Origin: an uncultured Candidatus Saccharimonadales bacterium | GTDB lineage: Bacteria > Patescibacteriota > Saccharimonadia > UBA4664 | DNA: 64,000 nt | Assembly: GCA_964609585.1 (NCBI GenBank) | Contig: CAZSRA010000001.1 | Location: 45,816 to 109,815, forward strand | Reading direction: 5' to 3' | Shown: one piece after another, positions 1-64,000 of the stretch | Position numbering within the stretch: the first letter of the stretch is position 1 | Layout of the letters: every line of letters begins with the position of its first letter | Made by a program: the position numbers and the translations under genes | The notes under the pieces: generated by a model | What the model was told of the DNA's origin: nothing | Database searches by the model: none | The model's input: the letters and a program-made list of their open reading frames with translations, nothing else

Positions 1-2
1 AA

Positions 3-3000
3 ATTTATGTAAATACGTCTGGTACGGCCCACACGGTGGCCGCGACTGATAGCGCAGCGAGCGGGGCGACGACGCTTTCGGCTGAGGCGATTAACCTGAC
101 GGGTACCGATAACGCTAGTGGCTCGAACGCCCTAACGGGTCTTAATTTCGGAAACGTGACGGCGCACACAAACAACAGCTACTACGGTCTCAATTTTGGC
201 ACTGGTTTGACGGACATTCTGCGCTACAACAACACGACGCAGTTGATCTCGGGAACGGGGATTTTGCAAAATGCGGCGATTGGGTCGGGGGTAAACTATT
301 CGAACCTAACGCAAGTGGGAACGCTTACAAGTGGGGCGTTGGGGACGGGTTTTACCACTGTGGCGCCGGCTCAGGGTGGCACGGGGCAAACGACGTATAC
401 GGATGGGCAACTCCTGATTGGTAATTCGACTGGCAATACGCTTACCAAAGCCACACTTACCGGGACGGCAAACCGCCTGAGCGTGACGAATGGTAGCGGT
501 TCGATCACGCTGAATGTAGATACAACGCAGTTTCCGAGCTCGGCTGGGGCGAATACGGTTTTGGTGTCGTCTGGTGCGAATGCAGCGAGTTGGGTGGCCA
601 ATACAGCTGCCAATGTCTGCTCGGACTGTATCGTGAAAGTGCCGGCGGTGGGGCAAAACGTGATTGCGCCGACGGCAGCTAGCGTGGTGGGTCTGACCGT
701 GAAGGGGACGACGAACGGGACAACCGGCAATGTGCTCGAGATCTTTAATGCTAATGCGTCGCCAACGCGGCAGGATTTCTTTGATGCGGCTGGATCTTTG
801 AATGTGGCTCAGGTAGTCCAGCCGACGACTAACAATGCGGTTGACTTGGGTGTGTCGGGTACGGCGTTTCGAACGGGCTATTTTGGTACCAGCGTGCTAG
901 CACCTACATTTGATACGCCAAGTGGTACGACGACGCTCAATGTGGGCACGACGAATGCGACGGCAGGCATAAACTTGAATCAATCAACGACGGTGGCGGC
1001 TAATAAGAACCTTACCTTGGCGGGTGGGGCGGGTACGTTTAGCCAAGCTTACACATCGGCTTCGGTGTCGAGCGCACAGGTGGTTTCGATTACGAACACC
1101 AATACGGGTGCCGGGGTGGCGATCCAGGGAGTGGACTTGACGCCCAATAACACTGCGACGGCGACTTCGGGCTCGAATGTCGTGAATGTGGTGAACTTTA
1201 ATGGTAGCGGGGCTCTAGGCGGCACGGATATCACGAACGGGATTAACTTTGCGTCGGCGACGGGATACACGAATTATTTGAAGACGCCGACGGCGGTGCT
1301 AACAAGTGGCGGCGCGTTTACGGGTTTGACGGGGGTGACGCTTGCGAGTGGGAATATAACGACGCCTGGGAATATTTCCACGAGTAGTAGCGGGACGATA
1401 ACTTCGGCTAGTACGGTGACGGTAGGTTCGTTTGCGGCGGCGACGAGTAATGTGGTGTGCTCGAATGCGGGGACGTTGTCTACTTGTAATGCTAACCCGT
1501 CGGGCGTGACGCTGCAGCAAGCGTATAACGCAGGAAATACGATCCTAACGGGTGCTAACGATATTGCGTTTACGCTTGCGGGTAGCCAAAACTTCACGGT
1601 GGCGACGGCGGCAGCGGCGACGGGATCAACGACGTTTTCGTTGACGAATGGCTCAAATCCAACGCCGCCAGCTCAGTTGGTCTTGATAACGAATAATGAT
1701 ACAGATCAAACGTTGGCGGCAGGACTGAAGGTGACGAGCGCGGCCGGGACGATTACGACCGCGATTGATGTGTCTGGGGCAAACTTTACGAACGCGATTG
1801 CGCTGGGTGCGAATAAGGTGCTGGGTGGGGCGGCGTCGATTGCGTTTACGAACTTTACAGTGTCGGGTGCGGGCGCGGTGGTGGGTGTGGGCGTGAATTC
1901 GGGGACGGGTCTTTTGCAGGGGACAGGTGGGTTGACGGTGACGGGTGCCACGAACATTAATGCAACCGGTACAGCGCTCACGAATTTGGGGAACTCAACT
2001 GGGGTGCTAACGGTGGCATCGGGTGGGTCGAGTGCTTGGGCGAATACGGCTGGGAATTTGGCGATTTCAACGGTGACGTCGGGCAACATCAGTGTGGCCT
2101 CGGTGGGAACCTTAGCTCTTTCGGGTACTAATTTTACCTTATCGACGGCAGGAGCGGTGACGCTGCTTGGTGGGCAGACGGCGGACATCACGACACTCGC
2201 CGGTGCGGCGCCGACAGCTTTGGTTTTCCAGCCTGGTAGTAATAATACGGCGACTTCGACGGGAGCAGCGTTTACGCTCCAGGCGGGTAATGATTCGGGA
2301 ACGACGGCTTCGACGGGCGGGCTTTTGACGCTTAAAGGTGGTAATGCTACGGGTTCTGCGCAGGTTGGGGGCGGGGTGACGATTGACTCGGGCAGTGGGA
2401 CGACGGGGGGTGCGATTGCGGTGGGGACAGCGAATGCTGCGTCGCTTGCGCTTGGCCGTAGCGGGGTAACAACGACGGCGAATGGAACGCTGCAAGTCGG
2501 GGCATCGGCAGGAACTGGGGCGTTTGTAAATAACGGCACCACGAAGAACGCGACGCTAGCGATTGGCGATACGGCTTCGGGGCCGATTGGTTCGGCTGCG
2601 ACTACGGTGGATATTTACACTTCCTTTACCATTAATCAGACTACAACGGTGGGTGCGACGTTGACGGTGCCAACGCCTACCGCGGGGGCAGGGCCTTCCA
2701 CGGGACGAGTGATTTATGTGGCGAACATTGGTACGAAGGGCTTTACGCTGCTAACGGGGGGAGCTACTTTGAGTCCGAGTAGTAGTGCCACCCTGGTGTT
2801 TAACGGCACTGCTTGGACGTTTGCTGGAGCGGATGGGAGTGGAATTTTGAATCAAAACACCACGGACCAGACGGCTGATTTTCGGATTTCGGGGACGGGC
2901 CGGGCGAATACCAGCTTCATTTCGCCAACGTTTGACGCGATTGCGGCGGGGACTTTGAATTTTGGTAACGCGACGGCGACGACGATTCAGGTGGGTACAA

Positions 3001-6000
3001 ATGGTGCGAGTAACCCGATTATCAATTTGGACTCCGGTACAAGCAACATCAACATTGGTACGGGTGGACAGGCGCGGACGATTGCGATAGGAACAGGTGC
3101 ATCGGTGGTGCAGACGATTAATATTGGCGGGAACGGCTCTAATGTGATTGGCCTCGGTAATGCACAGGCGTCGGGGTCGGTAGGCATCGGAACGGCCATG
3201 ACTACCGGTAGCGTGACCATTGGTGGTGGTACGAGCGCGACTACTACTTTGCAGGCAGGGTCGGGCAACATTAATTTGAATGCTGCTGCGGTGGCTACGA
3301 ATCAGACGACGATCGCTCTCTTTAATGCGACGGCTACGACGGTGAACGCTTTTGGCGCGGCAACTGCAATTACGATGGGGACGACGAATGCAGTGGTGAC
3401 ATACGGTGGCGGTGCGGCAGCTACTTTGCGGACGAGTGGGGGCGCACTAACGGTGACATCGGCGGCGGCGGCTACCTGGAGCACGGCGGCTGGGGCATTG
3501 ACGATATCGGGTGCCGGTGGGGCGACGGTGACTTCGGGCAATGTCTCTGGGGCAGCTACAAATGACGTACTTTTGACATCCGGTAACGTGACCTCAGGGG
3601 CGTTTGCTTCGGGTAACGCGAAAGTGGATGTGGGTACTTCAACGGGTACAACGGGCACGGTAAGCATTGGGGCAACGAATGCCAGCGGGGTGACGATTGG
3701 GAGGTCGACGACCACCACGACGAACGTGGGTAACTTAACGACGGGTACGGCGGGGAGCTCAGTATTTACCAACAACAGTGCCACATTGAATACGGCGCTG
3801 GCGTTAGGGGATTTGGCGACAGGTTTCATGGGTGCCTCGGCGGCAGCTACGGTGGACGTGTACACGGCGTTTACCATCGCGCCGGCGGCTTCGGGGCGAT
3901 CTTACACGATACGATCACCCACGAGCACGGCGGCTGGACGGGTGATTTATGTGAGCAATATTCATGCCACGAGTAGTTTTACCTTGGTGGCTAACTCGAG
4001 CGTTTTGATTAATCCGGGGGTGACGGCCACGCTGGTATGGAATGGGGCGGCGTGGACGTTTGCCGGGACGGACGCGAGTAGTTTGCAGGCGGCGTACAAC
4101 AACTCGACTGATCCGGAAATTACGTTGGGACCGGCTTCGACCGCAGGTATTTCGATTCGAGATAATGCAACGCCGATTAGTGGAAACTTGCTAGAGGTCC
4201 AAAACAATGGTGGTACTACTTCGTATCTGGCCGTGACGGCAGCGGCGGCAACGCTGAATAATGATTTGCTGTTCGTAAAAGAGACGAACCACAAAATCCA
4301 GATTAGTGATTCGACAACTGCGGCAGCGGCTGGAGGTAATCTGACGGTGCAGGCGGCAGCGGGTAACACCTCTGGGCTAGGCGGCAACTTGGTACTCAAC
4401 GCGGGTGCCGGTGGGAATGCGGCGGCCGGCGGACAAGTACAGATTACGGCTGGGGCAGCGGGTGGCGGCAATAATAATGGTGGCCAGGCTTATTTGCAGG
4501 GTGGTACGGCTACTGGCAGCGGAACGGGGGGCACGGCCAGCCTCTTGGGCGGTCTGGCGAACTCGACGGCTGGTTCGTTGTCGGTAGGTGGGGCTGTGGC
4601 AATAACGGGGCAAACCGGTGCTACCGGCTTGAATGCGACCTCGGGTGCAGCGGGTGGTGCCGTGACGATTACCAGTGGATCTGGTGGTGCGGGTACGGTT
4701 ACAAACTCTTCGGGTGGCAATGCGGCAGATGTGGTGATTACCGCTGGAAATGGTGGAGCGGCTACCGGATCGGGGACGAATGGTAATGGTGGAAATGTGC
4801 GAATAACCGCGGGTAATGCTGGCGGTACGGCCAATGGTACGCCTGGTGTGGTGCAGATTGATACACCGGTATTTACGGCCAACACTGAGACGTTTACGCA
4901 GACGTCGAATAACCAGGCATTTAACTCGGGCACAGATCCGGCACTTCAGACGAATATCGATAGCTTTAGCACGATCGTTATGAATGTGACGGGTGCTTTT
5001 TCAGGCGCCACCATTACGGTTCCGTCGCCCCGCAATACCTTGTCGGGCCGGGTGGTTTACATTACGGTAGCAAACGGATCGGTGTCGTTTACGATGTCGG
5101 CCACGAGTATGCCGAACTTGAACATGTTGCCGAATGATATTGCGATGCTGGTATGGAATGGAACGAACTGGACAGCCAGTATTGCCGCGAACTCATTGCA
5201 ACAGGTGTACAACAGTACTTCGACGGCGCCGGCTTCGATTGTAACGACATCGACGACGAAGACTATTACGGTACAGGCAGGGGCTGGATTTAACGCCGCG
5301 AACTTGTTTGTGGTGGCTAACTCTAATAGCTCGAGCGTGATAGCGGTGGATTCAACGCCGATTAACACGATTATTTCGAATCAGAGCTTTGAGGGTCCGA
5401 GTGTGGCTGGTTGGACGTATTCGGGGACGCCGGGTAGCGTGGCCACTAACTCAACTGAGCACTATATTGGCGCGAGTAGCATGGCTGTGACTACCACAAA
5501 CAATACGAACCAGGGTGCGAAATATGTGACGGGCAATACTTCGCCAACTCAGCTGGCCGTTTCCACGACTTACACGTTGTCGTGGTACGCAAAATCGTCG
5601 AACGCTTTTACTGATATGATGGCGGCCTATGCTCGTGCGGGTAGTGCTGAAACTCAGACATGTACGCCGAGTGATCAGGTGGTGTCAACGAGCGGTTGGA
5701 AGCGGTTTACCTGCTCGTTTACGACTGATAGCACAGCGCCAGCCTCGACGGCGTTCATTGTGATCCGCGATACGGCGGCGAGTGTGCGTACCTTCTATGT
5801 GGATGGGGTGCAGATTGAAGCAGCGGCCGTGGCGAACCCATTTCATGAAGCGGCGGTGCAGTTAAACGGAGTGGTGACTTCGCCGGTGGCATTGCAGAAT
5901 GCGAGCGATTCTACTACGGCGCTCCTTATACAGAACTCGACGGCATCGAACACGCTTTTGCGGGTGGATACGCTCAATAACGTGCTCGTAATGGGTGATT

Positions 6001-6617
6001 CTACCAATAATGTGACGATTGCCTCTACTCGCGAGCCGACGTTGAACGGCACGGCACGGCATGCAAAATCAATTCGGCTGAATGCAGAATATGCAGGTGC
6101 GATTCTCGATACTGGCGGTTCGTCGAGCATTTTGGGAACGATGACGGCGGCGATTGATACGGGGCAGAATCCGGACCTGACATACTACAAATGGACGACG
6201 TCTCAGGCGACAGCTCAAAGCTATGATGTGGTGGTGAACGTGCCGGTGCCGGATGATTGGGCGGCTTGGACAGGTAGCCCGACGTTTAAGGTGTACACCA
6301 GTGGTGGTACGGGTTATAGCGTAGTCGCGACGATTACAGAGACGAACGGCACCACGAACGACCCGAGCTATAACACGTTTACTATGTTGGATGGTAGCCA
6401 CAACAACACGACGGCGACGTGGCTGACGGTGAGCAACCCGAACGGAGCGACGTACACCAATAATACGACGGCGCCGGCGCTAGCTTCGGGTGCGGCGTAT
6501 GCGGCGGGTGGGATTATGACAGTGCGGATTCACTTGGTGGCGGCACCGCCGGTGTCGAATGTGGCGCAGGAGGTACGGATTGGCGACATTACCTTCCCAT
6601 ACGTGAGCCGGTGGTAG
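3..6617 (+). CDS. Giant secreted/surface protein, 5'-partial. The frame is open from the window edge and the track starts it at GTG 36. It is Thr/Gly/Ser/Ala/Asn-rich, with three ~100-aa internal repeat units, a Gly-rich 'ITAG(N)GG' repeat block and a CBM4_9-like carbohydrate-binding domain near the C-terminus.
   Basis: There is no in-frame stop between position 3 and 36. The composition is low-complexity TGSAN-rich. The motif GRV(I/V)Y(V/I)...LVWNG(A/T)AWTF occurs three times (nt ~2611-2890, ~3853-4130, ~4955-5215). A segment at nt ~5377-5820 has the CBM4_9 pattern (NQSFE..W.....Y.LSWYAKSS....W..F....FYVDGVQIE). A shared motif 'YNxSTxPEI...GNLLEVQNNGGTTSY' also occurs in the 987-aa protein. 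Confidence 0.75.
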   Translation: MYVNTSGTAHTVAATDSAASGATTLSAEAINLTGTDNASGSNALTGLNFGNVTAHTNNSYYGLNFGTGLTDILRYNNTTQLISGTGILQNAAIGSGVNYSNLTQVGTLTSGALGTGFTTVAPAQGGTGQTTYTDGQLLIGNSTGNTLTKATLTGTANRLSVTNGSGSITLNVDTTQFPSSAGANTVLVSSGANAASWVANTAANVCSDCIVKVPAVGQNVIAPTAASVVGLTVKGTTNGTTGNVLEIFNANASPTRQDFFDAAGSLNVAQVVQPTTNNAVDLGVSGTAFRTGYFGTSVLAPTFDTPSGTTTLNVGTTNATAGINLNQSTTVAANKNLTLAGGAGTFSQAYTSASVSSAQVVSITNTNTGAGVAIQGVDLTPNNTATATSGSNVVNVVNFNGSGALGGTDITNGINFASATGYTNYLKTPTAVLTSGGAFTGLTGVTLASGNITTPGNISTSSSGTITSASTVTVGSFAAATSNVVCSNAGTLSTCNANPSGVTLQQAYNAGNTILTGANDIAFTLAGSQNFTVATAAAATGSTTFSLTNGSNPTPPAQLVLITNNDTDQTLAAGLKVTSAAGTITTAIDVSGANFTNAIALGANKVLGGAASIAFTNFTVSGAGAVVGVGVNSGTGLLQGTGGLTVTGATNINATGTALTNLGNSTGVLTVASGGSSAWANTAGNLAISTVTSGNISVASVGTLALSGTNFTLSTAGAVTLLGGQTADITTLAGAAPTALVFQPGSNNTATSTGAAFTLQAGNDSGTTASTGGLLTLKGGNATGSAQVGGGVTIDSGSGTTGGAIAVGTANAASLALGRSGVTTTANGTLQVGASAGTGAFVNNGTTKNATLAIGDTASGPIGSAATTVDIYTSFTINQTTTVGATLTVPTPTAGAGPSTGRVIYVANIGTKGFTLLTGGATLSPSSSATLVFNGTAWTFAGADGSGILNQNTTDQTADFRISGTGRANTSFISPTFDAIAAGTLNFGNATATTIQVGTNGASNPIINLDSGTSNINIGTGGQARTIAIGTGASVVQTINIGGNGSNVIGLGNAQASGSVGIGTAMTTGSVTIGGGTSATTTLQAGSGNINLNAAAVATNQTTIALFNATATTVNAFGAATAITMGTTNAVVTYGGGAAATLRTSGGALTVTSAAAATWSTAAGALTISGAGGATVTSGNVSGAATNDVLLTSGNVTSGAFASGNAKVDVGTSTGTTGTVSIGATNASGVTIGRSTTTTTNVGNLTTGTAGSSVFTNNSATLNTALALGDLATGFMGASAAATVDVYTAFTIAPAASGRSYTIRSPTSTAAGRVIYVSNIHATSSFTLVANSSVLINPGVTATLVWNGAAWTFAGTDASSLQAAYNNSTDPEITLGPASTAGISIRDNATPISGNLLEVQNNGGTTSYLAVTAAAATLNNDLLFVKETNHKIQISDSTTAAAAGGNLTVQAAAGNTSGLGGNLVLNAGAGGNAAAGGQVQITAGAAGGGNNNGGQAYLQGGTATGSGTGGTASLLGGLANSTAGSLSVGGAVAITGQTGATGLNATSGAAGGAVTITSGSGGAGTVTNSSGGNAADVVITAGNGGAATGSGTNGNGGNVRITAGNAGGTANGTPGVVQIDTPVFTANTETFTQTSNNQAFNSGTDPALQTNIDSFSTIVMNVTGAFSGATITVPSPRNTLSGRVVYITVANGSVSFTMSATSMPNLNMLPNDIAMLVWNGTNWTASIAANSLQQVYNSTSTAPASIVTTSTTKTITVQAGAGFNAANLFVVANSNSSSVIAVDSTPINTIISNQSFEGPSVAGWTYSGTPGSVATNSTEHYIGASSMAVTTTNNTNQGAKYVTGNTSPTQLAVSTTYTLSWYAKSSNAFTDMMAAYARAGSAETQTCTPSDQVVSTSGWKRFTCSFTTDSTAPASTAFIVIRDTAASVRTFYVDGVQIEAAAVANPFHEAAVQLNGVVTSPVALQNASDSTTALLIQNSTASNTLLRVDTLNNVLVMGDSTNNVTIASTREPTLNGTARHAKSIRLNAEYAGAILDTGGSSSILGTMTAAIDTGQNPDLTYYKWTTSQATAQSYDVVVNVPVPDDWAAWTGSPTFKVYTSGGTGYSVVATITETNGTTNDPSYNTFTMLDGSHNNTTATWLTVSNPNGATYTNNTTAPALASGAAYAAGGIMTVRIHLVAAPPVSNVAQEVRIGDITFPYVSRW

Positions 6618-6620
6618 GGT

Positions 6621-9600
6621 TTGATACTGAGAGCGCGACAGATTATGCTTATGGTAATGAGTGATGGAGCCCAGAAATTTTGGCGTAGGTTGATGCTGGA
6701 GCGCAGGCGGGCGCTGGGTTCGGCTGCGCGCCTGCGAGCTAGGGGCTGGCAAGGAGTCAAACGGGTCGACATTCGAAAGCCGCTTCATGCGTTATCGATA
6801 GCTGTGATACTAGCTGGAATCGTAGCGCCAATTGCGGATTGGGTGGCGACCAACGAGCAATATCGGATGAGTGACGCTATTAAAGCAGTAGCGGAGAGTG
6901 CGGCACCGGATTTTGAGAATAAGTTGCTGTATGACGGGTCTAAGCATGCCAGCATTTTTAATGCAGCAGGTGGGGATGTGGGTAAGGACGCCCTGGCTGG
7001 GGAGGTAGGTGGCGGGAAAAATCAGCTTTATACGAGTACGCTGCCGGATGATCCGTCGCAGGGAGTTGAAGTAGCGGACAATGTGAACCATGTGTCGGTA
7101 AGATTTGTGCCGCAGATGGGGCTTTTGGGTGGGCGCACCGAGAATGGGCATGTGGTGTATCCGCTCAAAGACGCAGCCGGGCAAATGATTTTTACGCCCA
7201 AAGGCAACGGATTGAAGGAAGATATTGTTTTAACAACTGCGCCGAAGAACGACGTGGTGGAATTTCATTATCATTTAGTGTTTCCGAGTTCACTCGTGGC
7301 CCGGCTGGAAGATGATGGGAGCATTGGGTTTTATAGTGGTGACCCGCAGCTGTTTGGCAACATTAGCTATGGGAGCGACAAAGACCGAGCGGCGGTGGAT
7401 AAGGCTCGTGAGAATTCCCCAAAGACGTACCTGATGTTTAGGATTCCGGCGCCGCGAATACGGGAGACCGGTAAGAGCACGACTGTGGCGGCGCGGTTTA
7501 ACCTGAGTGGAAACGATTTGACGGTGAGAGCGGCGGGTCTGGGTAAGGCCCATTATCCGCTTTCGATCGACCCAACGTTTTTGCTGACGTCGACGGCGGA
7601 TTTTGTGTTGGGCTCAATTGATGACAACATTGATCTTTCGGTAGCAAACCAGGTGGGGCGGCAGGCCTTGGTGGGTGGGTCGACACCAGGCTGGACGGCT
7701 CTTGCAGCACCGAACCTTACGTATGCGAACTTTGCTTCGTCGCTCGTGGCCTACAACGGATTTTTGTATCTGATTGGTGGTGGTAGTGGCAACAACACCA
7801 CGAATGGTGGGGCCGGTGCTTCGGGTACAACGAGTAATGATGTGCGTTATATTTGTTTGAACCCGACCACGGGGGCGCTCGGGACGAACGGTGGTTGTAC
7901 GCCGGCGGCCTGGACCAACACGGGCAACTCGCTTTTGGGGACGGCGCGCCAGGGATTGGTGGCATTTGGTTTTAATGGGTATTTGTACGCGATTGGTGGA
8001 GAAGACAATAGCGGCAACCCTATCACGACAGCGTCGGGTCACACGGTGGAATACGCCAAGATTAACTCGGACGGGACGGTGGGGACGTGGAATTATGGGT
8101 CGAGTTTGAATACGGCGCGGAGTTATCCGGCGGGGGCGATTTATCAGGGAATTTTGTATGTGATGGGGGGTACAAGCGCCAACAATAACACGACGCCGGT
8201 GTCGACGATTGAATGGGCGCGGATAAAAGGTGACGGGACGCTTGGCACCTGGACGCAATCGACGTCGTCGGCGACGGGGAATTTAACAAGTGCGCGGAGT
8301 AAGTTTCAAGGGGGAGCTTATAACGGATTTGTGTATGTGTCCGGAGGGCAGACTTCTTCGACGACGGTTATTAATACCATCCAGTATGCGCCGATTCACA
8401 GCGATGGGTCGCTCGGCGCGTGGGTGACGACGACGGCGTTTCCGACGGCCAGACGAGATCATGGTATGGCCATTAATAATGGCTATGTGTATGTGTTTGC
8501 CGGGTGTACGGGGGCGGCGGAGCCGTGTGCGAGCTTCATTAAGGATATGCAGTACGCGGTGATTAATCCGGATGGGAGTATTGGGCAATGGCAGAGTTCG
8601 TTGCCCTATGACAGTGGGCACGTCGACAATGTGGCCGATTATAACACGCGTATGCCGGCGGGGGTAACGTCGTACAGTAACCACCTTTATTTTGTGGGTG
8701 GATGCAGTGCTGAGACGGCTACGAATAACTGTGGAACGCAGCTGGTGGGAACGTTTATTTCCAATATTGATGCGGTGGGGCGGTTTGACCAGGGGTTGTC
8801 GAACTTGCAGACGACGGTGCCGTACAACAATAATGCATCGACAGTGGCGCGCATGGGCGGTGGGGCGGTGGCGCTCAATGGGTATTTGTACTACATCAGT
8901 GGGTCGGCGACATCGGGTGGAACGGCGTATTCGAGCGTCGTTGAGGATACGCCGATTAATGCCGATGGAACGCTCGGGACGTTTTCCACGACAACGGCTT
9001 TGCCAGCGTCGGTGGCGGGGGACAATGCTGGACGCGTGGGATTTACGGTGGCGGCGTACAATAATAAGATTTATGTGATTGGTGGCGTGGAGTTGCTCAC
9101 GGCAGGTGGGGACAACTTCATGAAGTATGTGCTCACGGGCACACAAGGTTCGTCGGGGGCGATTACGGGCTGGGTGGTAGAAACGAATACGATCCCGCGG
9201 TTTGTGGGCTCGACTAGTGATGGTGTTGGGTATCATACGACGGTGCAGTGGCACAACTACATTTATGTTATTGGTGGCTTCAACGGCACCCAGGTGAGCG
9301 CGGATATTATGTATTCGCAAATTCAATCCAACGGGACGCTTGGGACCTGGAATACTACTACCAATGGACTGTCGCAGGCGCGATGGGCAGCTGCGGGGGG
9401 GATTTGGGGGAATTGGTTGTACGCCGTCGGAGGAGAGGCGAACGCGGCCGGGACAACATTTGTGGGCACAACGGGCGCCAACCACGCGGTGGAGCAATTT
9501 ACCATTCAAAGTAACGGCAATATTACCTCGGCCTCTACGGGGTATGCATATCCGATATCGCAGCGGCATGCAAATGGGTTTGTGCAAAATGGGTATTTGT

Positions 9601-11378
9601 ACACCTTTGGGGGCATTACGAGTGGTTCAACGGCCGCGACCAATAACATTTACTGGGCACGGCTGGATCCCAGTACGGGTGGACCGGCAACTTTTGTGAA
9701 TACAAATATTGGTAATACCCCTGCGGGCACAGCGGGGCTGACGACGGCTCGGCATCAGATCGCTGCGGTGACAGCAAATGGGGTGATGTATATTCTCGGA
9801 GGATGCACGAGTACCCTGGCGCTAGGGGCAACAAACTTTGACGCCTGTACGGCTTTTGTGACTACGGCGCACACGACGGAAGTATTTTTGCCAAATAATG
9901 GCGGGACGGGGGACGTAAATGCGTTTAGTTCGGCTACGGCACTTTCGACGGCCACGGCGGATCATGCGACGGTGGCGTATAACGGCGTTTTGTACGAGAT
10001 TGGTGGGTGTACCGCGTATACCACGGGCGTGTGTACATCGGGGTCGAACTCGAACGCGATTTCGCAGGCGCCGATTAATCCGGATACGGCGACTGCGCCG
10101 GGGCAGCTGGGGAGCTGGTCGACTTCGGCAACGACGATTCCGGTGGCGGGGCGGTCGCTGCTTCAGGCAGTGGCGTATAACGGGTATCTGTATGTGATTG
10201 GCGGTCGGACGGATTCCACGGCGGCGGTTGGGACTGTGGCATATACGACGATTGGTAGTACCGGAACCCTCGGGACTTCGTGGAATAATGCCGACCTCCC
10301 GAGTGGTGCGGAGCGCAATGCCTTTGGGGCGACGGTTTTGAACGGCTTTATTTATGTGGCGGGTGGCGATAACGGCTCCGGGACGAAGAAGAGTGACGTG
10401 TATTATGCGCAGATTAGTACTGTGGACGGAAGTCTGGGGACATGGACACAGAATACCAACTCGTTTACGACGGCGCGGTCGGCCTTGAGCGTGGTGGGTT
10501 ATAACGGGCGGCTGTATGTGATTGGAGGAACAGATGGTACGAATACTTTGACGGATGTGCAGTTCGCGACTCAAGCGAATGATGGGTCGCTTGGGACGTT
10601 TAGCTACACCGGGGATGTGTCGAGGGGTATGAGTTTTAGGCAAGCGGTGGGGGCGAATGGCTACTTGTATTTTGTGGGCGATGAAGGCGACGGTACGGAA
10701 CTTCAGTATGCGGACATTAATGCCAATGGAACGCTTGGGCCGATGAGCCGGGCAACGCACGTGATGGCTGGGGCTCATGCGCATGGGGCCATGTCGTGGT
10801 TTGGTGGGTTTTTCTACGAAATTGGTGGCTGTACGATGACGGCAGGTGCATGTACGACGGGCGGGCTTTTGACATCCGACGAGTTTGCGGGCCAGGAAGT
10901 GATTTCGCGAGTGGGGCATTATTCGAAATTGTTTAATACGCAGGTGGATACATCGCCGACGCAGCTGGTAATTAATGGGGCCAACAATGGACCTGGGGCG
11001 GCGGTGGAGTTTAAACTGCAAACGGCGAGCTCGGCGGACCCGGTGTTGGGCGTGGCGCAATTGATTCGGCCGGTGATTTTTAACAATTTCTACAATGTGC
11101 AGGCGTTGAACTCGAGCGGCGCGAATGTGGGGGTGGCGCTGAACTATCTATTTTTGATCACGCTTGATGACAGCCGGTCTGGGACGTTTCCGGATGTGTC
11201 TTACGCTGGGGCGACCGGTTTTGCGCAGACGGCCGTAACAGATATTACCTTGTACTACCACGCAAACCCGGGTCGTCGCCTCAGGCACGGAGCGTCGTTT
11301 ACGTCGACGGACTGCAACCCGGCGATTCCGGCATCATTGCCGTCGACGGCGGGGTGTTTGCTCGATACGGCGCCGTAA
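6621..11378 (+). CDS. Giant Kelch-repeat beta-propeller protein (1585 aa) with an N-terminal TM anchor. The start is TTG 6621, with an alternative ATG at 6645.
   Basis: There are more than 20 Kelch-type repeats of the form 'YNG(Y/F)(L/I)Y(V/A)IGG' (e.g. YNGFLYLIGGGSG, LNGFIYVAGGDNG, YNGRLYVIGGTDG). The N-terminal hydrophobic helix is ALSIAVILAGIVAPIADWV. The gene begins 4 nt after the stop of the upstream giant gene. Confidence 0.8.
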   Translation: MILRARQIMLMVMSDGAQKFWRRLMLERRRALGSAARLRARGWQGVKRVDIRKPLHALSIAVILAGIVAPIADWVATNEQYRMSDAIKAVAESAAPDFENKLLYDGSKHASIFNAAGGDVGKDALAGEVGGGKNQLYTSTLPDDPSQGVEVADNVNHVSVRFVPQMGLLGGRTENGHVVYPLKDAAGQMIFTPKGNGLKEDIVLTTAPKNDVVEFHYHLVFPSSLVARLEDDGSIGFYSGDPQLFGNISYGSDKDRAAVDKARENSPKTYLMFRIPAPRIRETGKSTTVAARFNLSGNDLTVRAAGLGKAHYPLSIDPTFLLTSTADFVLGSIDDNIDLSVANQVGRQALVGGSTPGWTALAAPNLTYANFASSLVAYNGFLYLIGGGSGNNTTNGGAGASGTTSNDVRYICLNPTTGALGTNGGCTPAAWTNTGNSLLGTARQGLVAFGFNGYLYAIGGEDNSGNPITTASGHTVEYAKINSDGTVGTWNYGSSLNTARSYPAGAIYQGILYVMGGTSANNNTTPVSTIEWARIKGDGTLGTWTQSTSSATGNLTSARSKFQGGAYNGFVYVSGGQTSSTTVINTIQYAPIHSDGSLGAWVTTTAFPTARRDHGMAINNGYVYVFAGCTGAAEPCASFIKDMQYAVINPDGSIGQWQSSLPYDSGHVDNVADYNTRMPAGVTSYSNHLYFVGGCSAETATNNCGTQLVGTFISNIDAVGRFDQGLSNLQTTVPYNNNASTVARMGGGAVALNGYLYYISGSATSGGTAYSSVVEDTPINADGTLGTFSTTTALPASVAGDNAGRVGFTVAAYNNKIYVIGGVELLTAGGDNFMKYVLTGTQGSSGAITGWVVETNTIPRFVGSTSDGVGYHTTVQWHNYIYVIGGFNGTQVSADIMYSQIQSNGTLGTWNTTTNGLSQARWAAAGGIWGNWLYAVGGEANAAGTTFVGTTGANHAVEQFTIQSNGNITSASTGYAYPISQRHANGFVQNGYLYTFGGITSGSTAATNNIYWARLDPSTGGPATFVNTNIGNTPAGTAGLTTARHQIAAVTANGVMYILGGCTSTLALGATNFDACTAFVTTAHTTEVFLPNNGGTGDVNAFSSATALSTATADHATVAYNGVLYEIGGCTAYTTGVCTSGSNSNAISQAPINPDTATAPGQLGSWSTSATTIPVAGRSLLQAVAYNGYLYVIGGRTDSTAAVGTVAYTTIGSTGTLGTSWNNADLPSGAERNAFGATVLNGFIYVAGGDNGSGTKKSDVYYAQISTVDGSLGTWTQNTNSFTTARSALSVVGYNGRLYVIGGTDGTNTLTDVQFATQANDGSLGTFSYTGDVSRGMSFRQAVGANGYLYFVGDEGDGTELQYADINANGTLGPMSRATHVMAGAHAHGAMSWFGGFFYEIGGCTMTAGACTTGGLLTSDEFAGQEVISRVGHYSKLFNTQVDTSPTQLVINGANNGPGAAVEFKLQTASSADPVLGVAQLIRPVIFNNFYNVQALNSSGANVGVALNYLFLITLDDSRSGTFPDVSYAGATGFAQTAVTDITLYYHANPGRRLRHGASFTSTDCNPAIPASLPSTAGCLLDTAP

Positions 11379-11393
11379 AGGTGCTAGCTATCG

Positions 11394-11468
11394 GAATAAT
11401 AATATCGGTTGCTGCGGAACTCGCTGAGCTCAGACAGTCCTCGCTAACCGATATATTATTATTCTTTT
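11394..11468 (+). terminator. Long hairpin followed by a T-tract after the Kelch giant gene.
   Basis: Stem gaataataatatcggtt (11394-11410) pairs with aaccgatatattattattc (11446-11464). It is followed by tttt at 11465-11468. Confidence 0.5.
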
Positions 11469-11528
11469 AGCTTTGTCGCCCGATAATGTGCCGGGCTCCT
11501 TGGCTACGGACATGGTAGAATAACGCTA

Positions 11529-13838
11529 ATGCTTAGTTTTAGAAGACGGCTTGGGATGGTCGGACTGGCGGCAGCTCTCGTAGTGGGCTTGCTGCCGGTG
11601 CCGGTTGGGGCAAGCATTGATTCGTGTGGCGCGTCGATCTCGCCGTCGTCGATGGGGCCGGGGACCGATACGGTCATTAATGTGCAGGTGATGAATGTAT
11701 CGGGTCCGACGATGGTATGGGTGCAGATTGTGCGGCCAAATAGCGATTATACGATTAGTGGAGCTACGCTAGACGGCTGGAGCGGGAACGTGTCGGCTAA
11801 TGCGGTGGTGTTTACGGGTGGAACTTTGGATGGGGACGGCCGGATGACGGCTCAGCTAACGGTGCATGCGGTGGCTTGGCAGAGCGCGCCGGCCAACTGG
11901 ACGGTGCGGGCTTCGGATAGCACGTTTGGGGCGAGCGCATTGGATTGCACCGGCTCACGGTCGACGACGATTCAGACTTACTTATCGCCGGATAATCAGG
12001 GAGCGGGTATTTCGGCGGTAACAGCGCAGCCGACGGCTACAACGGCAGTGGTGCGTTGGCATAGTGATGTGCCAACGGGATCTGGTGTGGCGTACGGTAC
12101 GACGAGTGATTATAGCTCGAGTTCGCCGTACGATTCGACCCTGGTGACGGATCATGCGGTGACGCTTGGAGGACTGGAGCCGGCTACTGGCTATCATTTT
12201 CAAGTGGCAGGACTTGATGATGGGAATGCGCCGTATTATTCGGGAGATAACACATTTTTGACTGCGGTGGCTCCGCCGAGCGGAGGCGGCGGATCGAGCG
12301 GGGGAGGCGGGAGTTCGGCCAATGCTGGAGGGGCCACAAACCCTACCAAGGTTGTGACGAGTGGCCTGACAGCACCGCGCGGGACCATTGCGATTAGCCA
12401 GGCGCCGACTGAGGTAGTGCCACCAACAGTGGTGGTAACTACGAGCATGGCCCGGCCTTTTACGGTGGATCCGGTGATTACGGGCGCAGCGGGTGATAAT
12501 GTGGCGGTGGCGAGGATAGATTACTCGCTTGATGGTGGGAAGAGCTGGATTGTGGTGCCGAGTCCGTCTGGGCTGGGCACGAAGCGAGTGGTTTTTACCT
12601 TTACGGCAGCAGGGCTCGATGATGCCAATTATATTCTGGTGGTAAGGGCCACCGATACTTCGGGAAATATTGCTACCACGGCACCTGCGACGCTGGTGGT
12701 AGACCGGGAGCCGCCACGGATCGGGGCGGAGCTGGTGTCGTTTGGGTCACAGGTAGCCTCACTGGACGGGGCGGGACAGCAGCATGCGGCCGTGGGAGTA
12801 GACCAGATGGTGACATTAAATGCTGTAGGAGGGCCGGTAACAATAACGATTGGCGCGACTCGAATTGGGGCTACACGGTTTGGGCAGAGCTTTTCTTTGC
12901 GCCATGATTTGGATAGTGGTTTGTGGTCGGGAGTGTTGGCGTTTAGTGCCGCGGGGACCTACCGGCTGGTGGTGACGGCGGTAGACGGGGCGGGTAATCA
13001 GACGGTTCGGAGTTTGTCGGACGTGGTGGTGAGCGCACCGGCACGGGTGGTGGGGGCAGAGCATGGGCGAGCCTTGGCCGGAGCTCGGGTGACGTTGTAT
13101 TCATTTCTCGCAGCTTCAAGCCAATGGGTGGAATGGGACGGTGGGGCTTATGGAGAGGCCAATCCGCTCCATACTAAGGTTGACGGGACGTTTGCAATGC
13201 TGGCGCCGGTAGGCAAGTACTACTTGAAGGTTGAGGCGCCAGGGTATCAGACGCTGGTAACTCAGGAATTTAGCGTGAATCATGCGACGGCGCTGGTACC
13301 AATTTTGCGACTGGCGGCTACGCCGCTGCTGCATCTGGGAAGCTGGTCGTGGCCACTGCCAGGCATAACATTGTCGCAGACGCGAGTGTCGGCTGAGGGC
13401 GTGACGAACGCAACAAACGCGGTCAGTTCTGCCTCGGAGGGTGGGCGTTTGCCGACTTTTCGACTGCCGACAACGGCTGATGGTACGGATACTCCGGTGG
13501 GACTTCAGGGTAAACCTACACTGATAACAATGCTTGCAACCTGGGCGCCTACTACGGCTGAGCAATTGCCGGCTTTGGCCGAGCTTGGTAAATCCCGGAG
13601 TGACGTAAATGTGGTGCCGCTTTATCTGGGTGAGCGGTTGGGTAAGGTGCAAACGACCCTTGCCCAGGCGGGTTACGACCTAGTCGCTATGGTAGATACC
13701 CAGGCATTGCTTGGGGACGAGCTGGGTGTACCGAACGTACCGAAGCACTATTTTGTGGATAGTAATGGCAAGGTGATGGCGAGCTATGTGGGTGTTCTAT
13801 CGGCCAAAGAGCTTGCGGACCGATTGAGCGGATTGTAG
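11529..13838 (+). CDS. Secreted multi-domain protein (769 aa). Order: signal peptide, Ig-like domain with two Cys, FN3/PAP-N-like domain, Gly/Ser linker, Ig-like domain, CarboxypepD_reg/Cna-B-like domain, C-terminal Cys-less TlpA/ResA-like thioredoxin fold.
   Basis: The N-terminus MLSFRRRLGMVGLAAALVVGLLPVPVGA is a signal peptide. 'VVRWHSDVPTGSGVAYGTT...GYHFQVAG' is FN3-like. 'ARIDYSLDGGKSW' is Ig-like. The C-terminus 'GKPTLITMLATWAPTTAEQLPALAEL...HYFVDSNGKVMASYVGVLSAKELADRL' aligns to the TlpA WCxPC region, but both Cys are replaced (WAPTT). It is a paralog of 34736..37039. Confidence 0.75.
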   Translation: MLSFRRRLGMVGLAAALVVGLLPVPVGASIDSCGASISPSSMGPGTDTVINVQVMNVSGPTMVWVQIVRPNSDYTISGATLDGWSGNVSANAVVFTGGTLDGDGRMTAQLTVHAVAWQSAPANWTVRASDSTFGASALDCTGSRSTTIQTYLSPDNQGAGISAVTAQPTATTAVVRWHSDVPTGSGVAYGTTSDYSSSSPYDSTLVTDHAVTLGGLEPATGYHFQVAGLDDGNAPYYSGDNTFLTAVAPPSGGGGSSGGGGSSANAGGATNPTKVVTSGLTAPRGTIAISQAPTEVVPPTVVVTTSMARPFTVDPVITGAAGDNVAVARIDYSLDGGKSWIVVPSPSGLGTKRVVFTFTAAGLDDANYILVVRATDTSGNIATTAPATLVVDREPPRIGAELVSFGSQVASLDGAGQQHAAVGVDQMVTLNAVGGPVTITIGATRIGATRFGQSFSLRHDLDSGLWSGVLAFSAAGTYRLVVTAVDGAGNQTVRSLSDVVVSAPARVVGAEHGRALAGARVTLYSFLAASSQWVEWDGGAYGEANPLHTKVDGTFAMLAPVGKYYLKVEAPGYQTLVTQEFSVNHATALVPILRLAATPLLHLGSWSWPLPGITLSQTRVSAEGVTNATNAVSSASEGGRLPTFRLPTTADGTDTPVGLQGKPTLITMLATWAPTTAEQLPALAELGKSRSDVNVVPLYLGERLGKVQTTLAQAGYDLVAMVDTQALLGDELGVPNVPKHYFVDSNGKVMASYVGVLSAKELADRLSGL

Positions 13839-13850
13839 AAAGTTTGTTTT

Positions 13851-14552
13851 TTAAGCGCTTGGAGTAGTGGACGGAGGCGTGACGGTTGGCGCTTCGGTGA
13901 CTGGAGCTTGAGCGGGTGCGGGCATAGCTGCGGGTGCAGTTGGTGCCACTGCTGGAATAGCGGCGGGTGCTGCGGCCTCTGACGGCGGCGTAGCAGGAGC
14001 TGCTGGGGCTGTTGCCGGAGCGGCGGGTGTGGGCGTCGAAGGAATTGCGGGTGCTGCCGGAGTGGTGGGTGCTGGAGCTGTTGCTGCCGGCACTGCAGGA
14101 GTGGGTACGGCAGCGGGAGCTGCTGCCGGCGCGGTTGTTGCGGCCGGAGCCGGAGCCGCGGCACTGGCGGTTAAGACTTCTTTAACGATACTTGCCACAT
14201 CTTTGGGGTCGTGTTCACTTTTAATGATGTATTTGACGGCACCTTTGGCAATGGCGGATTCAGCGTCTTGTTGACCGGCGAGGTTGGTGAGCATAATAAC
14301 GGGAGTGGCCTTGAGTTTGGGGTCGGCTTTGACCTGCTCGAGAGCAGCAAGGCCGTTTAGCCGGGGCATCATGACGTCTAGAATCATGAGAGTCGGTGGA
14401 TTTTCGCGAGCTTTGTCGAGGGCATCTTGGCCGTCAACGGCCATTTGGACTTGGTAGCCTTCGAAATTGAAAACTTTTTCGTAAAGGCGAGCCATCATTG
14501 GGTCATCTTCTGCGATAAGGATGCGTGTAATCATGGCTTGATTGTACCTCAT
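13851..14552 (-). CDS. Stand-alone response-regulator receiver domain (CheY-like) with a ~110-aa Pro/Ala/Thr-rich C-terminal low-complexity tail and no DNA-binding output domain.
   Basis: Receiver signature residues are present: AEDDPMM, LMILDVMMP (phospho-acceptor Asp), LTNL (Thr) and KYIIK (Lys). The tail is APAPAATTAPAAAPAAVPTPAVP... It sits last in a minus-strand operon after the 311-aa surface protein and the sensor-like membrane protein. Confidence 0.8.
   Translation of the reverse strand: MRYNQAMITRILIAEDDPMMARLYEKVFNFEGYQVQMAVDGQDALDKARENPPTLMILDVMMPRLNGLAALEQVKADPKLKATPVIMLTNLAGQQDAESAIAKGAVKYIIKSEHDPKDVASIVKEVLTASAAAPAPAATTAPAAAPAAVPTPAVPAATAPAPTTPAAPAIPSTPTPAAPATAPAAPATPPSEAAAPAAIPAVAPTAPAAMPAPAQAPVTEAPTVTPPSTTPSA
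13860..14200. repeat. Low-complexity GC-rich coding repeat (gctgc/gccgg periodicity) encoding the Pro/Ala/Thr tail of the receiver protein.
   Basis: Direct reading shows imperfect short tandem repeats. The opposite-strand ORF 14029..14274 (Gly/Ala/Val-rich) is its antisense artefact. Confidence 0.6.
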
Positions 14553-14565
14553 ATTTTAGGAGTTA

Positions 14566-16152
14566 TTAATGGAGTTGGCGAGAAATTTGGCTGGCAAGGG
14601 CAAAAACGGGAATTGTGATTACGAGCAGGGCAAGCGATGCGCCGATAAAAGTGAGGCCAACAGCGCTTTTGGCGCTACTTAGCACCACGTCTTGGGGCTG
14701 GCCGACAAAGAGCATGCCGACAACGGTATTATTAATGTTTTTGAGTGGTAGGTACACGGATAAATAGGGTTGGCCCGCGATAGTAAAGATGCCTTTGGAG
14801 ATTTGGCCGTGTTTGATGGTGGTATCGAGTACTTGAGCGTGCGTTTCCTTGGTGCCGATGGAGCGCGAAACACCATCTAGCTCGGTGAGGGTGCTGGCGG
14901 CTCTAATGGTGCCGCTATAAACGGCGCTGTCAAGACCGGTTTTGTGTTTGAGGCCGTCGGCGAAGGCGTTGTCGAGTGCTAGGCTTACCAGGGCGGTGCC
15001 AATGATCTGGCCATTTTGTTTGATGGGGCTGGCGGTGGTGATGACGAGGGTGGGGGCGAGGGCGCCGGAATGGGCGGCGAAGCTGGAGTTGGTAGCGTTG
15101 TTTAGGGCTCGCTGTACCAGTGGGTCGTTTGAAAGTGAGTCGCCGGAGCGCTCAGGATCGGAGGCGCGGGACAAGATTCTGCCGGCGTCGTCGGTGATGA
15201 TGACCTCAGAGAGCTGTTTATTTATGAGGAGGCTACCGGTGATGTTCGTAAGTGCGGTGTGATCGTGGGCGGTGGTGGCGGCGATTGTTGCGGGGTCGCT
15301 TGCTAGAACTTCGGCATTGGTGCGGGTGTCGGCGGTTTTGCTATCGACGGCGTAGCTGAGAACTTTGCTGGTGGTTTCGAGGCTTGCGAGCGAATCGCGC
15401 TGGAGACTGCTTAGCAGGAGGGCGGAAACGCTGGTGGTGGCCGTTAGAACGATGGCGAAGGTGAGACTTGTGATGGTGAGGAATAACTGGCCGAGGAGGC
15501 GTTTGGTGAGATAACGCCAGACCCAGCGGGCAAGGAGGGCGGAACCAACGAGAATGGCCAGGTGTTCTAGTATCCAAAAAGGGCCGAAAACGGTAATGAA
15601 TGGCTGGAGGAGGGGATTACTACTGGTGCTCCAAAGTTGCGAGACGGCGAAGCTGTCGGAGAGCGTGAACGTGAGAAAAACGACAGCCAGGGGCTTTAAA
15701 TGTCGTTCAAGGCCGCGGGTGGCAATGCGCCAGTAGACGAGGCTTGTTGTGAAAGCGGCGATAGGTAAGAGGCTGGTGAGGCCGGTAGTGACTTGGGGCG
15801 GGATGATGGCGGCTGGAATCCAAGCTGGGGACGGGGTGTAGCCAGTGGTTTTGGGGCGGGGTTGAAGCGGGACAATGAGATTTCCGGTGATAATGCCGAT
15901 GTAGCCGGCAAACTTGAGCAGGTTTGCGATGAGGCCGATAAGACCAGGATTTCCCCAGGTGGCTCCGTTCATGAGGAAACCGGCGGCGAGTAATAGAAAA
16001 CCGCCACCTTTCGTGATCTCGGTGAGGTGGCGACGTTCGACCCAGGCATCCAGAAACAGCCAGGCGGCGGAGAGGCAGGCAAGAGCTGCGAATAAGTTGA
16101 TGCCGAAATGAAGGCTTTGGCCAATGAATTGGACAGAGATGACGTCTGGCAT
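14566..16152 (-). CDS. Polytopic membrane protein (528 aa). It has ~6 N-terminal TM helices, an extracytoplasmic Cache-like sensor domain and one C-terminal TM helix. No kinase, HAMP or MCP output domain is present.
   Basis: Hydrophobic helices run through residues ~1-290. TM-embedded motifs RGLERHLKP and FGPFWILEH are conserved in the paralog 37056..38804. The C-terminal part '...YLSVYLPLKNINNTVVGMLFVGQPQ' followed by a TM helix resembles the end of a Cache/sensor domain before TM2 of histidine kinases. The protein stops right after that helix. Confidence 0.65.
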   Translation of the reverse strand: MPDVISVQFIGQSLHFGINLFAALACLSAAWLFLDAWVERRHLTEITKGGGFLLLAAGFLMNGATWGNPGLIGLIANLLKFAGYIGIITGNLIVPLQPRPKTTGYTPSPAWIPAAIIPPQVTTGLTSLLPIAAFTTSLVYWRIATRGLERHLKPLAVVFLTFTLSDSFAVSQLWSTSSNPLLQPFITVFGPFWILEHLAILVGSALLARWVWRYLTKRLLGQLFLTITSLTFAIVLTATTSVSALLLSSLQRDSLASLETTSKVLSYAVDSKTADTRTNAEVLASDPATIAATTAHDHTALTNITGSLLINKQLSEVIITDDAGRILSRASDPERSGDSLSNDPLVQRALNNATNSSFAAHSGALAPTLVITTASPIKQNGQIIGTALVSLALDNAFADGLKHKTGLDSAVYSGTIRAASTLTELDGVSRSIGTKETHAQVLDTTIKHGQISKGIFTIAGQPYLSVYLPLKNINNTVVGMLFVGQPQDVVLSSAKSAVGLTFIGASLALLVITIPVFALASQISRQLH

Positions 16153-17072
16153 TATTGGGCTACAAGATAGTCATAGTTTAGGGCGGAACCGGTGGGGGCG
16201 GGAGAGTCGGTGTGAACCTGGAAACCGCTGGTGGTGCGCGTGATGTAGGCTGGCGTGCTGGCGGCGGCACCGGTGAGTGGGGTGAGCATGACATGCACGG
16301 TACTTGAGTAAGCGGCGCGGAAGGTGATGGTGCCGAGGACGCCAGCGGCGGTGCTCCCGCCAGTATTGAAGTTCAGGGTACCGGTAGTATCGTTGCCGCT
16401 GAGACTCACGGTGCCGCCAGCACCAACGGCGGCACCAGCGACAGCGCCGGGAGCAGCGCCTTGGGTTTGGAGGTGGCTAATGAGAAGCGGGCCGCTGATG
16501 GTGAGCGTATTCACGGCGATGGAGCTGGCATTGAGGGCATTTACACTGGTGGCGCCGGTGACGCTGAGATTGCCGTTGACGGCCGCAAGTCCGGTAACGC
16601 TTAAGCTCTTTTGAAAGGTGGCGAGGCCGGCTACAGTGAGATTTGAGCCGACGTTGAGTCCAGTGAGAGCAGTGGTGCCGGAAATGTTGAGCTCAGAGAG
16701 GGTGACAGGACCATTGGCATTGAAGTGGCCGCCCACACTGAGGTCCCCGCCAACATCGATTTTGCCGCGGAAGATGGTGTCGGCGCCGATGTTTAAGTTT
16801 TGCCCGTTGCTACCGAGGGTGGAGCCGACTTGGCTGAGCCGACTGAGCTCGGCTGGGGTGAGATTGGTGATAGAGGGAGTATTTGTTTTGGGGGCTGGTT
16901 GTTTACTTTTGGCATAAAAATAACCGACGGCGACGCCAATAACTATGAGAAACACGAAAAGCGCCGTGATACTGGCGGCTGTCGTGGCTCTGGCTTGGAG
17001 TTGGTTCCAGCGTGGTCCTTTCGGGCTTGCCTGTGGTTTTATAGGGTTTTGGGAAGGCGTGACTGGGGGCAT
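16152..17072 (-). CDS. Membrane-anchored surface protein (~306 aa) with beta-helix-like S/T/G/N repeats. The ATG at 17072 is preferred; the ORF track starts at TTG 17087.
   Basis: The RBS gaggaact lies 4 nt before ATG 17072. The TM helix is ITALFVFLIVIGVAVGYFYA. Repeats include 'LNISGTTALTGLNVGSNLTVAGLATFQKSLSVTGLAAVNGNLSVTGATSVNALN'. Its stop overlaps the start of the next gene (TAATG), suggesting translational coupling. Confidence 0.6.
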   Translation of the reverse strand: MPPVTPSQNPIKPQASPKGPRWNQLQARATTAASITALFVFLIVIGVAVGYFYAKSKQPAPKTNTPSITNLTPAELSRLSQVGSTLGSNGQNLNIGADTIFRGKIDVGGDLSVGGHFNANGPVTLSELNISGTTALTGLNVGSNLTVAGLATFQKSLSVTGLAAVNGNLSVTGATSVNALNASSIAVNTLTISGPLLISHLQTQGAAPGAVAGAAVGAGGTVSLSGNDTTGTLNFNTGGSTAAGVLGTITFRAAYSSTVHVMLTPLTGAAASTPAYITRTTSGFQVHTDSPAPTGSALNYDYLVAQ

Positions 17073-17100
17073 AGTTCCTCGAACCAATTGATGATTGTAG

Positions 17101-17125
17101 GCATTATAACGCTTATGCCTGGCTG
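17101..17125. promoter_or_regulatory. Conserved -10-like motif 'ttataacgcttatgcctggctga' in the divergent intergenic region. On the minus strand it reads as a perfect TATAAT 34 nt upstream of ATG 17072.
   Basis: The motif recurs upstream of 18104 (tttataatgcttatgttaggctga). Similar motifs lie upstream of 21149 (tataagcttaag) and 38910 (tataagcgttag). Confidence 0.35.
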
Positions 17126-17200
17126 ATGCTATTTAAGCTGAGCCAAGCCAAGCATGAGCGGATTTGCGAAATGTGTTCTAATGCGCCAAGATGATACTTA

Positions 17201-18019
17201 ATGAGACGATGGAATCGCCAGGTTGTGATTGTTGTGGCCCTATGTTTGGGGGTTTCGGGTATGGCTCATGCGACGCTGGGTGATCCGACTTCAACGTCGA
17301 CGAGTTATAAGGTCGTGGAAAGCGAGATAGGTGGAAGTGGCTGCGCAAATAAGACTGTTCCAGCTTGCGGCGGTTCGACCTCGTATTCGCTCGACCCGAA
17401 TGTGGATGATGGCGGTTCGACGTTGGGTGATACGGCTGTTGGAAACTCGAGTTCGACGAGTTATCAGACGAACAGCGGCTTTGATACTACGGCGCAACCG
17501 GGGCTTACAATGACAGTAAGCGGGACGCCTGCGGACTTGGGGGCGCTTTCGACGTCTGCGGCGAGTACTGCGACAGCGACTTTTAATGTTAAGAACTATA
17601 CGGCTTGGGGTTATGCAGTGCAGATCATAGGTTCGCCCCCGACCAACAGTGGACATGCGCTAACAGCTATGACGACAACTTCATATGGTGATGCTTCGGT
17701 AAATAATACGGAGCAGTTTGGACTGAACCTTGTGCACAATACGAGCCCAGTGGCTGTAGGGACTAATCCGGCTCAGATACCAAGCAGTTCGTTTAGCTAT
17801 GGCGTAGCAGGAGATGGCGCAACTGGGACATTTGGTACTAACCGGCCATATACCGTCGATGGACGATACCGGTTTGTGTCGGGGGAGACTGTGGCGAGTG
17901 CGCCAAAGTCTTCAGGTGAGACGGATTATACGATAACGTTTTTAGCGAATATGGGGCCGACAACGCCGGGTGGTAAATATAGTGGAGCATTGCAAATTGT
18001 GGCAACGGGGACTTATTGA
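17201..18019 (+). CDS. Secreted beta-rich protein, paralog family member P1 (272 aa).
   Basis: Signal peptide MRRWNRQVVIVVALCLGVSGMAHA. Shared motifs with P2-P4 are 'EQFGLNLVHN' and a C-terminal strand 'GGKYSGALQIVATGTY' that ends exactly at the stop. Confidence 0.7.
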   Translation: MRRWNRQVVIVVALCLGVSGMAHATLGDPTSTSTSYKVVESEIGGSGCANKTVPACGGSTSYSLDPNVDDGGSTLGDTAVGNSSSTSYQTNSGFDTTAQPGLTMTVSGTPADLGALSTSAASTATATFNVKNYTAWGYAVQIIGSPPTNSGHALTAMTTTSYGDASVNNTEQFGLNLVHNTSPVAVGTNPAQIPSSSFSYGVAGDGATGTFGTNRPYTVDGRYRFVSGETVASAPKSSGETDYTITFLANMGPTTPGGKYSGALQIVATGTY

Positions 18020-18023
18020 CGCG

Positions 18024-18048
18024 TTTATAATGCTTATGTTAGGCTGAC
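18024..18048 (+). promoter_or_regulatory. Conserved promoter-like motif with a plus-strand TATAAT (18026-18031) upstream of P2.
   Basis: About 20 of 29 nt are identical to the motif at 17101-17129. Confidence 0.35.
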
Positions 18049-18103
18049 TGTAGTTATTGCGTAGATGGCTGTAAAAGCGTAAGGGTAAAGGAAAACTGAG
18101 ACA

Positions 18104-19234
18104 ATGAATAAGAGAGAGATTTTAAGAGCTCACTATATCGGGTTGCTGAGAAAGGCGATGAACTGGGCTGGGCTTTTTGCCTTACTCTCTACGACACTCA
18201 TGGCGAGCCCGGTGAGTGCTACGGCTGGTGTGCTTGGCACAAGGAGTTCTACGCTCAACAACTCAAAGGGTGCGGCAACAAACGTTACGTCCACATTTCT
18301 TGTGACTCCTGGTACGAGCGCAACAATTAAGGGTGTGAAGTTTTCTTTGTGTACTTCGCCGCTTCTGTCTGTCTCATGTGCATCACCCGCAGGAGCGACT
18401 CTGGCTGCTGCTACGGCTGGATCGCAGCTAAAGAATGCTGGTGCTATCACAAACCCCTACGCTAGCCCGGCATACACAAGCACGACCGATGTGTGTTTTA
18501 CGAACGCTACCGGTAACGCTTTTAACGGCTCGTCGGACACGTTTACTTTTCCGCTTCAGGTTATAAGCTTGCCAACAGCCGTAAATACTCAGTTCTACTT
18601 CCGTGAGCAAACGTTCTCTAGTGCTGACTGTACCACGACTGCAGTTGACTTTGGTGGCTTTGCCGAGTCGACAACTCAGCAGCTTTCTGTGACAGCGAGC
18701 GTTCAAGAAAACTTGGCATTTTGTGTAGGTAACGCGAACCCTTCAGGTACATGTGCATCGATTGGGACTGGTACTGTAACCTTAAGCCCATCTGTTATGA
18801 CAACGAGCGCTCCGTCGATTGGTAACGCTTGGATGATGGTAACGACCAATGCTGGTACAGGTTATGTCATTACGTATAACGCAACTTCGTTTACTGATAC
18901 GACCTCCGATACCATCACAGCTGCTCCATCGGGTGGAGCTGCCCTTGGAGCAGGCGGCAGTGAACAGTTTGGCTTCAACTTGGTGGCAAACTCGGGTGGT
19001 AACTTCGGAACGTTCGGTGCTGCGCCAACGAACAGTGGTGCCGCAACGAGCCCCTATGGCACTAACAACCAGGTGGCCTATAACACTGCGGGCGCTACGC
19101 AGGTTGCGAGCTTTGGTAGCCCGACCGCGAGTCCGCAGACCTACACCATCTCATACGGTGCTAACGTAGCAGCTACTACTAAGGCTGGTGTTTACACATC
19201 GACGCAGACGTTTATCGCGACCGGCACTTTTTAA
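18104..19234 (+). CDS. Secreted beta-rich protein, paralog P2 (376 aa). An alternative start at 18158 is possible.
   Basis: The hydrophobic signal is LFALLSTTLMASPVSATAG. Shared motifs are 'EQFGFNLVANSGG' and the C-terminus 'AGVYTSTQTFIATGTF'. Confidence 0.7.
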   Translation: MNKREILRAHYIGLLRKAMNWAGLFALLSTTLMASPVSATAGVLGTRSSTLNNSKGAATNVTSTFLVTPGTSATIKGVKFSLCTSPLLSVSCASPAGATLAAATAGSQLKNAGAITNPYASPAYTSTTDVCFTNATGNAFNGSSDTFTFPLQVISLPTAVNTQFYFREQTFSSADCTTTAVDFGGFAESTTQQLSVTASVQENLAFCVGNANPSGTCASIGTGTVTLSPSVMTTSAPSIGNAWMMVTTNAGTGYVITYNATSFTDTTSDTITAAPSGGAALGAGGSEQFGFNLVANSGGNFGTFGAAPTNSGAATSPYGTNNQVAYNTAGATQVASFGSPTASPQTYTISYGANVAATTKAGVYTSTQTFIATGTF

Positions 19235-19247
19235 CCACTCGTCTTTC

Positions 19248-19281
19248 AAATACACGCACTTGGAATGGTGCGTGTATTTTT
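19248..19281 (+). terminator. Rho-independent terminator after P2.
   Basis: Stem aaatacacgcac pairs with gtgcgtgtattt across loop ttggaatg and is followed by a T-tract. The RBS aggagag lies before ATG 19297. Confidence 0.65.
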
Positions 19282-19296
19282 AATCAGGAGAGAGAT

Positions 19297-21057
19297 ATGA
19301 AGCAATTTATCCGTTTCAGGAGTCGCACGAAAAAATCGCTTGCTGTGGTCGCAACATTGGTGATTGAAATGGGTAGCTTGTTTCTGCCAGCAATGTCAGG
19401 GGTTGCTCAGGCGTCGCCTAGTATTACTGAGTATTCTGTTCCGACAGCTAGCGCCACGCCGGAGGGGATAACATTTGGTCCTGACGGGGCTTCTTGGTTT
19501 GTAGAATACAGCGGTAATAACATCGGACGTATTGATGCGGATGGTTCTGTTGTAGAATATGCGATCCCGACAAGCGGTGCTAACCCTTACAGTATTACGA
19601 CTGGGCCAGATAATGCTCTTTGGTTTACGGAATTTAGCAGCGGCAAAATTGGACGTATCACTACGTCGGGTACTATAACGGAGTTTTCAATCCCTTCGAG
19701 CACCCCGCGGCCGTATGGTATCGCCACTGGGCCCGATGGGGCTTTGTGGTTTACTGAGACCAACGCAGGAAAAATCGGGCGAATTACTACTTCGGGTAAT
19801 ATTACTGAGTTTAGTATTACGGGTAGTTTGACTCTTGTTCCGACTGGCATTGCTTCCGGTTCAGACGGCGCTCTCTGGTTTGCAAATTATTCAGACAATA
19901 GCATTGGCCGCATCACGACGAATGGGGTGGTTACGATATACCATATTCCGTCGACTGCTCAAGGTGGAGCTACGACTGGACCTTACGAAATTACAAACGG
20001 ACCCGATGGCGCCTTATGGTTTAGCGAGCTTTCCAACGCGAATCACATTGGCAGGATTACTACTTCGGGTGTAATAACCGAATTTCCGATACCGACATCA
20101 TCTGCATACCCTCTAGGGATTACGGTGGGATCGGATGGGGCTCTATGGTTTACTGAACTCGCAGGAAATAAAATTGGTCATATAACGACTTCGGGTGATG
20201 TGACTGAGATTTCAGTACCGACGGATGGTGCTGAGCCGGCTGAGATTACGGCGGGAGCTAATGGTTCGTTATGGTTTACGGAGGACACCGGAAAGATCGG
20301 TTATATCTCTACTGCACCAGTTGCATCATCTGCTCCGACTGGTTTGAGCGCTGTAACTCCTACAAATAATGCTCCGGTTCTAACTTGGAACTCGGTACCT
20401 ACGGCTGCGAGCTACCAGGTGTGGCGGCAGGATACTTTGACTGGCTTGACGGTGGAGGCGGCATCTAATGTGGCGACGAATAATTTCACGGATGTGTATT
20501 CGCCGGGCGTCTACAATTATACGGTGGTGGCTGTGAATGGTGCCGGGGCAATGAGCGCGCCGTCGACGGCTTTTCAGGTGGCGGTTACGAATACGGCAGC
20601 GACAAACTCACGCAATCTTATGGCCCAGGGTCAGTCCCAGGTGCTACCTGCTTTTGGTAGGGACATTTTGCCTGGTTTGGCTTCTGGTAATGCAATTCAA
20701 GCTTCGTTTGACTTTGATTTGGGGTATCCGGGTGGTGTGTTTACGGTAACTCGTCCACTTACTTTTACGTTTAATGCTGGTGGACACACGTTGTTCATTG
20801 CTGCAACAAGCTCCGATTGGTTGGTGATAAATGGTGCGAATAACGCTCAAGGGACATTCCAGGGGGTTGCTAGGGTTGATCTTGATAATGTGACGACGGC
20901 TGGACTGCCTTACACGGTGACGGCGGTGGATGGTATGCAGGCTGGGGGCGGTGTGTCTAGTAGCTTTAAACTTACGGTTTTTGCCGATAGCTCTCGTTCT
21001 ACCGTTTTGTATTCGGTAAACGGACCGCTGACAAAAGGCAAGATTAAGGTGAATTAG
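19297..21057 (+). CDS. Secreted protein with a 7-bladed Vgb-like (streptogramin-lyase-type, COG4257) beta-propeller, then an FN3-like domain and a C-terminal domain of unknown function.
   Basis: The blade repeat 'ITE(F/Y)(S/P)(I/V)P...P(Y/E)GIT.GPDGALWFTE...(N/G)KIGRITTSG' occurs seven times. 'PTGLSAVTPTNNAPVLTWNSVPTAASYQVWRQ' is FN3-like. An N-terminal signal peptide is present. Confidence 0.75.
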   Translation: MKQFIRFRSRTKKSLAVVATLVIEMGSLFLPAMSGVAQASPSITEYSVPTASATPEGITFGPDGASWFVEYSGNNIGRIDADGSVVEYAIPTSGANPYSITTGPDNALWFTEFSSGKIGRITTSGTITEFSIPSSTPRPYGIATGPDGALWFTETNAGKIGRITTSGNITEFSITGSLTLVPTGIASGSDGALWFANYSDNSIGRITTNGVVTIYHIPSTAQGGATTGPYEITNGPDGALWFSELSNANHIGRITTSGVITEFPIPTSSAYPLGITVGSDGALWFTELAGNKIGHITTSGDVTEISVPTDGAEPAEITAGANGSLWFTEDTGKIGYISTAPVASSAPTGLSAVTPTNNAPVLTWNSVPTAASYQVWRQDTLTGLTVEAASNVATNNFTDVYSPGVYNYTVVAVNGAGAMSAPSTAFQVAVTNTAATNSRNLMAQGQSQVLPAFGRDILPGLASGNAIQASFDFDLGYPGGVFTVTRPLTFTFNAGGHTLFIAATSSDWLVINGANNAQGTFQGVARVDLDNVTTAGLPYTVTAVDGMQAGGGVSSSFKLTVFADSSRSTVLYSVNGPLTKGKIKVN

Positions 21058-21148
21058 ACGCTCGTTTTGAGTATGAGGTTCGTTGACTGTTCTCACCTAG
21101 GCGCGTAGTATAAGCTTAAGCAATTTATATGAGCTTGTTTTGTAGATT

Positions 21149-22261
21149 ATGAAAATAAAAAACCTGCTTGCTAGAAGTCTGATTGTAATGATTGCGGTGG
21201 CGCTTGTGCCTGCATTTGTGAGCGAGGCAGCGCAGCCCACAAACCGGGTGTTGGCACTAGGAAGTTCGGCTACTAGTGCGGTTACGACATACGCGTTTAG
21301 TTTTAAACCTGCAACGACCGGGAATATTGGGGCGATAAAATTTGAGGTTTGCGACTCGCCACTTGAGGCTTTTGGTTGTGTGAATACGGGCGACTCAAAT
21401 GGTGTTAGTTTTACTTCCAGTGGCGCGAGTATCCAAAGTCAATCAGGTATTTCGGGTTTTACGGCTGGTACGGGGACACCGCCCGCTCCTACTACAAATA
21501 CGTTTTGGATTACAAATGGCACACCGCAGAATATAAATTCGAGTACGACAGTAACGGTAACATTTCAAAATGTGCGGAACCCTTCAGCTGCAAATAAGGA
21601 GTTTTATGGCCGGATGACGACTTATTCGGATTCGGCAGGAACTGCTGAGGTAGATTTTGGGGCAGTCGCAGTGGATACGGTGAGTCAAATTACGGTAACG
21701 GGTAATATGCCCGAGAGCCTGGTGTTTTGTGTGGGGACGAGTGGGACGGACTGCACGAATCTCACAGGAACGGCCGTAACGCTCGGGACGTTTTCGCCGG
21801 TGAGTACAAATGTGGGCACGAGTTTGATGAGTGCGAGTACAAATGCTGGTTTTGGATATGCGATTACGCTCGTGGGAACGACGCTCACGAGTGGGTCGAA
21901 TACGATTCCGGCTATGGGGACGCAGTCGCTGAACTCGACTGGCTGTGCAGTGAGCTGTACGTCGGCTACGGGGACGAGCCAGTTTGGTTCGAATGTGCGG
22001 GCGAATAATGTGGCGTCTGCCGGTGGAGTCTTTGGGGCGGACGTGACGCCAACGGGGGCTGGTTTTAACGGTGTAGGAGCGGGCGGGTACAATACGGCAA
22101 ATTCGTTTCGGTTTTTTAATGGTGATACGGTGGCGAATTCGGGTGGAACAACGTCTAAGGCACAGTTATTTACCAATTCGTATCTGGTGAATGTAGGTGG
22201 GGATCAGGCCGCGGGAGTGTATACAGCTACGATGACTTATATCTGTACGGCGACGTTCTAA
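21149..22261 (+). CDS. Secreted beta-rich protein, paralog P3 (370 aa).
   Basis: Signal MKIKNLLARSLIVMIAVALVPAFVSEAA. Shared motifs are 'SQFGSNVRANNV' and the C-terminus 'AGVYTATMTYICTATF'. Confidence 0.7.
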   Translation: MKIKNLLARSLIVMIAVALVPAFVSEAAQPTNRVLALGSSATSAVTTYAFSFKPATTGNIGAIKFEVCDSPLEAFGCVNTGDSNGVSFTSSGASIQSQSGISGFTAGTGTPPAPTTNTFWITNGTPQNINSSTTVTVTFQNVRNPSAANKEFYGRMTTYSDSAGTAEVDFGAVAVDTVSQITVTGNMPESLVFCVGTSGTDCTNLTGTAVTLGTFSPVSTNVGTSLMSASTNAGFGYAITLVGTTLTSGSNTIPAMGTQSLNSTGCAVSCTSATGTSQFGSNVRANNVASAGGVFGADVTPTGAGFNGVGAGGYNTANSFRFFNGDTVANSGGTTSKAQLFTNSYLVNVGGDQAAGVYTATMTYICTATF

Positions 22262-23406
22262 TGAAGACTTTGCGCAGCGTATTGCGGCGTCACAATCTCC
22301 GCTTCGCATTCGGGGTACGTCTGAGTACTCCTCATTTGCGATGCTCATTGTTCCTTGCACTCCATCTGCGCAAAGCCTTCATTAATGCAGCTACATTGCG
22401 GCGCTCACTGGCTTGGATGCTGGTGTGGGCGCTGGGGCTAGTGCCGTTTACGGCATCGGCGGCGGGTTTGTCGCCGCGCAACATTGCGGTGGGATCGAGT
22501 GCGCAAGGGGTGACGACGAGCTATACGGCGAATTTCACGACAGCAACGACGGCCAATATTGGCTCGATTAAGTTTGCTTTTTGTGATAGTGCCACGGGTA
22601 CGTGCAATGTGCCGGCGGGGGTGGTGACGACATCGGCGACGCTATCGGCGCAGTCGGGAGCGGTCGGGTTTTCGATGGTGAATGCGACGAACGGCGCACC
22701 TTACATTACGCGCGGGGCGGCGAATTTGAATAGCGGCACGGCGGTGAGTTATACGCTGGGCTCGATTACGAACCCAGCAGCGACCAATACCAGCTACTAT
22801 GTGCGGATTACGACATATACGGGGTCGGACGGAGCTACCGGGGCGACTGATACGGGTACGGTGGCGCTCAGCACAGCTCAGCCGGTGCAGCTTACCGGGG
22901 TGACGCCGGAGATTTTGGTATTTTGTGCTGGTACGTCGATTACGAGTGACTGCACGACGGTATCGGGTAATACGATTGATTTTGGGGACTTTTCGCCGGT
23001 AGGGACGCGTAGTGGTACGAGCGTAATGCAGGCGCAGACGAATGCAGCGAACGGTTACTCGATAACGGTGAACGGTACCACGCTGTCGTCGGGCATCAAT
23101 ACGATTCCGGCGCTGGCGTCGCAGACGGCGAGTGCTCTGGGGGTGGGTCAATTTGGGCTGAATGTACGGGCTAATACGGTGCCGGCGGTGGGGGCGGATC
23201 CAACGGGCAGCGGGAGTGGGACGTTTTCGGCGAACTATGGCACAGCCAACCTATACCGATTTGTGAGTGGGGATAGTGTGGCCCAGGCAGCGGCGCCAAC
23301 GAACGCAAATACGTTTACTTCGAGTTATATTGTAAATATTGGTGGAGCGCAGGCAGCGGGCGTGTATACGGCGACAATGACGTATATTTGTACAGCTAGT
23401 TTTTAG
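22261..23406 (+). CDS. Secreted beta-rich protein, paralog P4. It is the closest paralog of P3. The true start is probably TTG 22396 or ATG 22420, which gives a normal signal peptide.
   Basis: ATG 22261 overlaps the P3 stop (TAATG), but it would add a 45-aa Arg-rich N-extension. The region 'RRSLAWMLVWALGLVPFTASAAG' aligns to the P3 signal peptide. The C-terminus is 'AGVYTATMTYICTASF'. Confidence 0.6.
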   Translation: MKTLRSVLRRHNLRFAFGVRLSTPHLRCSLFLALHLRKAFINAATLRRSLAWMLVWALGLVPFTASAAGLSPRNIAVGSSAQGVTTSYTANFTTATTANIGSIKFAFCDSATGTCNVPAGVVTTSATLSAQSGAVGFSMVNATNGAPYITRGAANLNSGTAVSYTLGSITNPAATNTSYYVRITTYTGSDGATGATDTGTVALSTAQPVQLTGVTPEILVFCAGTSITSDCTTVSGNTIDFGDFSPVGTRSGTSVMQAQTNAANGYSITVNGTTLSSGINTIPALASQTASALGVGQFGLNVRANTVPAVGADPTGSGSGTFSANYGTANLYRFVSGDSVAQAAAPTNANTFTSSYIVNIGGAQAAGVYTATMTYICTASF

Positions 23407-23451
23407 CTTCAGGGTTGCACATGATCTGGGCTTTGGGATACACTTCAGGTA

Positions 23452-24432
23452 ATGCTTAAGAAGTTTGTGAGTGGTGTTATGTTGGCGGGGAGTGCAGTTG
23501 TGGCACTCTCATCTTGGGCGGTGGCTGCGACGCCACCGACAGGTGCGTCTACGGGTTCGCCGGGGCAGGGACTTGAGATTTCGCCGCCGGTGATTGAGCT
23601 GTCGGCTGATCCGGGTCAAACGGTAACGGCTAGCATTCGTGTTCGCAATGTGACTCAGGGCGAGCTGATCGCGAAGGGTAAGGCCGATGACTTTGGCGCC
23701 AGTACGGATGAGACGGGTCAGCCGAGGCTGCTCCTCGATGAGACGGGTGAGACCCGGTTTTCTTTGAAATATTGGGTACAGGGTGTGCCGGATTTGCGGC
23801 TCGCACCACAAGAGTTGAAAACGAACGTCGTTAAGATTGTGGTCCCGGCAAATGCGGAACCGGGCGGACATTTTGGGGTGATCCGGTTTACCGCGGTACC
23901 GCCAGATTTAAATGGTACGGGTGTGGCGTTGTCGGCTAGTGTTGGGGCGCTTGTGCTCCTGAAGGTAAGCGGGACCATTACTGAAAAGGTGAGCTTGGCG
24001 GAGTTTTCAGCCCTTCAGGGTGGAAAGAAAAGCGGCTTTTTTGAGCATGGGCCGATAGACTTTTTGGTGCGGGTGCGAAATGAGGGGAGTGTGCACGAGA
24101 AGGCTCAGGGCAGCATTTCGGTGACCAATTGGCAAGGTAAGCAGATTGCATCGATACCGGTGAATGCAAAGGGTGGGAATGTATTGCCGGATAGTATTCG
24201 GCGATTTGAGCAGAGTTTGAGCGAAAAGCAACTATTCGGGCATTATTCCGCTAAATTAGCTTTGAATTATGGTGGTGGCAAGCTGCTAAGTGCATCGCTT
24301 GGGTTTTGGGTGATTCCGTGGAAGCTTATCCTGCTGGTTTTGCTCGGAATTATCGTAGTAGGCTATCTGCTTAGAATTGGCCTACGTAAGTACAATGAGC
24401 ATATTATTGCGCAAGCAAGACGTCGCCGCTAA
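23452..24432 (+). CDS. Cell-surface protein (326 aa) with an N-terminal signal peptide and a C-terminal TM anchor plus basic tail. It is DUF916/DUF3324-like (CscA-like).
   Basis: Signal MLKKFVSGVMLAGSAVVALSSWAVAA. 'ISPPVIELSADPGQTVTASIRVRNVTQGEL' fits the DUF916-type pattern (..PGQ.qtl.v.v.N.s..). The C-terminal 'WKLILLVLLGIIVVGYLLRIGLRKYNEHIIAQARRRR' is a TM helix followed by a charged tail. Confidence 0.45.
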   Translation: MLKKFVSGVMLAGSAVVALSSWAVAATPPTGASTGSPGQGLEISPPVIELSADPGQTVTASIRVRNVTQGELIAKGKADDFGASTDETGQPRLLLDETGETRFSLKYWVQGVPDLRLAPQELKTNVVKIVVPANAEPGGHFGVIRFTAVPPDLNGTGVALSASVGALVLLKVSGTITEKVSLAEFSALQGGKKSGFFEHGPIDFLVRVRNEGSVHEKAQGSISVTNWQGKQIASIPVNAKGGNVLPDSIRRFEQSLSEKQLFGHYSAKLALNYGGGKLLSASLGFWVIPWKLILLVLLGIIVVGYLLRIGLRKYNEHIIAQARRRR

Positions 24433-24456
24433 GCCGCTTGTGCTAAACTGTGAAGC

Positions 24457-25413
24457 ATGAAAGCTGGTTTATTACAGCTCGTAGCGCACGAGCATAGTGG
24501 CAAAATGCGGCCGCATGCTCACACTTCGTATGCGAGCCTTGTGTTTTTGTTGATCTTGAGCGGTATAGTGCTGCTGGCCTCAAGTCTGGCTGTGCAGGCG
24601 GCACCACCGGCGGTAAATCCGCAGAGCGGCTCGGTGGGTCTATCTGGAACCGTGCCGGGACCGCCGCCTACGACGTCGGCGGTGATTTTGAGCCCGCAGT
24701 CGGGTTCGCATGTTTCGAGTAGCCCGGTGACGGTGTCTGGGACGTGTCCGTTGCATACGTTTGTGAGCGTAGAAAACAATCAGGTATTCGCGGGCGTAAC
24801 GAGTTGTGGGGCGAATGGGACATTTTCGCTATCTATAGATTTGTTTGCTGGAGCGAATGTACTTGTGGCTAGGGTGTCGGATGCGCTTGGGCAATTTGGG
24901 CCGGATTCGGCCGCGGTAACTGTATTTTATGATGTGTCTAGTCCGAGTTTGGCTGGTGGTTTGGCGGGGAAGCCGTTGTTTTTGCAGTCGACTTCGATGG
25001 TGCTCGGCACAAGTCCTGCTCAGATTCTGGTGCGGAGCGTGACGATCGTTGGGGGTGTGGGGCCGTACGCCGTTAGTTTTGATTGGGGAGATGGCAAGAG
25101 TGATCTTGTGAGTACAGAGGCCGAGGGTGCAGTGGAGGGTCGTCATGCGTATAGCCAGCCGGGCAATTATCAGGTGATTGTAAGGGCGACAGACGCTCGG
25201 GGCAACAATGCCTTACTTGAGCTTGTGACGGTGGTGAATGGGCCAATCGCCGCATACGGCGCAAATAACGATACAGGACTGGGTGCAATGCCCGGGGTAC
25301 TCTTGACGGCTTGGCCTTTGTACACTTTGGCTTTTTTTATGGTTGGGTTTTTTTGGCTCGGTGAGCGGCACGAAAATCGCAAATCGCGACGCAATCAGTT
25401 GCATTTGCAATAG
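24457..25413 (+). CDS. Membrane-anchored protein with Ig-like domains, a PKD domain and a C-terminal TM helix.
   Basis: PKD signature 'VSFDWGDGKSDL...GRHAYSQPGNYQVIVRATDARGN'. The N-terminal hydrophobic segment is SLVFLLILSGIVLLASSLA. The C-terminal helix is LLTAWPLYTLAFFMVGFFWL. Confidence 0.7.
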   Translation: MKAGLLQLVAHEHSGKMRPHAHTSYASLVFLLILSGIVLLASSLAVQAAPPAVNPQSGSVGLSGTVPGPPPTTSAVILSPQSGSHVSSSPVTVSGTCPLHTFVSVENNQVFAGVTSCGANGTFSLSIDLFAGANVLVARVSDALGQFGPDSAAVTVFYDVSSPSLAGGLAGKPLFLQSTSMVLGTSPAQILVRSVTIVGGVGPYAVSFDWGDGKSDLVSTEAEGAVEGRHAYSQPGNYQVIVRATDARGNNALLELVTVVNGPIAAYGANNDTGLGAMPGVLLTAWPLYTLAFFMVGFFWLGERHENRKSRRNQLHLQ

Positions 25414-25460
25414 GGTAGTAAATTAGGCTTGTCTAAGGCAATTTTCAGCATGAACAATGC

Positions 25461-25489
25461 TTGTGCTTGAGCTCAAGAAGGCCTATAAT
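25461..25489 (+). promoter_or_regulatory. Sigma70-like promoter for the 2452-aa giant gene.
   Basis: -35 ttgtgc (25461-25466), a 17-nt spacer, -10 tataat (25484-25489). The RBS agagg lies 6 nt before ATG 25521. Confidence 0.5.
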
Positions 25490-25520
25490 TTGTACGTTAG
25501 TTATAGTTTGCTAGAGGTAC

Positions 25521-28500
25521 ATGATTTTCAAGCTTATCAAAAAGCATTTGAGTAATCTGATAAATCCTCGTACTGCTCTGGCCTTTATTGGGCTTGGGCT
25601 TGTTTCGGTTGGAATTGCGGGACTTAATGCGCAATCGGCTCAGGCCGTGGGTGCCGCTGGAATCAATCAGACTATCAACTACCAAGGCCGGCTCCTCAAT
25701 GCGGCTGGGGCCGTGATTGCTGATGGTACTTACAACATGGAATTTAAAATCTACCAAGATGGTGATGGTTGTGTGTCTGGTGGTACCTCGCCGTGTAGCG
25801 GTACTTTGAAGTGGACGGAAGATTGGATCAATAGCGGTACGGACAAACGGGTGGTCGTGAAGAATGGTTACTTTTCGGTAAACCTGGGGAGTGTTACCGC
25901 TTTCGGTGGTTCGGTGAACTGGAACTGGGACACTTTGTGGCTAACTCAGACGGTGGCTTCGGGGAATCCTACTGGGAGCTGTACGCCTTTCTCGACTTGC
26001 AATAGTGGTAACGAGCCGGAAATGCTGCCGATGAAGCGGTTGTCGAGTGCGGTGTACGCCTTGAATTCGCAGCAACTTGGAGGACTGACGGCGGGGCAAT
26101 ACGTACAGCTAGCGCAGGGAGTGCAAGCAGATTCGAGCACGACTAACCCATCAATTTTTATCAATAAGACGGGTGCGACGGCCAACATTTTGGAGCTGCA
26201 AAAGGCAGGGGGAGATGTGTTGACGGTGAATAATGCTGGTGCGACTACTTTGCAAAATAGTACCGACTCGGCAACGGGCTTCTTGGTGAAGTCGGCCTCT
26301 GGTTCGCTGAATGCGTCGGTGTTTGATGTAGACACTTTGAACCAGCGCATCGGGGTCAACACGAATGCTCCGAGTGATACATTCCAGATTAATCAAGGGA
26401 CGACGGCGCTGCCGGGGACAGTATCGAACAGCGCTAGTTCGCCGAATGTGACGGGCTCTGCTACGACATTTACCACGAGCTTTTTGGTAGGGGATACGTT
26501 TACCGTTACTTCTACGACTAATACTTGTACGATTTTAAGCATTACCGACAATACTCATTTGGTTTGTACGGGAAATTTGAGCACGCTTTCGTCGAACTCG
26601 GCTTACACGATGGGTAACATTGGGCGGATTGGTGTTTTGGCCAATGGCTCTTTGGGCGTGGGGACGACGAGTCCGACGCAATCCTTGCAGGTGACGGATG
26701 CGGGTGGAAATACGGCATTTTCGGTAGACACGCGCAACCTCCGGGTGGGCATTGGGACGGCAAACCCAACGAACCGATTTACGGTAAATGGTGGCAATAG
26801 CTTATTTACCAATACTTCGACTACGAGTACGACGCCAACGTTGTCGGTAACCACTACGGCGACTCCGACGACGGGTAATACGATTACGAGCTTGTCGAAC
26901 ACCCTTACGAACACGCCGACGAGTGTGGCTAACACGGCAATTGGGCAGGCTGTGACGGTGACAGATGCGACGACGCTTGCGAACACGCTCCAAGGTTTCA
27001 GCTTGGTCGTGAGCGACACCGGGACTGGGGCGAAAGTGGTGCGGGGACTGAGCGTGGATACCACTGGTACGACGAACGGGTCGGCCGCGGTGACGACGGC
27101 ATTGTTTAAGGCGGCCACTTCAACTACGGCTTTCCAGGTGCAAAATACTAGTTCGCAGGCGATTTTGGCTGTGGACACTTCGGCTAATGTAGTGGCGATT
27201 GGCGGCACCCAGCCGACGGTACAAAGTGCTTCGGGTAATTTGACGGTACTGGCCCAGGGCACTAATCAGTTGTCGCTTGATACGGGTAGTACTGGAACAG
27301 TGGTGGTGGGTAGCAGCAATGCGGCAACGGTAACGATTGGTAATTCGAACACGGCAACGAATGTGACCGGGATTTTGGGTGGTGCGGGGGCGAGCGGCGG
27401 TGGGATTAATATTGGTGGTGGGACCAATGCCCAGACTGTCAATATTGGTAGTACGGTGGCGGCAACAGCGGTCAATATTCAGGGTGGTTCGACTGGCGGT
27501 ATTAACATTGGTACTTCGGGTAGTCCGACGATCACGATTGGTAACTCGGCCACGACAACCAAGATGGGCGGACGCGTCGGTGTCGGCACTGCGGCTCCGA
27601 CGGAGCAGCTGGACGTTGAAGGCCAACTTCCCTCTGCGACTATAGGTAGCGCCTTTACAACCGGAAATCCCGCCTACGATGTAGCTACCGAAGGGCAGTA
27701 CGCCTACACTGCTTCTTACGGTAAGTTTGATACTTGGGACGTTACTCGCCCAAGCGCACCGGTCAAGTTGGGAACTCTCTCCATCTCTACCGGCATCGTT
27801 TATGTGAAGGTTAGTGGTAAATATGCCTTCGTAGTAAATGGCACAACCAGTCAGCTCTACATCATAAACATTAGTAATCCTGCTAGCCCGTCACTGACTG
27901 CTACAGTTGGCACCTCAGTAACTGTGGGTACCCTAACCCAGTTAAATACGGTGGCGATACAGGGCCGTTATATGTACCTCGGCGCATCTACGGTTAGCAA
28001 TAATTACGTTCTTGTCTATGACATTAGCAATCCAGCAACTCCGCAGTATGTGGCGAACGTTATCGAAACACAAGGCGTAGACTCCATAGCGATCCAAGGT
28101 ACTTACCTTTATGCCACGATTGCTGCCACCGGTTTGCAGATAGTTGATATCTCCAATCCCGCAGCGCCTGTCAACAAGGGGTCTCTTTCTTCCTCCTCAA
28201 CTAATACCGTTATCGTACAAGGCCGGTACGCCTACTTGTCTCTCGGTACTACTTTGCAGGCGGTCAACGTATCTGATCCAACCGCTCCCGTGAGCGCGGG
28301 GACCGTCACGCTTGATAGCTCAGAATCAAATATGGTTATGCAGGGAAAATACATATATGTAGCTATCAGCACCTCGCATGAGCTTCAGGTAGTTAACGTT
28401 TCGAACCCGGCTTCAATGAGCATCACGGGAACTATCGCCACCGGAACCGAAGTCCGATCCGTCGCCCTAGCCGGCAACTACGCTTATGTATCCGACTATA

Positions 28501-31500
28501 CCAACGGCAAAATCCTCGTGTACGACATGGGGGGTGCTTATATACAGCAATTGCAAGCTGGAGGTATAGCCGCCACAACGCTCGATGTCAGCAACAGCCT
28601 ACAGGTGGAGGGCGCCGCAAGCTTTTCGAATGGCCTGCGTGTAAATCAAGGATTTAGCGCAGATGGAAATAGCAGCGTTCAGGGTAGTTTCCAGGTACAA
28701 AATGCGAGCGGTACAACAGTACTCAATGCCGACGCGACTCAGGGTACGCTCACGACTAACGGGGGCAGCTTAACTATAAACGGTATAGCGAATCCCGCTG
28801 CGCCCACACTTACTAGCAGTAGTACGGGCGGATCGCTGGCTGCTAATACCTACTTCTATAGGCTCGATGCGGTAGGTACGGGTGGCAGTGGGACAACCGC
28901 GGGAATTCCATCTAGCCCTGGGTCAGTCACGACCTCTGGAAGTGCTAGCCAAAACACGTTGTCATGGACTGCGGTACCTAATGCCACTGCCTATGACGTT
29001 TACCGCTCGATCGATGGCGGAAATACTTGGTTTTATAACCAATTCAGTAGCGCTACAACCTCTATTATCGACAATGGCAGCACCTATACATGGGCTACGA
29101 GTGGTTCTTTCTCCAATTTCAGCAATGCTGGTGGTATAAACTTACAAAAAAGTACGGGAATTACCTTCGACGCGGGTTCTGGGGGGACGTATCAGATGGA
29201 AATATTTGATAACGTTAACGGCGGCAATACCCTGACGATGGGCAACTATAACGCTGGTGGGAGTGTAGACATACAGGGTCAGAATTTTTACCTAACTGAT
29301 ACTAGCACGTATAACCACGACTTTAGCATGACAAATACGGGTGCAATCACTCTCAAAAACAGTGTGAATTCATCGGCGGCGTTTCAGGTGCAGAACTCGA
29401 GCGGAGCGAGTTTGCTGGGGGTAAATACGTTGACGAGCAATTTGAATTTGGTTGCTAATCCGTCGTTTGAAGTGACGACGAATGGGTGGAGCCTGCGTGG
29501 GGCAGCGACGGTCACTTATGACGATGCGGCTGGTAACGCACTCTACGGCGGCTCGACGCTTAAAATGGTGAATACGGCTTCGGGTGATGGGGCGAAGTAT
29601 TCATATCCTTTACTGCCGTCGCAACAATATTCGCTGAGTATGTGGGCCAAGGCGTCGGTAGCGACGACGATGATCCTGGGTCGGCAAGAAAATGGGTCCG
29701 ATGTGGAGACGGGTTGTGTGGCGGCTAGTGTAACCACGAGCTGGACTCAGGTGACTTGTACGTTTACGACGGGTGCAACGATTAACACGGCGAGCAATAT
29801 TTACATTCGCCAGACGGTGGCGGGAACTCCGACCGTGTATCTGGACGGGGTAATGCTTGTGACTGGCGCGACGGTCCAATCGTATGTGGCTCCGTCCAAT
29901 AACTTACAGGTGGATGCTGGGTCGAGCAATCTGACCCTAAACAACGCGAATACGGGTGAGCTCCAATCATGGCGGCAAACTAATGCCATGGGGACGGGCC
30001 GGCGGTACGCCAGCACCGTAACTGCTAATGGTTACATCTATTATATTGGTGGCTGTACCGGAGCTTGTAGTGCTGGGCTTGGCGTTACCACGGTGGACTA
30101 TGCCAAGATTAACGCGGATGGATCGGTGGGGACTACGACATGGTCTACCACAACGGCTTTGCCGCAAGCACGTTATGGTCACACGGCGTTTACCCTTAAC
30201 GGGTATCTTTATGTCGTAGGTGGAGATAATGCTACAGGAGCTCTAAATGCCGCGCCCCAAACCACGGTGTATTATAGTCGGCTAAACCAGACTGATGGTA
30301 CTTTGGGCAGTTGGCAGACATCGGCGAACTCCCTGCTGGCAGCGAGAGAGTTTCATACGTCAGTTACTGCTAACGGCTATGCTTACGTGATTGGTGGCGA
30401 CAATGCTGGGGCGCAGTCTACGGCATACTATGCAAAGCTGTACTCCGATGGTTCAACCGCGGCGTGGGCTACTACAACACCTCTAAGCACCGGCGCTGCC
30501 GTTCGCCGGGAGGCGGATTCGGTGGTAGCGAATGGCTACGTGTATGTGATAGGTGGCGATAGTGCCGGAACGGCGCAGTCGACCGTGTATTACAACAGCT
30601 TAAACGCCGACGGTACATTGGGTGCTTCTTGGGCTAGTACAACGGCATTGCCACAGATACGGCGCTACGAGACGACTGTTACGGCAAATGGCTATATTTA
30701 TGCGATTGGCGGTGATAACGGTAGTGGTGTTGCTACCAACACTGTTTATTATGCGGCAATTACGGCGGGTGGTCTGATTGGCTCATGGTTTACGAACGGA
30801 ACAACCTTGCCGGCTGCACGGTGGGGGCAGTCGACTATGCTTGCTAACGGGTATGTCTATGCTTTGAGCGGTTATGACGGCTCTAATCCTCAGCCAACCG
30901 TTTATTATGCTAGTACTTCACGAGTGATGCTTGGTGGTTCTTTGGATCTTGTGGGTCTTAATTCGCAGACCTTGACGGACCCGGGCGGGGCGGGATCGAT
31001 TGTTGCTGGTAATATTCGAGCCGTGGGTGCGCTTCAAGTGGAGGGATTTGCTGACTTTAATACGGGTCTGGCGGTGGCCAGTGGCCTCACTATCAATACG
31101 GTGGGCTCAAGTGCTGGGCAAACGATTCTTAATGCCAACGATTCAAGCGGCAACAGTATTTTTGGGCTTAAATATCTAGCAGGGAATTTCGGTGCTTTCG
31201 CGTCCGCGGGTGCGTTTGTGAGCAAGAACAACTATTGGGGCGAGGAGTTTAACGTTACCCAGACGAACGTCTGTAGCCGCACGACCACAACGAATGGCTG
31301 GAAGGCGCGTGGTGACTTTGGAAGTAATGGTGGTACGGCCTGTACTCCAGGTGACGGCGAACTCGCCTTTAGTTCCGTTTTGGGAGTAGCAGCTAGTGGT
31401 AATACGAGCGCGGCTTGTACTTCTAACTCGGGGGCCTGTGGTGGTAGCTTGCCAGCGGCAAACTACGGGCTTGAGCGAATATCGGCGGTGTCTACGATTA

Positions 31501-32879
31501 CTGCCTCAAACACGGCGGCTAGCCTTGAATATATCGCTACCAATGCAGCTGGAGGTACGGCTTCGGGACTAACGGCGGCAAATAACTTGCCGGTGTTTAC
31601 GGCTAAGGTGAAGCCAAGTTTAACCGCTTCGGGTAGCAATGCTCGGTTCTTTGTGGGCCTGGGAGATAAGGGTGTAGCTAGCGGACTATTTCCGAATAAC
31701 GGGGTATTTTTCAGCAACTGTACGGCCACTGCTGTACCAGCGTGTGCCGGTACGAACTGGATAGGTGTGGTAACAAGCGCATCGGCGGTGGTGGGGACGG
31801 TGACGTGCAATGTTGGACTGGATAACTCCAATAACATCAATACAGTGAGTTTTAACTATCTTCGGATTGAGGTCCGGTCCAATACTGATTATCATTTCTT
31901 CGTTGATACGGACACATCTAACGGCGTGAACGAAAAAGAGTGTGGCTCTGGTATATCGGGCACTGGCCCGGGTGCTACTGGTTTATCGCCAATGCTTGAG
32001 ACTGCTTTTATGACCGCAACGGCAACGACTGAAAACATGGACGTAGACTTCGTGCGCATTTGGCAGGACGACCCGCCGGCAGGTGGCCAGCAGGCAGAAG
32101 TCCTGCAGCAAAGTGGTGGCGGCGAAGCGCCGCTTGTGCCCGATGTAGCGCCCGGCGATCGATCTGGTTGGGCGAATTCGCCGTTGGTAGACTTTACGGC
32201 GGCCACGAATGAGGACACGATTTTTGACCATGACGTGTATGTGAAGGGGACATTGTATGCCGACAAGATTAAGGCTAACCAAATAGAGGGATTGGACGTT
32301 TTGACTAATAGCGTGGACAGTTTGCAGGCGAAATTGGCTGCAAGTGGGCAGCCTGCTGGTCCGGCTTTGCCTAGTGCGCCCTTGGCAAGTCCCGGTGTGA
32401 ATTTGAATGGACTGAAGATTGACAATGGCTCAGTGTCGGCCGACATGAATGTGAAGGGAGGTTTGACGGTCGGGGGAGCGGCTGACTTCCAGGGCAGCGC
32501 ATTCTTCCGCGGACTGGTGACGTTTGTTCAGAAAACGGTCTTTAACAATGATGTGAGTTTCGAAGGTCGGCCGACATTTAATAGTGACACGGCTGGATAC
32601 GCGACGATTTACCCCACTCAGCAAGAGGTGAGTGTGAAATTTGACCGGCCATACGATCAGACGCCGGTCGTGGTGGTGTCGCTCAAGAATGGATTGTTTG
32701 AGCAGTTTTCGTACAAAGATGCGACTACAACGGGCTTTACGATTGTCTTGCCGAAGGCAGCGACCGAGGAACTAGACTTTTCATGGTATGCCGTGAGCGT
32801 GAAAGATGCGAAAACAACGGCTTTACCAACGCCAAGTCCGTCGGTGAGTCCGAGGCCGAGCCCGGCTTTGTCGCCGTAA
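25521..32879 (+). CDS. Giant mosaic surface protein (2452 aa). Order: N-terminal anchor/signal, conserved N-domain, T/S/N-rich beta repeats, LVIVD repeats, FN3, CBM4_9-like domain, six Kelch repeats, ConA-like domain, C-terminal H-type-lectin-like domain.
   Basis: The N-domain 'INYQGRLLNAAGAVIADGTYNMEFKIY...SCTPFSTC...MLPMKRLSSAVYALNSQQLGGL' is shared with the 987-aa protein. LVIVD-type repeats lie at nt ~27640-28530 (e.g. GQYAYTASYGKFDTWDV, GKILVYDMGG). The CBM4_9 pattern lies at nt ~29445-29860 (NPSFE..NGW...YSLSMWAKAS...VYLDGVMLV). Kelch repeats lie at nt ~30000-30880 (ANGYIYYIGG, LNGYLYVVGGDNATG...). The C-terminal 'FDRPYDQTPVVVVSLKNGLFEQFSYKDATTTGFTIVLPKAATEELDFSWYAVS' matches the H-type lectin pattern, as in the discoidin C-terminus. 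Confidence 0.8.
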   Translation: MIFKLIKKHLSNLINPRTALAFIGLGLVSVGIAGLNAQSAQAVGAAGINQTINYQGRLLNAAGAVIADGTYNMEFKIYQDGDGCVSGGTSPCSGTLKWTEDWINSGTDKRVVVKNGYFSVNLGSVTAFGGSVNWNWDTLWLTQTVASGNPTGSCTPFSTCNSGNEPEMLPMKRLSSAVYALNSQQLGGLTAGQYVQLAQGVQADSSTTNPSIFINKTGATANILELQKAGGDVLTVNNAGATTLQNSTDSATGFLVKSASGSLNASVFDVDTLNQRIGVNTNAPSDTFQINQGTTALPGTVSNSASSPNVTGSATTFTTSFLVGDTFTVTSTTNTCTILSITDNTHLVCTGNLSTLSSNSAYTMGNIGRIGVLANGSLGVGTTSPTQSLQVTDAGGNTAFSVDTRNLRVGIGTANPTNRFTVNGGNSLFTNTSTTSTTPTLSVTTTATPTTGNTITSLSNTLTNTPTSVANTAIGQAVTVTDATTLANTLQGFSLVVSDTGTGAKVVRGLSVDTTGTTNGSAAVTTALFKAATSTTAFQVQNTSSQAILAVDTSANVVAIGGTQPTVQSASGNLTVLAQGTNQLSLDTGSTGTVVVGSSNAATVTIGNSNTATNVTGILGGAGASGGGINIGGGTNAQTVNIGSTVAATAVNIQGGSTGGINIGTSGSPTITIGNSATTTKMGGRVGVGTAAPTEQLDVEGQLPSATIGSAFTTGNPAYDVATEGQYAYTASYGKFDTWDVTRPSAPVKLGTLSISTGIVYVKVSGKYAFVVNGTTSQLYIINISNPASPSLTATVGTSVTVGTLTQLNTVAIQGRYMYLGASTVSNNYVLVYDISNPATPQYVANVIETQGVDSIAIQGTYLYATIAATGLQIVDISNPAAPVNKGSLSSSSTNTVIVQGRYAYLSLGTTLQAVNVSDPTAPVSAGTVTLDSSESNMVMQGKYIYVAISTSHELQVVNVSNPASMSITGTIATGTEVRSVALAGNYAYVSDYTNGKILVYDMGGAYIQQLQAGGIAATTLDVSNSLQVEGAASFSNGLRVNQGFSADGNSSVQGSFQVQNASGTTVLNADATQGTLTTNGGSLTINGIANPAAPTLTSSSTGGSLAANTYFYRLDAVGTGGSGTTAGIPSSPGSVTTSGSASQNTLSWTAVPNATAYDVYRSIDGGNTWFYNQFSSATTSIIDNGSTYTWATSGSFSNFSNAGGINLQKSTGITFDAGSGGTYQMEIFDNVNGGNTLTMGNYNAGGSVDIQGQNFYLTDTSTYNHDFSMTNTGAITLKNSVNSSAAFQVQNSSGASLLGVNTLTSNLNLVANPSFEVTTNGWSLRGAATVTYDDAAGNALYGGSTLKMVNTASGDGAKYSYPLLPSQQYSLSMWAKASVATTMILGRQENGSDVETGCVAASVTTSWTQVTCTFTTGATINTASNIYIRQTVAGTPTVYLDGVMLVTGATVQSYVAPSNNLQVDAGSSNLTLNNANTGELQSWRQTNAMGTGRRYASTVTANGYIYYIGGCTGACSAGLGVTTVDYAKINADGSVGTTTWSTTTALPQARYGHTAFTLNGYLYVVGGDNATGALNAAPQTTVYYSRLNQTDGTLGSWQTSANSLLAAREFHTSVTANGYAYVIGGDNAGAQSTAYYAKLYSDGSTAAWATTTPLSTGAAVRREADSVVANGYVYVIGGDSAGTAQSTVYYNSLNADGTLGASWASTTALPQIRRYETTVTANGYIYAIGGDNGSGVATNTVYYAAITAGGLIGSWFTNGTTLPAARWGQSTMLANGYVYALSGYDGSNPQPTVYYASTSRVMLGGSLDLVGLNSQTLTDPGGAGSIVAGNIRAVGALQVEGFADFNTGLAVASGLTINTVGSSAGQTILNANDSSGNSIFGLKYLAGNFGAFASAGAFVSKNNYWGEEFNVTQTNVCSRTTTTNGWKARGDFGSNGGTACTPGDGELAFSSVLGVAASGNTSAACTSNSGACGGSLPAANYGLERISAVSTITASNTAASLEYIATNAAGGTASGLTAANNLPVFTAKVKPSLTASGSNARFFVGLGDKGVASGLFPNNGVFFSNCTATAVPACAGTNWIGVVTSASAVVGTVTCNVGLDNSNNINTVSFNYLRIEVRSNTDYHFFVDTDTSNGVNEKECGSGISGTGPGATGLSPMLETAFMTATATTENMDVDFVRIWQDDPPAGGQQAEVLQQSGGGEAPLVPDVAPGDRSGWANSPLVDFTAATNEDTIFDHDVYVKGTLYADKIKANQIEGLDVLTNSVDSLQAKLAASGQPAGPALPSAPLASPGVNLNGLKIDNGSVSADMNVKGGLTVGGAADFQGSAFFRGLVTFVQKTVFNNDVSFEGRPTFNSDTAGYATIYPTQQEVSVKFDRPYDQTPVVVVSLKNGLFEQFSYKDATTTGFTIVLPKAATEELDFSWYAVSVKDAKTTALPTPSPSVSPRPSPALSP

Positions 32880-32902
32880 GGTGATTTGAGCTGATGCAAG
32901 CT

Positions 32903-32929
32903 AAAAGGAGCCTGAAATGGGCTCCTTTT
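32903..32929. terminator. Bidirectional rho-independent terminator between convergent genes.
   Basis: Stem aaaaggagcc, loop tgaaat, stem gggctcctttt. It has A-tracts 5' and T-tracts 3'. Confidence 0.7.
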
Positions 32930-32957
32930 AGTGTGGGATGCTAAGCCGTTTTAAGAT

Positions 32958-34073
32958 TTAAGGCACTAAATGGCCGGTGCAGGTGTTGCCATTATTGTTG
33001 CTATTGGTGCCGTCTGGACAGGTCGTGTTTGACCAGGTTGGATTTGAGAGAGTGCCGGTACCAAGGTTTTGGGCACCGGTAAGGTTTGAGCCGGTGAAAT
33101 TTGGATTGGTTAAGTTAGTGTTGGTAAAACCAGTGGCATTGCCGATACTTGGGTTTATTGACAGGTCTGTTCCGGTAAAATTGGCGCCTGTAAAACTTGA
33201 ATTGCTCAGATCGGCGCCGCGCAAATCGGCGTTGGTAAAATTGGGATTTGTTCCGGTTGAGCCGGTAATGCGAACGCGGCTCGGGAGGTCACCGAAGGAG
33301 GTGCCAATGAATTTGGTGTTCGTGATATTTGAGGAGTCGAAGGTGAGCATGGTGCCGTTTAGGGCTTTGGCCGAGGTGAGGTCGGCTCCGGTGAGATTGG
33401 TATTGGAGAAGGAGGCTGCGTTGCCGAAGTCGACATTGCTAAAAATTACACCCGATAGATCGGAGTTAGCGAAGTTAATCGAGGTGAGCTGATTGGCGGT
33501 GAGATTTCGGTTGGCTAGTCCGCTAACGTTGGTGAGGGATGTGCCGGTGAAATCAATGCCGCTAAGGCTGGTTGCTCCGAGTGCGATGGTGTTGAGGGTG
33601 GTGCCGTTGAGATTTGAGTTCGTAAGATTTGTGCTTGAGAAATCTTCGTGATCTAAAGCGGCATTGGTGAGGTCGACTCCAGATACATTGGCATTTGTGA
33701 GATCGGTGTGAGAGAGCCTGGTGCTTGTGAGCGAAGCATTGGATAAATCAGCGCTCCGGAAGTCTCGGTAGCGCAAATCCATGCCGTCGAGCGCAGCCCC
33801 GGCTAGATTGGTTATGAATTGGCCGGGGGCGGCGGAATTCCAAGACAGTGCGGTTTCGCCGCTATTGCAGGTTTGGCTTGGACTATCGATGATGCGAACT
33901 TTGCCGAGCAAGCCCGTGCTATTACAGGCGTGAATGACGCCGCCGGTATCTGGAATGGAGGCAAGTACCGTAGCGGATCCAACGAGCGTGAGCGTTATGC
34001 CTGCGGCAACTCCGGTAAAGAATTTGGGCTGTTGCCTAACGGTACGGACTAGCATGCGGAGTAAGTTGCGCAT
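32958..34073 (-). CDS. Secreted pentapeptide-repeat protein (371 aa).
   Basis: Signal peptide MRNLLRMLVRTVRQQPKFFTGVAAGITLTLVGSATVLA. There are ~50 consecutive A(D/N)LxX pentapeptides (e.g. ADLSNASLTSTRLSHTDLTNANVSGVDLTNAAL). Cys pairs flank them at both ends. Confidence 0.8.
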   Translation of the reverse strand: MRNLLRMLVRTVRQQPKFFTGVAAGITLTLVGSATVLASIPDTGGVIHACNSTGLLGKVRIIDSPSQTCNSGETALSWNSAAPGQFITNLAGAALDGMDLRYRDFRSADLSNASLTSTRLSHTDLTNANVSGVDLTNAALDHEDFSSTNLTNSNLNGTTLNTIALGATSLSGIDFTGTSLTNVSGLANRNLTANQLTSINFANSDLSGVIFSNVDFGNAASFSNTNLTGADLTSAKALNGTMLTFDSSNITNTKFIGTSFGDLPSRVRITGSTGTNPNFTNADLRGADLSNSSFTGANFTGTDLSINPSIGNATGFTNTNLTNPNFTGSNLTGAQNLGTGTLSNPTWSNTTCPDGTNSNNNGNTCTGHLVP

Positions 34074-34195
34074 GGATACCTCCTTAATTTTTTAGTAATT
34101 TTAAGCATAAGAGTTATGAATGAGCGATACAATAGTTCGGTATACACGACGCGAGTTGCTGTTGAGCGACATGTTCGTTACACTGAGCATAAGCA

Positions 34196-34693
34196 ATGAG
34201 TGAGATGAAGTTACAACCCGGCATGTCTTCGGAAAAAGCCCGTATATATAGTGACGGTCTGCGTGGCGGTCAACTTCCAGCGAAGACAGTGAGCCCACAG
34301 CGGTCTTGGCGCGACAATTTTTGGAAGCGTCGATGGTGGCAGGTGGCGATAGCGGCTGTACTCGTGGCAGCGGTGGGTTACTTGGTATATGGCTACGCTA
34401 ATGCGCAGACGGAACTGGCTCGTTTGAACGGCGGTTCGGGTAGTGAGGTGCAGTCGCTCGTAAATCAGATAGGCCGGTATCTGGTTTTGCCCGATGAGGC
34501 GCCAACGCTCGCGACAGTGAATGATGTTTCAAAATTGAAGAACCAAGAATTCTTCAAGAATGCTCAAAATGGCGATAAAGTGCTCATTTTTTCAAAGGCA
34601 GGTCGGGCTTTGCTGTACCGGGTGTCGACGAAAAAGATTATTGAGTACTCGAAGGTGGATTTGAGTTCGTCGGGGACCGGCTCTACGCCATAA
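34196..34693 (+). CDS. Small membrane-anchored protein (165 aa) of unknown function.
   Basis: It has an N-terminal cytoplasmic segment, one TM helix (WWQVAIAAVLVAAVGYLVYGY) and a ~100-aa extracytoplasmic domain. Confidence 0.5.
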   Translation: MSEMKLQPGMSSEKARIYSDGLRGGQLPAKTVSPQRSWRDNFWKRRWWQVAIAAVLVAAVGYLVYGYANAQTELARLNGGSGSEVQSLVNQIGRYLVLPDEAPTLATVNDVSKLKNQEFFKNAQNGDKVLIFSKAGRALLYRVSTKKIIEYSKVDLSSSGTGSTP

Positions 34694-34735
34694 TTTTGCT
34701 GGCTTGCAGGCGTAATTGAGGGTACAATAAAGCTA

Positions 34736-37039
34736 ATGCTTATCCGGCTAAAAAAGTTGGTAGCTTTGTGGGCGGTTATCGTTATTGTGGCCGTGGGTTT
34801 GCCTGCTCCGGCGGCCAGAGCGAGTTTGTCGAGCTGTACGGCCGATACGAGTCCGCGTGAGATGGCGCCCAATGCGACGATTGATGTTTCGTTTACGGTT
34901 CAAAATACCGATGTGAATCCTATCCGGTGGATGCGGGTGGTGGTGCCTTCGAGCGATTTTACTATCGTTAGTACGACGATTAGTGGCTGGAATGATGCGA
35001 CCTCGGGTGGATCGACTTCTACCTTTTTAACGGGTGGAACACTTAATCCTGGGGACACGCTTAATTTTACGATTTCGACCCAGGCAGCAAATACCAATGA
35101 TTCACCGGCAAACTGGGTGTATTATGCGTCGGATGATGCGGGTGGTAATAACTCTATTAACTGTACGGGCACGCAAGATTTGGCCATTGTGGGCGATGTT
35201 GTGCAGCCACTGGCGGTATCAAATGTGCAGCTTTCGGGGCTGACGGCGACCTCGGTACTTGTGACCTGGGATACGAATGCACCAGCGACTTCGCAGGTAG
35301 ACTATGGGCTAGACGAGACCTATGGTACGACGAAGGGTCCGGACGCCGGCTTGGTGACGCAGCATAGAATGACGCTTTCAGGGCTGACGGCGAACACGGG
35401 CTATCATTATATGGTAACAAGTACGCGACCGTCAGATTCGAGCACGTCTAGTTCGCCGGATGGGACTTTTTTGACGGCAGCGATTGTGCCGCCGGTGATT
35501 GTACAGGTGCCGGTGGCGGGTGGCGGCGGGAGTAGTGGTGGGCTAACGGGTGCAAATGTGCCGGGGGCAGTGGTGCAGACTACCCCGACCGAGAGTGTGC
35601 CTCCGACGGTAAGTCTTACGACCGATATGACGAGGCCGTTTAAGGTGGTGCCGAAACTTGCCGGAGTGGCGGCTGATAATGTGGCGGTGGCGCGGGTGGA
35701 TTATTCGACCGATGGGGGAAAGAATTGGTTGCCGGTTGATAGTGTGGTGCAGGCTACGACGACTACAACAACTGGTACCGGCAAAAAGAAAAAGTCGGTG
35801 ACGACGACCAGCCCAGCGAATGTGAGTTTTTCGTTTACGCCGGTGATTTTGGATGATGGCAATTATACCGTAATGGCGCGCGCGACGGATTCGAGCGGGA
35901 ACGTGTCGGTGACACCGGGCGCGGTACTGGTGCTCGATCAATTGCCGCCGCGATTTGGGACGAGCGTGGTGACGATTGGGCCACAAATGATTGAGCCGGG
36001 CGCAGATGGCAAACTGATAGTGCCGGCTGGGCTCGATTATAAGATGACAGTGAGTTTGGTGGGCGGTCCGACCAAGGTAACGGTTCACGCTCAGGTGGGG
36101 ACGGAGATGGGTCATAGTTTTAGCTTGACTCCATCATCGGAGCCAGGATTATGGGTGGGGATCTTGAGTTTTAGTGCTGCGGGGACCTACCAGCTTACGG
36201 GTGAGGCCGTGGATGGGGCGGGGAATACGGGCACGCGGATGCTGGCGACGGTAACAGCTGTACCGGCACTAAAGATTACTGGGGGCGCTGGCGCTTTAAA
36301 AGGGACGAAGGCTACGTTGTACAACTTTAGTGCCGAGTCGCATGCGTGGCAGGTGTGGGACGCGGCAGCATATGGCCAGCATAACCCACAGAATTTGAAT
36401 TCGCAGGGGGCTTTGAGCCTGCTGGTTCCTTCCGGCGAGTATTATTTGAAGCTAGAGTCGGCGGGGGGACCAGATACGCTGACGCGCAGTTTTACCGTGG
36501 ACACGCCGACGCCGCTCACGGGAGCGATTGCGCTTTCGAATAGCGCGGGTTTTAAGCTTGGGCCGTTGTCGGTATTTTGGCCCTGGACGACACTGGCTGC
36601 TCCGCCAGTGAAGGCGAGTAGTGCCGCGAGTGGGCTTGTAGAAAACGCGCGGTTGCCGCTGGTGAAGTTGCCAACCACGGATGGGCAGTTGATATCGCCG
36701 GTGGATTGGTACGGCAAGCCAACGGTACTGGCGGCGGTAGCCACTTGGGCGCCGACAACGGCCGAGCAATTGCCGGCACTGGCAAAGCTTTCGGCTAATA
36801 GTGATGTGAATGTGGTGATACTGGCCGAACAGCAGCGGGCAGAGACGGTGGCGGCCTATTTGCAGGTAGCGGACAGTACGCTTTCGGCGGTATGTGATCC
36901 GGACGGTTTGCTTAGTGGTACTTTGACTACGCCGGGTGTTCCGGCGCTGTATTTCATTGACCGGCACGGTATAATTAAAAAGGTTATGGTTGGGACGAGG
37001 TCGGCTGAAGAGATTTTGGCTGAGCTTAGTTTGCTTTAA
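34736..37039 (+). CDS. Secreted multi-domain protein (767 aa), paralog of 11529..13838. Order: Ig-like, FN3, Ig-like, Cna-B-like, Cys-less TlpA-like C-terminus.
   Basis: It has the same architecture as the first copy. The C-terminus is 'GKPTVLAAVATWAPTTAEQLPALAKL...ALYFIDRHGIIKKVMVGTRSAEEILAELSLL'. The 'ATWAPTTAEQLPALA' stretch is identical to the paralog. The FN3-like motif is 'TSQVDYGLDETYGTT...GYHYMV'. Confidence 0.75.
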   Translation: MLIRLKKLVALWAVIVIVAVGLPAPAARASLSSCTADTSPREMAPNATIDVSFTVQNTDVNPIRWMRVVVPSSDFTIVSTTISGWNDATSGGSTSTFLTGGTLNPGDTLNFTISTQAANTNDSPANWVYYASDDAGGNNSINCTGTQDLAIVGDVVQPLAVSNVQLSGLTATSVLVTWDTNAPATSQVDYGLDETYGTTKGPDAGLVTQHRMTLSGLTANTGYHYMVTSTRPSDSSTSSSPDGTFLTAAIVPPVIVQVPVAGGGGSSGGLTGANVPGAVVQTTPTESVPPTVSLTTDMTRPFKVVPKLAGVAADNVAVARVDYSTDGGKNWLPVDSVVQATTTTTTGTGKKKKSVTTTSPANVSFSFTPVILDDGNYTVMARATDSSGNVSVTPGAVLVLDQLPPRFGTSVVTIGPQMIEPGADGKLIVPAGLDYKMTVSLVGGPTKVTVHAQVGTEMGHSFSLTPSSEPGLWVGILSFSAAGTYQLTGEAVDGAGNTGTRMLATVTAVPALKITGGAGALKGTKATLYNFSAESHAWQVWDAAAYGQHNPQNLNSQGALSLLVPSGEYYLKLESAGGPDTLTRSFTVDTPTPLTGAIALSNSAGFKLGPLSVFWPWTTLAAPPVKASSAASGLVENARLPLVKLPTTDGQLISPVDWYGKPTVLAAVATWAPTTAEQLPALAKLSANSDVNVVILAEQQRAETVAAYLQVADSTLSAVCDPDGLLSGTLTTPGVPALYFIDRHGIIKKVMVGTRSAEEILAELSLL

Positions 37040-37055
37040 TGGATAGCGGCACCTA

Positions 37056-38804
37056 ATGTTACCTCTCGAATTTATCTTAACGGACGCGCATTTTGCCATC
37101 GGAATGTTGGCGGCTTTGGCGTGTTTTGCGACGTTTTGGTTGTATTTTGACGCTTGGACGGGAGACCGTGAGTGGAAAGAGTTTTTGAAATGGTTGGGAT
37201 ATGTGGTGCTGGCGCTTGGACTCATGCTGACGGCCACAGAAGTAGAGCCGGCTTTCTTGGGCCAAACAGGATTTGGGGAACTCGGATGGTTGGGCCTAGT
37301 ACTTAGGGGTGTAGGATATGCGGTTCTGGCCGTGGGGTTGGTGCTCGACCCGTTGCAGCCAGTGCCACAACATCCGCCAGAGGAGTCGATTGTGCCGACT
37401 ACTGGGGAACCTCTGGTGCCGGAGAAAAAGCATTGGTGGCAGCGTCGAAAGAAACCCAAAATGCAGCCACAACCACCACAACCTGCGCCAGCGCCGGTAC
37501 CAGCGACGGTGTCTGCGCCGGTGTCGCCGGAACCACCGCAACAACCATCGCAGTTTTCGGCGGGTTATGTGGTTACCTTCGGGAGTTTCAGGCTGGTAAT
37601 ACCGGTGTTGTCAGCTACGGTATGGTTTTTGTATTGGCGCCGGGCAAACAAAGGGTTAGAACGGCACTTAAAGCCGGTAATGTGGGCTTTTGCGTGGTTT
37701 ACGGCGTTTGAACTTGTGGATTTGTCGGCTTTGGCGCGGGGGACCGATGATCCCCGGCTGTACGGGATTGTGGCGCCGTTTGGGCCGTTGTGGATAGGCG
37801 AGCACATTCTTCTGGCAGTAGCGGCTGTGCTGCTGGGGGGATGGGTGTGGCAGTATTTGACGAAGCGGCTGCAGACGCAGTTGTTTATTGTTTTGACGAC
37901 AGCCTGCCTAGTGATCTTTTTGGTGACGACGGTGAGCTTCACGTTTCTTTTGATGGCTCGGGTGCAGGATCAGGCGTTCGGATCGCTTAATACTACGGCC
38001 AAAGTGCTCAACACGGCGATTGCAGGACAGCAGGCCCAAACCACGGCGGCGGCTCAGGTGGTGGCCGGGAGCTCTGCGGTGGCCGAGGCGGTGGCTGCTC
38101 GGGATCATGTGAAACTGGCGGCACTTGAAAGTACGTTTCTTTCGAGCCAGCATCAGTCGTCGCTGTTGATTACCAGTGATACGGCGCAGGTCCTTTTGCG
38201 AGCAGATGATCCCGCGCGATGGGGGGATTCGGTGTCGAGTGATTCGCTGGTAGTGCGAGCGCTGGTGGGCAAGACGAGTCACGGTTTGTCGGCGGAAGCA
38301 GGAGCTTTGACGCCGAGGTTGGTGATGCGTTCTTCGGCGCCAATTCGCAACGCGGCGGGGTTGATCGTTGGCACAGCGACGGTTGGGTTTACGGTCGATA
38401 GTGCCTTTGTGGATGGATTGAAGCAGAGTACGGGTCTGTCGGCGTCGATTTATAGCGGCTCGGTGCGGGTGGCGACAACGTTGGTCGCGGCAGACGGGCG
38501 GTCGCGGCTCGTGGGGGTGAAGGAGTCGAACGGGGCGATTACGGACTCGGTCTTGACCCATGGTAAAACCTGGAGTGGACTGATTTCTTCGGGCGGGCAA
38601 TCGTATTTGGCGGTGTACGCAGCGCTTAAGGATGCGGATAATGCGCCGGTTGGGATGTTGTTCATTGGCGAGCCGCAGGTGCTGCTTTTGCAGGCGGCGG
38701 GACGATCGATTGAGCTGACGTTTTTGATAGCGGTGGGGCTGTTGATACTTTCGATTGTGCCGATTCATCTCATTTCGAAATCGCTGGCGAGTCAGCTGCA
38801 TTAA
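37056..38804 (+). CDS. Polytopic membrane protein with an extracytoplasmic Cache-like domain and no output domain (582 aa). It is a paralog of 14566..16152 and lies 16 nt downstream of the FN3/TlpA-like gene.
   Basis: The conserved RGLERHLKP and FGPLWIGEH motifs are present. There is a Pro/Gln-rich linker. The sensor domain ends '...YLAVYAALKDADNAPVGMLFIGEPQ' and is followed by the terminal TM helix ELTFLIAVGLLILSIVPIHLI. Confidence 0.65.
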   Translation: MLPLEFILTDAHFAIGMLAALACFATFWLYFDAWTGDREWKEFLKWLGYVVLALGLMLTATEVEPAFLGQTGFGELGWLGLVLRGVGYAVLAVGLVLDPLQPVPQHPPEESIVPTTGEPLVPEKKHWWQRRKKPKMQPQPPQPAPAPVPATVSAPVSPEPPQQPSQFSAGYVVTFGSFRLVIPVLSATVWFLYWRRANKGLERHLKPVMWAFAWFTAFELVDLSALARGTDDPRLYGIVAPFGPLWIGEHILLAVAAVLLGGWVWQYLTKRLQTQLFIVLTTACLVIFLVTTVSFTFLLMARVQDQAFGSLNTTAKVLNTAIAGQQAQTTAAAQVVAGSSAVAEAVAARDHVKLAALESTFLSSQHQSSLLITSDTAQVLLRADDPARWGDSVSSDSLVVRALVGKTSHGLSAEAGALTPRLVMRSSAPIRNAAGLIVGTATVGFTVDSAFVDGLKQSTGLSASIYSGSVRVATTLVAADGRSRLVGVKESNGAITDSVLTHGKTWSGLISSGGQSYLAVYAALKDADNAPVGMLFIGEPQVLLLQAAGRSIELTFLIAVGLLILSIVPIHLISKSLASQLH

Positions 38805-38909
38805 TTTCCCCTGTTTTTGATTAAAAATGGGCTCGCAGTCTGGAAAAATCCATGCCTGTGAGCCCCAAATTATGATAAGATATAAGCGTTAGTATTTTGG
38901 TGTGAGGTA

Positions 38910-41873
38910 GTGATTTTTAGGCCGATCCTTAGCCTAAGACGGTTCGCATTATTCTCACGTATCTCCCTGACCAGTATTTTGGTGGGGCTTGTTTCGGTTG
39001 GACTAACAGGCCTGAACATCCGGCCCGTTCAAGCGGCTCCAAGTCCTGGCATTAACAGCCAGATTAATTTTCAGGGTCGATTACTCAATGCTGCGGGCGC
39101 CGTGATTGCCGACGGCAATTACAACATGCAGTTTAAAATCTACAAAAATGGCGATGGTCTAGCGGCTACGGACAATACTTGTACGATCGCTGATTGTGCT
39201 TCCACGACTGGTACCCTGCAGTGGACAGAAGAATGGCTCAACCAGGCAAGCCACGGGGTAACGGTGAAGAATGGTTATTTCTCGGTATCGCTTGGTGCCA
39301 TTACGAGTCTTGCAGGTATCGACCTGAACCAGCCAGTGCTGTGGCTATCCATGAACGTAGCCGGGGGTGCGAATGCAACCTCGGTAAGCTGTACACCGTT
39401 CTCAAGCTGTACGGGTGATGGCGAAATGCTCCCGATGAAGCGCATGGCAAGTGCAGTGTATGCGTTTAATGCGGGGCAGTTGGGGGGACTTACGTCGGCT
39501 GGTTTTATTCAAAACCAGGCTGCGAGCCCGCAGGCTGCGAGTCTTTACATTCAAAGTGTTAATAATGGTGATATTACCGGGGCCGTGCGGGCTAAATCCG
39601 GCCAAACAGCGGATGTTTTTGAGGTGCAGGCTAGTGGCGGTGGGGCGCTGTTTAAAGTGTCGTCTAATACCAATTTGAGTACTTTTACCGATAACCTACT
39701 AGTAAATGGCCAGGATCTTTCGCCGGCGGCTCTTACGGTGAAAGGCGCTGGTAATAGTGGGGGTAACTACATCATTGAAGCACAGCTCAATAACGGCAAT
39801 TCGGTGGCACGCATTACCGACAATGGCGAACTGGCTGTAGGTAATACTAGTGGGCTTGCCGGTACGCTTTTGCTTTCGGATGGTGGAAGTCATTATGGGC
39901 TTCTTAAAACGGCGACATTGGGATCAACTACGACCTACACTTTGCCTGACCCAGGTTCGAGTTCAGCCTCTATCTGTTTGAGTAGTGGCAATTGCACGGC
40001 GGCGACAACGCTACAGAATTCCTATAATAGCTCGACGAGTCCCGAGATTGTGCTCAACAGTACGAATGGTGCTCTAACGGTGCGTGATAGTTCCGGGGGT
40101 CTCGGTGCTAATTTGCTAGAGGTGCAAAATAACGCTGGCACTACTACTTATTTTGCGGTTGCGCCGGGGACGGGTACGGTTGGGACATTTACGGGGAATG
40201 TGGCCGTAAATGGCACGGGATCGAGCAGCAATACGGCTCTGGTCGTGAAAGGGAACGCTTCTCAGAGTGGTACCGATCTCATTACGGACATTCAGACAAG
40301 TGGTGGCACGACGCTGGCGCGTTTTACGGCGAATGGCGGTCTGTACCTGGGCAATCAGAGTAGCAGTATTGCGGGTAGTGTTAACTTAGCTCAGGGTAGT
40401 AATGGTTACGGTACGATCGACGCCACGAGTCTTACGGGCAATCGTACAGCGCATTTGCCGGATGCGACTGGGACAATTTGTTTGCAAACGGCTACAAGTT
40501 GCGGATTCATTAATAACCAGCTGGCTTCTGTTCAGAATGCCAATCTCTATGTAGCGAGTGCCGGAGCCGCCGGTGATCCAACGGCTCAACTTCAGCTTGC
40601 AAGTGGGCAGACCGGTGATCTGCTTCAATTCCGAAACGCTAGCGCTACACTTGTTACTAAATTTGATGCGTGGGGGTACGTTGTTGGGGCGGGTCTTCTA
40701 AGGGTGCTTGCGGTAGGCAAGGGTACGCTAGGGCTTGACACCGTGGGGGCCGGGACAGTGAGCATTGGTAATGCCAATGCCGCGACCATAAATATTGGTG
40801 CAAATGCGGCTGTTCATACCCTTCATGTAGCTGATGGCGCGGCGGTGCAGACGGTGACGATTGGGAGTACCAATAGTTCGAGTGGGCTTACACTCCAAGC
40901 TGGTTCTGGTAATGCCGCCGTAACCGCTGCGAGCGGGACTATTACCCTGCAGACGACAACTTCGGGGCAGATTAACATTATTCCCGGGGGTACGAGCAAT
41001 GTGGTGATCGGGACTTCGGACACTACTGGTACGTTGTTGGTGCTCGATACGAAGACAGATTCGGGCGATCCTACCGGGACTAATGGAGGTATGTATTATA
41101 ACTCAACTTATCATATGTTCCGTTGTTATCGTGACTCTGCGTGGGAGACCTGTGGTGTCAATCCTATTGATCGCGGTTTCTTGCTGGAGGATGACTTCAT
41201 TGGCGGAAGCTCGGGTGGCGGAACCATAGGTAATGCAGGATGGACAGCCAAGACGATTGGCGCGACCCCTCCAACGATAGGCTATAACCCTACTACGCCG
41301 GCGGTTACGGTTGATAGGCCGGGTATTTTGGATATTACGACAGCTGCAGCAACTGGCAACGGTGGCACTATAGCCACAGTACCCACGTCAAGCAATCCTG
41401 GTTTCGTTTTGGGAGCAGGCTATATTTTGAAAACAACCGCTGCCGTTGCGAGCGCCACCGCTACTACTCAAACGTTGCGCATTGGGCTGCATAACGAATA
41501 CGGCAGCACTACCGCTCCGACGACTGGTGTTTATTGGGAGGCTGATCCATCGACAAATACCGCTTGCGCTGGTAGTACTCCGTGTTGGCGGTATTGCTAC
41601 AACAACACAAGTACGCCAACTTGTGCTAATAGCGGTACGTCTATTGTTGCTAATACCTTTGCGCGCTTGGCTATTCAAATAAATTCGCTAGGTTCCGGTA
41701 CGTCATCTGTGACATTTACGATAAATGGCACATCTACTACGGTTCCAAGTGTTACGATCAATACAACGAATACGGTGAATCCTGCAATAACATGTTATTC
41801 GAACACGACTACTGCACAAGACTGTTTTGTTGATTACTTCCAGCTAAGAGGAGTGGCAACTGGAATAAGATAA
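38910..41873 (+). CDS. Large surface protein (987 aa). It has the N-terminal domain shared with the 2452-aa giant, beta-helix-like repeats and a C-terminal ConA-like domain. The start codon is GTG.
   Basis: The N-terminus 'MIFRPILSLRRFALFSRISLTSILVGLVSVGLTGLN' parallels 'MIF...IGLGLVSVGIAGLN' of the giant. The region 'INFQGRLLNAAGAVIADGNYNMQFKIY...SCTPFSSC...MLPMKRMASAVYAFNAGQLGGL' is ~55% identical by eye over ~170 aa. Confidence 0.75.
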   Translation: MIFRPILSLRRFALFSRISLTSILVGLVSVGLTGLNIRPVQAAPSPGINSQINFQGRLLNAAGAVIADGNYNMQFKIYKNGDGLAATDNTCTIADCASTTGTLQWTEEWLNQASHGVTVKNGYFSVSLGAITSLAGIDLNQPVLWLSMNVAGGANATSVSCTPFSSCTGDGEMLPMKRMASAVYAFNAGQLGGLTSAGFIQNQAASPQAASLYIQSVNNGDITGAVRAKSGQTADVFEVQASGGGALFKVSSNTNLSTFTDNLLVNGQDLSPAALTVKGAGNSGGNYIIEAQLNNGNSVARITDNGELAVGNTSGLAGTLLLSDGGSHYGLLKTATLGSTTTYTLPDPGSSSASICLSSGNCTAATTLQNSYNSSTSPEIVLNSTNGALTVRDSSGGLGANLLEVQNNAGTTTYFAVAPGTGTVGTFTGNVAVNGTGSSSNTALVVKGNASQSGTDLITDIQTSGGTTLARFTANGGLYLGNQSSSIAGSVNLAQGSNGYGTIDATSLTGNRTAHLPDATGTICLQTATSCGFINNQLASVQNANLYVASAGAAGDPTAQLQLASGQTGDLLQFRNASATLVTKFDAWGYVVGAGLLRVLAVGKGTLGLDTVGAGTVSIGNANAATINIGANAAVHTLHVADGAAVQTVTIGSTNSSSGLTLQAGSGNAAVTAASGTITLQTTTSGQINIIPGGTSNVVIGTSDTTGTLLVLDTKTDSGDPTGTNGGMYYNSTYHMFRCYRDSAWETCGVNPIDRGFLLEDDFIGGSSGGGTIGNAGWTAKTIGATPPTIGYNPTTPAVTVDRPGILDITTAAATGNGGTIATVPTSSNPGFVLGAGYILKTTAAVASATATTQTLRIGLHNEYGSTTAPTTGVYWEADPSTNTACAGSTPCWRYCYNNTSTPTCANSGTSIVANTFARLAIQINSLGSGTSSVTFTINGTSTTVPSVTINTTNTVNPAITCYSNTTTAQDCFVDYFQLRGVATGIR

Positions 41874-41884
41874 TGGAGGCCCGA

Positions 41885-42388
41885 TTATTTGGCAGAAGCA
41901 AGACTATCGGCGAGCTGCTCGACGGCGCTGCTCGGGATGTGGTCTTGGGAGTTCAGGAGAATTAGCGATTTATTGGTGACGATCGCGACAGTAACGCGGG
42001 TGTCGTATTCTACGAGGTAGCCGCGGCCGATAGGGGTGGCGATTTCGCGGGTGGCATTGAATGAGCTGATGTCGAGCTTGGGATCGAGGGGTTGGATACT
42101 GACTGAGACGGGATTACTTCCTTGGTAATTGTAGGCGTATGTTAGTACTTGCGAGGTCGAGCTAATGGAGGCGCGATCGAGGGTGAAGCCTATGGGTGGG
42201 TGTCTGGGGAAAAATACGGGAAAGGTGAGGTTTTCGTAGGCGGTTTTGGGGAGGCCGGCTAGAGTGGTGTACTCGCGAATGTAAAATATGGCGGCAACGG
42301 CTAGGGTCATTGAGAGTAGAATGCCTGCGAGAATAGTTATGAGCTGGCGGCGCGTAAGACCACTAAATTTGATGGTGAGTTCTGACAT
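41885..42388 (-). CDS. Small membrane-anchored protein (167 aa) of unknown function.
   Basis: TM helix LITILAGILLSMTLAVAAIFYI followed by an extracytoplasmic domain. Confidence 0.5.
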   Translation of the reverse strand: MSELTIKFSGLTRRQLITILAGILLSMTLAVAAIFYIREYTTLAGLPKTAYENLTFPVFFPRHPPIGFTLDRASISSTSQVLTYAYNYQGSNPVSVSIQPLDPKLDISSFNATREIATPIGRGYLVEYDTRVTVAIVTNKSLILLNSQDHIPSSAVEQLADSLASAK

Positions 42389-42479
42389 ATATTTAATGTA
42401 GCATGGTGCTCGTGGTATTCAGGGAGAAATGCTTTTGCTATACTGCTACATAGTTATCATGGGTGTGTGAAGAGACTTT

Positions 42480-43250
42480 ATGGCTAAAGTTATTGCGATT
42501 GCCAATCAAAAAGGTGGCGTGGGAAAGACAACTACCACGATTAATCTCGGTGCGTATCTTGCGGCCGGGAAAAAGCGCGTGTTGATTGTGGACCTTGATC
42601 CGCAGGGCAATACTTCGAGCGGTCTTGGGATTACGGCTGATAAGCTGAGCGGTGATTTGTACGATGTGCTCATGGACGATGTGGCGGCGGCGGCAGTGGC
42701 ACGGGAGACAGCGGTGGATGGTCTGCATGTGCTGCCGGCGAGCCCGGTGCTGGCGGCAGCGGAGGTGGAGTTGGTGGCGGCAAGCCAGCGCGAGTTTAAG
42801 CTACGTAAAGCGCTTGAGGGTTTGGATTATGATTATGTACTGATTGATTGTCCGCCGAGCCTGGGGATTTTAACGGTGAACGGGCTGGTGGCGGCGCAGG
42901 AGCTGATTATTCCGGTGCAGGCCGAATTTTACGCGATGGAAGGTTTGGGGCAATTGGTGCAGACAGTGCAACGGGTGCGCAAGGGGCTGAACCCAGGTTT
43001 GCGGCTGATGGGGGTGCTCGTGACGATGCACAACGGGCGGACGAGTTTGAGTGCGCAGGTGCACGAAGAGGTAAAGCGGCATTTTCCGGATACGGTGTTT
43101 GAGACGGTGATCCCGCGGAATGTGCGACTGGCTGAAGCGCCGAGTTTTGGCAAAAGTATTATGCATTATGATGGATGGAGTAAGGGCGCGCGAAGCTACA
43201 AGGCGCTGGCAAAGGAAGTAGAAAAAAGATCAGGAGCAAAGAAGAAATGA
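42480..43250 (+). CDS. parA: ParA/Soj chromosome-partitioning ATPase.
   Basis: Deviant Walker A '[18 protein letters not shown]', 256 aa. Its stop overlaps the parB start. Confidence 0.9.
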
Positions 43251-44176
43251 GCGAAAAGGTGGAACGCAGACGGGGTTTGGGACGAGGGTTTGACGCGCTC
43301 ATTCCGACTCAGGTAGTGGAAGACGAGTTTGATGTGACGGCGCCCGTGGATGCCGAGGGGCACCGGACTTCAGCGGATTTGGTGCGGGAAGTGGATCCGA
43401 TGCTCGTGGATCCGAACCCACATCAGCCGCGCCAGAATTTTGAAGCCAAGGCGCTTGAAGCATTGGCCGCGAGTATTCGGGTGCATGGGATTTTGCAGCC
43501 GCTGGTGGTAACGAGGGCTGGAGAGCGGTACGAGCTGATTGCGGGTGAACGACGACTGCGGGCGGCGAAACTGGCGAGCCTAGACGTAGTGCCGGTGATT
43601 GTGCGCAGCTTCGATGAACAGCAGAAGCTGGAGCTGGCACTCATTGAGAACTTGCAACGCGCAGAGCTCAATCCGATTGAGACGGCGACGGCGTACCGGA
43701 AATTGCTGGATCAGTTTAACTTGAAGCTGGAAGAGCTGGGCGCGCGGATTGGCAAAGATGTGTCGACGATTTCAAACACGACGCGGCTTTTGAATTTGCC
43801 GCATGAAGCGAAGCGAGCGTTGATTGAAGGGCGGATTACTGAGGGGCACGCGCGGGTGCTGCTTTCGGTGGTGGAGCAGGACAAGCAGATCGAGGAAGAG
43901 AAGCGCTTGGAACTTTTGGCCTTGATTGAGCGTCATAATTGGACTGTGCGGCAGACGGAGGAGTTTGCGCGTGGATATAAGGGCAAGACGGGTACGAAAG
44001 AGAAGGCGGCGGCCCGGATTGCGGCAGTGAATCAGCTGACGATGGACCTCGGTGATTATTTGGGGGCGAAGGTAACCCAGTTTCGGACGGCGAAGGGCGG
44101 GAAGCTGGTGATTGAGTATTACTCGGAAGAAGAGTTGGAACGGATTTATAAGGCGATTCGACGGGAAGTGGAATAG
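43247..44176 (+). CDS. parB: ParB/Spo0J partition protein.
   Basis: ParB-box '[11 protein letters not shown]' and HTH region '[21 protein letters not shown]'. Confidence 0.9.
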
Positions 44177-44301
44177 GGTTTTGCTTGTAAGGGGAGGGGG
44201 TTTGTGCGGGTTTGTGGTGTGGTTTTTTCGAGAGTTTTCTGACAGGTGTGGATGTATTCAGCGTTATACCCCTCATGAAAATGGCTTTGTAGAGACATTT
44301 A

Positions 44302-44330
44302 CTTTGGCTTAAGAAAGCCAAAAGTTTGTT
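44302..44330. terminator. Hairpin followed by a T-tract between convergent parB and lepB.
   Basis: Stem ctttggctt, loop aagaa, stem aagccaaag, then tttgtt. Confidence 0.4.
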
Positions 44331-44404
44331 CGGTATATAACGTTGTTATACATCTGGGTATTCGAGGTTGACGAACGCCAACGAAGGGGTGACCCGGAAC
44401 GGCG

Positions 44405-45166
44405 CTAGAGAACCTTGACCTGGTCGAGGGGCAGGAGGCGCAGGACGGCATCGCCGATGATGTCGGCCGAAGGGACTTCGCCCCATTCGCGCGAGTCGTA
44501 GGAGCCGTTTGGTGTACGATTGTCGCCCATCACGAAAACATTGCCGGACTGAACGACTTCATCGGTGTCAATAAGGGTGACGGTGTCTTTGCTCTCGTAA
44601 TTTGTGTCGGGATTGAAGCCGTTTGGATGTTGGGGATTGTAGACGGTGACGGTGCCATTTTTGACCACGACACGATCGCCAGGAAGGCCAATAACTCGCT
44701 TCACGAAGACTCGAGAGGTGTCCTTGGGGAATTTAAAGACAATAATTTGGCCGCGGCTGGGGATATATTTTTTGTCCTGGCCTAGCGTGCGCTCGATGAG
44801 ACTTTGAGTGTAGCCAAGCTTTGAGATAATGAGGTAATCGGTGTCGTGGAGTGTGGAGACCATGCTCGTACCGACCACATGGTAGGCCTGGAAAACAAAG
44901 TTGTGGAGGATGAGTACTACGGCGATGGGAAAAATAACCCACGAAAATATAGCACCCAGGATTGTGGAGAAACCGCTCGCTATGGATGATAGTGCTGAGC
45001 TGGTGCTAGCTGTGGGTGCTTGGGCAACATCTTGGCTTAAGGCTGAGTTTTGCAATATTTTTGGAGTAGCTGCAGGGTCATTTGTGCCAGGAGTATTGGG
45101 GCTTGTGGGATTTGGGTTTTGGTTGTCCATTGGATATGAGTATAACTGGGTTTGACGGGTTGGCAC
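44405..45166 (-). CDS. lepB: Signal peptidase I (S26) with a ~70-aa Pro/Thr/Asn-rich N-terminal extension before the TM anchor.
   Basis: Box B 'GTSMVSTL', box D 'FVKRVIGLPGD', box E 'VMGDNRTPNGSYDSREWG'. Confidence 0.85.
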   Translation of the reverse strand: MPTRQTQLYSYPMDNQNPNPTSPNTPGTNDPAATPKILQNSALSQDVAQAPTASTSSALSSIASGFSTILGAIFSWVIFPIAVVLILHNFVFQAYHVVGTSMVSTLHDTDYLIISKLGYTQSLIERTLGQDKKYIPSRGQIIVFKFPKDTSRVFVKRVIGLPGDRVVVKNGTVTVYNPQHPNGFNPDTNYESKDTVTLIDTDEVVQSGNVFVMGDNRTPNGSYDSREWGEVPSADIIGDAVLRLLPLDQVKVL

Positions 45167-45241
45167 AAGTGCAGCTTAATCATGTGCGGTAAGTGTTCTG
45201 TGCTTGTGGGGTGTGGGTGATATTGGTTATACTTAGTCGCA

Positions 45242-46792
45242 ATGAGCACGTTAAACTCGGGCGGTCGACGCTCTATTGATGGACCGGTTCGCCGCCGATT
45301 GAGCGCGAAAGACAACCATTTATCTAATAATACTGAGGAGCTTCCAGACATAAACTCCGAAGTAGTGGAGTCTCCGGTAGCTGTTGCCGAGGAGGCTGTT
45401 TCTGTAGCGCCAGAAGAGCCGATTTTTGTTTACCATAAGGCGAGGAAGCCTGGTCTTGGACTAAAATGGATGCGGACCTTGGCAGTGGGAGTTTTGGTGG
45501 TCGGGGTGGCGGCTGGCGGATGGTTTGGCTATAAGGCGGTGAGTGCTGCTCATACTATTATTGCGCGGTCGAATGGTGGGGCTCCGGCTCTAACGGCGAA
45601 GAAGCTTGATTTGAGTCAGCTGAAGAATGAGGGTGATGGTCGAATCAACATTTTGATTTTGGGTATCGGAGGTCAAGGGCACGAGGCGCCGAATTTGTCG
45701 GATACGATTATGGTGATGAGCGTGGATCCGCAAACCAAGGATGCGGCGATGCTATCAATTCCACGCGATTTATACGTGAAGATTCCGGCGACGGCCCGTA
45801 CCGGAGTGCAGTATGGCAAGATTAATGCCGCCAATGCCTATGGTGGGCCGGAACTTGCGGCCCAGGTGGTGTCGAATGTGATTGGTGTGCCGATTCATTA
45901 CTATGTGCTTCTGGATTTTTCGGGTTTCCGACAAGCGGTGGATGCTGTGGGCGGGGTAGACATTAATGTAGCAACGGCGCTGTATGATTCGACGTACCCC
46001 TGTGACGATGAGCGTGGTGGGTTCTGTCCGCTTTCGATTGCAGCGGGTCTTCAGCATATGAATGGGACGATAGCGCTGCGGTATTCACGGTCTAGGCACT
46101 CAACGAGCGATTTCGACCGAGCAGCCAGGCAGCAGCAAGTGATTGTAGCGCTGCGCCAAAAGTCGCTGCAACTTTCGACACTCACGAATCCAGTGAAGCT
46201 AACAGGCTTGATTGATGCTGTCGGGAGTCATGTGAAGACAGATTTGCAGCCGACTGAGCTTACGAAAATGGCGGCTTTGATGAAGGACATTGATCTGGCA
46301 AAGATGCCGCAGAAGGTGCTTGATACGAGTTCAGCCGAGGCGCTCCTTAACGGGGGGATTAATATTATTCCGGCAGCTGGCTATATAGAGGTGCCGAAAG
46401 CGGGCACGTTTGATTACTCTGAAATTCAGAATTTAGTGAAGAATCTGTTTTCGGATCATTATGTGATCCAAGAAAACGCTCGGGTTGAGGTTCAGAATGG
46501 TTCTGGGGTGGCGGGACTTGGAGGTGTCGTAGCTACGAGCTTGAAGGCTGCTCACTATAATGTAGGCGATCCGGTGAACGCTTCTAGTCACTATGGGGCG
46601 ACGATGATTTATGACTATACTGGCGGGAAGAAGCCATATACGATAAACTATCTGGAGCATCGGTTTGGGGTGAAGGCACAGAAGGCAACGGCCCCAACGC
46701 CGACCGTGGGTGCCGGTGGAGTAGCGGTGCCGGCACCTGAGATAAGGATTATTCTTGGCAGTGATTACAAATCAGCTCGTACGTCTGGGTAA
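45242..46792 (+). CDS. LytR-CpsA-Psr (LCP) family cell-envelope transferase with a C-terminal LytR_C-like domain.
   Basis: TM helix near the N-terminus. LCP core 'INILILGIGGQGHEAPNLSDTIMVMSVDPQTKDAAMLSIPRDLYVKIP'. Confidence 0.8.
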   Translation: MSTLNSGGRRSIDGPVRRRLSAKDNHLSNNTEELPDINSEVVESPVAVAEEAVSVAPEEPIFVYHKARKPGLGLKWMRTLAVGVLVVGVAAGGWFGYKAVSAAHTIIARSNGGAPALTAKKLDLSQLKNEGDGRINILILGIGGQGHEAPNLSDTIMVMSVDPQTKDAAMLSIPRDLYVKIPATARTGVQYGKINAANAYGGPELAAQVVSNVIGVPIHYYVLLDFSGFRQAVDAVGGVDINVATALYDSTYPCDDERGGFCPLSIAAGLQHMNGTIALRYSRSRHSTSDFDRAARQQQVIVALRQKSLQLSTLTNPVKLTGLIDAVGSHVKTDLQPTELTKMAALMKDIDLAKMPQKVLDTSSAEALLNGGINIIPAAGYIEVPKAGTFDYSEIQNLVKNLFSDHYVIQENARVEVQNGSGVAGLGGVVATSLKAAHYNVGDPVNASSHYGATMIYDYTGGKKPYTINYLEHRFGVKAQKATAPTPTVGAGGVAVPAPEIRIILGSDYKSARTSG

Positions 46793-46802
46793 ATTACCCG
46801 CA

Positions 46803-47549
46803 AAAATGTGGACTCGGTTGGCCTGGGCGCTGTTTGAGGCTGTCGTGGTATATCAGCTGGGTCGACAGAGTGGTTGGGCGTGGCTGGCTGGGGTTGTGAT
46901 CGTAGCAACAGAGTTGCGCACGCTTGGAACAATGCGGCAGTGGGATAGATCTAGGGTGATGAAAGCGCTTTGGGATCGTTTGCCCGGCCTCATTATGGGG
47001 GTTGGAGTCTTGCTTATTGTGATGCTTATGCCAAGACTCGTGACCCAGGCTGTGGTGGCGGGGCTATACGCGGCTTGGCTTTTGTGGCGCGAATGGTCGC
47101 CGGCGGAGGTTTCAACGGGCTTAACTCATCTTTTGCTGGTCCAGGGGGTGATGTTTGAAGCTATATTCCTCATGGCGGCGATTTGGCAAACATCGGACTT
47201 GCTCATTTTGACCTTGGTATGGATTGGTTCGTATGCCGGAGTATATGGAGTGTTGAAGCGGCGTGGCGACCGGCTTGCCGGGGTGATGGCGGCAACGTGG
47301 GGAGTGATTGCGACAGAAGTGTCTTGGGTGCTTTTGCAATGGCTCATTACCTATACGATGCGCGGAGGTTACGTGTTGGTGCCGCAGCCGGCATTGATTT
47401 TGACGGCTTTGTCGTATGTGTTTGGGAGTATTTTGGCATCGTCGAGGCAGGGGAGTCTGAGTCGGGCGCGGCTGGGAGAATACATTGTGATTGCGATCGT
47501 CTTGGTGGGAATTGTGGTGATGGGAACTTCGTGGCGAGGGAACGTTTAG
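46803..47549 (+). CDS. Polytopic integral membrane protein of unknown function. The ORF track start 46755 overlaps the LCP gene; the internal ATG 46803 is preferred.
   Basis: There are 6-7 hydrophobic helices. The gene begins just after the LCP stop. Confidence 0.5.
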   Translation, partial: KMWTRLAWALFEAVVVYQLGRQSGWAWLAGVVIVATELRTLGTMRQWDRSRVMKALWDRLPGLIMGVGVLLIVMLMPRLVTQAVVAGLYAAWLLWREWSPAEVSTGLTHLLLVQGVMFEAIFLMAAIWQTSDLLILTLVWIGSYAGVYGVLKRRGDRLAGVMAATWGVIATEVSWVLLQWLITYTMRGGYVLVPQPALILTALSYVFGSILASSRQGSLSRARLGEYIVIAIVLVGIVVMGTSWRGNV

Positions 47550-47626
47550 GAGCTTTAAGAGGTTTCTCAGGGTGGAGTGTCAGACTAGGAGCAACATATA
47601 ATTATGATAGTTAAACGAGGGATATC

Positions 47627-48802
47627 ATGACTGAAACGCGTGAGCATGAATTGGTGGTACCGACACCACCAGTCCGAACATCAAAGGGTATAAACGTGAG
47701 CATGCGAGTGATTACCGTGACGCTCGTGGTGGGGCTCGTTGGCGGGATGTTGGGATCGTATGGATTCTTGCGCTTTTTTGCGACAGCGATTCCGGCAGAT
47801 CGAAAGCAGTTGGTGGTGCAAGAGAGTTCGGCCGTGATTGATGTGGCGAAGCAGGTGAGCCCGAGTGTAGTATCGATCACCTCGAAGGCGATAACGCAGG
47901 GCTTCTTTGGTAGTGCTCAGGAGGCTGATGGTGCGGGAACAGGTATGATTGTAACGAGTGACGGACTAATTTTAACGAACCGGCATGTCGTGGCCGATAC
48001 GTCCGCGACGTATACGGTGGTGATGAGTGATGGCAAGACCTATCCGGCACATGTGGTATCGCGCGATACGGTCAACGATGTGGCGTTTGTGCGAATTGCG
48101 GCGACGAATTTGAAGCCGGTTGAGCTAGCCGACTCGGGTTCGGTGAAGGTAGGCCAGCGTGTAGTAGCTATTGGTAACGCTCTGGGTCAGTTCCAAAATA
48201 CGGTGACGGATGGGATTATTTCAGGCTTATCGCGCGGCATTACGGCTGGAGATGGGAGCGGTATCTCGGCGAGCTCCGAGCAACTGCAGAATGTATTTCA
48301 GACGAATGCGGCGATTAATCCCGGAAATTCGGGCGGTCCGCTCGTGAATCTGGACGGGCAAGTGGTGGGTATGAATACAGCGGTGGCCGGGCAAGGAGCG
48401 CAAAACATTGGTTTTGCGATTCCGATTAACGACGTGAAGCCGTTGATTGCAAGTGTGAAGAATGATGGTCGGATCGTGCGGGCGTACTTGGGTGTGCGGT
48501 ATGTGGCGATTGATAGCTCGGTGGCGCAGGCTAATGGGTTGAGTGTGAGCGCCGGAGCTTGGGTGCAGGCGGCCGACGATGCAAATCCGGGTGTGGTGGC
48601 GGGATCGCCAGCGGACAAGGCTGGGATTAAAGAGGGTGACATTATCACGAAAATTGGTAATGATACGGTGAATTCGACGAACAGTTTGCAGTCGCTGATT
48701 GGTAAGCATAAGGTGGGGGATAAGATTTCGGTAACGGTGCTGCGCGACGGGAAGACGCAGAGCTTAAGTGTGACGCTGGAGGCGGCGCCGGCGGGGAATT
48801 AG
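47627..48802 (+). CDS. htrA: HtrA/DegP-family serine protease with a PDZ domain.
   Basis: Catalytic triad motifs 'TNRHVV', 'DVAFV' and 'GNSGGPLVNLDGQVVGMNTA'. The C-terminus carries a PDZ domain (GIKEGDIITKIGNDTV). Confidence 0.9.
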   Translation: MTETREHELVVPTPPVRTSKGINVSMRVITVTLVVGLVGGMLGSYGFLRFFATAIPADRKQLVVQESSAVIDVAKQVSPSVVSITSKAITQGFFGSAQEADGAGTGMIVTSDGLILTNRHVVADTSATYTVVMSDGKTYPAHVVSRDTVNDVAFVRIAATNLKPVELADSGSVKVGQRVVAIGNALGQFQNTVTDGIISGLSRGITAGDGSGISASSEQLQNVFQTNAAINPGNSGGPLVNLDGQVVGMNTAVAGQGAQNIGFAIPINDVKPLIASVKNDGRIVRAYLGVRYVAIDSSVAQANGLSVSAGAWVQAADDANPGVVAGSPADKAGIKEGDIITKIGNDTVNSTNSLQSLIGKHKVGDKISVTVLRDGKTQSLSVTLEAAPAGN

Positions 48803-48818
48803 GCTCAAACGTCGAACA

Positions 48819-48855
48819 CCCCGCTTCGCGCGGAGGTTCAACGCGCGAAGCGGGG
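48819..48855. terminator. GC-rich perfect 14-bp hairpin between convergent htrA and the downstream minus-strand gene.
   Basis: Stem ccccgcttcgcgcg, loop gaggttcaa, stem cgcgcgaagcgggg. There are no clear U-tracts. Confidence 0.45.
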
Positions 48856-48859
48856 CGGG

Positions 48860-49387
48860 TCAGGCGACTGCGTCGCCGAGGTATATGACTCTGGGTAGCC
48901 GGTCGCCGCCCTCTTCGATCTGCAGCGTGCGAATTTCCCCTTCTCGCACATGCTGGACGAAGATGTGTGAGAAGTTTGGCAGTGATGCTGCGAAGACGAA
49001 GTGAGTAGCTCCCGTGGTTTCAGCGATCTTTCGTAGCCTCGCCGTGAACGGCCAGATCTCTGAACTCGTAGTCCAGTGGTCGTCTGGCTGGGGCCACACG
49101 CTGGACCAGTAGTGGAGGTCGATCATCTGGCCTGGCTCGGCGAGTGTGTCCGGGCCGAGTACTGATGCCACGACCCTGGCTGTCGCTTCCCTTGTCTCTC
49201 CGACTCCGGAGACCCAGAACTGGGCTTCAGGATACGCTGCCTTCAGGGCATTTCCGGCGGCGATAGCCTGTTCGTCATTGTCGCAGCGACGAACCAGAGT
49301 GAGTGTGAGGGGCGGTGGCGAGATGCGGGGTTCGTGGAGCCTTTTGGCCCAACTTTTGATCAGGTTGAGGAGGCTCAAGGGCCTCAC
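48860..49387 (-). CDS. Hypothetical protein (175 aa). It may be a degenerate histidine-phosphatase-like fold.
   Basis: 'LTLTLVRRCDNDE' sits where an RHG motif would be, but it has no His. Otherwise there are no recognisable motifs. Confidence 0.35.
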   Translation of the reverse strand: MRPLSLLNLIKSWAKRLHEPRISPPPLTLTLVRRCDNDEQAIAAGNALKAAYPEAQFWVSGVGETREATARVVASVLGPDTLAEPGQMIDLHYWSSVWPQPDDHWTTSSEIWPFTARLRKIAETTGATHFVFAASLPNFSHIFVQHVREGEIRTLQIEEGGDRLPRVIYLGDAVA

Positions 49388-49427
49388 CTTTCTGGAGGTG
49401 CAGTAGGACCTTATTACTATACAATAA

Positions 49428-50243
49428 TTATTGCTTTTTTGTCAACCTAAAGCCGAGGATGAAATAGCCTTGTTCGATAGGATGTAGATGGTGTTTGGCG
49501 GCTTCGGTGATGAGGCTTTCGTGTTGCCAGGGATCGCATTCGGTGAAAAGATGGCCGCCAGCGGCTAAATGTGCGGGAAGGTCTTTTAGGAAGCGACGAT
49601 AGAGATCAAGGCCGTCTTGGCCGCCGAAGAGAGCGACAGCGGGTTCTTTCGTGACTTCGGGCATGAGATCAGCATCAGTACGAAGGTAGGGGAGGTTGGT
49701 GACGATAGTGTCGTAGGTGCCAGGGACGTTTTGCCAGAGATCGGATTCGATGAGGGTGATGCTGGCGTGGTGCTTTCGGGCATTACGACGGGCAATGTCT
49801 AGTGCTTCGGGGCTGATTTCGGTGGCAGTGATGGCGAGATCTGGCCGGTGAGCAGCAATGGCTATCGCGATGGCACCGGAGCCGGTACCAATGTCGATAA
49901 GACGGGAATCTTTGGGCGTATATTTAATGGCCCAGTCGACGATTTGCTCGGTTTCGACGCGGGGTGTGAGGACGTCCGGGGTAATGATTATATCTAGGCC
50001 ATAAAACTCGCGGGTGCCGGTGAGGTGAACAACGGGGGTGTGCTCGGAACGGCGCGAAATGTAAGCTTCGAAATCGGCTTCTTGGTGGAGGGTGAGGATT
50101 TCGTCGTCGTGGGCGAGAAGCCACGCGCGATCGCGGCGGAGAGTGTGGGCAAGCAAAAGCTCGGCGTCTAAGCGGGCGCCGGCAATATTTTGGCTCTCTA
50201 GGAATGTAATGGCGGCGATGAGGGCTTCACGAACGGTACTCAC
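49428..50243 (-). CDS. prmC: Release-factor glutamine N5-methyltransferase PrmC/HemK.
   Basis: SAM motif 'LIDIGTGSGAIAIA' and substrate motif 'IVTNLPY' (NPPY-type). It lies downstream of prfA. Confidence 0.85.
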   Translation of the reverse strand: MSTVREALIAAITFLESQNIAGARLDAELLLAHTLRRDRAWLLAHDDEILTLHQEADFEAYISRRSEHTPVVHLTGTREFYGLDIIITPDVLTPRVETEQIVDWAIKYTPKDSRLIDIGTGSGAIAIAIAAHRPDLAITATEISPEALDIARRNARKHHASITLIESDLWQNVPGTYDTIVTNLPYLRTDADLMPEVTKEPAVALFGGQDGLDLYRRFLKDLPAHLAAGGHLFTECDPWQHESLITEAAKHHLHPIEQGYFILGFRLTKKQ

Positions 50244-50779
50244 GGGGCGGTTTTGAGGTGGGCAACGAGGGCGGCAACAACATCCTTGAGGGGTTTGGTG
50301 GCGTCGATGGTAATGGCGCCGAGAGAAGCCATTTTTTCTTTGAATGGGGCTGCCCAGCGGATGAGTTGTTGTTGTTCTTCGACGCGCTGACCGAAGCTGT
50401 GATCGGTTTTGCTGCCGGTGACGCGCTCGATCATAATATTTTCTGGGATATCGAGGTAAAAGACATTGGCGAAGAGATCCCAGGCTTTGTCGATGTTGCC
50501 GGCGTTGCCGAAGAGGAGGATAGGGCTAGGTGAGTCTTCGAGGGTTCCGATGAGTTTTTTGAGGCGGTCAATTTCCCATACGTAGGAATGATTTGCCCAC
50601 CAGGCGGCATCGGCGCCTTGAGGGTAGGGGACGGGTTTGCCGGCTTTATTGATGAAATAGCAGAGGCCGGGGGTGCTGTCGGCTTCAATGCACGTATAGC
50701 CTAGATCATTAAAATGATCTGATAAGGCGGTCTTGCCTGAACCCGAGGGCCCAGTAATTAAGTAGACGGGTTGGTTCAT
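50240..50779 (-). CDS. Small P-loop NTPase, kinase-like (179 aa).
   Basis: Walker A '[16 protein letters not shown]'. The size and layout resemble nucleoside/nucleotide kinases. It sits between prfA and prmC with overlapping stop and start codons. Confidence 0.5.
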
Positions 50780-51837
50780 GTGGCGGCCTGCTCCAGCTTG
50801 AGACGCAGATCTTCACTGCGAAGGGCTTCTAGCATATCAGATATTTGTCCAATCATAAAGCCCGGCAAGCCATGTTGGGTGCGGCTGATGCGATGATCGG
50901 TGACACGGTCTTGCGGAAAATTGTAAGTGCGGATTTTTTCGGAGCGGTCGCCGGTGCCAATTTGACCGAGGCGAGCCTCGCGATTTTCGCGTTGTTCGTC
51001 TTCGAGCTTTTGAGCGAGAAGGCGTGAGCGCAAGACGCCCATGGCTTTGAGTTTGTTTTTAAGCTGGGATTTTTCATCCTGGCAGGTAACGACGAGCCCG
51101 GAGGGAATGTGTGTGATGCGAACGGCAGAGTCGGTAGTGTTTACCGACTGGCCGCCGTGGCCGCCGGAGCGGTAGACGTCGATGCGCAGATCGGACTCTT
51201 TGATCTCGAGATCGGTTTCTTCAGCCTCGGGCAGGACGGCGACGGTGACGGTAGAGGTATGGATGCGCCCGCCGGATTCGGTTTCGGGGACGCGCTGCAC
51301 ACGGTGCACACCGGATTCGTACTTGAGCCAGCCGTAAGCCTCGGTGCCTTTGACTTCGAAGATAATTTCTTTGTAGCCGCCAACGTCGGAGGGGGATTCA
51401 GATACAAGCTCGATGCGCCAGCCGGGCCTAGTTTCAATGTAGCGGGCGTACATGCGGTAGAGCTCCCCGGCAAAGAGGCTGGCTTCGTCGCCACCGGCGC
51501 CGGCGCGGATTTCGACGATGGCGTTTTTGGCATCGGCTGGGTCTTTTGGAACGAGGGCGAGGCGGAGGTCGTCGTTTACGGCAACGAGAGCGGCTTCGAG
51601 ATCGGGGATCTCGGCTTGGGCGAGCTCGCCCAGCTCAGGGTCGGTGGCCATTTCCTGGTTTTGAGCCAGATGGTCGGCGATTTGGGCGCGGCGGTCGTAG
51701 AGTGTAATGAGGGGGGTGAGTTCGGCCTGACGTTTGGCAAGGCTGACCATTTCGGGGGTGCCAAAAAGACTCGGTTCAGTCATACGAGAGGCGAGATCTT
51801 CGGTTTCGGCGCGGATTTTTTGTTCGGTAGGGTCCAT
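50776..51837 (-). CDS. prfA: Peptide chain release factor 1. Preferred start is ATG 51837 (MDPTEQKI...); the ORF track extends to 51876.
   Basis: GGQ motif '[26 protein letters not shown]'. The PxT tripeptide 'PET' and '[15 protein letters not shown]' are present. The RBS gagga lies 5 nt before ATG 51837. Confidence 0.85.
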
Positions 51838-51874
51838 GGTGTCCTCAGGGTGGTTTCTTGTACCTTTGGCTAAC

Positions 51875-51912
51875 AAAAAACGCTCGTCAACTAATATTGT
51901 ATCAGAGCGTTT
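51875..51912 (-). terminator. Rho-independent terminator after rpmE, on the minus strand.
   Basis: On the minus strand the stem aaacgctc pairs with gagcgtttttt; the T-tract is the rc of aaaaaa at 51875-51880. Confidence 0.55.
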
Positions 51913-51923
51913 GAGGAGAGGGG

Positions 51924-52244
51924 CTAAGCTTCAGCAGTGGTGTCGGTGTCGACGGTGTCGGCCTGGAGTTCTTCTTGAATTTTAGCCACTTCCGGATCTG
52001 CTTTTTTGTTTGTGGTGGCGGCTTTGGCTTCGGCGCGCTTGGTAGCTTCGGCCTGGCGAGCCTTGAATTTGTCGACGCGGCCAGCGGTGTCGATGAGTTT
52101 TTGCTTACCCGTATAGAAGGGGTGGCAGTTGGAGCAAATTTCCACGTTAATCTCAGCCACAGTGGAGTGGCTCTTGAAGGTGGTGTTGCAACCGTTGCAG
52201 TGAACGGTGGTTTCGAAGACTTCGGGGTGGATGGCGGTTTTCAT
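51924..52244 (-). CDS. rpmE: Ribosomal protein L31 with a ~40-aa charged C-terminal extension. The start is the internal Met (MKTAIHPE).
   Basis: '[48 protein letters not shown]' carries the C-x-x-C...C-x-x-H zinc ribbon of L31 type A. The tail is '[25 protein letters not shown]...'. Confidence 0.8.
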
Positions 52245-52382
52245 AACTTGGTGATTGTACCTGATATATGTGCGGTGGTCAAGGCTTGTGTGGGCAATGA
52301 TTGCGGTTGGGCCAGACGAAGCGAGCACGAGGCTCGGCTTCGTCTGGCGGGGCTTGCCGGCGGCGGATGCGGCCGGAGCGGT

Positions 52383-52580
52383 TTACTCGCTGACGGGCCG
52401 GACGTCGGTCGGGCGAACGGTGAGATGGTCGCCTGCGAGGTCATCGAGGTTGACGGCGATTCGGTCTCCCCCTATCCGTGCGATCGTGGCGTCGGTGCCC
52501 GCCGGAGCCATGTCGACATAGCTGGTTCTGACCGGCTTGGTCAGCTGCACGTGATCGCCGACTTTGAGCCTAGTACTCAT
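52383..52580 (-). CDS. Small hypothetical protein (65 aa), divergent from rpsB.
   Basis: A strong RBS gaggag lies 5 nt before ATG 52580. The sequence is 'MSTRLKVGDHVQLTKPVRTSYVDMAPAGTDATIARIGGDRIAVNLDDLAGDHLTV'. The ORF track extends it to 52670 without RBS support. Confidence 0.4.
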   Translation of the reverse strand: MSTRLKVGDHVQLTKPVRTSYVDMAPAGTDATIARIGGDRIAVNLDDLAGDHLTVRPTDVRPVSE

Positions 52581-52793
52581 GTATGCTCCTCGGTTGGAGG
52601 TAGTGTGCGGGCGCCCACTGAAATTTCTTGTAGGCTTTGATATTAAGCTGGAATGAATGTGTAAAGTCAATGCCTAGGCTTTTCATTTATAGTTGTTTCT
52701 GCTAAAGTACATGGGCTAAGTATTTTTTTAATGAATCAGTACGGCCGTAATCCTCCCGCTCGGGTGGTCGTATGAAGATGAAAGGACACAATT

Positions 52794-53516
52794 ATGGCTG
52801 ATGTAAGCCTAAAAGAATTACTGGAGGCTGGAGCTCACTTTGGGCACCAGACTCGTCGTTGGAATCCGAAGATGAAGCCTTATATCTTTGGCGTTCGCGG
52901 TGGCGTACACATTTTGGACCTCACGCAAACAGGCGTAATGCTCAAAGAGGCGACCGATTTTGCTCGTAAAACAGCGGCAAATGGTGGCAAGGTACTGCTC
53001 GTGGGCACGAAGCGCCAAGCGATGCCGGTAGTGAAGGAGATTGCAGAAACCAATGGCTTGCCGTTTGTGACTGAGCGCTGGCTCGGTGGTATGCTCACGA
53101 ACTTCCGTACGATTCGGTTGCAGGTGCAGCGTTTGAAGAAGCTGGAAGCCGGCATGGACAGCGGTGATTTTGCTTCTAAGTACAACAAGAAAGAGCTGCT
53201 CGATTTCTCGAACGAAATTGCGGCCTTGACCCGGGTATTTGGTGGCATTAAGCACATGGACGGTCTGCCTGGTGCAATATTTGTAGTGGACGTGCCAAAA
53301 GAGAGTATTGCGGTAGCTGAGGCGCGCAAACTGGGTATTCCGGTGATTGCGATTGTGGATAGCAATGCTGATCCAGATCTCGTGGATTACAAAATCCCAG
53401 CCAACGACGATGCTATTAAAGCGGTGCGGGTTATTACGCAAGCTATCGCCGAGGCGGCGGCTGAGGGCACCAAACTTCATGCAAGTAAAGCGGCCGATAA
53501 GGCGGTGGAGGTTTAA
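52794..53516 (+). CDS. rpsB: 30S ribosomal protein S2.
   Basis: '[25 protein letters not shown]...[29 protein letters not shown]'. Confidence 0.95.
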
Positions 53517-53517
53517 G

Positions 53518-54105
53518 ATGGCGATCGCTGTAGAAGACATTAAGAAGCTGCGCGACCAGACGGGTGCTGGCATGATGAAAGCTAAAGAAGCTTTGGAGCA
53601 CGCTGAGGGCGATTTTGATAAGGCCGTGAAGTACCTGCGCGAAAAGGGTGAAGCGACGGCCGCGAAAAAGAGCGACCGCGAAGCCCGCGCTGGCCTCATT
53701 GAAAGCTATGTGCACGGCGGTCGGATTGGTGTACTCGTGGAAGTGAACTGCGAGACCGATTTTGTGGCTCGCACTGAAGACTTTAAGACGTTTGTGCGCG
53801 ACATCGCTATGCATATTGCGGCGAGTGCGCCCCAGTACTTGAACGCCGAGGCGGTGCCGGCAGATGTGGTTGAGAGTGAAAAGGGGATTTACCGCAAAGA
53901 GGTTGAAGGAAAACCTGCAGAGATTATTGAAAAGATTGTGGACGGGAAGCTGGCCAAGTTTTATGAGCAGGTTTGTCTGGTAAACCAGCCGTTTGTGAAA
54001 GATCCGGATGTCACGATTGGAAAATTGACTACTGACTTGATCGCGAAATTGGGAGAGAATATTGTCATTCGCCGGTATGAGCGAATGGAACTTGGAGGCG
54101 TATGA
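53518..54105 (+). CDS. tsf: Elongation factor Ts, short form (195 aa). It starts at the internal Met; the track ORF begins at 53347 inside rpsB.
   Basis: '[44 protein letters not shown]...[17 protein letters not shown]'. It starts 2 nt after the rpsB stop. Confidence 0.9.
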
Positions 54106-54662
54106 TTCGAGCATTAGTTGAAGAAGCCGGTCCGAAGATGGAGAAGGCGGTCGCGCATTTTGGGGAAGACCTGAAGAGTTTGCGTACGGGCCGAGCATCG
54201 GTGAGTTTACTCGACGGCATTATGGTAGAGCTTTATGGGGCAGTGCAGCCGCTGAAGGCAGTTGCGAGTGTGAACACGCCGGATGCGCGCACGATCGCCG
54301 TGGCACCGTGGGATAAGGGTGCGATGGGGCCGATTGAAAAGGCGATTCGTGAGAACCAGGCGCTGGGGCTCAATCCGAGTAGTGATGGCAATGTGATTCG
54401 CATGAGTATTCCACCGTTGACTGAAGAACGGCGGCGGGAAATCGTGAAGAGCTTGGGTGGCAAGGTGGAAGATTGCCGGATTGCGCTGCGCAACATCCGC
54501 CACGAAGTGCTCAACGAGGTGAAGCGACTGGAGAAGGCCAAAGAAGCCACTACAGATGATATCAAGTTTGCCGAAAACGAACTCAACAAGAAGATTGAGC
54601 AATTTCAGCGCAAAATCGAAGAGCTCGAAGCGGCTAAGGCCAAGGAGATCATGGAGGTCTAG
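54102..54662 (+). CDS. frr: Ribosome recycling factor.
   Basis: 186 aa, with '[39 protein letters not shown]' and a C-terminal coiled coil. It directly follows tsf; no pyrH lies between them. Confidence 0.9.
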
Positions 54663-54665
54663 CTT

Positions 54666-55373
54666 TTGAATGAGGGCGATGCATCTTATGGTGATACGCC
54701 GGTTCATTTGGGGCTGATTCTTGATGGGAACCGGCGTTGGGCCAGGGAGAGGGGACTGCCGGCACTCGAGGGGCACCGACGAGGTTACGACCGACTTCAC
54801 GCCGTAGCGCGAGCCGCCGCCGATAAAGGGGTGCGTTATATTTCGGCCTACGTTTTTTCGACGGAAAATTGGAGTCGCACGCAGGAAGAGGTCGATTTTT
54901 TGATGGACTTGTTGCTCTGGGTGGTGAAGCATGAGGTCGACAAATTTGTGAAAGAGGGTCTGCGGATCGTATTCTTGGGCTCAAAAGAACGGCTATCCGC
55001 AAAGGTGCTCCAGGCGATACTGGCAGCTGAGACAAAGACGAGAGACGGCGCACGGGCAGTGGTAGCCTTGTGTTTTAATTACGGTGGAGAGATGGAGCTC
55101 GCTGAGGCAGCGGCCGGGCTGGTGCGTGATGGAGTGCCGGCAGTGGAAGTGACGCCCAGGAAGTTGGCTGAGTATTTGTATCATCCTGAAATCCCGCCGG
55201 TAGATCTTATAATTCGAACATCGGGTGAACAGCGGCTTAGTGGATTTATGCTGTGGCGAGCGAGCTATGCTGAATTGTACTTTACTGAGGTGCTTTGGCC
55301 GGCTTTTGGTGTGGCAGATTTGGACGCAGCTTTAGCGGAGTATGGTAGGCGCAAGCGTCGGTTTGGGAAATAG
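54666..55373 (+). CDS. uppS: Undecaprenyl-diphosphate synthase (cis-prenyltransferase).
   Basis: 'HLGLILDGNRRWARERGLP' and 'RRFGK' at the C-terminus. Confidence 0.9.
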   Translation: MNEGDASYGDTPVHLGLILDGNRRWARERGLPALEGHRRGYDRLHAVARAAADKGVRYISAYVFSTENWSRTQEEVDFLMDLLLWVVKHEVDKFVKEGLRIVFLGSKERLSAKVLQAILAAETKTRDGARAVVALCFNYGGEMELAEAAAGLVRDGVPAVEVTPRKLAEYLYHPEIPPVDLIIRTSGEQRLSGFMLWRASYAELYFTEVLWPAFGVADLDAALAEYGRRKRRFGK

Positions 55374-55398
55374 TTAACATCGGGTACAATGAGAGAGA

Positions 55399-56511
55399 AT
55401 GTTAACCATTGTAGTTGTCATTATTTTGTTTTCGTTGCTCGTGATTTTGCACGAGTGGGGTCATTTCATTATGGCGCGACGTGGGGGTGTGGAGGTCGAG
55501 GAATTTGGCATTGGTTTTCCGCCACGGATCGGGGGCAAAAAGGTAGGCAAAACCTTTTACTCGGTGAACTGGCTGCCTTTGGGCGGATTTGTAAGGCTTA
55601 AAGGTGAAGATGCGAGTGAGGTGGGGCCGGGGACGTTTAGCGAGGCTAGCTATGGCGTGAAGGCCCGAGTATTACTGGCGGGCGTGGGGATGAATTTGCT
55701 GACGGCTGTGGTGATTTTGTATGGGCTGTGTGTGATTGGTCTGCCGGCACTGGGGGCATCGTTTGAACCTAGCTTTTTGAAGCATACCTATGCCCAGACG
55801 CCAAGACTTACGCTAACGGAGGTGACGAGCGGTTCACCAGCTGCGCAGGCCGGTCTAGTGCGAGGAGATTTTTTACTCAAAGCTAACGATACGGTCTTGT
55901 CCGATGACGGGGTTTTGCGAACCTTTACCAAAGAACATGCTGGCCAGAATGTGGTACTTACAGTGCAGTCTGGCGAGGCGATCCGCAGCGTGGTGGTGAA
56001 GCTTCGGCCGGCATCGGCTGGATCTGCGTTTTTGGGTGTGGCCGGCCAGCAGGTGTATAAGCTGCGGTATGATCCTTTAAGAGCTGTTGTGGCGGCTTTC
56101 TACATTACGGGGGCTTTGTTTGTGGCAACGATTGCGGGGGTCTTTGAGCTTATTATCCATTTGCCCCAACTCATTTTTGGATTGTTTGCGACGACGGTGC
56201 CTAAGGCAGCCGAGAGCGCTTCGGGTCCACTCGGGATTATTTATATTCTGAAGAGTTTGTCGTCGCTTGGATATAGCTATATTTTCTTATTTATGGCAAA
56301 CATTGCGGTGGCGCTGGCGGCTTTTAACGTCTTGCCGTTGCCGGCGCTCGATGGCGGGAGACTTGCAATTATCTCGGCGCAGCGCTTTTTGAAGCGCCAG
56401 ATTTCGGCAGATACGGAAGCCAGGATTCATGCGACGGGGTTTTTGGCTCTCATTGGGCTTATGCTGGTTGTAAGCATATATGACGTGCGAAAGATTTTCT
56501 TTCATGGCTAA
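55399..56511 (+). CDS. rseP: RseP/S2P family M50 zinc metalloprotease with a PDZ domain.
   Basis: HExxH 'LHEWGHFIMARRGGV', PDZ 'GSPAAQAGLVRGDFLLKANDTVL' and an LDG motif 'NVLPLPALDGGRL'. Confidence 0.9.
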   Translation: MLTIVVVIILFSLLVILHEWGHFIMARRGGVEVEEFGIGFPPRIGGKKVGKTFYSVNWLPLGGFVRLKGEDASEVGPGTFSEASYGVKARVLLAGVGMNLLTAVVILYGLCVIGLPALGASFEPSFLKHTYAQTPRLTLTEVTSGSPAAQAGLVRGDFLLKANDTVLSDDGVLRTFTKEHAGQNVVLTVQSGEAIRSVVVKLRPASAGSAFLGVAGQQVYKLRYDPLRAVVAAFYITGALFVATIAGVFELIIHLPQLIFGLFATTVPKAAESASGPLGIIYILKSLSSLGYSYIFLFMANIAVALAAFNVLPLPALDGGRLAIISAQRFLKRQISADTEARIHATGFLALIGLMLVVSIYDVRKIFFHG

Positions 56512-57253
56512 ATGGTTCGGAAGAAAAAAACGCGAAGTCCCGGATTTTTTACAAGTGCCTTGGGGTGTTCGCGACGTGCTGGTGTTTATTGGTCTTTGGA
56601 TTGGACTGCAGATTTTGATTGGCGGGATTCTGGCTCTCACAGCGAGCAAGGTTCCGGCGGTGAAGATGTTTTGGGTGGGCGCTCAAAATGGCGAGATGGT
56701 AGCTTCATTCGTTATGTATTTGGTGAGTGTGGCGGTGGGCTTTGGGCTGGTAGGCTTGTTTCTGCGCCGGTATAAGGTGAACTGGCGAACAGTGGGTTGG
56801 CGCAAGGTGGGGGTGGGGAGAGCTATGAAGTATCTCCTCGGAGTTTTAGTAGTCTTTGTGGTTTTGGCCAATTTAGCTTTGGTAGCAGCAAAATTTTTGT
56901 TTCCGGGTTTTAATGCGGATCAGCCCCAAACGAATGACTTTATTTCGGGAGCGGGAGTAAATCATACTTTGGCGCTGGTGGCGCTTGTGATTTTGCCGCC
57001 GATTTTTGAGGAGACGATTTTTCGAGGTTTTTTGTTTCCGGCGTTGTCGAAACGCGGCGGGGTAATATGGGGTGCGGTACTATCCTCGATGATTTTTGGA
57101 GCAGCGCATGGACAGCCGAATCTGTTTGTATATACCTCAATCTTGGGGCTATTGCTGTGCTTTATGTACATGCGGCTACGGAGTATTGTGCCGGGCATTT
57201 TTTTGCACATGCTCAATAATTATTTGGCTTTCATTGCGTTGTCCGGGAAATAG
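56504..57253 (+). CDS. CPBP (CAAX protease/Abi) family intramembrane metalloprotease. The ORF track start 56480 overlaps rseP, so the exact start is ambiguous.
   Basis: Motif 1 'EETIFRGFLF', motif 2 'FGAAHG' and a C-terminal 'HMLNN'. Confidence 0.8.
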   Translation: MAKWFGRKKREVPDFLQVPWGVRDVLVFIGLWIGLQILIGGILALTASKVPAVKMFWVGAQNGEMVASFVMYLVSVAVGFGLVGLFLRRYKVNWRTVGWRKVGVGRAMKYLLGVLVVFVVLANLALVAAKFLFPGFNADQPQTNDFISGAGVNHTLALVALVILPPIFEETIFRGFLFPALSKRGGVIWGAVLSSMIFGAAHGQPNLFVYTSILGLLLCFMYMRLRSIVPGIFLHMLNNYLAFIALSGK

Positions 57254-57261
57254 TTTTTTGA

Positions 57262-57468
57262 CTTGAGGTGAATTGTTCGTTATAGTTGGGCACAAAGCTG
57301 TGAAGGGGTATCCCGCCCTGGAGCTGCCGGCGATGAGCCGTGTCGGGTGCACCCGTAACAAGCGTAATTTGAGGCCGCAGTTGTCTGCGGTGAAGGCAGG
57401 ATGGTACCACGAGTGAAGCCTCGTTCTTGCTAAACACTTCTTTGTGTTTGGTTGGAACGAGGTTTTTA
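57262..57468 (+). promoter_or_regulatory. Putative T-box leader (tRNA-sensing riboswitch) with a terminator/antiterminator upstream of proS.
   Basis: A T-box-like box 'aaggcaggatggtaccacgag' (57394-57414; compare the consensus AANNNGGGTGGNACCGCG) lies immediately 5' of a terminator. The terminator stem cctcgttc (57419-57426) pairs with gaacgagg (57456-57463) and is followed by ttttt. Pro codons (ccc/ccg/cct) occur in the upstream stem region around 57310-57320. Confidence 0.55.
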
Positions 57469-57486
57469 ACGTTTTAAGGAGAGATT

Positions 57487-58728
57487 ATGAAATTATCACA
57501 GACATTTGTGCGGCCAACGAAAACGGTGAGTGGTGACGGGGACACACTGAATTATCAGCTGCTGACGAAGGGTGGTTTTGTGGACCAGTTGATGGCGGGG
57601 GTCTATACGTATTTGCCGCTCGGCCTTCGGGTGCTACGAAACATTGAGCAGATTGTGCGCGAAGAAATGGACGGGCTGGGGGCCGAGGAGATTCTGATGC
57701 CAACATTGCATCCAAAGGTACCATGGGTGACCACGGGTGGATGGGACAACATTGATGTTTTGTTTAAGATTAAAAGTCGTACGGGTAACGATTACGCGCT
57801 GGGCCAGAGTGAGGAAGAGGTAGTGACGCCGGTGGTGATGAGCCGGGTGGTGAGCTACAAGCAGTTGCCACAGAAGGTGTACCAAATTCACTGGAAATAC
57901 CGGGATGAGCTGCGAGCGAAGAGCGGGATAATGCGCGGGCGCGAGTTCTTTATGAAGGATATGTATTCGTTTCATACGAGCCAGGAGGATTTTGACAAGT
58001 TTTATGCCGAGGTGAAGGCGGCCTATTTGCGGATTTATAAGCGGCTGGGACTTACGGCTAAGGTAACAGAGGCTTCGGGAGGAGCTTTTACTACGAAGGT
58101 GTCATACGAATTTATGGTGCTGACGGATGCGGGTGAGGATGACATTTTGTACTGTGAGAAGTGCGATTTTTGCGTAAACACCGAGATTGCCAAGGTGAAG
58201 GAAGGGGACGAATGTCCGCTTGGTAAGGATGGCAAGCTGAAAATGGCACGGGCGAGTGAGGTGGGGAATGTATTTGATCTGGGACGCAAGTATGGTAAGG
58301 ATTTTGATCTGGGCTATGTGGACGAGCACGACCAGAAACAGTATCCGATTATGGGCTGTTATGGGATTGGTATTTCGCGTGTGATGGGGGTGATTGTGGA
58401 AAAATATGCCGATGAGAAGGGGATTGTGTGGCCCAAGACGGTGGCACCGGCGGCGGTTCATGTGGTGCGGCTTGGTACGGATAAAGAGGTGATCCAGGCA
58501 GCCGATAACTTGTATAGTGAGCTGACGAAGGCTGGCATTGCGACATTGTACGACGACCGAGACGCGCCGGCTGGTGCGAAATTTGCGGATGCGGATTTGA
58601 TTGGCGTGCCGATTCGCTTGACGCTGAGCACGCGAACATTGGCGCAGAAGCAGGTAGAACTAAAGCGGCGTAGTAGCGAACAGGTGGAGATGGTGGACTT
58701 GGCTGAGGTTTTGAAAAAGCTAAGCTAG
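57487..58728 (+). CDS. proS: Prolyl-tRNA synthetase, compact form (413 aa) without the bacterial INS editing domain.
   Basis: Class II motifs are present. 'LLTKGGFVDQLMAGVYTYLPLGLRVLRNIEQIVREEM' and 'FFMKDMYSFH' are ProRS-like. Confidence 0.85.
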   Translation: MKLSQTFVRPTKTVSGDGDTLNYQLLTKGGFVDQLMAGVYTYLPLGLRVLRNIEQIVREEMDGLGAEEILMPTLHPKVPWVTTGGWDNIDVLFKIKSRTGNDYALGQSEEEVVTPVVMSRVVSYKQLPQKVYQIHWKYRDELRAKSGIMRGREFFMKDMYSFHTSQEDFDKFYAEVKAAYLRIYKRLGLTAKVTEASGGAFTTKVSYEFMVLTDAGEDDILYCEKCDFCVNTEIAKVKEGDECPLGKDGKLKMARASEVGNVFDLGRKYGKDFDLGYVDEHDQKQYPIMGCYGIGISRVMGVIVEKYADEKGIVWPKTVAPAAVHVVRLGTDKEVIQAADNLYSELTKAGIATLYDDRDAPAGAKFADADLIGVPIRLTLSTRTLAQKQVELKRRSSEQVEMVDLAEVLKKLS

Positions 58729-58754
58729 TGAACTTCGACATAAAGCGGCTCAAC

Positions 58755-58790
58755 GGCCCACAGCGAAAGATTTCTCTTTCACTGTGGGCC
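58755..58790. terminator. Hairpin between convergent proS and the lipoprotein gene.
   Basis: Stem ggcccacag pairs with ctgtgggcc across an 18-nt loop. There is no U-tract. Confidence 0.4.
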
Positions 58791-58821
58791 GCATGGGGGC
58801 CGGGTGTTGAGCGCACTCTCT

Positions 58822-59571
58822 CTACGAGGTCGGGTACTGGAGGTTCCCTGAGTCTACCGGATCGAGATTGTCGGCACACACAGCTTGTACGAAGTGTGGT
58901 AGTGTCTCGACCCATCCAGGACAGGGGCTGTCCAAGACCTCGTTGGCTGGATGAGAACAGAAGAATTTCTCCGTCTTCAGGTCGTGTGTTCGGCCGATGT
59001 AGGGAGCGTCGCAGTTTCGGGTGAACAAGCTGGCTTTTGTGGCTACCAGCTTGGTTCCGCCGTCTTCGACCGCATAGATCTCGCCCGAGGGGCAGATGAA
59101 GCCCCGATGGATGAACGGCGAGATCGAGTGCCCTGTCTCGGTGGGCGGCATTATGGAGCCGATGGCACCGGAGCCGTCGAGCCCGCCATTGTCGAGCAAC
59201 ACATCGATGATGTGAGAGGGATCCGTGGTCGACGGGTAGCCGCCCTTCACGATGGCGGCGTCGGACTGGTCGTGCGTGAGCGTGGCAACGGTGCTTGCGT
59301 TGCAGCTCATAGTGGCGGCGTCGGCGATGTTGCCGCCGGTGGGTAGGGCCGGCGGCGGCGAGGCGGTGAGCGGTGCTTGTCCGCCTTCCACGCCAAAGCC
59401 GGGTTGGGGCGATGCCGACGTCTGAGACGCGGGAGCCGGTACGCCGACGACGGCGATGGACTGGGTGGTGGGCTTGCTGGCGCAGCCAGCGGCAGAAACA
59501 AGTACAGCTATTGCAGCCACGACCGCTGCGATGAGAGTGCGAACGTGTCGAAGAGCTTTCGGAGGTCGCAT
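58822..59571 (-). CDS. Putative lipoprotein (~249 aa). The start is the internal Met with a strong RBS.
   Basis: 'aaggaggagg' lies 4 nt before ATG 59571. The signal plus lipobox is 'MRPPKALRHVRTLIAAVVAAIAVLVSAAGC'. The mature part contains several Cys. Confidence 0.6.
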   Translation of the reverse strand: MRPPKALRHVRTLIAAVVAAIAVLVSAAGCASKPTTQSIAVVGVPAPASQTSASPQPGFGVEGGQAPLTASPPPALPTGGNIADAATMSCNASTVATLTHDQSDAAIVKGGYPSTTDPSHIIDVLLDNGGLDGSGAIGSIMPPTETGHSISPFIHRGFICPSGEIYAVEDGGTKLVATKASLFTRNCDAPYIGRTHDLKTEKFFCSHPANEVLDSPCPGWVETLPHFVQAVCADNLDPVDSGNLQYPTS

Positions 59572-59616
59572 GACCTCCTCCTTTCGAGATAGATCATGGA
59601 CAACGCGATTGATGTA

Positions 59617-59646
59617 TTTATAGAATGACTTGCCAGTAAAAGTCAA
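59617..59646 (-). promoter_or_regulatory. Sigma70-like promoter on the minus strand for the lipoprotein gene.
   Basis: On the minus strand: -35 ttgact (rc of 59641-59646), an 18-nt spacer, -10 tataaa (rc of 59617-59622). Confidence 0.45.
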
Positions 59647-59673
59647 GATGATTTTACTACAAAGTATCTCGAG

Positions 59674-62562
59674 CTATTTCTGGAAAAGTTCGAGAAGGTC
59701 CTTTTCCGCATAGTGTTTTGCAATACCGGTTTGAGCTAGCATGTAGTCGACAGCTGTTTGCATATTGATTTTTTTGTCTTGAGAAAGACCTTTGTAGAGT
59801 ATCCGAGCATACTGGGGTGATGGTGGGACGTGTGGTGTTTGGGGTCTGGCGGCGGTAAGGGTAAAGATGGGGTAGCCGTCTTTTTCGCCACAGTAGAGCA
59901 AAAGATTATAGTAACCGGTATCTTTGCCTACGAGGGCGCGGCCTTTTTCGATAGCTTCCTTAAAAGGAAGTGGCGTGGATGTTTTGAGATCATTTTGCTG
60001 GGCTATGATGTCTTCGAATTGCTCGACAGTGATAAGGTGAGCTCGCGATATGGTATGAGCCTCGGCATTATATTCGGGGTTAATAATTGCCATCCCACCG
60101 GTCCAGGTTTTTGATTCACCAGCAAAATAAAGGGTATGGGGGAGAGCCATGAAGCGATTTTGAGGCGGCAGGGTCTTGTCGCGACAGCCGGGATACACTT
60201 CTGTACCATCAGCCGTGCGCCCACCCAGTATGACGTGCTTAAAATGCTCGCGTGACAGCCCTGTGCCATAGGTGGCATACCATACATGTGTGGTTTTCGC
60301 GATGCTCGTGAGTGCCGCAGAGGGTTTTATAGCAACTTGTTTTATATAGGTTTCGAGAATGGTACCAAATTGTTCGAAGCTGCTTTTTGAGAGCCACTCT
60401 GCATCGGTATGGCGGCCGCCACTTATGGGCGAGACGACAATCGTGGGTATGCCAAGGGCACTGAAGTAGCGGCCGTCGGTAGCACCATAACTATATGACG
60501 CCACAGGTTTTAGGCCGGTGACATTGCCAATAAGTGTTTGGAATTTCTTGGTGTAGGGGCTATTGACGTCGTTAATACAGGGTGCCGCACTGGCGACTAG
60601 ACGACAGCTTATGTCGTGAGTTTGGCAGATGGCTTGGATTTTGGGATAGAGCTGGTTGTAGTCGTCAAGGCTTCCGAAGCGGATGTCGAGAAGCGCTGAA
60701 GCCTCGGTTGAAATTTGGTTGCTGACTCCACCGCCCTCAATGGCGCCGATTGATAAGGTGGTGTTTTTACGATTTTTGCTAGATGGGATGAGTTTTTCAA
60801 TGGCCTGGAGGGCGCCAAGCAGCTTGCCGATGGCGCTTATGCCCTCCCAAGGTCTAGAGGCATGACCTCTTTGACCGCTAGCTTTGAGCTCAATGGCCTG
60901 GACACCTTTGGCAAAGGCTTCGATTTGCCAATTTTCGCCGCCATCAGGCACGATGACGACACTGGGGCGAAGGTTAATTTGATTAAGGACGCCACCGACA
61001 CCATTTACCCCGCCAACCTCTTCATCGGTGGTGATGAGGATGCCGAAGTCGTAGGCTTCAAGATTGTCCCCCAGAGCGTCGACGACGGCGAGGTAACTGG
61101 CAATGGCAAATTTCATGTCGGCTACACCGCGGCCGCGGAAGTTGCCATTTTTTAGCGTTAGTCTAAAATCTTCTGGGTTGGCCGGCACAACATCGACATG
61201 AGCATTTAAGAGCACGGTGGGCGTGAGATTCTCGGGTGTGGTGGTGGCTAGTAATGAACTGACGCCATTTTGTTCGTAACGGGTAATATGCAGACCGCGT
61301 TTGGCGAGAAATTGCTCAATAAAACGCAGGGCAGCTTCGTTGGCCGCGGTATCGCTTGTGACGGTGGGCATGGCAATGAGTTGCTCAAGGAGGCTTGTTT
61401 GGAGTGACTGGAGGTTGACTGCCGGCTCGATCTGTGGCGTGGCTGGACCGGCTGGTAGGGGGTTTTGCAGATAGGCGAGTAAGATGGAGCGGTATTCGTC
61501 AAAGGACGCAAGCTCGACGCATTCATCGTCACTATGCGAACCCGAACCGTAGAGGCCGAACTCAATAATGTCGTTGCCGACTGCAGCGAAGTGGCGACCA
61601 TCACTGGCGGCTGGTCGACCAAGGAATTGCGGTTTGTGTCCGGTAACTTGTAGCATTGCTGCACTGAGGCCTTGGACGTAAGGGTTGAGCTCTTCCACGT
61701 TAATGGCGGGCTCAAAAGTAGCCAGGTTTATGAGCTCGGCTTCGGGATCGAGGCTCTTGATGAAGGCTTCTAGATTGTCGCGCGATTGGAAAACGGGGTC
61801 TTCTTGCGTGAAGCGGAAGTCGATTTTGAGAATGGCGCTGTCGGGGACTTTGTTGTAAGCGTCGTTGGGGGTGTAGAGGTTGGCGACACTGGCTGTGGTT
61901 GTCCAGGTTTCTTTGTCTGGGGTGGGGTAGTGCTTGAGGACGGCGCCAGCGAAGTCCCCGGCTTTGACGACGGCGTTTGTGCCATGCCATAAATGGCCGC
62001 CATGGGCTGATTTGCCTTTGATTCTAATTTCGGCCCAGCAGATTCCGCGAGCGGCGTTGTAGATGGCGTGACGATTGTTGGCGTATTCACCCATGATGAC
62101 AAAATTGGCTCGTACACCTTGCTCGATTTGGTATTGAGCGCCGCCATGGCCACCGATTTCTTCGTCGGTGACGATTTGTAGGCCAAGAGCATAGGGGACT
62201 TTATCTGCAAGTTCACAAAAAACACTGGTGAGTACAGCAGCGGTGCCTTTCATGTCGAGGGCGCCACGTCCATAGAGTTTGCCGTTTCGGATGGTGGGCT
62301 TGAAGAGTTTTGGGGTGCCGGGGACGACGTCGACGTGAGCATTGAGCAGGATATCGAATTTTTTTGGCCTAGTGGGGCCGTAGTAGGCGAGGAAGCTTGG
62401 TTTGTCGCCACGATTAAAATGCTCGATGGTGAGCTCAGGATTTTTGGCAACTTGGGCTTCGATTAGATCAATGGCTGCCTGCAGCGCGGCAGGATTGTCG
62501 GCTGAAGAGGGTATGGCGATGAGTTGTTTGGTGGTTTCGATGATTTGATCGGTGGTGCGCAT
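59674..62562 (-). CDS. Fusion protein (962 aa). It has two tandem M20-family (ArgE/DapE/dipeptidase-type) peptidase domains and a C-terminal GGCT/ChaC-like (gamma-glutamyl cyclotransferase-like) domain.
   Basis: Domain 1 motifs are 'LLNAHVDVVPG', 'GRGALDMKG' and 'IVTDEEIGGHGG'. Domain 2 motifs are 'LLNAHVDVVPAN', 'GRGVADMKF' and 'ILITTDEEVGGVNG'. The C-terminal ~190 aa start 'HVWYATYGTGLSREHF', which resembles the GGCT 'YFAYGSNLxxxR' motif. Confidence 0.7.
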   Translation of the reverse strand: MRTTDQIIETTKQLIAIPSSADNPAALQAAIDLIEAQVAKNPELTIEHFNRGDKPSFLAYYGPTRPKKFDILLNAHVDVVPGTPKLFKPTIRNGKLYGRGALDMKGTAAVLTSVFCELADKVPYALGLQIVTDEEIGGHGGAQYQIEQGVRANFVIMGEYANNRHAIYNAARGICWAEIRIKGKSAHGGHLWHGTNAVVKAGDFAGAVLKHYPTPDKETWTTTASVANLYTPNDAYNKVPDSAILKIDFRFTQEDPVFQSRDNLEAFIKSLDPEAELINLATFEPAINVEELNPYVQGLSAAMLQVTGHKPQFLGRPAASDGRHFAAVGNDIIEFGLYGSGSHSDDECVELASFDEYRSILLAYLQNPLPAGPATPQIEPAVNLQSLQTSLLEQLIAMPTVTSDTAANEAALRFIEQFLAKRGLHITRYEQNGVSSLLATTTPENLTPTVLLNAHVDVVPANPEDFRLTLKNGNFRGRGVADMKFAIASYLAVVDALGDNLEAYDFGILITTDEEVGGVNGVGGVLNQINLRPSVVIVPDGGENWQIEAFAKGVQAIELKASGQRGHASRPWEGISAIGKLLGALQAIEKLIPSSKNRKNTTLSIGAIEGGGVSNQISTEASALLDIRFGSLDDYNQLYPKIQAICQTHDISCRLVASAAPCINDVNSPYTKKFQTLIGNVTGLKPVASYSYGATDGRYFSALGIPTIVVSPISGGRHTDAEWLSKSSFEQFGTILETYIKQVAIKPSAALTSIAKTTHVWYATYGTGLSREHFKHVILGGRTADGTEVYPGCRDKTLPPQNRFMALPHTLYFAGESKTWTGGMAIINPEYNAEAHTISRAHLITVEQFEDIIAQQNDLKTSTPLPFKEAIEKGRALVGKDTGYYNLLLYCGEKDGYPIFTLTAARPQTPHVPPSPQYARILYKGLSQDKKINMQTAVDYMLAQTGIAKHYAEKDLLELFQK

Positions 62563-62584
62563 GATGATTTTCCGGTGGTTATTA

Positions 62585-62617
62585 AAAAGCCGCTCCTATT
62601 TTTTTGGAGCGGCTTTT
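62585..62617 (-). terminator. Strong hairpin with flanking A/T tracts, ~25 nt upstream of the M20-fusion start codon. It is a terminator for the upstream GCS2-like gene or a leader attenuator.
   Basis: Stem aaaagccgctcc, loop tattttttt, stem ggagcggctttt. The flanking tracts are aaaaa on one side and tttt on the other. Confidence 0.5.
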
Positions 62618-62925
62618 CTGGGTTCGTGTTTCGGAGATTAACGCGTTAGCCAGTTGCCGCTCGGGGCATAATGAATACCCAAGGCAGAATAACCAGGCTC
62701 AGACGGAGGTTGGCGACACGAGTAACGGCATGTTCTGTCCGTGCGTTTTTCATAACTTAGAGCCTAGCATGGGTATCTGGTGGTTGTCAAAAATTATAAG
62801 CATTAAGGCTTTTAGATAATTTCATGGAGTCTTGGGGAGGAGCGAGCGCTTGTGGCGCCCGCTCCTCCTCGGTTGAGCTGATCAGCAGCGGGTGAGCGCT
62901 GATCAGAGGATGGTTGTACGAACGA

Positions 62926-64000
62926 CTATGCAGCAGCCATGAGCCATTCTCCGCAGGGACGACCGAGACCGCCGGCGCTGTGCTCGGAGTCGAGATACGT
63001 TGCGGTGACTCGGTGCAGCCGCTGGCCGATCGAACCGTGTTCGGCGTTGTACTCGGCGCGGAACCATTGGTAGGGAGTTGCGCCGAGGGTGACGCGCTGT
63101 TCGACAATGCTAAGTTGCTTGTCGGCTTCGTCGCGCGAGATACCGCTTCGCACGAGAGCATCCGAGAGATCGGGGAAGAGCTGCAGGATGAACCGATCGG
63201 CGGCCCACTCGGTCATGCCGTTGGGTCCAGGGAACTGGAACTTAGCCTCCAGTCCAAGACGGGCGGCTTCGTAGAAGTTCCTCTTGGCGATGCCGATCTC
63301 AAAGCCATCACCGATCCATGACTCGATGCGATCGGCGAGTAGCTCGATGAGGGCGCAGACGAAGGCCGCGTTAGCTGCCATGTCTGCTACCGTCGGAGGG
63401 GCTCCGAGAGGACGGACTTCGTGCCTCAACCCATCCACGCCGGGAATGGGGCGGTTCCACGGATAGCTCGAGTGAAGTCCGGCACCAAGCTCTATCATCG
63501 CTCTGAGTCGTGTTGCTTCGTCCATCTCGCCGCTGAGATCCGGCAGAAGTGGACTAGAGGCGACGCTGCGACGGAAAAGCAGTATGGGGTCTGTAGCCCA
63601 CTCTTCGTCGAAGTAAGCCAAGCCTCGAGTAGCGGCTTCGAACACCGGGATGCGGGGTTCCGCACCTACGTCCTTGCCGAATAGGAATGTTCCACTTGCG
63701 CAAGCTGCCACCATCAGGGCGAGGGCCGCGAGTATGGCGTTGTGACGTCGGGCGAAGTTCTCCACTGAGGTTGAGCGGTGAACCTGGAAAGAGGTGTTCA
63801 CGCCCTCGAGCCCCACGCAGCGTGTGATTATGCTGAGGTGATCTCGACTTCCTTGGAGGTCGAGCTTGATGAGCCCGTAGAGCTGCTGAAGCCGTCGGTT
63901 GAGTTCGCGGTACCGCGGGCTGGCGCTCAGATTTCTCTCCCGCGTATCGCTCAATCTCATCGTGGGCAAGATGCCGAAGAAGCCAACTTGGCCTCCCAGT
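62926..64000 (-). CDS. Glutamate-cysteine-ligase family 2 / carboxylate-amine ligase (GCS2, YbdK-like). The N-terminus lies outside the window; the frame is open to position 64000.
   Basis: 'FQVHRSTSVENFARRHNAILAALALMVAACASGTFLFGKDVGAEPRIPVFE' parallels the YbdK core 'HVHVG...ALSAASPY..G.DTR...RPNIF'. The reading frame is open through the window end. Confidence 0.45.
   Translation of the reverse strand, partial: LGGQVGFFGILPTMRLSDTRERNLSASPRYRELNRRLQQLYGLIKLDLQGSRDHLSIITRCVGLEGVNTSFQVHRSTSVENFARRHNAILAALALMVAACASGTFLFGKDVGAEPRIPVFEAATRGLAYFDEEWATDPILLFRRSVASSPLLPDLSGEMDEATRLRAMIELGAGLHSSYPWNRPIPGVDGLRHEVRPLGAPPTVADMAANAAFVCALIELLADRIESWIGDGFEIGIAKRNFYEAARLGLEAKFQFPGPNGMTEWAADRFILQLFPDLSDALVRSGISRDEADKQLSIVEQRVTLGATPYQWFRAEYNAEHGSIGQRLHRVTATYLDSEHSAGGLGRPCGEWLMAAA

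Follow-up and report, generated by a model that had tools for sequence, protein, structure and literature searches.

The protein described below bears on how the ultrasmall epibionts of the CPR/Patescibacteria recognise and hold specific host bacteria. [quoted passage not shown] The model in that preprint assigns the tip to PamT, and its supplement gives pamR followed by pamB, with no giant gene, in M. amalyticus, the only organism in which Pam pili have been studied. Cultivated Saccharibacteria live attached to host bacteria, and essential envelope proteins of these organisms with glycan-binding domains have been speculated to target host glycans (PMC10633639). The same paper, by Wang et al. 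in 2023, describes the Southlakia epibionticum proteins SEML1_0890, 0891 and 0315, which are extracytoplasmic, draw on a set of VCBS, dockerin and FN3 domains and have no reported link to Pam.

The protein that we describe here is encoded in a 64,000-nucleotide stretch of DNA from an uncultured Candidatus Saccharimonadales bacterium (the window), by a complete open reading frame with an ATG start at 25521..32879 (+ strand, stop codon included). The original prediction, of a 2452-aa mosaic adhesin-like protein, was borne out in coordinates and length, and an identical protein is present in NCBI (P0001), on a contig of 369 kb. Like the 'tail fibre-like protein' of the preprint it is fibre-like, adjoins a Pam operon in Saccharimonadia and has a tail-fibre-type C-terminal fold, and the two likely belong to the same family; what we describe is the conserved N-module, the shuffling of its cargo and the H-lectin-like knob of this pam-linked family. 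With the S. epibionticum proteins it shares an extracytoplasmic nature and lectin- or FN3-type domains, but its set of domains is not the same as theirs. The chaperone-usher tip adhesins FimH and PapG are likewise lectin-type proteins from the operon of a donor-strand-exchange pilus, but they are two-domain proteins of ~300 residues with a pilin domain that accepts the donor strand, whereas our 2452-aa protein has no detectable pilin domain and the Pam model gives the tip to PamT. The giant adhesins MpIBP of Marinomonas, SiiE of Salmonella and Giant1-5 of Apilactobacillus are also very large, secreted and multi-domain, with distal ligand-binding modules; however, they carry long arrays of Ig-like repeats, use T1SS export or a sortase anchor and are not linked to pilus operons, while our protein has a single copy of each globular domain, and its connectors are beta-rich and of low complexity. 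Phage tailspikes and tail fibres and R-type pyocin fibres (7eea; 6cl6, which is PA0620; Sf6) have a C-terminal beta-sandwich knob of the same fold, and phage fibres share the division into a conserved N-terminal attachment part and a variable distal binding part. The likeness to phage fibres is one of knob fold only: there is no relationship at the sequence level, the internal globular domains are much larger than theirs, and our protein has a Sec signal peptide and a pilus-operon context.

The first view of the protein as a generic adhesin overlooked that its gene closes a Pam pilus operon, whose upstream part spans 17201..25413 (+ strand). The genes of this operon were assigned with the NCBIfam models NF058579, NF058581 and NF058578, from the Pam system set NF058578-NF058581, and all lie on the + strand: PamT (17201..18019), three Pam pilins (18104..19234, 21149..22261 and 22261..23406), which score above the cut-off of 55, and PamR (24457..25413). 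PamT, at 224 bits against an equivalog cut-off of 240, and PamR, at 292.6 bits against 300, fall slightly under their cut-offs. The operon also contains a Vgb_lyase-type propeller (19297..21057) and a PamC/D-like chaperone candidate with a signal peptide and a C-terminal TM helix (23452..24432). The last pam gene is pamR, and the ATG of the giant gene follows its end by 108 nt on the same strand. Sufficient upstream DNA is available for 77 metagenome loci, and in 66 of these pamR lies upstream of the N-module gene, on the same strand and with 200-990 nt between the end of pamR and the mature N-module; the gene order of the operon as a whole is conserved as well. The finding was repeated among GTDB species representatives, where 60 of 80 show the adjacency, nearly all of them named Saccharibacteria or Saccharimonadales.

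The protein begins with a Sec signal peptide (aa 1-42; 25521..25646, this and all further features of the giant gene being on the + strand) that has a basic n-region, a hydrophobic core of 18 residues and an AQA|V site, at which cleavage is predicted; an alignment of 33 relatives shows the site conserved as AxA|(A/T)TGIN, and a signal peptidase I gene is found in the window at 44405..45166. The 18 cysteines of the protein are arranged as nine closely spaced pairs, and an extracellular location is supported because these pairs occur together with a Sec signal peptide whose AxA site is conserved. After the signal peptide comes the family-defining N-module of ~170 residues (aa 43-215; 25647..26165), which has a conserved mature N-terminus, GINxxINYQGRLL, along with two pairs of Cys. 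It is common to 117 of 120 homologs and has 19 invariant columns in its alignment (A2), and relatives of it are encoded by 326 stretches of GTDB species representatives and by 421 metagenome stretches; it defines a Saccharibacteria gene family. Searches of the N-module against Pfam, NCBIfam and PHROG gave zero matches, and its sole profile match in the PDB is a Cna B-domain (1d2p, E 0.13). Comparison with PamT, the pilins, PamR and the chaperone candidate by hhalign gave no similarity (probability <1%, against 99.8% for PamT versus pilin as a control), and none of the NCBIfam Pam models matches the giant protein. Both results count against coupling to the pilus, and so does a paralog with an N-module that is encoded elsewhere in the window (38910..41873): it is 31% identical to aa 1-679 of the giant protein, and its gene does not adjoin pamR.

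Every domain that had been named from the sequence was recovered, with the nucleotide ranges proposed for the H_lectin, CBM and LVIVD segments agreeing within a few codons. The N-module is followed by a region rich in Thr, Ser, Asn, Gly and Ala (aa 216-700; 26166..27620; STNGA 56-69%) with four [VIL]G[VI][GN]TxxP motifs starting at aa 285, 386, 417 and 694; no family match was found for it, and it may form a beta-helical fibre. The LVIVD repeats (predicted at nt 27640-28530) are a clear match to PF08309 (E 9.6e-32, 108.5 bits, six matched stretches) and form a beta-propeller at aa ~701-1010 (27621..28550) with seven G-x-Y-[AMLI]-[YF] blade motifs 41-49 aa apart. The FN3-like region (aa ~1101-1200; 28821..29120) is not detected by Pfam fn3; its support comes from a 13-sequence profile (A4) whose PDB matches are 3mpc, a solved Fn3-like protein (E 2.7e-5), together with 5g56, FN3con, titin and the FN3 domain of chitinase A1 (1k85). 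The strand order of this region in the profile alignment is unusual. A carbohydrate-binding-type module of the CBM_4_9 family (aa 1309-1424; 29445..29792), predicted at nt 29445-29860, was overlooked in the whole-protein Pfam scan but reaches 45.8 bits (E 1e-11) against PF02018, with its cut-off of 25.9 bits, when aa 1295-1460 are scanned alone; over the full domain it matches 8xmz (3.5e-4) and 2zew (1.2e-3), the latter an S-layer-associated multidomain endoglucanase. The six Kelch repeats make up a six-bladed beta-propeller (aa ~1481-1801; 29961..30923), on which Pfam (Kelch_1, PF01344, 49.6 bits, plus PF24681 and PF13964), six-bladed PDB matches (Kelch designs and KLHL12, E down to 2e-13) and six ANGYxYxxGG motifs agree.

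The ConA-like, or L-type-lectin-like, jelly-roll domain (aa ~1905-2181; 31233..32063), which has 8 Cys, is supported only at the level of a modelled fold. The AF2 model (mbb174f9198ca) is of moderate confidence (pLDDT 70, pTM 0.79). Foldseek places it among the jelly rolls, a fold of two large antiparallel sheets, with 188 PDB matches at E<1e-3, at TM scores of 0.3-0.5, the first being VIP36 (2dur, 6.8e-7), with SO2946, ERGIC-53, Emp46/47p, legume lectins and the CBM2 of the phage J-1 Dit among the further leading matches. By sequence it does not belong to a curated family such as Lectin_legB, Lectin_leg-like, Laminin_G or GH16, with no Pfam match at E<=10 over aa 1795-2160 and no PDB match for a 16-sequence profile.

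The C-terminal block includes a short neck (aa 2245-2275; 32253..32345; LYADKIKANQIEGLDVLTNSVDSLQAKLAAS) that is conserved in relatives and has a heptad pattern, the spacing of which was judged by eye; all 42 homologs that have this block in common conserve its motif ADKIKANQIEGLE, and it may be a trimerising coiled coil. The stalk that follows (aa 2296-2357; 32406..32591) is beta-rich, is conserved along with the knob and has no regular secondary structure in the monomer model. The knob itself (aa 2358-2425; 32592..32795), predicted at nt 32590-32810 as an H-type-lectin-like C-terminus, is a borderline sequence match to PF09458, for which the curated cut-off is 24 bits: it scores 26.5 bits (E 6.9e-6) when aa 2330-2452 are scanned alone and 21.7 bits, below the cut-off, within the whole-protein scan. 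The original prediction had staked itself on lectin or CBM similarity in these segments, and when scanned alone both H_lectin and CBM_4_9 exceed their cut-offs. H_lectin is also matched by 22 of 34 relatives at E<=0.01, and five of the twelve matches of the knob profile among PDB sequences are H-lectin sequences.

The AF2 monomer model of the knob (pLDDT 91.7) is a six-stranded beta-sandwich, as in the H-type lectins Helix pomatia agglutinin (HPA), Helix aspersa agglutinin (HAA), SLL-2 and discoidin II, on which the fold can be superposed, and its C-terminal position in a multidomain protein is that of the lectin domain of discoidin II. All four lectins are within the top 16 Foldseek matches in the PDB (SLL-2 3wmp; HPA 2ce6, 2ccv and 2cgy; HAA 4q56; discoidin II), at E 1e-2 to 8e-2 and probability 1.0, with target-normalised TM scores of 0.5-0.55 for SLL-2, HPA and HAA and 0.21 for discoidin II, which has 256 residues. 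The best structural neighbours, however, come from the C-terminal ends of tailspikes of phages and of R-pyocin fibres, including the cyanophage Pam1 tailspike (7eea) and the R2 pyocin fibre (6cl6), which superpose at probability 1.0 with an rmsd of 2.5-3.2 A over ~70 columns. The role of such domains is often trimer assembly as much as binding. In BFVD, too, proteins with H-type lectin domains stand alongside phage tail fibres as neighbours, and in P. acnes phages the H-type-lectin-domain protein gp17 adjoins the tail genes and has been proposed by the authors to be a carbohydrate-binding tail protein (PMC3094311). The knob is shorter than the H-type lectins, at ~68 residues against ~100, and in an HMMER profile alignment the knob family has no counterpart to HPA residues 25-32 and 54-60, which align as insertions. 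The residues of HPA that contact GalNAc are Asp26, Arg63, His84 and Tyr89; the loop that carries Gly24 and Asp26 and the loop before Arg63 are deleted in the knob, and Arg63 aligns with a conserved Phe in its family. The canonical GalNAc site of the H-type lectins is probably absent.

The same knob is found at the end of a 311-aa neighbour (16152..17087, - strand), a protein whose gene is transcribed divergently from pamT and that is anchored in the membrane by an N-terminal TM helix and continues with a beta-helix-like stalk, which places the knob distally. Among the 414 ORFs of the window, the knob profile (A1) matches only the giant protein and this neighbour (E 7e-7), for which there is no direct Pfam H_lectin match; the profile matches all 31 of its syntenic relatives, and the neighbour keeps the same position and orientation in metagenome loci. 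The mosaic character of the giant protein, also foreseen, is seen in its relatives, where the modules are shuffled: among the 120 homologs LVIVD is present in 24, the CBM in 39, Kelch in 30, the ConA-like domain in 35 and the knob in ~42. In only four of 30 complete pam-linked relatives is the knob terminal, the commonest pam-linked form (~1320 aa) has only aa 45-290 in common with our protein, and two relatives (P0091, P0075) have a Peptidase_S74 domain, an intramolecular chaperone, directly before the knob. The N-module is the only part that the whole family has in common, with all downstream parts swapped. Since the gene is terminal in the Pam operon and only the N-module defines the family, we regard the protein as a variable component of a pilus-linked system.

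On balance, and with a confidence only a little better than even, we read the protein as a Sec-secreted polymorphic fibre, mature at ~2410 residues, that is coupled to the Pam pilus and binds glycans on the host surface. Removal of the signal peptide at AQA|V would expose the N-module, which may couple the protein to the Pam pilus, to the membrane tether of that pilus or, failing these, to the envelope of the cell. Exchangeable cargo would follow on Thr/Ser/Gly-rich connectors, namely the LVIVD propeller, the FN3-like region, CBM4_9, the Kelch propeller and the ConA-like jelly roll, and at the end of the chain would come the neck, as a short coiled coil, the beta stalk and the small knob of H-type-lectin fold, which may together trimerise. 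Cargo and knob could then bind surface polysaccharide or glycoconjugate of the host bacterium, which would provide both attachment and specificity for the host, either at the same time as pilus contact or following it. The fold neighbours of the knob, which are trimeric lectins and the receptor-binding or tailspike C-termini of phages, favour this reading, as do the precedents of gp17 and of the S. epibionticum envelope proteins and the 'tail fibre-like protein' found beside pam operons. Three carbohydrate-binding-type domains (CBM_4_9, ConA-like and H-lectin-like) are present, in line with the at least three originally counted. The suggestion of glycan-directed attachment stands in part: host attachment is a reasonable reading because cultivated Saccharibacteria live attached to hosts and glycan targeting has been speculated on in print, but the sugar-contact loops and Arg63 of HPA are missing from the knob. 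As the gene sits at the end of the Pam operon, the protein is a candidate factor for host attachment and host specificity rather than a stand-alone adhesin. The N-module family is an obvious candidate for the host-binding element of Pam and for variation in host range, because the N-module tracks the pam operon across Saccharibacteria species while the distal part consists of shuffled lectin-type and propeller domains. A bolder and rather doubtful extension is that Pam pili carry the N-module proteins as interchangeable adhesive cargo. The N-module or the conserved mature N-terminus would plug into one of the Pam subunits (PamT, PamR or a pilin), for instance through donor-strand complementation, and the swapped distal modules would set which hosts can be captured; if true, they would be a cellular functional counterpart of the host-range cassettes of phage tail fibres.

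The knob may instead be mainly a nucleus for trimerisation and folding, like tailspike C-terminal domains or foldon, with the internal modules binding any ligand, and we give this a real, though less than even, chance. The C-terminal domains of the Sf6, phi297 and K1-lyase tailspikes are among its top neighbours, the loops for sugar contact are deleted, a conserved heptad neck and stalk (in two relatives Peptidase_S74) precede it, and most pam-linked relatives dispense with it. A purely structural knob would, however, leave the 311-aa neighbour without function, because the knob is its only globular domain; moreover, the isolated domain exceeds the H_lectin cut-off, and the receptor-binding domains of the R2 pyocin fibre and cyanophage Pam1 are also top neighbours. 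It is possible, if not likely, that the whole protein is a fibre co-located with pam but not attached to the pilus, located in the wall or the extracellular polysaccharide layer of the epibiont itself, whose polymers its lectin-type domains or knob would bind, and serving as a spacer, a coat or a second-stage adhesin. The N-module shows no homology to Pam pilin domains and has a paralog away from pamR, the giant gene may have a -10 box of its own, and the commonest pam-linked relatives lack knob and propellers; the window also contains a gene for an LCP-family wall-polymer ligase (45242..46792), which points to a Gram-positive-type wall decorated with glycopolymers, and PamR has been likened to RbmA, a linker of cells to exopolysaccharide (bioRxiv 10.64898/2026.03.03.709456). 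Against such a fibre, Pfam and NCBIfam scans recognised no wall-binding module (SLH, LysM, CW_binding or LPXTG), and the very high conservation of the pamR adjacency across species argues for a functional tie beyond co-location. Were the coupling only co-location, the protein would be one more large modular CPR surface protein, of value for annotation and unsurprising.

We consider it very improbable that the protein is a CBM-targeted enzyme for polysaccharide degradation or nutrient harvesting, with the ConA-like domain as a GH16-type glycosidase or lyase. CBM4_9 modules are usually found alongside glycoside hydrolases, and a GH16 kappa-carrageenase and a GH43 enzyme occur at ranks 48 and 50 of the ConA-like fold list, but the top 47 are all non-catalytic, being lectins, cargo receptors or the binding domains of toxins, the ExDxxE / ExDxE motif of GH16 is absent from aa 1880-2200, and no segment matches a catalytic family in Pfam or NCBIfam. 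A degradative role for such envelope proteins was allowed by Wang et al. (PMC10633639). Least credible of all is a tail fibre gene of a prophage or tailocin, which the knob fold, the logic of a conserved N-end and a variable C-end, and the Peptidase_S74 of some relatives would bring to mind: no segment has a PHROG match, neither IMG/VR nor 50,697 GenBank phage genomes (tblastn) hold a relative of the N-module or of stalk plus knob, the Sec signal peptide is conserved, and the genes around it serve a pilus, sensors and housekeeping (parAB, lepB, prfA), none of them encoding a phage structural protein.

A lack of any anchor counts against the preferred reading of a pilus-coupled fibre: no anchor motif was found in the protein, which ends in a Pro/Ser-rich tail (aa 2436-2452; 32826..32876; ...KTTALPTPSPSVSPRPSPALSP) with no LPXTG, hydrophobic stretch or C-terminal TM anchor. 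The gene order of M. amalyticus, the sugar-contact positions not conserved in the knob and the moderate confidence of the ConA-like model count against it too. Upstream of the giant gene a consensus scan gave nothing significant, and the 108 nt that separate it from pamR have no terminator-like site. By inspection of the letters, this gap contains a possible -10 box (TATAAT, 25484-25489, + strand) and a Shine-Dalgarno-like AGAGG (25513-25517, + strand) 3 nt ahead of the ATG. Downstream, between convergent genes, lies a hairpin, AAAAGGAGCC-TGAAATG-GGCTCCTTTT (32903..32929, no strand assigned), that was likewise read from the sequence and that the consensus scan overlooked because its T-run has only 4 T; it is likely a bidirectional intrinsic terminator that closes the transcription unit.

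The open reading frame at 25521..32879 (+ strand), originally predicted with exactly these boundaries, has an ATG start and 2452 codons, and encodes a secreted and modular protein that is identical to an NCBI entry, P0001. Its named relatives come from Candidatus Saccharibacteria, Saccharimonadales or Patescibacteria MAGs, and by these names the source would be a CPR bacterium of Saccharibacteria type. The family is defined by the N-module (aa 43-215), the conserved N-terminal module of the original prediction, which makes up the first ~170 mature residues and is common to 117 of the 120 best homologues; each of the other target modules is found in only 24-42 of these, in varying order. The signal-peptidase site and mature N-terminus are conserved (AxA|ATGINxQINFQGRLL), with GINQTINYQGRLL as the N-terminal strand of the mature module. 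In GTDB species representatives, almost all of which are named Saccharibacteria, the N-module is encoded at 326 places, and it is also found in 421 metagenome stretches. The only match of its profile in the PDB is a Cna B-domain at E 0.13, which is not usable, and the target has no match in NCBIfam. The protein contains nine close Cys pairs, shows no internal repeats by self-BLAST at E<0.01, and carries neither an LPXTG motif, a C-terminal transmembrane (TM) helix nor a known wall-binding module.

Directly 5' of the target gene, on the same strand, is a complete operon for a CPR Pam pilus (17201..25413, +), recognised with NCBIfam. According to a preprint of June 2026 (10.64898/2026.03.03.709456), the Pam pili of M. 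amalyticus are of the donor-strand-exchange type and have chaperones anchored in the membrane; PamT forms the tip and PamR tethers the pilus to the membrane. One sentence of that work mentions a 'tail fibre-like protein' consistently co-localised with pam operons. In the window, PamT (17201..18019, +; 224 of 240 bits) and PamR (24457..25413, +; 292.6 of 300 bits) score just below their equivalog cut-offs, and three proteins with a Pam pilin C-domain (starting at 18104, 21149 and 22261, all +) score above theirs. A chaperone candidate (23452..24432, +) has the signal peptide and C-terminal TM helix described for PamC/D. Pfam sees no Pam family in this operon, with PamR giving only generic Glucodextran_B and PKD matches. 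Between the pilin genes lies a secreted Vgb_lyase-family beta-propeller with an FN3-like tail (19297..21057, +; E 1e-102), which is an accessory insertion in the source genome, since a relative is present in only 2 of 80 metagenome loci (L087 and L124).

These 80 metagenome loci with an N-module gene, taken with 10-kb flanks and searched with the Pam proteins of the window, tie the target gene to the pam operon. Among the 77 loci having at least 1.2 kb upstream, 66 (86%) carry a same-strand pamR whose end lies 200-990 nt ahead of the mature N-module; in the window this distance is 234 nt. In four of the 11 exceptions, pamT and orf16152, an oppositely oriented ORF considered below, lie 6-8 kb upstream in an inverted arrangement. 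The order orf16152 (-), pamT, pilins, chaperone candidate, pamR and N-module gene is conserved as a whole in the metagenome loci, and in a replicate with 80 GTDB species-representative loci the 3' part of pamR was found within the 1-kb upstream flank in 60. What follows the N-module in these proteins is rarely target-like: the C-terminal knob ends only 4 of 30 complete pam-linked proteins, the CBM-Kelch-ConA-stalk-knob block is seen in only one of the 30 (from locus L082), and the commonest form, of ~1320 aa, has only aa 45-290 in common with the target, so that the latter is an unusually large family member with an extra LVIVD-FN3 block.

All seven domain items of the original prediction stand, with levels of support that differ from item to item. 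The LVIVD propeller is clear, with a Pfam E-value of 9.6e-32 over six stretches in a whole-protein scan and seven blade motifs, and the six Kelch repeats are borne out by six ANGYxYxxGG motifs, by matches to several Pfam families in the same scan and by matches to six-bladed Kelch structures. CBM, FN3 and ConA domains were not detected by Pfam in the whole protein. When aa 1295-1460 were scanned separately, CBM_4_9 scored 45.8 bits (E 1e-11; cut-off 25.9), and this segment matches solved CBMs with full-domain coverage (8xmz at 3.5e-4, the 2zew group at 1.2e-3). The whole-protein hmmscan had thus missed a 45.8-bit CBM_4_9 and under-scored H_lectin relative to separate segments, which looks like an effect of the long, compositionally biased context and not of domain absence. 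Pfam detects no FN3 in the target; a 13-sequence profile of aa 1075-1230 matches 3mpc, a solved protein of Fn3-like type, at E 2.7e-5, with 5g56, FN3con, titin and the FN3 of chitinase A1 as further matches. When this segment (about 28743..29210) is aligned with solved FN3 domains, its F-G strand motif (TYxYxxxAV) falls N-terminal to the A-E strands, an order that points to two half-domains, a circular permutation or a swap of strands. The ConA-like domain (aa 1880-2200) is supported at the level of fold: no sequence-level match was obtained with Pfam or with a profile against PDB sequences, and an AF2 model built from 16 relatives (pLDDT 70, pTM 0.79) gave 188 PDB matches at E<1e-3 in a fold search. 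The top neighbours, among them VIP36, ERGIC-53, Emp46/47p, legume lectins, the botulinum toxin binding domain and phage J-1 Dit CBM2, without exception have the ConA-like jelly-roll fold, and most of them are L-type lectins and cargo receptors. A word-indexed homologue search with aa 1860-2165 returned nothing, though the identical protein is in the database.

The predicted H-type-lectin-like C-terminus, here the knob (aa 2358-2425), scores 21.7 bits for Pfam H_lectin in the whole protein, just below the cut-off of 24, and 26.5 bits (E 6.9e-6) when aa 2330-2452 are scanned alone. The last ~120 residues are common to 42 of the 120 best homologues, always at the extreme C-terminus, and 22 of the 34 knob-bearing relatives in our alignment (A1) match H_lectin. 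Against the PDB the A1 profile gave 12 matches in all, with marginal E-values, HPA (Helix pomatia agglutinin), HAA and discoidin II among them. The AF2 model of the knob is a six-stranded sandwich (pLDDT 91.7) with PDB neighbours both among H-type lectins (SLL-2, HPA, HAA, discoidin II) and among phage and pyocin proteins, namely the receptor-binding domain of the cyanophage Pam1 tailspike, the R2 pyocin fibre and the C-terminal domains of the phi297, Sf6 and K1-lyase tailspikes. In a viral structure library it finds many tail fibres and proteins titled 'H-type lectin domain', and on this modelling we consider the fold assignment sound. In the alignment with HPA the loops with residues 25-32 and 54-60 are missing and Arg63 stands opposite a conserved Phe; in HPA these loops and Arg63 have roles in GalNAc binding, and because of their loss or replacement the canonical HPA-type GalNAc site of the knob is probably missing. 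In all relatives, the knob comes after a conserved neck with a heptad pattern (ADKIKANQIEGL...) and a beta stalk. Some family members (P0091, P0075, P0055, P0107 and P0116) contain a Peptidase_S74 (endosialidase intramolecular chaperone) domain, which in P0091 and P0075 is directly N-terminal to the H-lectin-like knob, a placement that in phage proteins would imply autocleavage freeing the C-terminal part.

When 414 ORFs of the window were searched with the A1 profile, only the target and orf16152 (16152..17087, -; E 7e-7) were matched. In the latter, a protein of 311 aa, a TM helix at the N-terminus is followed by a beta-helix-like stalk (weak Bactofilin match) and the same H-lectin-like knob as in the target. 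It is encoded divergently from pamT and has the same position in 31 metagenome loci, where all 31 members are matched by the A1 profile. Pfam gives no direct H_lectin match for this knob, and its link to the family is by the A1 profile only. In this architecture the knob of orf16152 is necessarily membrane-distal, which fits a distal role for the target knob too.

How these parts might work together can be set out conditionally. The N-module would serve to join the target to the pilus, PamR or the envelope; trimers would form through the neck, stalk and knob, and the cargo would bind host-surface glycans. It is possible, if in our view rather unlikely, that N-module proteins serve Pam pili as exchangeable cargo for binding the host. 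Counting against a direct role in the pilus are the lack of profile similarity between the N-module and any Pam component, the order in M. amalyticus, where pamR is followed by pamB, and the presence of a second N-module gene away from pamR; that the target is instead a stand-alone envelope or matrix fibre is a serious alternative. At the sequence level we reject the N-module as a cryptic Pam pilin domain, because hhalign found no similarity to PamT, a pilin, PamR or the chaperone candidate (<1%; control 99.8%), nor to orf16152. The second N-module protein (38910..41873, +; 987 aa), whose gene follows one for a Cache-domain protein instead of pamR, is 49% identical to the target over aa 1-247 and 31% over aa 1-679, and its C-terminal part is different and possibly a jelly roll.

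Domains of the knob type often serve as trimerisation modules in tailspikes, and a knob that is a folding nucleus, not a lectin, is likewise a serious alternative to glycan binding at this end of the protein. The same tailspike neighbours might suggest a prophage tail fibre, but we reject this: PHROGs matched none of four target segments, no relatives were found in IMG/VR with a single C-terminal sequence or with the N-module alignment (A2), nor in GenBank phages with tblastn, and the gene context is cellular. An enzymatic role is unlikely, because the GH16 catalytic motif was not found in the ConA-like region; no catalytic family was detected either.

CPR genomes are expected to encode large, modular surface proteins that carry lectin-type domains, and the individual domains of the target are ordinary. 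Saccharibacteria envelope proteins have earlier been suggested to target host glycans (PMC10633639), and H-type-lectin domains have been noted in phages of Actinobacteria (PMC3094311). Our search of the literature on Saccharibacteria tail-fibre-like proteins or giant adhesins found nothing specific to the N-module family. As far as this literature shows, the definition of that family, the counts that link it to the pam operon, the swapping of its distal modules in the manner of cassettes and the knob common to the target and the operon-flanking membrane protein orf16152 are new.

A consensus promoter and terminator scan gave sites fewer than, or no more than, in shuffled sequence, and the possible -10 box and the terminator hairpin of the target were identified by eye. 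The hairpin, missed by the consensus scanner, is a perfect 10-bp one with A4 and T4 flanks (32903..32929) between convergent stop codons, and is likely a bidirectional terminator. The product of the convergent gene (32958..34073, -) has pentapeptide repeats and, at its N-terminus, a hydrophobic segment; in loci L081 and L083 a relative lies 3' of the N-module gene.

The window also holds a duplicated gene pair: secreted fusions of Big_13/Pur_ac_phosph_N to Redoxin/AhpC-TSA (11529..13838 and 34736..37039, both +; 37% identity over full length) and membrane Cache-domain proteins (14566..16152, -, and 37056..38804, +; 36% mutual identity). Each fusion adjoins one Cache-domain protein, one of these then being followed by a response regulator (13851..14552). 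Outside the cytoplasm, the fusions may act as thiol-disulfide oxidoreductases for the pilins and giant proteins, which have paired Cys. Two further giants are encoded at 1..6617 (+; >2193 aa, open to the window start, no Pfam match) and 6621..11378 (+; 1585 aa, several Kelch propellers), the second being related to the target through Kelch only. The remaining window is ordinary chromosome, with parA/parB, signal peptidase I, an LCP-family ligase, HtrA, prmC and prfA. With parA/parB at 42480..44176, GC skew is positive in each 2-kb bin (0.06 to 0.33) regardless of gene orientation, and the window may lie on a single replichore near the origin.

Follow-up and report, generated by a model that had tools for sequence, protein, structure and literature searches.

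What does the 962-aa protein encoded near the end of the window (the whole 64,000-nucleotide stretch of Saccharimonadia DNA analysed here) do? The sequence-only reading had described a fusion of two M20 metallopeptidases with a GGCT-like tail, beside a gene for a GCS2-like ligase, and had proposed that these parts form a gamma-glutamyl turnover module. The triple fusion is real. On the minus strand, one protein comprises M20 unit 1 (U1, aa 1-370, positions 61453-62562), a linker (aa 372-384, 61411-61449) predicted to be disordered (its pLDDT is below 50 when the whole protein is modelled), M20 unit 2 (U2, aa 386-745, 60328-61407) and a C-terminal domain that we call X (aa 747-962, 59677-60324); both M20 units match Pfam and NCBIfam models, and the tail is recognized by its fold. 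There is no signal peptide-like N-terminus in the sequence, and the protein is predicted to be cytoplasmic. The fusion had been flagged as undescribed, and our literature search for an M20-M20-GGCT-like protein likewise found no account of it; a search for phage homologues found none. The domain arrangement is new, all three folds are already known, and this is not a new kind of system.

Each M20 unit consists of a catalytic domain with a small lid, inserted for dimerization, as in DapE, ArgE and carboxypeptidase G2 (7lgp, 5vo3, 1cg2), and the matches to PF01546 (171 bits) and PF07687 (93.8 bits) each cover two stretches of the protein. U2 is a second ArgE/DapE-type paralogue, about 27% identical to U1 and 26-31% identical to orthologous U1 units; its best solved relative, and the closest structure overall, is 2rb7, of unknown function. 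TIGR01910 matches either unit alone with an E-value of about 1e-41, the 142 bits per unit lying below its cut-off of 217.6, and the best equivalog model, NF006399, gives 142.7 and 140.2 bits for the two units against a cut-off of 381. Taken singly, both units stay below every NCBIfam cut-off at equivalog or subfamily level, those of DapE and ArgE included, and DapE models are their best specific matches.

In all of the 46 orthologues with X that were aligned, both M20 copies have complete sets of catalytic and metal residues, as had been claimed for this protein. Alignment to DapE structures places the U1 metal ligands at H76, D103, E135, E159 and H343 and the general base at E134; the corresponding U2 residues are H455, D482, E515, D540 and H718, with E514 as the general base. 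These positions are invariant in 46 of 46 orthologues, together with D78 and the lid residue H187 of U1 and D457 and the lid residue H567 of U2. The five metal ligands, catalytic Glu and lid His of DapE/ArgE-type enzymes are therefore all found in both units, the one variation being Asp540 in U2, where DapE has Glu and 2rb7 also has Asp. U1 is the most conserved module of the protein (69% mean pairwise identity among orthologues). Since no metal ligand, general-base Glu or lid His varies among the orthologues, both units are predicted to be active. The Dug1-type dipeptidase role that had been assigned to them is not supported. Dug1/PepV-type M20 dipeptidases have a large lid domain of ~200 aa, whereas the units here are about 370 aa long with a lid (M20_dimer) of ~100 aa, and their top models are all of the DapE/ArgE type.

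Small-lid M20 enzymes act as dimers in which the active site is completed by the partner's lid. Unlike DapE/ArgE enzymes, this protein holds two non-identical units in one chain. Since small-lid enzymes need a partner lid, the fusion would most likely lock the pairing of U1 with U2, within one chain or between chains. The full-length AlphaFold model (pTM 0.46) does not provide confident domain packing, which makes the pairing of the two units, like any docking of X onto them, a proposal only.

For the tail, the predicted model (pLDDT 91) and its matches to GGCT-fold structures show the GGCT beta-barrel. The GGCT-like assignment therefore stands for the fold; it fails for the family models, as the Pfam AIG2_2, GGACT and ChaC models give nothing against X at E ≤ 10. 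Searches of the tail and its stand-alone relatives against Pfam, NCBIfam, PADLOC and PHROGs returned nothing usable, and comparing the tail sequence with the PDB gave chance matches only. When the tail by itself was the query, a word-indexed search of proteins recovered only two relatives. The exhaustive search that we used instead to define the parent family shows X to be homologous to 1543 cluster representatives, mostly of about 210 aa, from Actinomycetota, Bacteroidota, Bacillota and Saccharibacteria. Typical stand-alone relatives are 31-40% identical to X, with E-values down to 1e-39, and share with it their length and the G-C-x-D, EQF and PS..Y motifs. Judged by these sequence similarities, X derives from a widespread stand-alone bacterial GGCT-like family. 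AIG2_2 is reached by only 2 of 48 members of this family, with E-values of at least 0.04. Some of its proteins carry the RefSeq name 'histone deacetylase', and the cluster names of the stand-alone proteins are uninformative. A literature search for a functional study of the stand-alone family found none. Around 80 stand-alone X genes we found no recurrent neighbour, and no M20 gene lies within 6 kb of any of these loci; the relatives are single-domain proteins that do not stand beside M20 genes.

The catalytic signature of the fold is kept in this parent family and lost in the fused copies. With gaps excluded from the counts, the stand-alone proteins retain the Asn of YGSN in 137 of 139 cases, an Arg in 140 of 142 and the Glu in 142 of 148; by hhalign their Q-E pairs with Q97-E98 of human GGCT (C7orf24; 2i5t, 2pn7, 2rbh, 3cry), in which Glu98 is catalytic. 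In the 46 fused orthologues, the YGSN Asn is replaced by Gly in every case, the Arg is replaced by Asn or His, and the Glu98-equivalent position holds Glu in 25, Gln in 16, His in four and Met in one (loss of Glu relative to the parent family, Fisher p = 1e-10). The protein in the window has G768, H773 and Q856 at these three positions. It reads Y-G-T-G where human GGCT has YGSN, keeping the Tyr-Gly part of Y-G-S-[NL], the motif near the N-terminus that binds substrate in the GGCT superfamily, and Q856 is aligned with Glu98 in a register set at the sequence level by the hhalign profile alignment and the motif. X differs from free-standing human GGCT also in an inserted segment with the conserved G-C-x-D motif and in its fusion to two M20 units. 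Mutation of the Glu at this position abolishes the activity of GGCT and ChaC1, and Glu-to-Gln mutants of ChaC2 have partial activity left (PMC7022552). X in this protein is therefore probably non-catalytic; as Glu is kept at the catalytic position in 25 of 46 orthologues, some lineages may have an active X. By their residues, the fused copies resemble a pseudoenzyme form of the GGCT-like family. The GGCT fold is thus present and neither M20 copy is degenerate, the two points on which the sequence-only reading had staked its proposal; the degeneration lies in the GGCT-like domain.

The loss of the signature raises the question of whether X is a decaying remnant, without function and retained as harmless. 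X is missing from many orthologues and is the least conserved module, yet its mean identity among orthologues is 49%, with many invariant structural residues. Such conservation across deep divergence, together with the confidently predicted fold, points to purifying selection, and the domain has been duplicated (P0004) and joined to either M20 unit, so that we regard decay as a highly improbable explanation. X is nevertheless dispensable, because variant architectures exist: U1-U2 proteins without X form about 20 clusters, U1-X proteins about 12, and U2-X variants occur too. In the contigs examined, the U1-U2-X, U1-U2 and U1-X forms all occupy one position, between tmk/thyX and rplJ-rplL, and the M20-M20-X gene is conserved in Saccharimonadia.

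The same variants bear on whether X might be an enzyme of altered chemistry, acting for instance on another amide or a carbamate, in the manner of the C-domain of allophanate hydrolase, and handling the substrate or product of the M20 units in a channelled two-step catalyst. Q848, Q855, T903 and Y918 are retained in X and conserved in the parent family as well, GGCT-fold domains with other chemistry are known (4iss, 5i8i), and the joining of X to U1 or U2 depending on lineage, with one doubling, suggests a functional link to M20 chemistry. But catalytic residues seldom vary as the general-base position does here, between Glu, Gln, His and Met within one orthologous group; X has been lost outright in about 20 clusters, and the 80 stand-alone loci examined lack an M20 neighbour within 6 kb. 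We consider altered chemistry unlikely, while giving it some weight. Fused accessory or non-canonical uses of the GGCT fold have counterparts in the C-domain of allophanate hydrolase (4iss) and in part 2 of crTP from Paulinella (9i09; bioRxiv 10.1101/2025.01.15.633182).

The remaining element of the proposed module is the ligase gene, which lies directly upstream of the M20 gene on the same minus strand. Its product, P0235, is a putative distant carboxylate-amine ligase of 489 aa, of which the 3' 1074 nt of the gene fall within the window (62926-64000). P0235 has a precomputed PF04107 match, as do all 55 listed proteins, itself among them, and a fresh hmmscan gave nothing at E ≤ 0.01; its NCBIfam score is 20.8 bits, where the cut-off is 409. 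A profile of the ligase family matches only YbdK structures in the PDB (E = 0.005 and 0.057), which favors the earlier GCS2/YbdK-like assignment in the form of a distant GCS2-type ligase. Among the matches listed, its best relative is 37% identical and none has a Saccharimonadia name. GC content is about 60% in the ligase region versus about 52%, and at all nine related loci compared (L002-L007 and L088-L090) a GCS2-like gene is absent within 6-8 kb. The usual upstream gene in other genomes encodes ~550 aa; BLASTP and hhalign were negative for identity or relationship between it and the GCS2-like gene of the window, and it gave one weak NCBIfam hint (E = 0.016). The GCS2-like gene is probably a chance neighbour specific to this genome, acquired horizontally.

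The two genes are also separated by a hairpin (62585-62617, minus strand) that lies 22 nt before the start codon of the M20 gene, with a perfect 12/13-bp stem followed by a T-run. Its folding energy is -23.6 kcal/mol (z = -5.5), and none of 200 shuffled sequences was as stable; from its sequence it is predicted to be terminator-like or a 5' leader structure. An Rfam scan of 58500-64000 gave nothing credible, and we found no tRNA genes in the window.

In the turnover module, the ligase would make a gamma-glutamyl compound, X would release 5-oxoproline and a dipeptide or amine from it, and the M20 units would cleave the product. ChaC and Dug1, which form a glutathione degradation route, likewise bring a GGCT-fold protein and an M20 peptidase into one pathway, and here the fold, two intact M20 sites and a distant GCS2-type ligase immediately upstream all fit the scheme. 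Against it stand Gln856 at a position where mutation silences GGCT and ChaC1 (PMC7022552), the loss of the Asn and Arg that the parent family keeps, M20 units of ArgE/DapE rather than Dug1 type, the absence of the ligase from the nine related loci and of Saccharimonadia names among its listed matches, and a terminator-like hairpin between the genes. Because the tail has lost its key catalytic residue and the ligase appears to be a chance neighbour, the module is unsupported, and we judge it very unlikely.

We instead favor, with moderate confidence, a cytoplasmic, Saccharimonadia-specific deacylase/peptidase with two M20 units, in which the GGCT-like module is an accessory and probably non-catalytic, and an unlinked GCS2-like neighbour. 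Its substrates, we infer, would be N-acyl amino acids or short peptides, hydrolysed to salvage amino acids for a cell of limited biosynthetic capacity, and X would help to bind a ligand or substrate, to regulate the enzyme or to assemble it. A more specific proposal is cell-wall salvage, in which the DapE-like units would recognize diaminopimelate-containing peptides and X would bind the gamma-glutamyl part of the muropeptide stem, so that an auxotrophic epibiont could draw diaminopimelate or lysine from the peptidoglycan of its host or from its own. The GGCT fold binds gamma-glutamyl groups and Saccharimonadia, to which this organism belongs, are known to lack amino-acid biosynthesis; the prominence of DapE models among the specific matches and the wide conservation of the gene beside core housekeeping genes also agree with it. 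However, the proposal is purely inferential, the DapE equivalog cut-off is not reached and peptidoglycan-recycling genes are not consistently adjacent, which leaves it improbable in our estimate. Equally speculative, and something of a long shot, is a salvage machine in which a fixed DapE-like hetero-pair would be guided by a GGCT-derived domain, catalytically dead but able to bind gamma-glutamyl groups, to peptidoglycan stems (gamma-D-Glu-mDAP) or other host gamma-glutamyl conjugates.

Taken together, our analysis corrects an annotation: Saccharimonadia proteins annotated only as 'M20/M25/M40 family metallo-hydrolase' or 'succinyl-diaminopimelate desuccinylase' have an unannotated third domain. 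The parent family of X, a large branch of the GGCT superfamily in bacteria, has no Pfam or NCBIfam model and is a target for a new one. The proposed accessory role of the domain is open to experiment, in bacteria about whose uptake and supply of amino acids little is understood. Were the salvage-machine proposal true, it would reveal an unrecognized route to diaminopimelate or lysine for auxotrophic epibionts, and X would be the first GGCT-fold pseudoenzyme serving substrate recognition.

The open reading frame at 59674..62562 (minus strand, ATG start) comprises 962 codons, and its product contains two Peptidase_M20 and two M20_dimer domains according to Pfam. The top NCBIfam model is TIGR01910 (ArgE/DapE family deacylase), which matches two stretches at ~aa 1-370 and 385-745. 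All the M20 motifs quoted in an earlier sequence-only reading were found at the expected place. The final 216 residues (aa 747-962, hereafter X) have no Pfam match even at E<=10 and none in NCBIfam, PADLOC or PHROGs. In the full-length structure model (pLDDT 89, pTM 0.46) three modules fold independently, joined by disordered linkers at aa 372-384 and at aa 749-756; the pTM is too low for a confident placement of the modules relative to one another. Inspection of the N-terminus found no signal peptide-like hydrophobic stretch. Judged by how its relatives are named, the organism belongs to the Saccharimonadia/Patescibacteria.

We assigned the active-site residues of the two M20 units (U1, aa 1-370; U2, aa 386-745) by alignment to solved DapE structures and 2rb7. 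The H-x-D motif supplies a ligand His (H76 in U1, H455 in U2) and an Asp (D78, D457), followed by the bridging Asp (D103, D482), the catalytic Glu (E134, E514), the ligand Glu (E135, E515), the fourth ligand (E159, D540) and the final His (H343, H718). The fourth ligand of 2rb7 is an Asp, like D540 of U2. The lid His, which in DapE extends into the active site of the partner subunit, is H187 in U1 and H567 in U2. All eight positions of each unit are unchanged in 46/46 full-length orthologues. Both metal sites are intact, and neither copy shows the degeneration that would have counted against the sequence-only reading.

Since the U1 units of orthologous proteins are just 26-31% identical to U2 of the window protein, U1 and U2 are distinct paralogues and not the products of a recent duplication. 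On its own, each unit reaches ~142 bits against the 217.6-bit cut-off of TIGR01910, and it falls far below every DapE/ArgE equivalog cut-off of NCBIfam. By these matches, both units classify as ArgE/DapE-like small-lid M20 enzymes of no assigned specificity, not as Dug1/PepV-type dipeptidases. Salvage of muropeptides and diaminopimelate, a role suggested by the DapE likeness, is improbable.

A word-indexed search with X alone returned two relatives only. When 1.84 billion representatives were scanned exhaustively with HMMER, 1543 relatives reached E<=1e-3, of which 942 reached E<=1e-10; they are mostly stand-alone proteins of ~210 aa, with a few fused to TPR or CDC48_N/AbrB-like regions. Examples are P0149 (1068 aa), with the GGCT-like domain C-terminal to a long TPR array, and P0165, P0171 and P0187 (~510-520 aa), with an N-terminal GGCT-like domain before CDC48_N/AbrB-like regions; P0004 (1185 aa) carries two tandem GGCT-like domains behind M20-M20. 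Against PDB sequences, a profile of the fused X domains ranks human GGCT first (E 0.04), with PPSxxY over PPSPQY. A profile of 48 stand-alone members, compared with human GGCT by hhalign, matches it at a probability of 95.4% (E 1.8e-8); segments of the human sequence used agree with the PDB sequence. The proposed GGCT fold is thus borne out by both profiles. PF13772 is matched by just 2/48 stand-alone members (E>=0.04), and the parent family of X is a real branch of the GGCT superfamily that Pfam and NCBIfam do not model.

In the hhalign register, two motifs of the parent family fall on human GGCT: the near-invariant Q-E on Q97-E98, and YGSNLxxxRF on YGSNLLTERI. Glu98 is the catalytic residue of human GGCT; equivalent mutations abolish GGCT and ChaC1 activity, and Glu-to-Gln mutants of ChaC2 retain partial activity (PMC7022552). 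The Asn of YGSN is kept in 137/139 stand-alone members and the Arg in 140/142 (gaps excluded), as is the catalytic Glu in 142/148. At the same three positions the fused orthologues have Gly (46/46), Asn, His, Ile, Arg or Tyr (32, 8, 3, 2 and 1), and Glu, Gln, His or Met (25, 16, 4 and 1; Fisher p = 1e-10 for Glu frequency between the two sets). The window protein has G768, H773 and Q856, and its GGCT-like tail lacks the canonical base. Across the 46 orthologues Q848, T903, P914, Y918 and G792, structural and some polar residues, are invariant, and mean pairwise identity is 49% for X, 69% for U1 and 56% for U2. Loss of signature residues alongside conserved structural residues and 49% identity is typical of a domain that is kept under relaxed catalytic constraint, either a pseudoenzyme or an enzyme of altered chemistry. 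The latter is unlikely; set against the same retained residues, a remnant without function is highly improbable.

In Saccharimonadia-type metagenome bins, the whole-protein search recovered three main forms, counted here in clusters. U1-U2-X accounts for ~47 clusters (~950-995 aa, 50-65% identity), U1-U2 without X for ~20 (~760 aa) and a ~600-aa form for ~14, of which ~12 are U1-X; P0087 is U2-X and P0079 mainly U2-X after a short U1 fragment. The U1-U2-X, U1-U2 and U1-X forms whose contigs were examined share one site, flanked by rplJ-rplL and by the thymidylate kinase gene, which is often fused to ThyX; they are therefore orthologues with modules gained or lost. U1 is the constant core, whereas U2 and X are accessory. 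We inspected the surroundings of 80 stand-alone X genes, most from Actinomycetota and others from Saccharibacteria, Flavobacteriia and Bacilli: none has an M20 gene within 6 kb, and no neighbour recurs. The fusion is thus no Rosetta stone pointing to a partnership of X and M20 in general.

Saccharimonadia genes of 700-800 aa with PF02223 and PF02511, located just upstream of the M20 region, look like tmk-thyX fusions by their domain matches (L006 2267-4669; L007 3574-5826, ThyX match weak; L089 1457-3565, faint). In several genomes, the gene next upstream of M20-M20(-X) encodes 540-600 aa without a Pfam match (L002 5977-7776; L003 6157-7785; L004 6145-7791; L089 4173-5816). Its copies are highly divergent (19-23% identity); NF010039 matches one of them weakly (E 0.016), a hint of a carboxylate-amine ligase, and a comparison with the GCS2-like family by hhalign came out negative. 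In some genomes the fused gene has an additional M20 gene of 380-383 aa right behind it (L003 11014-12165 and L089 8304-9446), and the locus can therefore carry three M20 units. At L005, a 228-aa gene without Pfam match follows the closest orthologue.

Upstream of the M20 gene and on the same minus strand, beyond a 363-bp spacer, an ORF running off the window end (62926..>64000) is the C-terminal 357 aa of the 489-aa P0235. It is probably a distant GCS2-superfamily ligase, in line with its description as a GCS2/YbdK-like neighbour: a precomputed PF04107 match is present on all 55 listed proteins including P0235, some named glutamate-cysteine ligase family or YbdK; among PDB entries the family profile matches two YbdK structures alone, 1tt4 and 1r8g, both weakly; a fresh hmmscan gave no match at E<=0.01. 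Its linkage to the M20 gene is opposed by four observations. The search gave a best hit with only 37% identity; the few relatives that carry names come from a Rhodocyclaceae bacterium, a gammaproteobacterium, a Bdellovibrionales bacterium and Quadrisphaera, and none is named Saccharimonadia. GC is ~60% in the ligase region versus ~52% in the M20 gene, and none of nine other loci with the orthologous M20 gene has a GCS2-like gene nearby. The fourth observation is that the spacer holds two hairpins. One (62585-62617, dG -23.6 kcal/mol, z -5.5), 22 nt before the M20 ATG, has a perfect 13-bp stem, a 9-nt A-rich loop and then a T-run; it was missed by the consensus scan because its loop exceeds 8 nt, and may be the terminator of the ligase gene or a leader/attenuator of the M20 gene. 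The other, also strong, lies just past the ligase stop (62836-62868). A gamma-glutamyl peptide turnover module, for which the adjoining ligase and the GGCT fold had spoken, is quite improbable.

Downstream, the minus-strand ORF at 58822-59646 is listed at 274 aa, and the Logan gene call gives it 249 aa. Its N-terminus (…LVSAAGC…) resembles that of a lipoprotein, its GC of ~60% is similar to that of the ligase gene, and it matches no family. GC skew on the plus strand is positive throughout 50000-64000 (+0.07 to +0.37) regardless of gene strand, consistent with strong replication-strand bias.

Of the sequence-only reading, the M20-M20-GGCT-like architecture stands and the functional interpretation does so only in part. 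We favour, with modest confidence, a cytoplasmic double M20 deacylase/peptidase in which the small-lid U1 and U2 would pair via their lids, within or between chains, for amino-acid or peptide salvage, and X would be a non-catalytic module for ligand binding, regulation or assembly. The structural statements are held with much higher confidence than the substrate class.

Stand-alone ~210-aa GGCT-like members are labelled 'histone deacetylase' in RefSeq, e.g. WP_270151749.1 (L091 4043-4663, Kitasatospora cathayae plasmid NZ_CP115451.1), with three more sequences among the RefSeq relatives. In fold and in motifs they correspond to gamma-glutamyl cyclotransferase, and Pfam and NCBIfam have no model that matches them. 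The name is probably a propagated misannotation. U1-U2-X proteins are publicly annotated as plain M20 hydrolases or DapE, and we found no description of the M20-M20-GGCT-like architecture in the literature. What is new is the domain arrangement, all folds being already known; the analysis also brought out a GGCT-like family that lacks a model and has some misnamed members.
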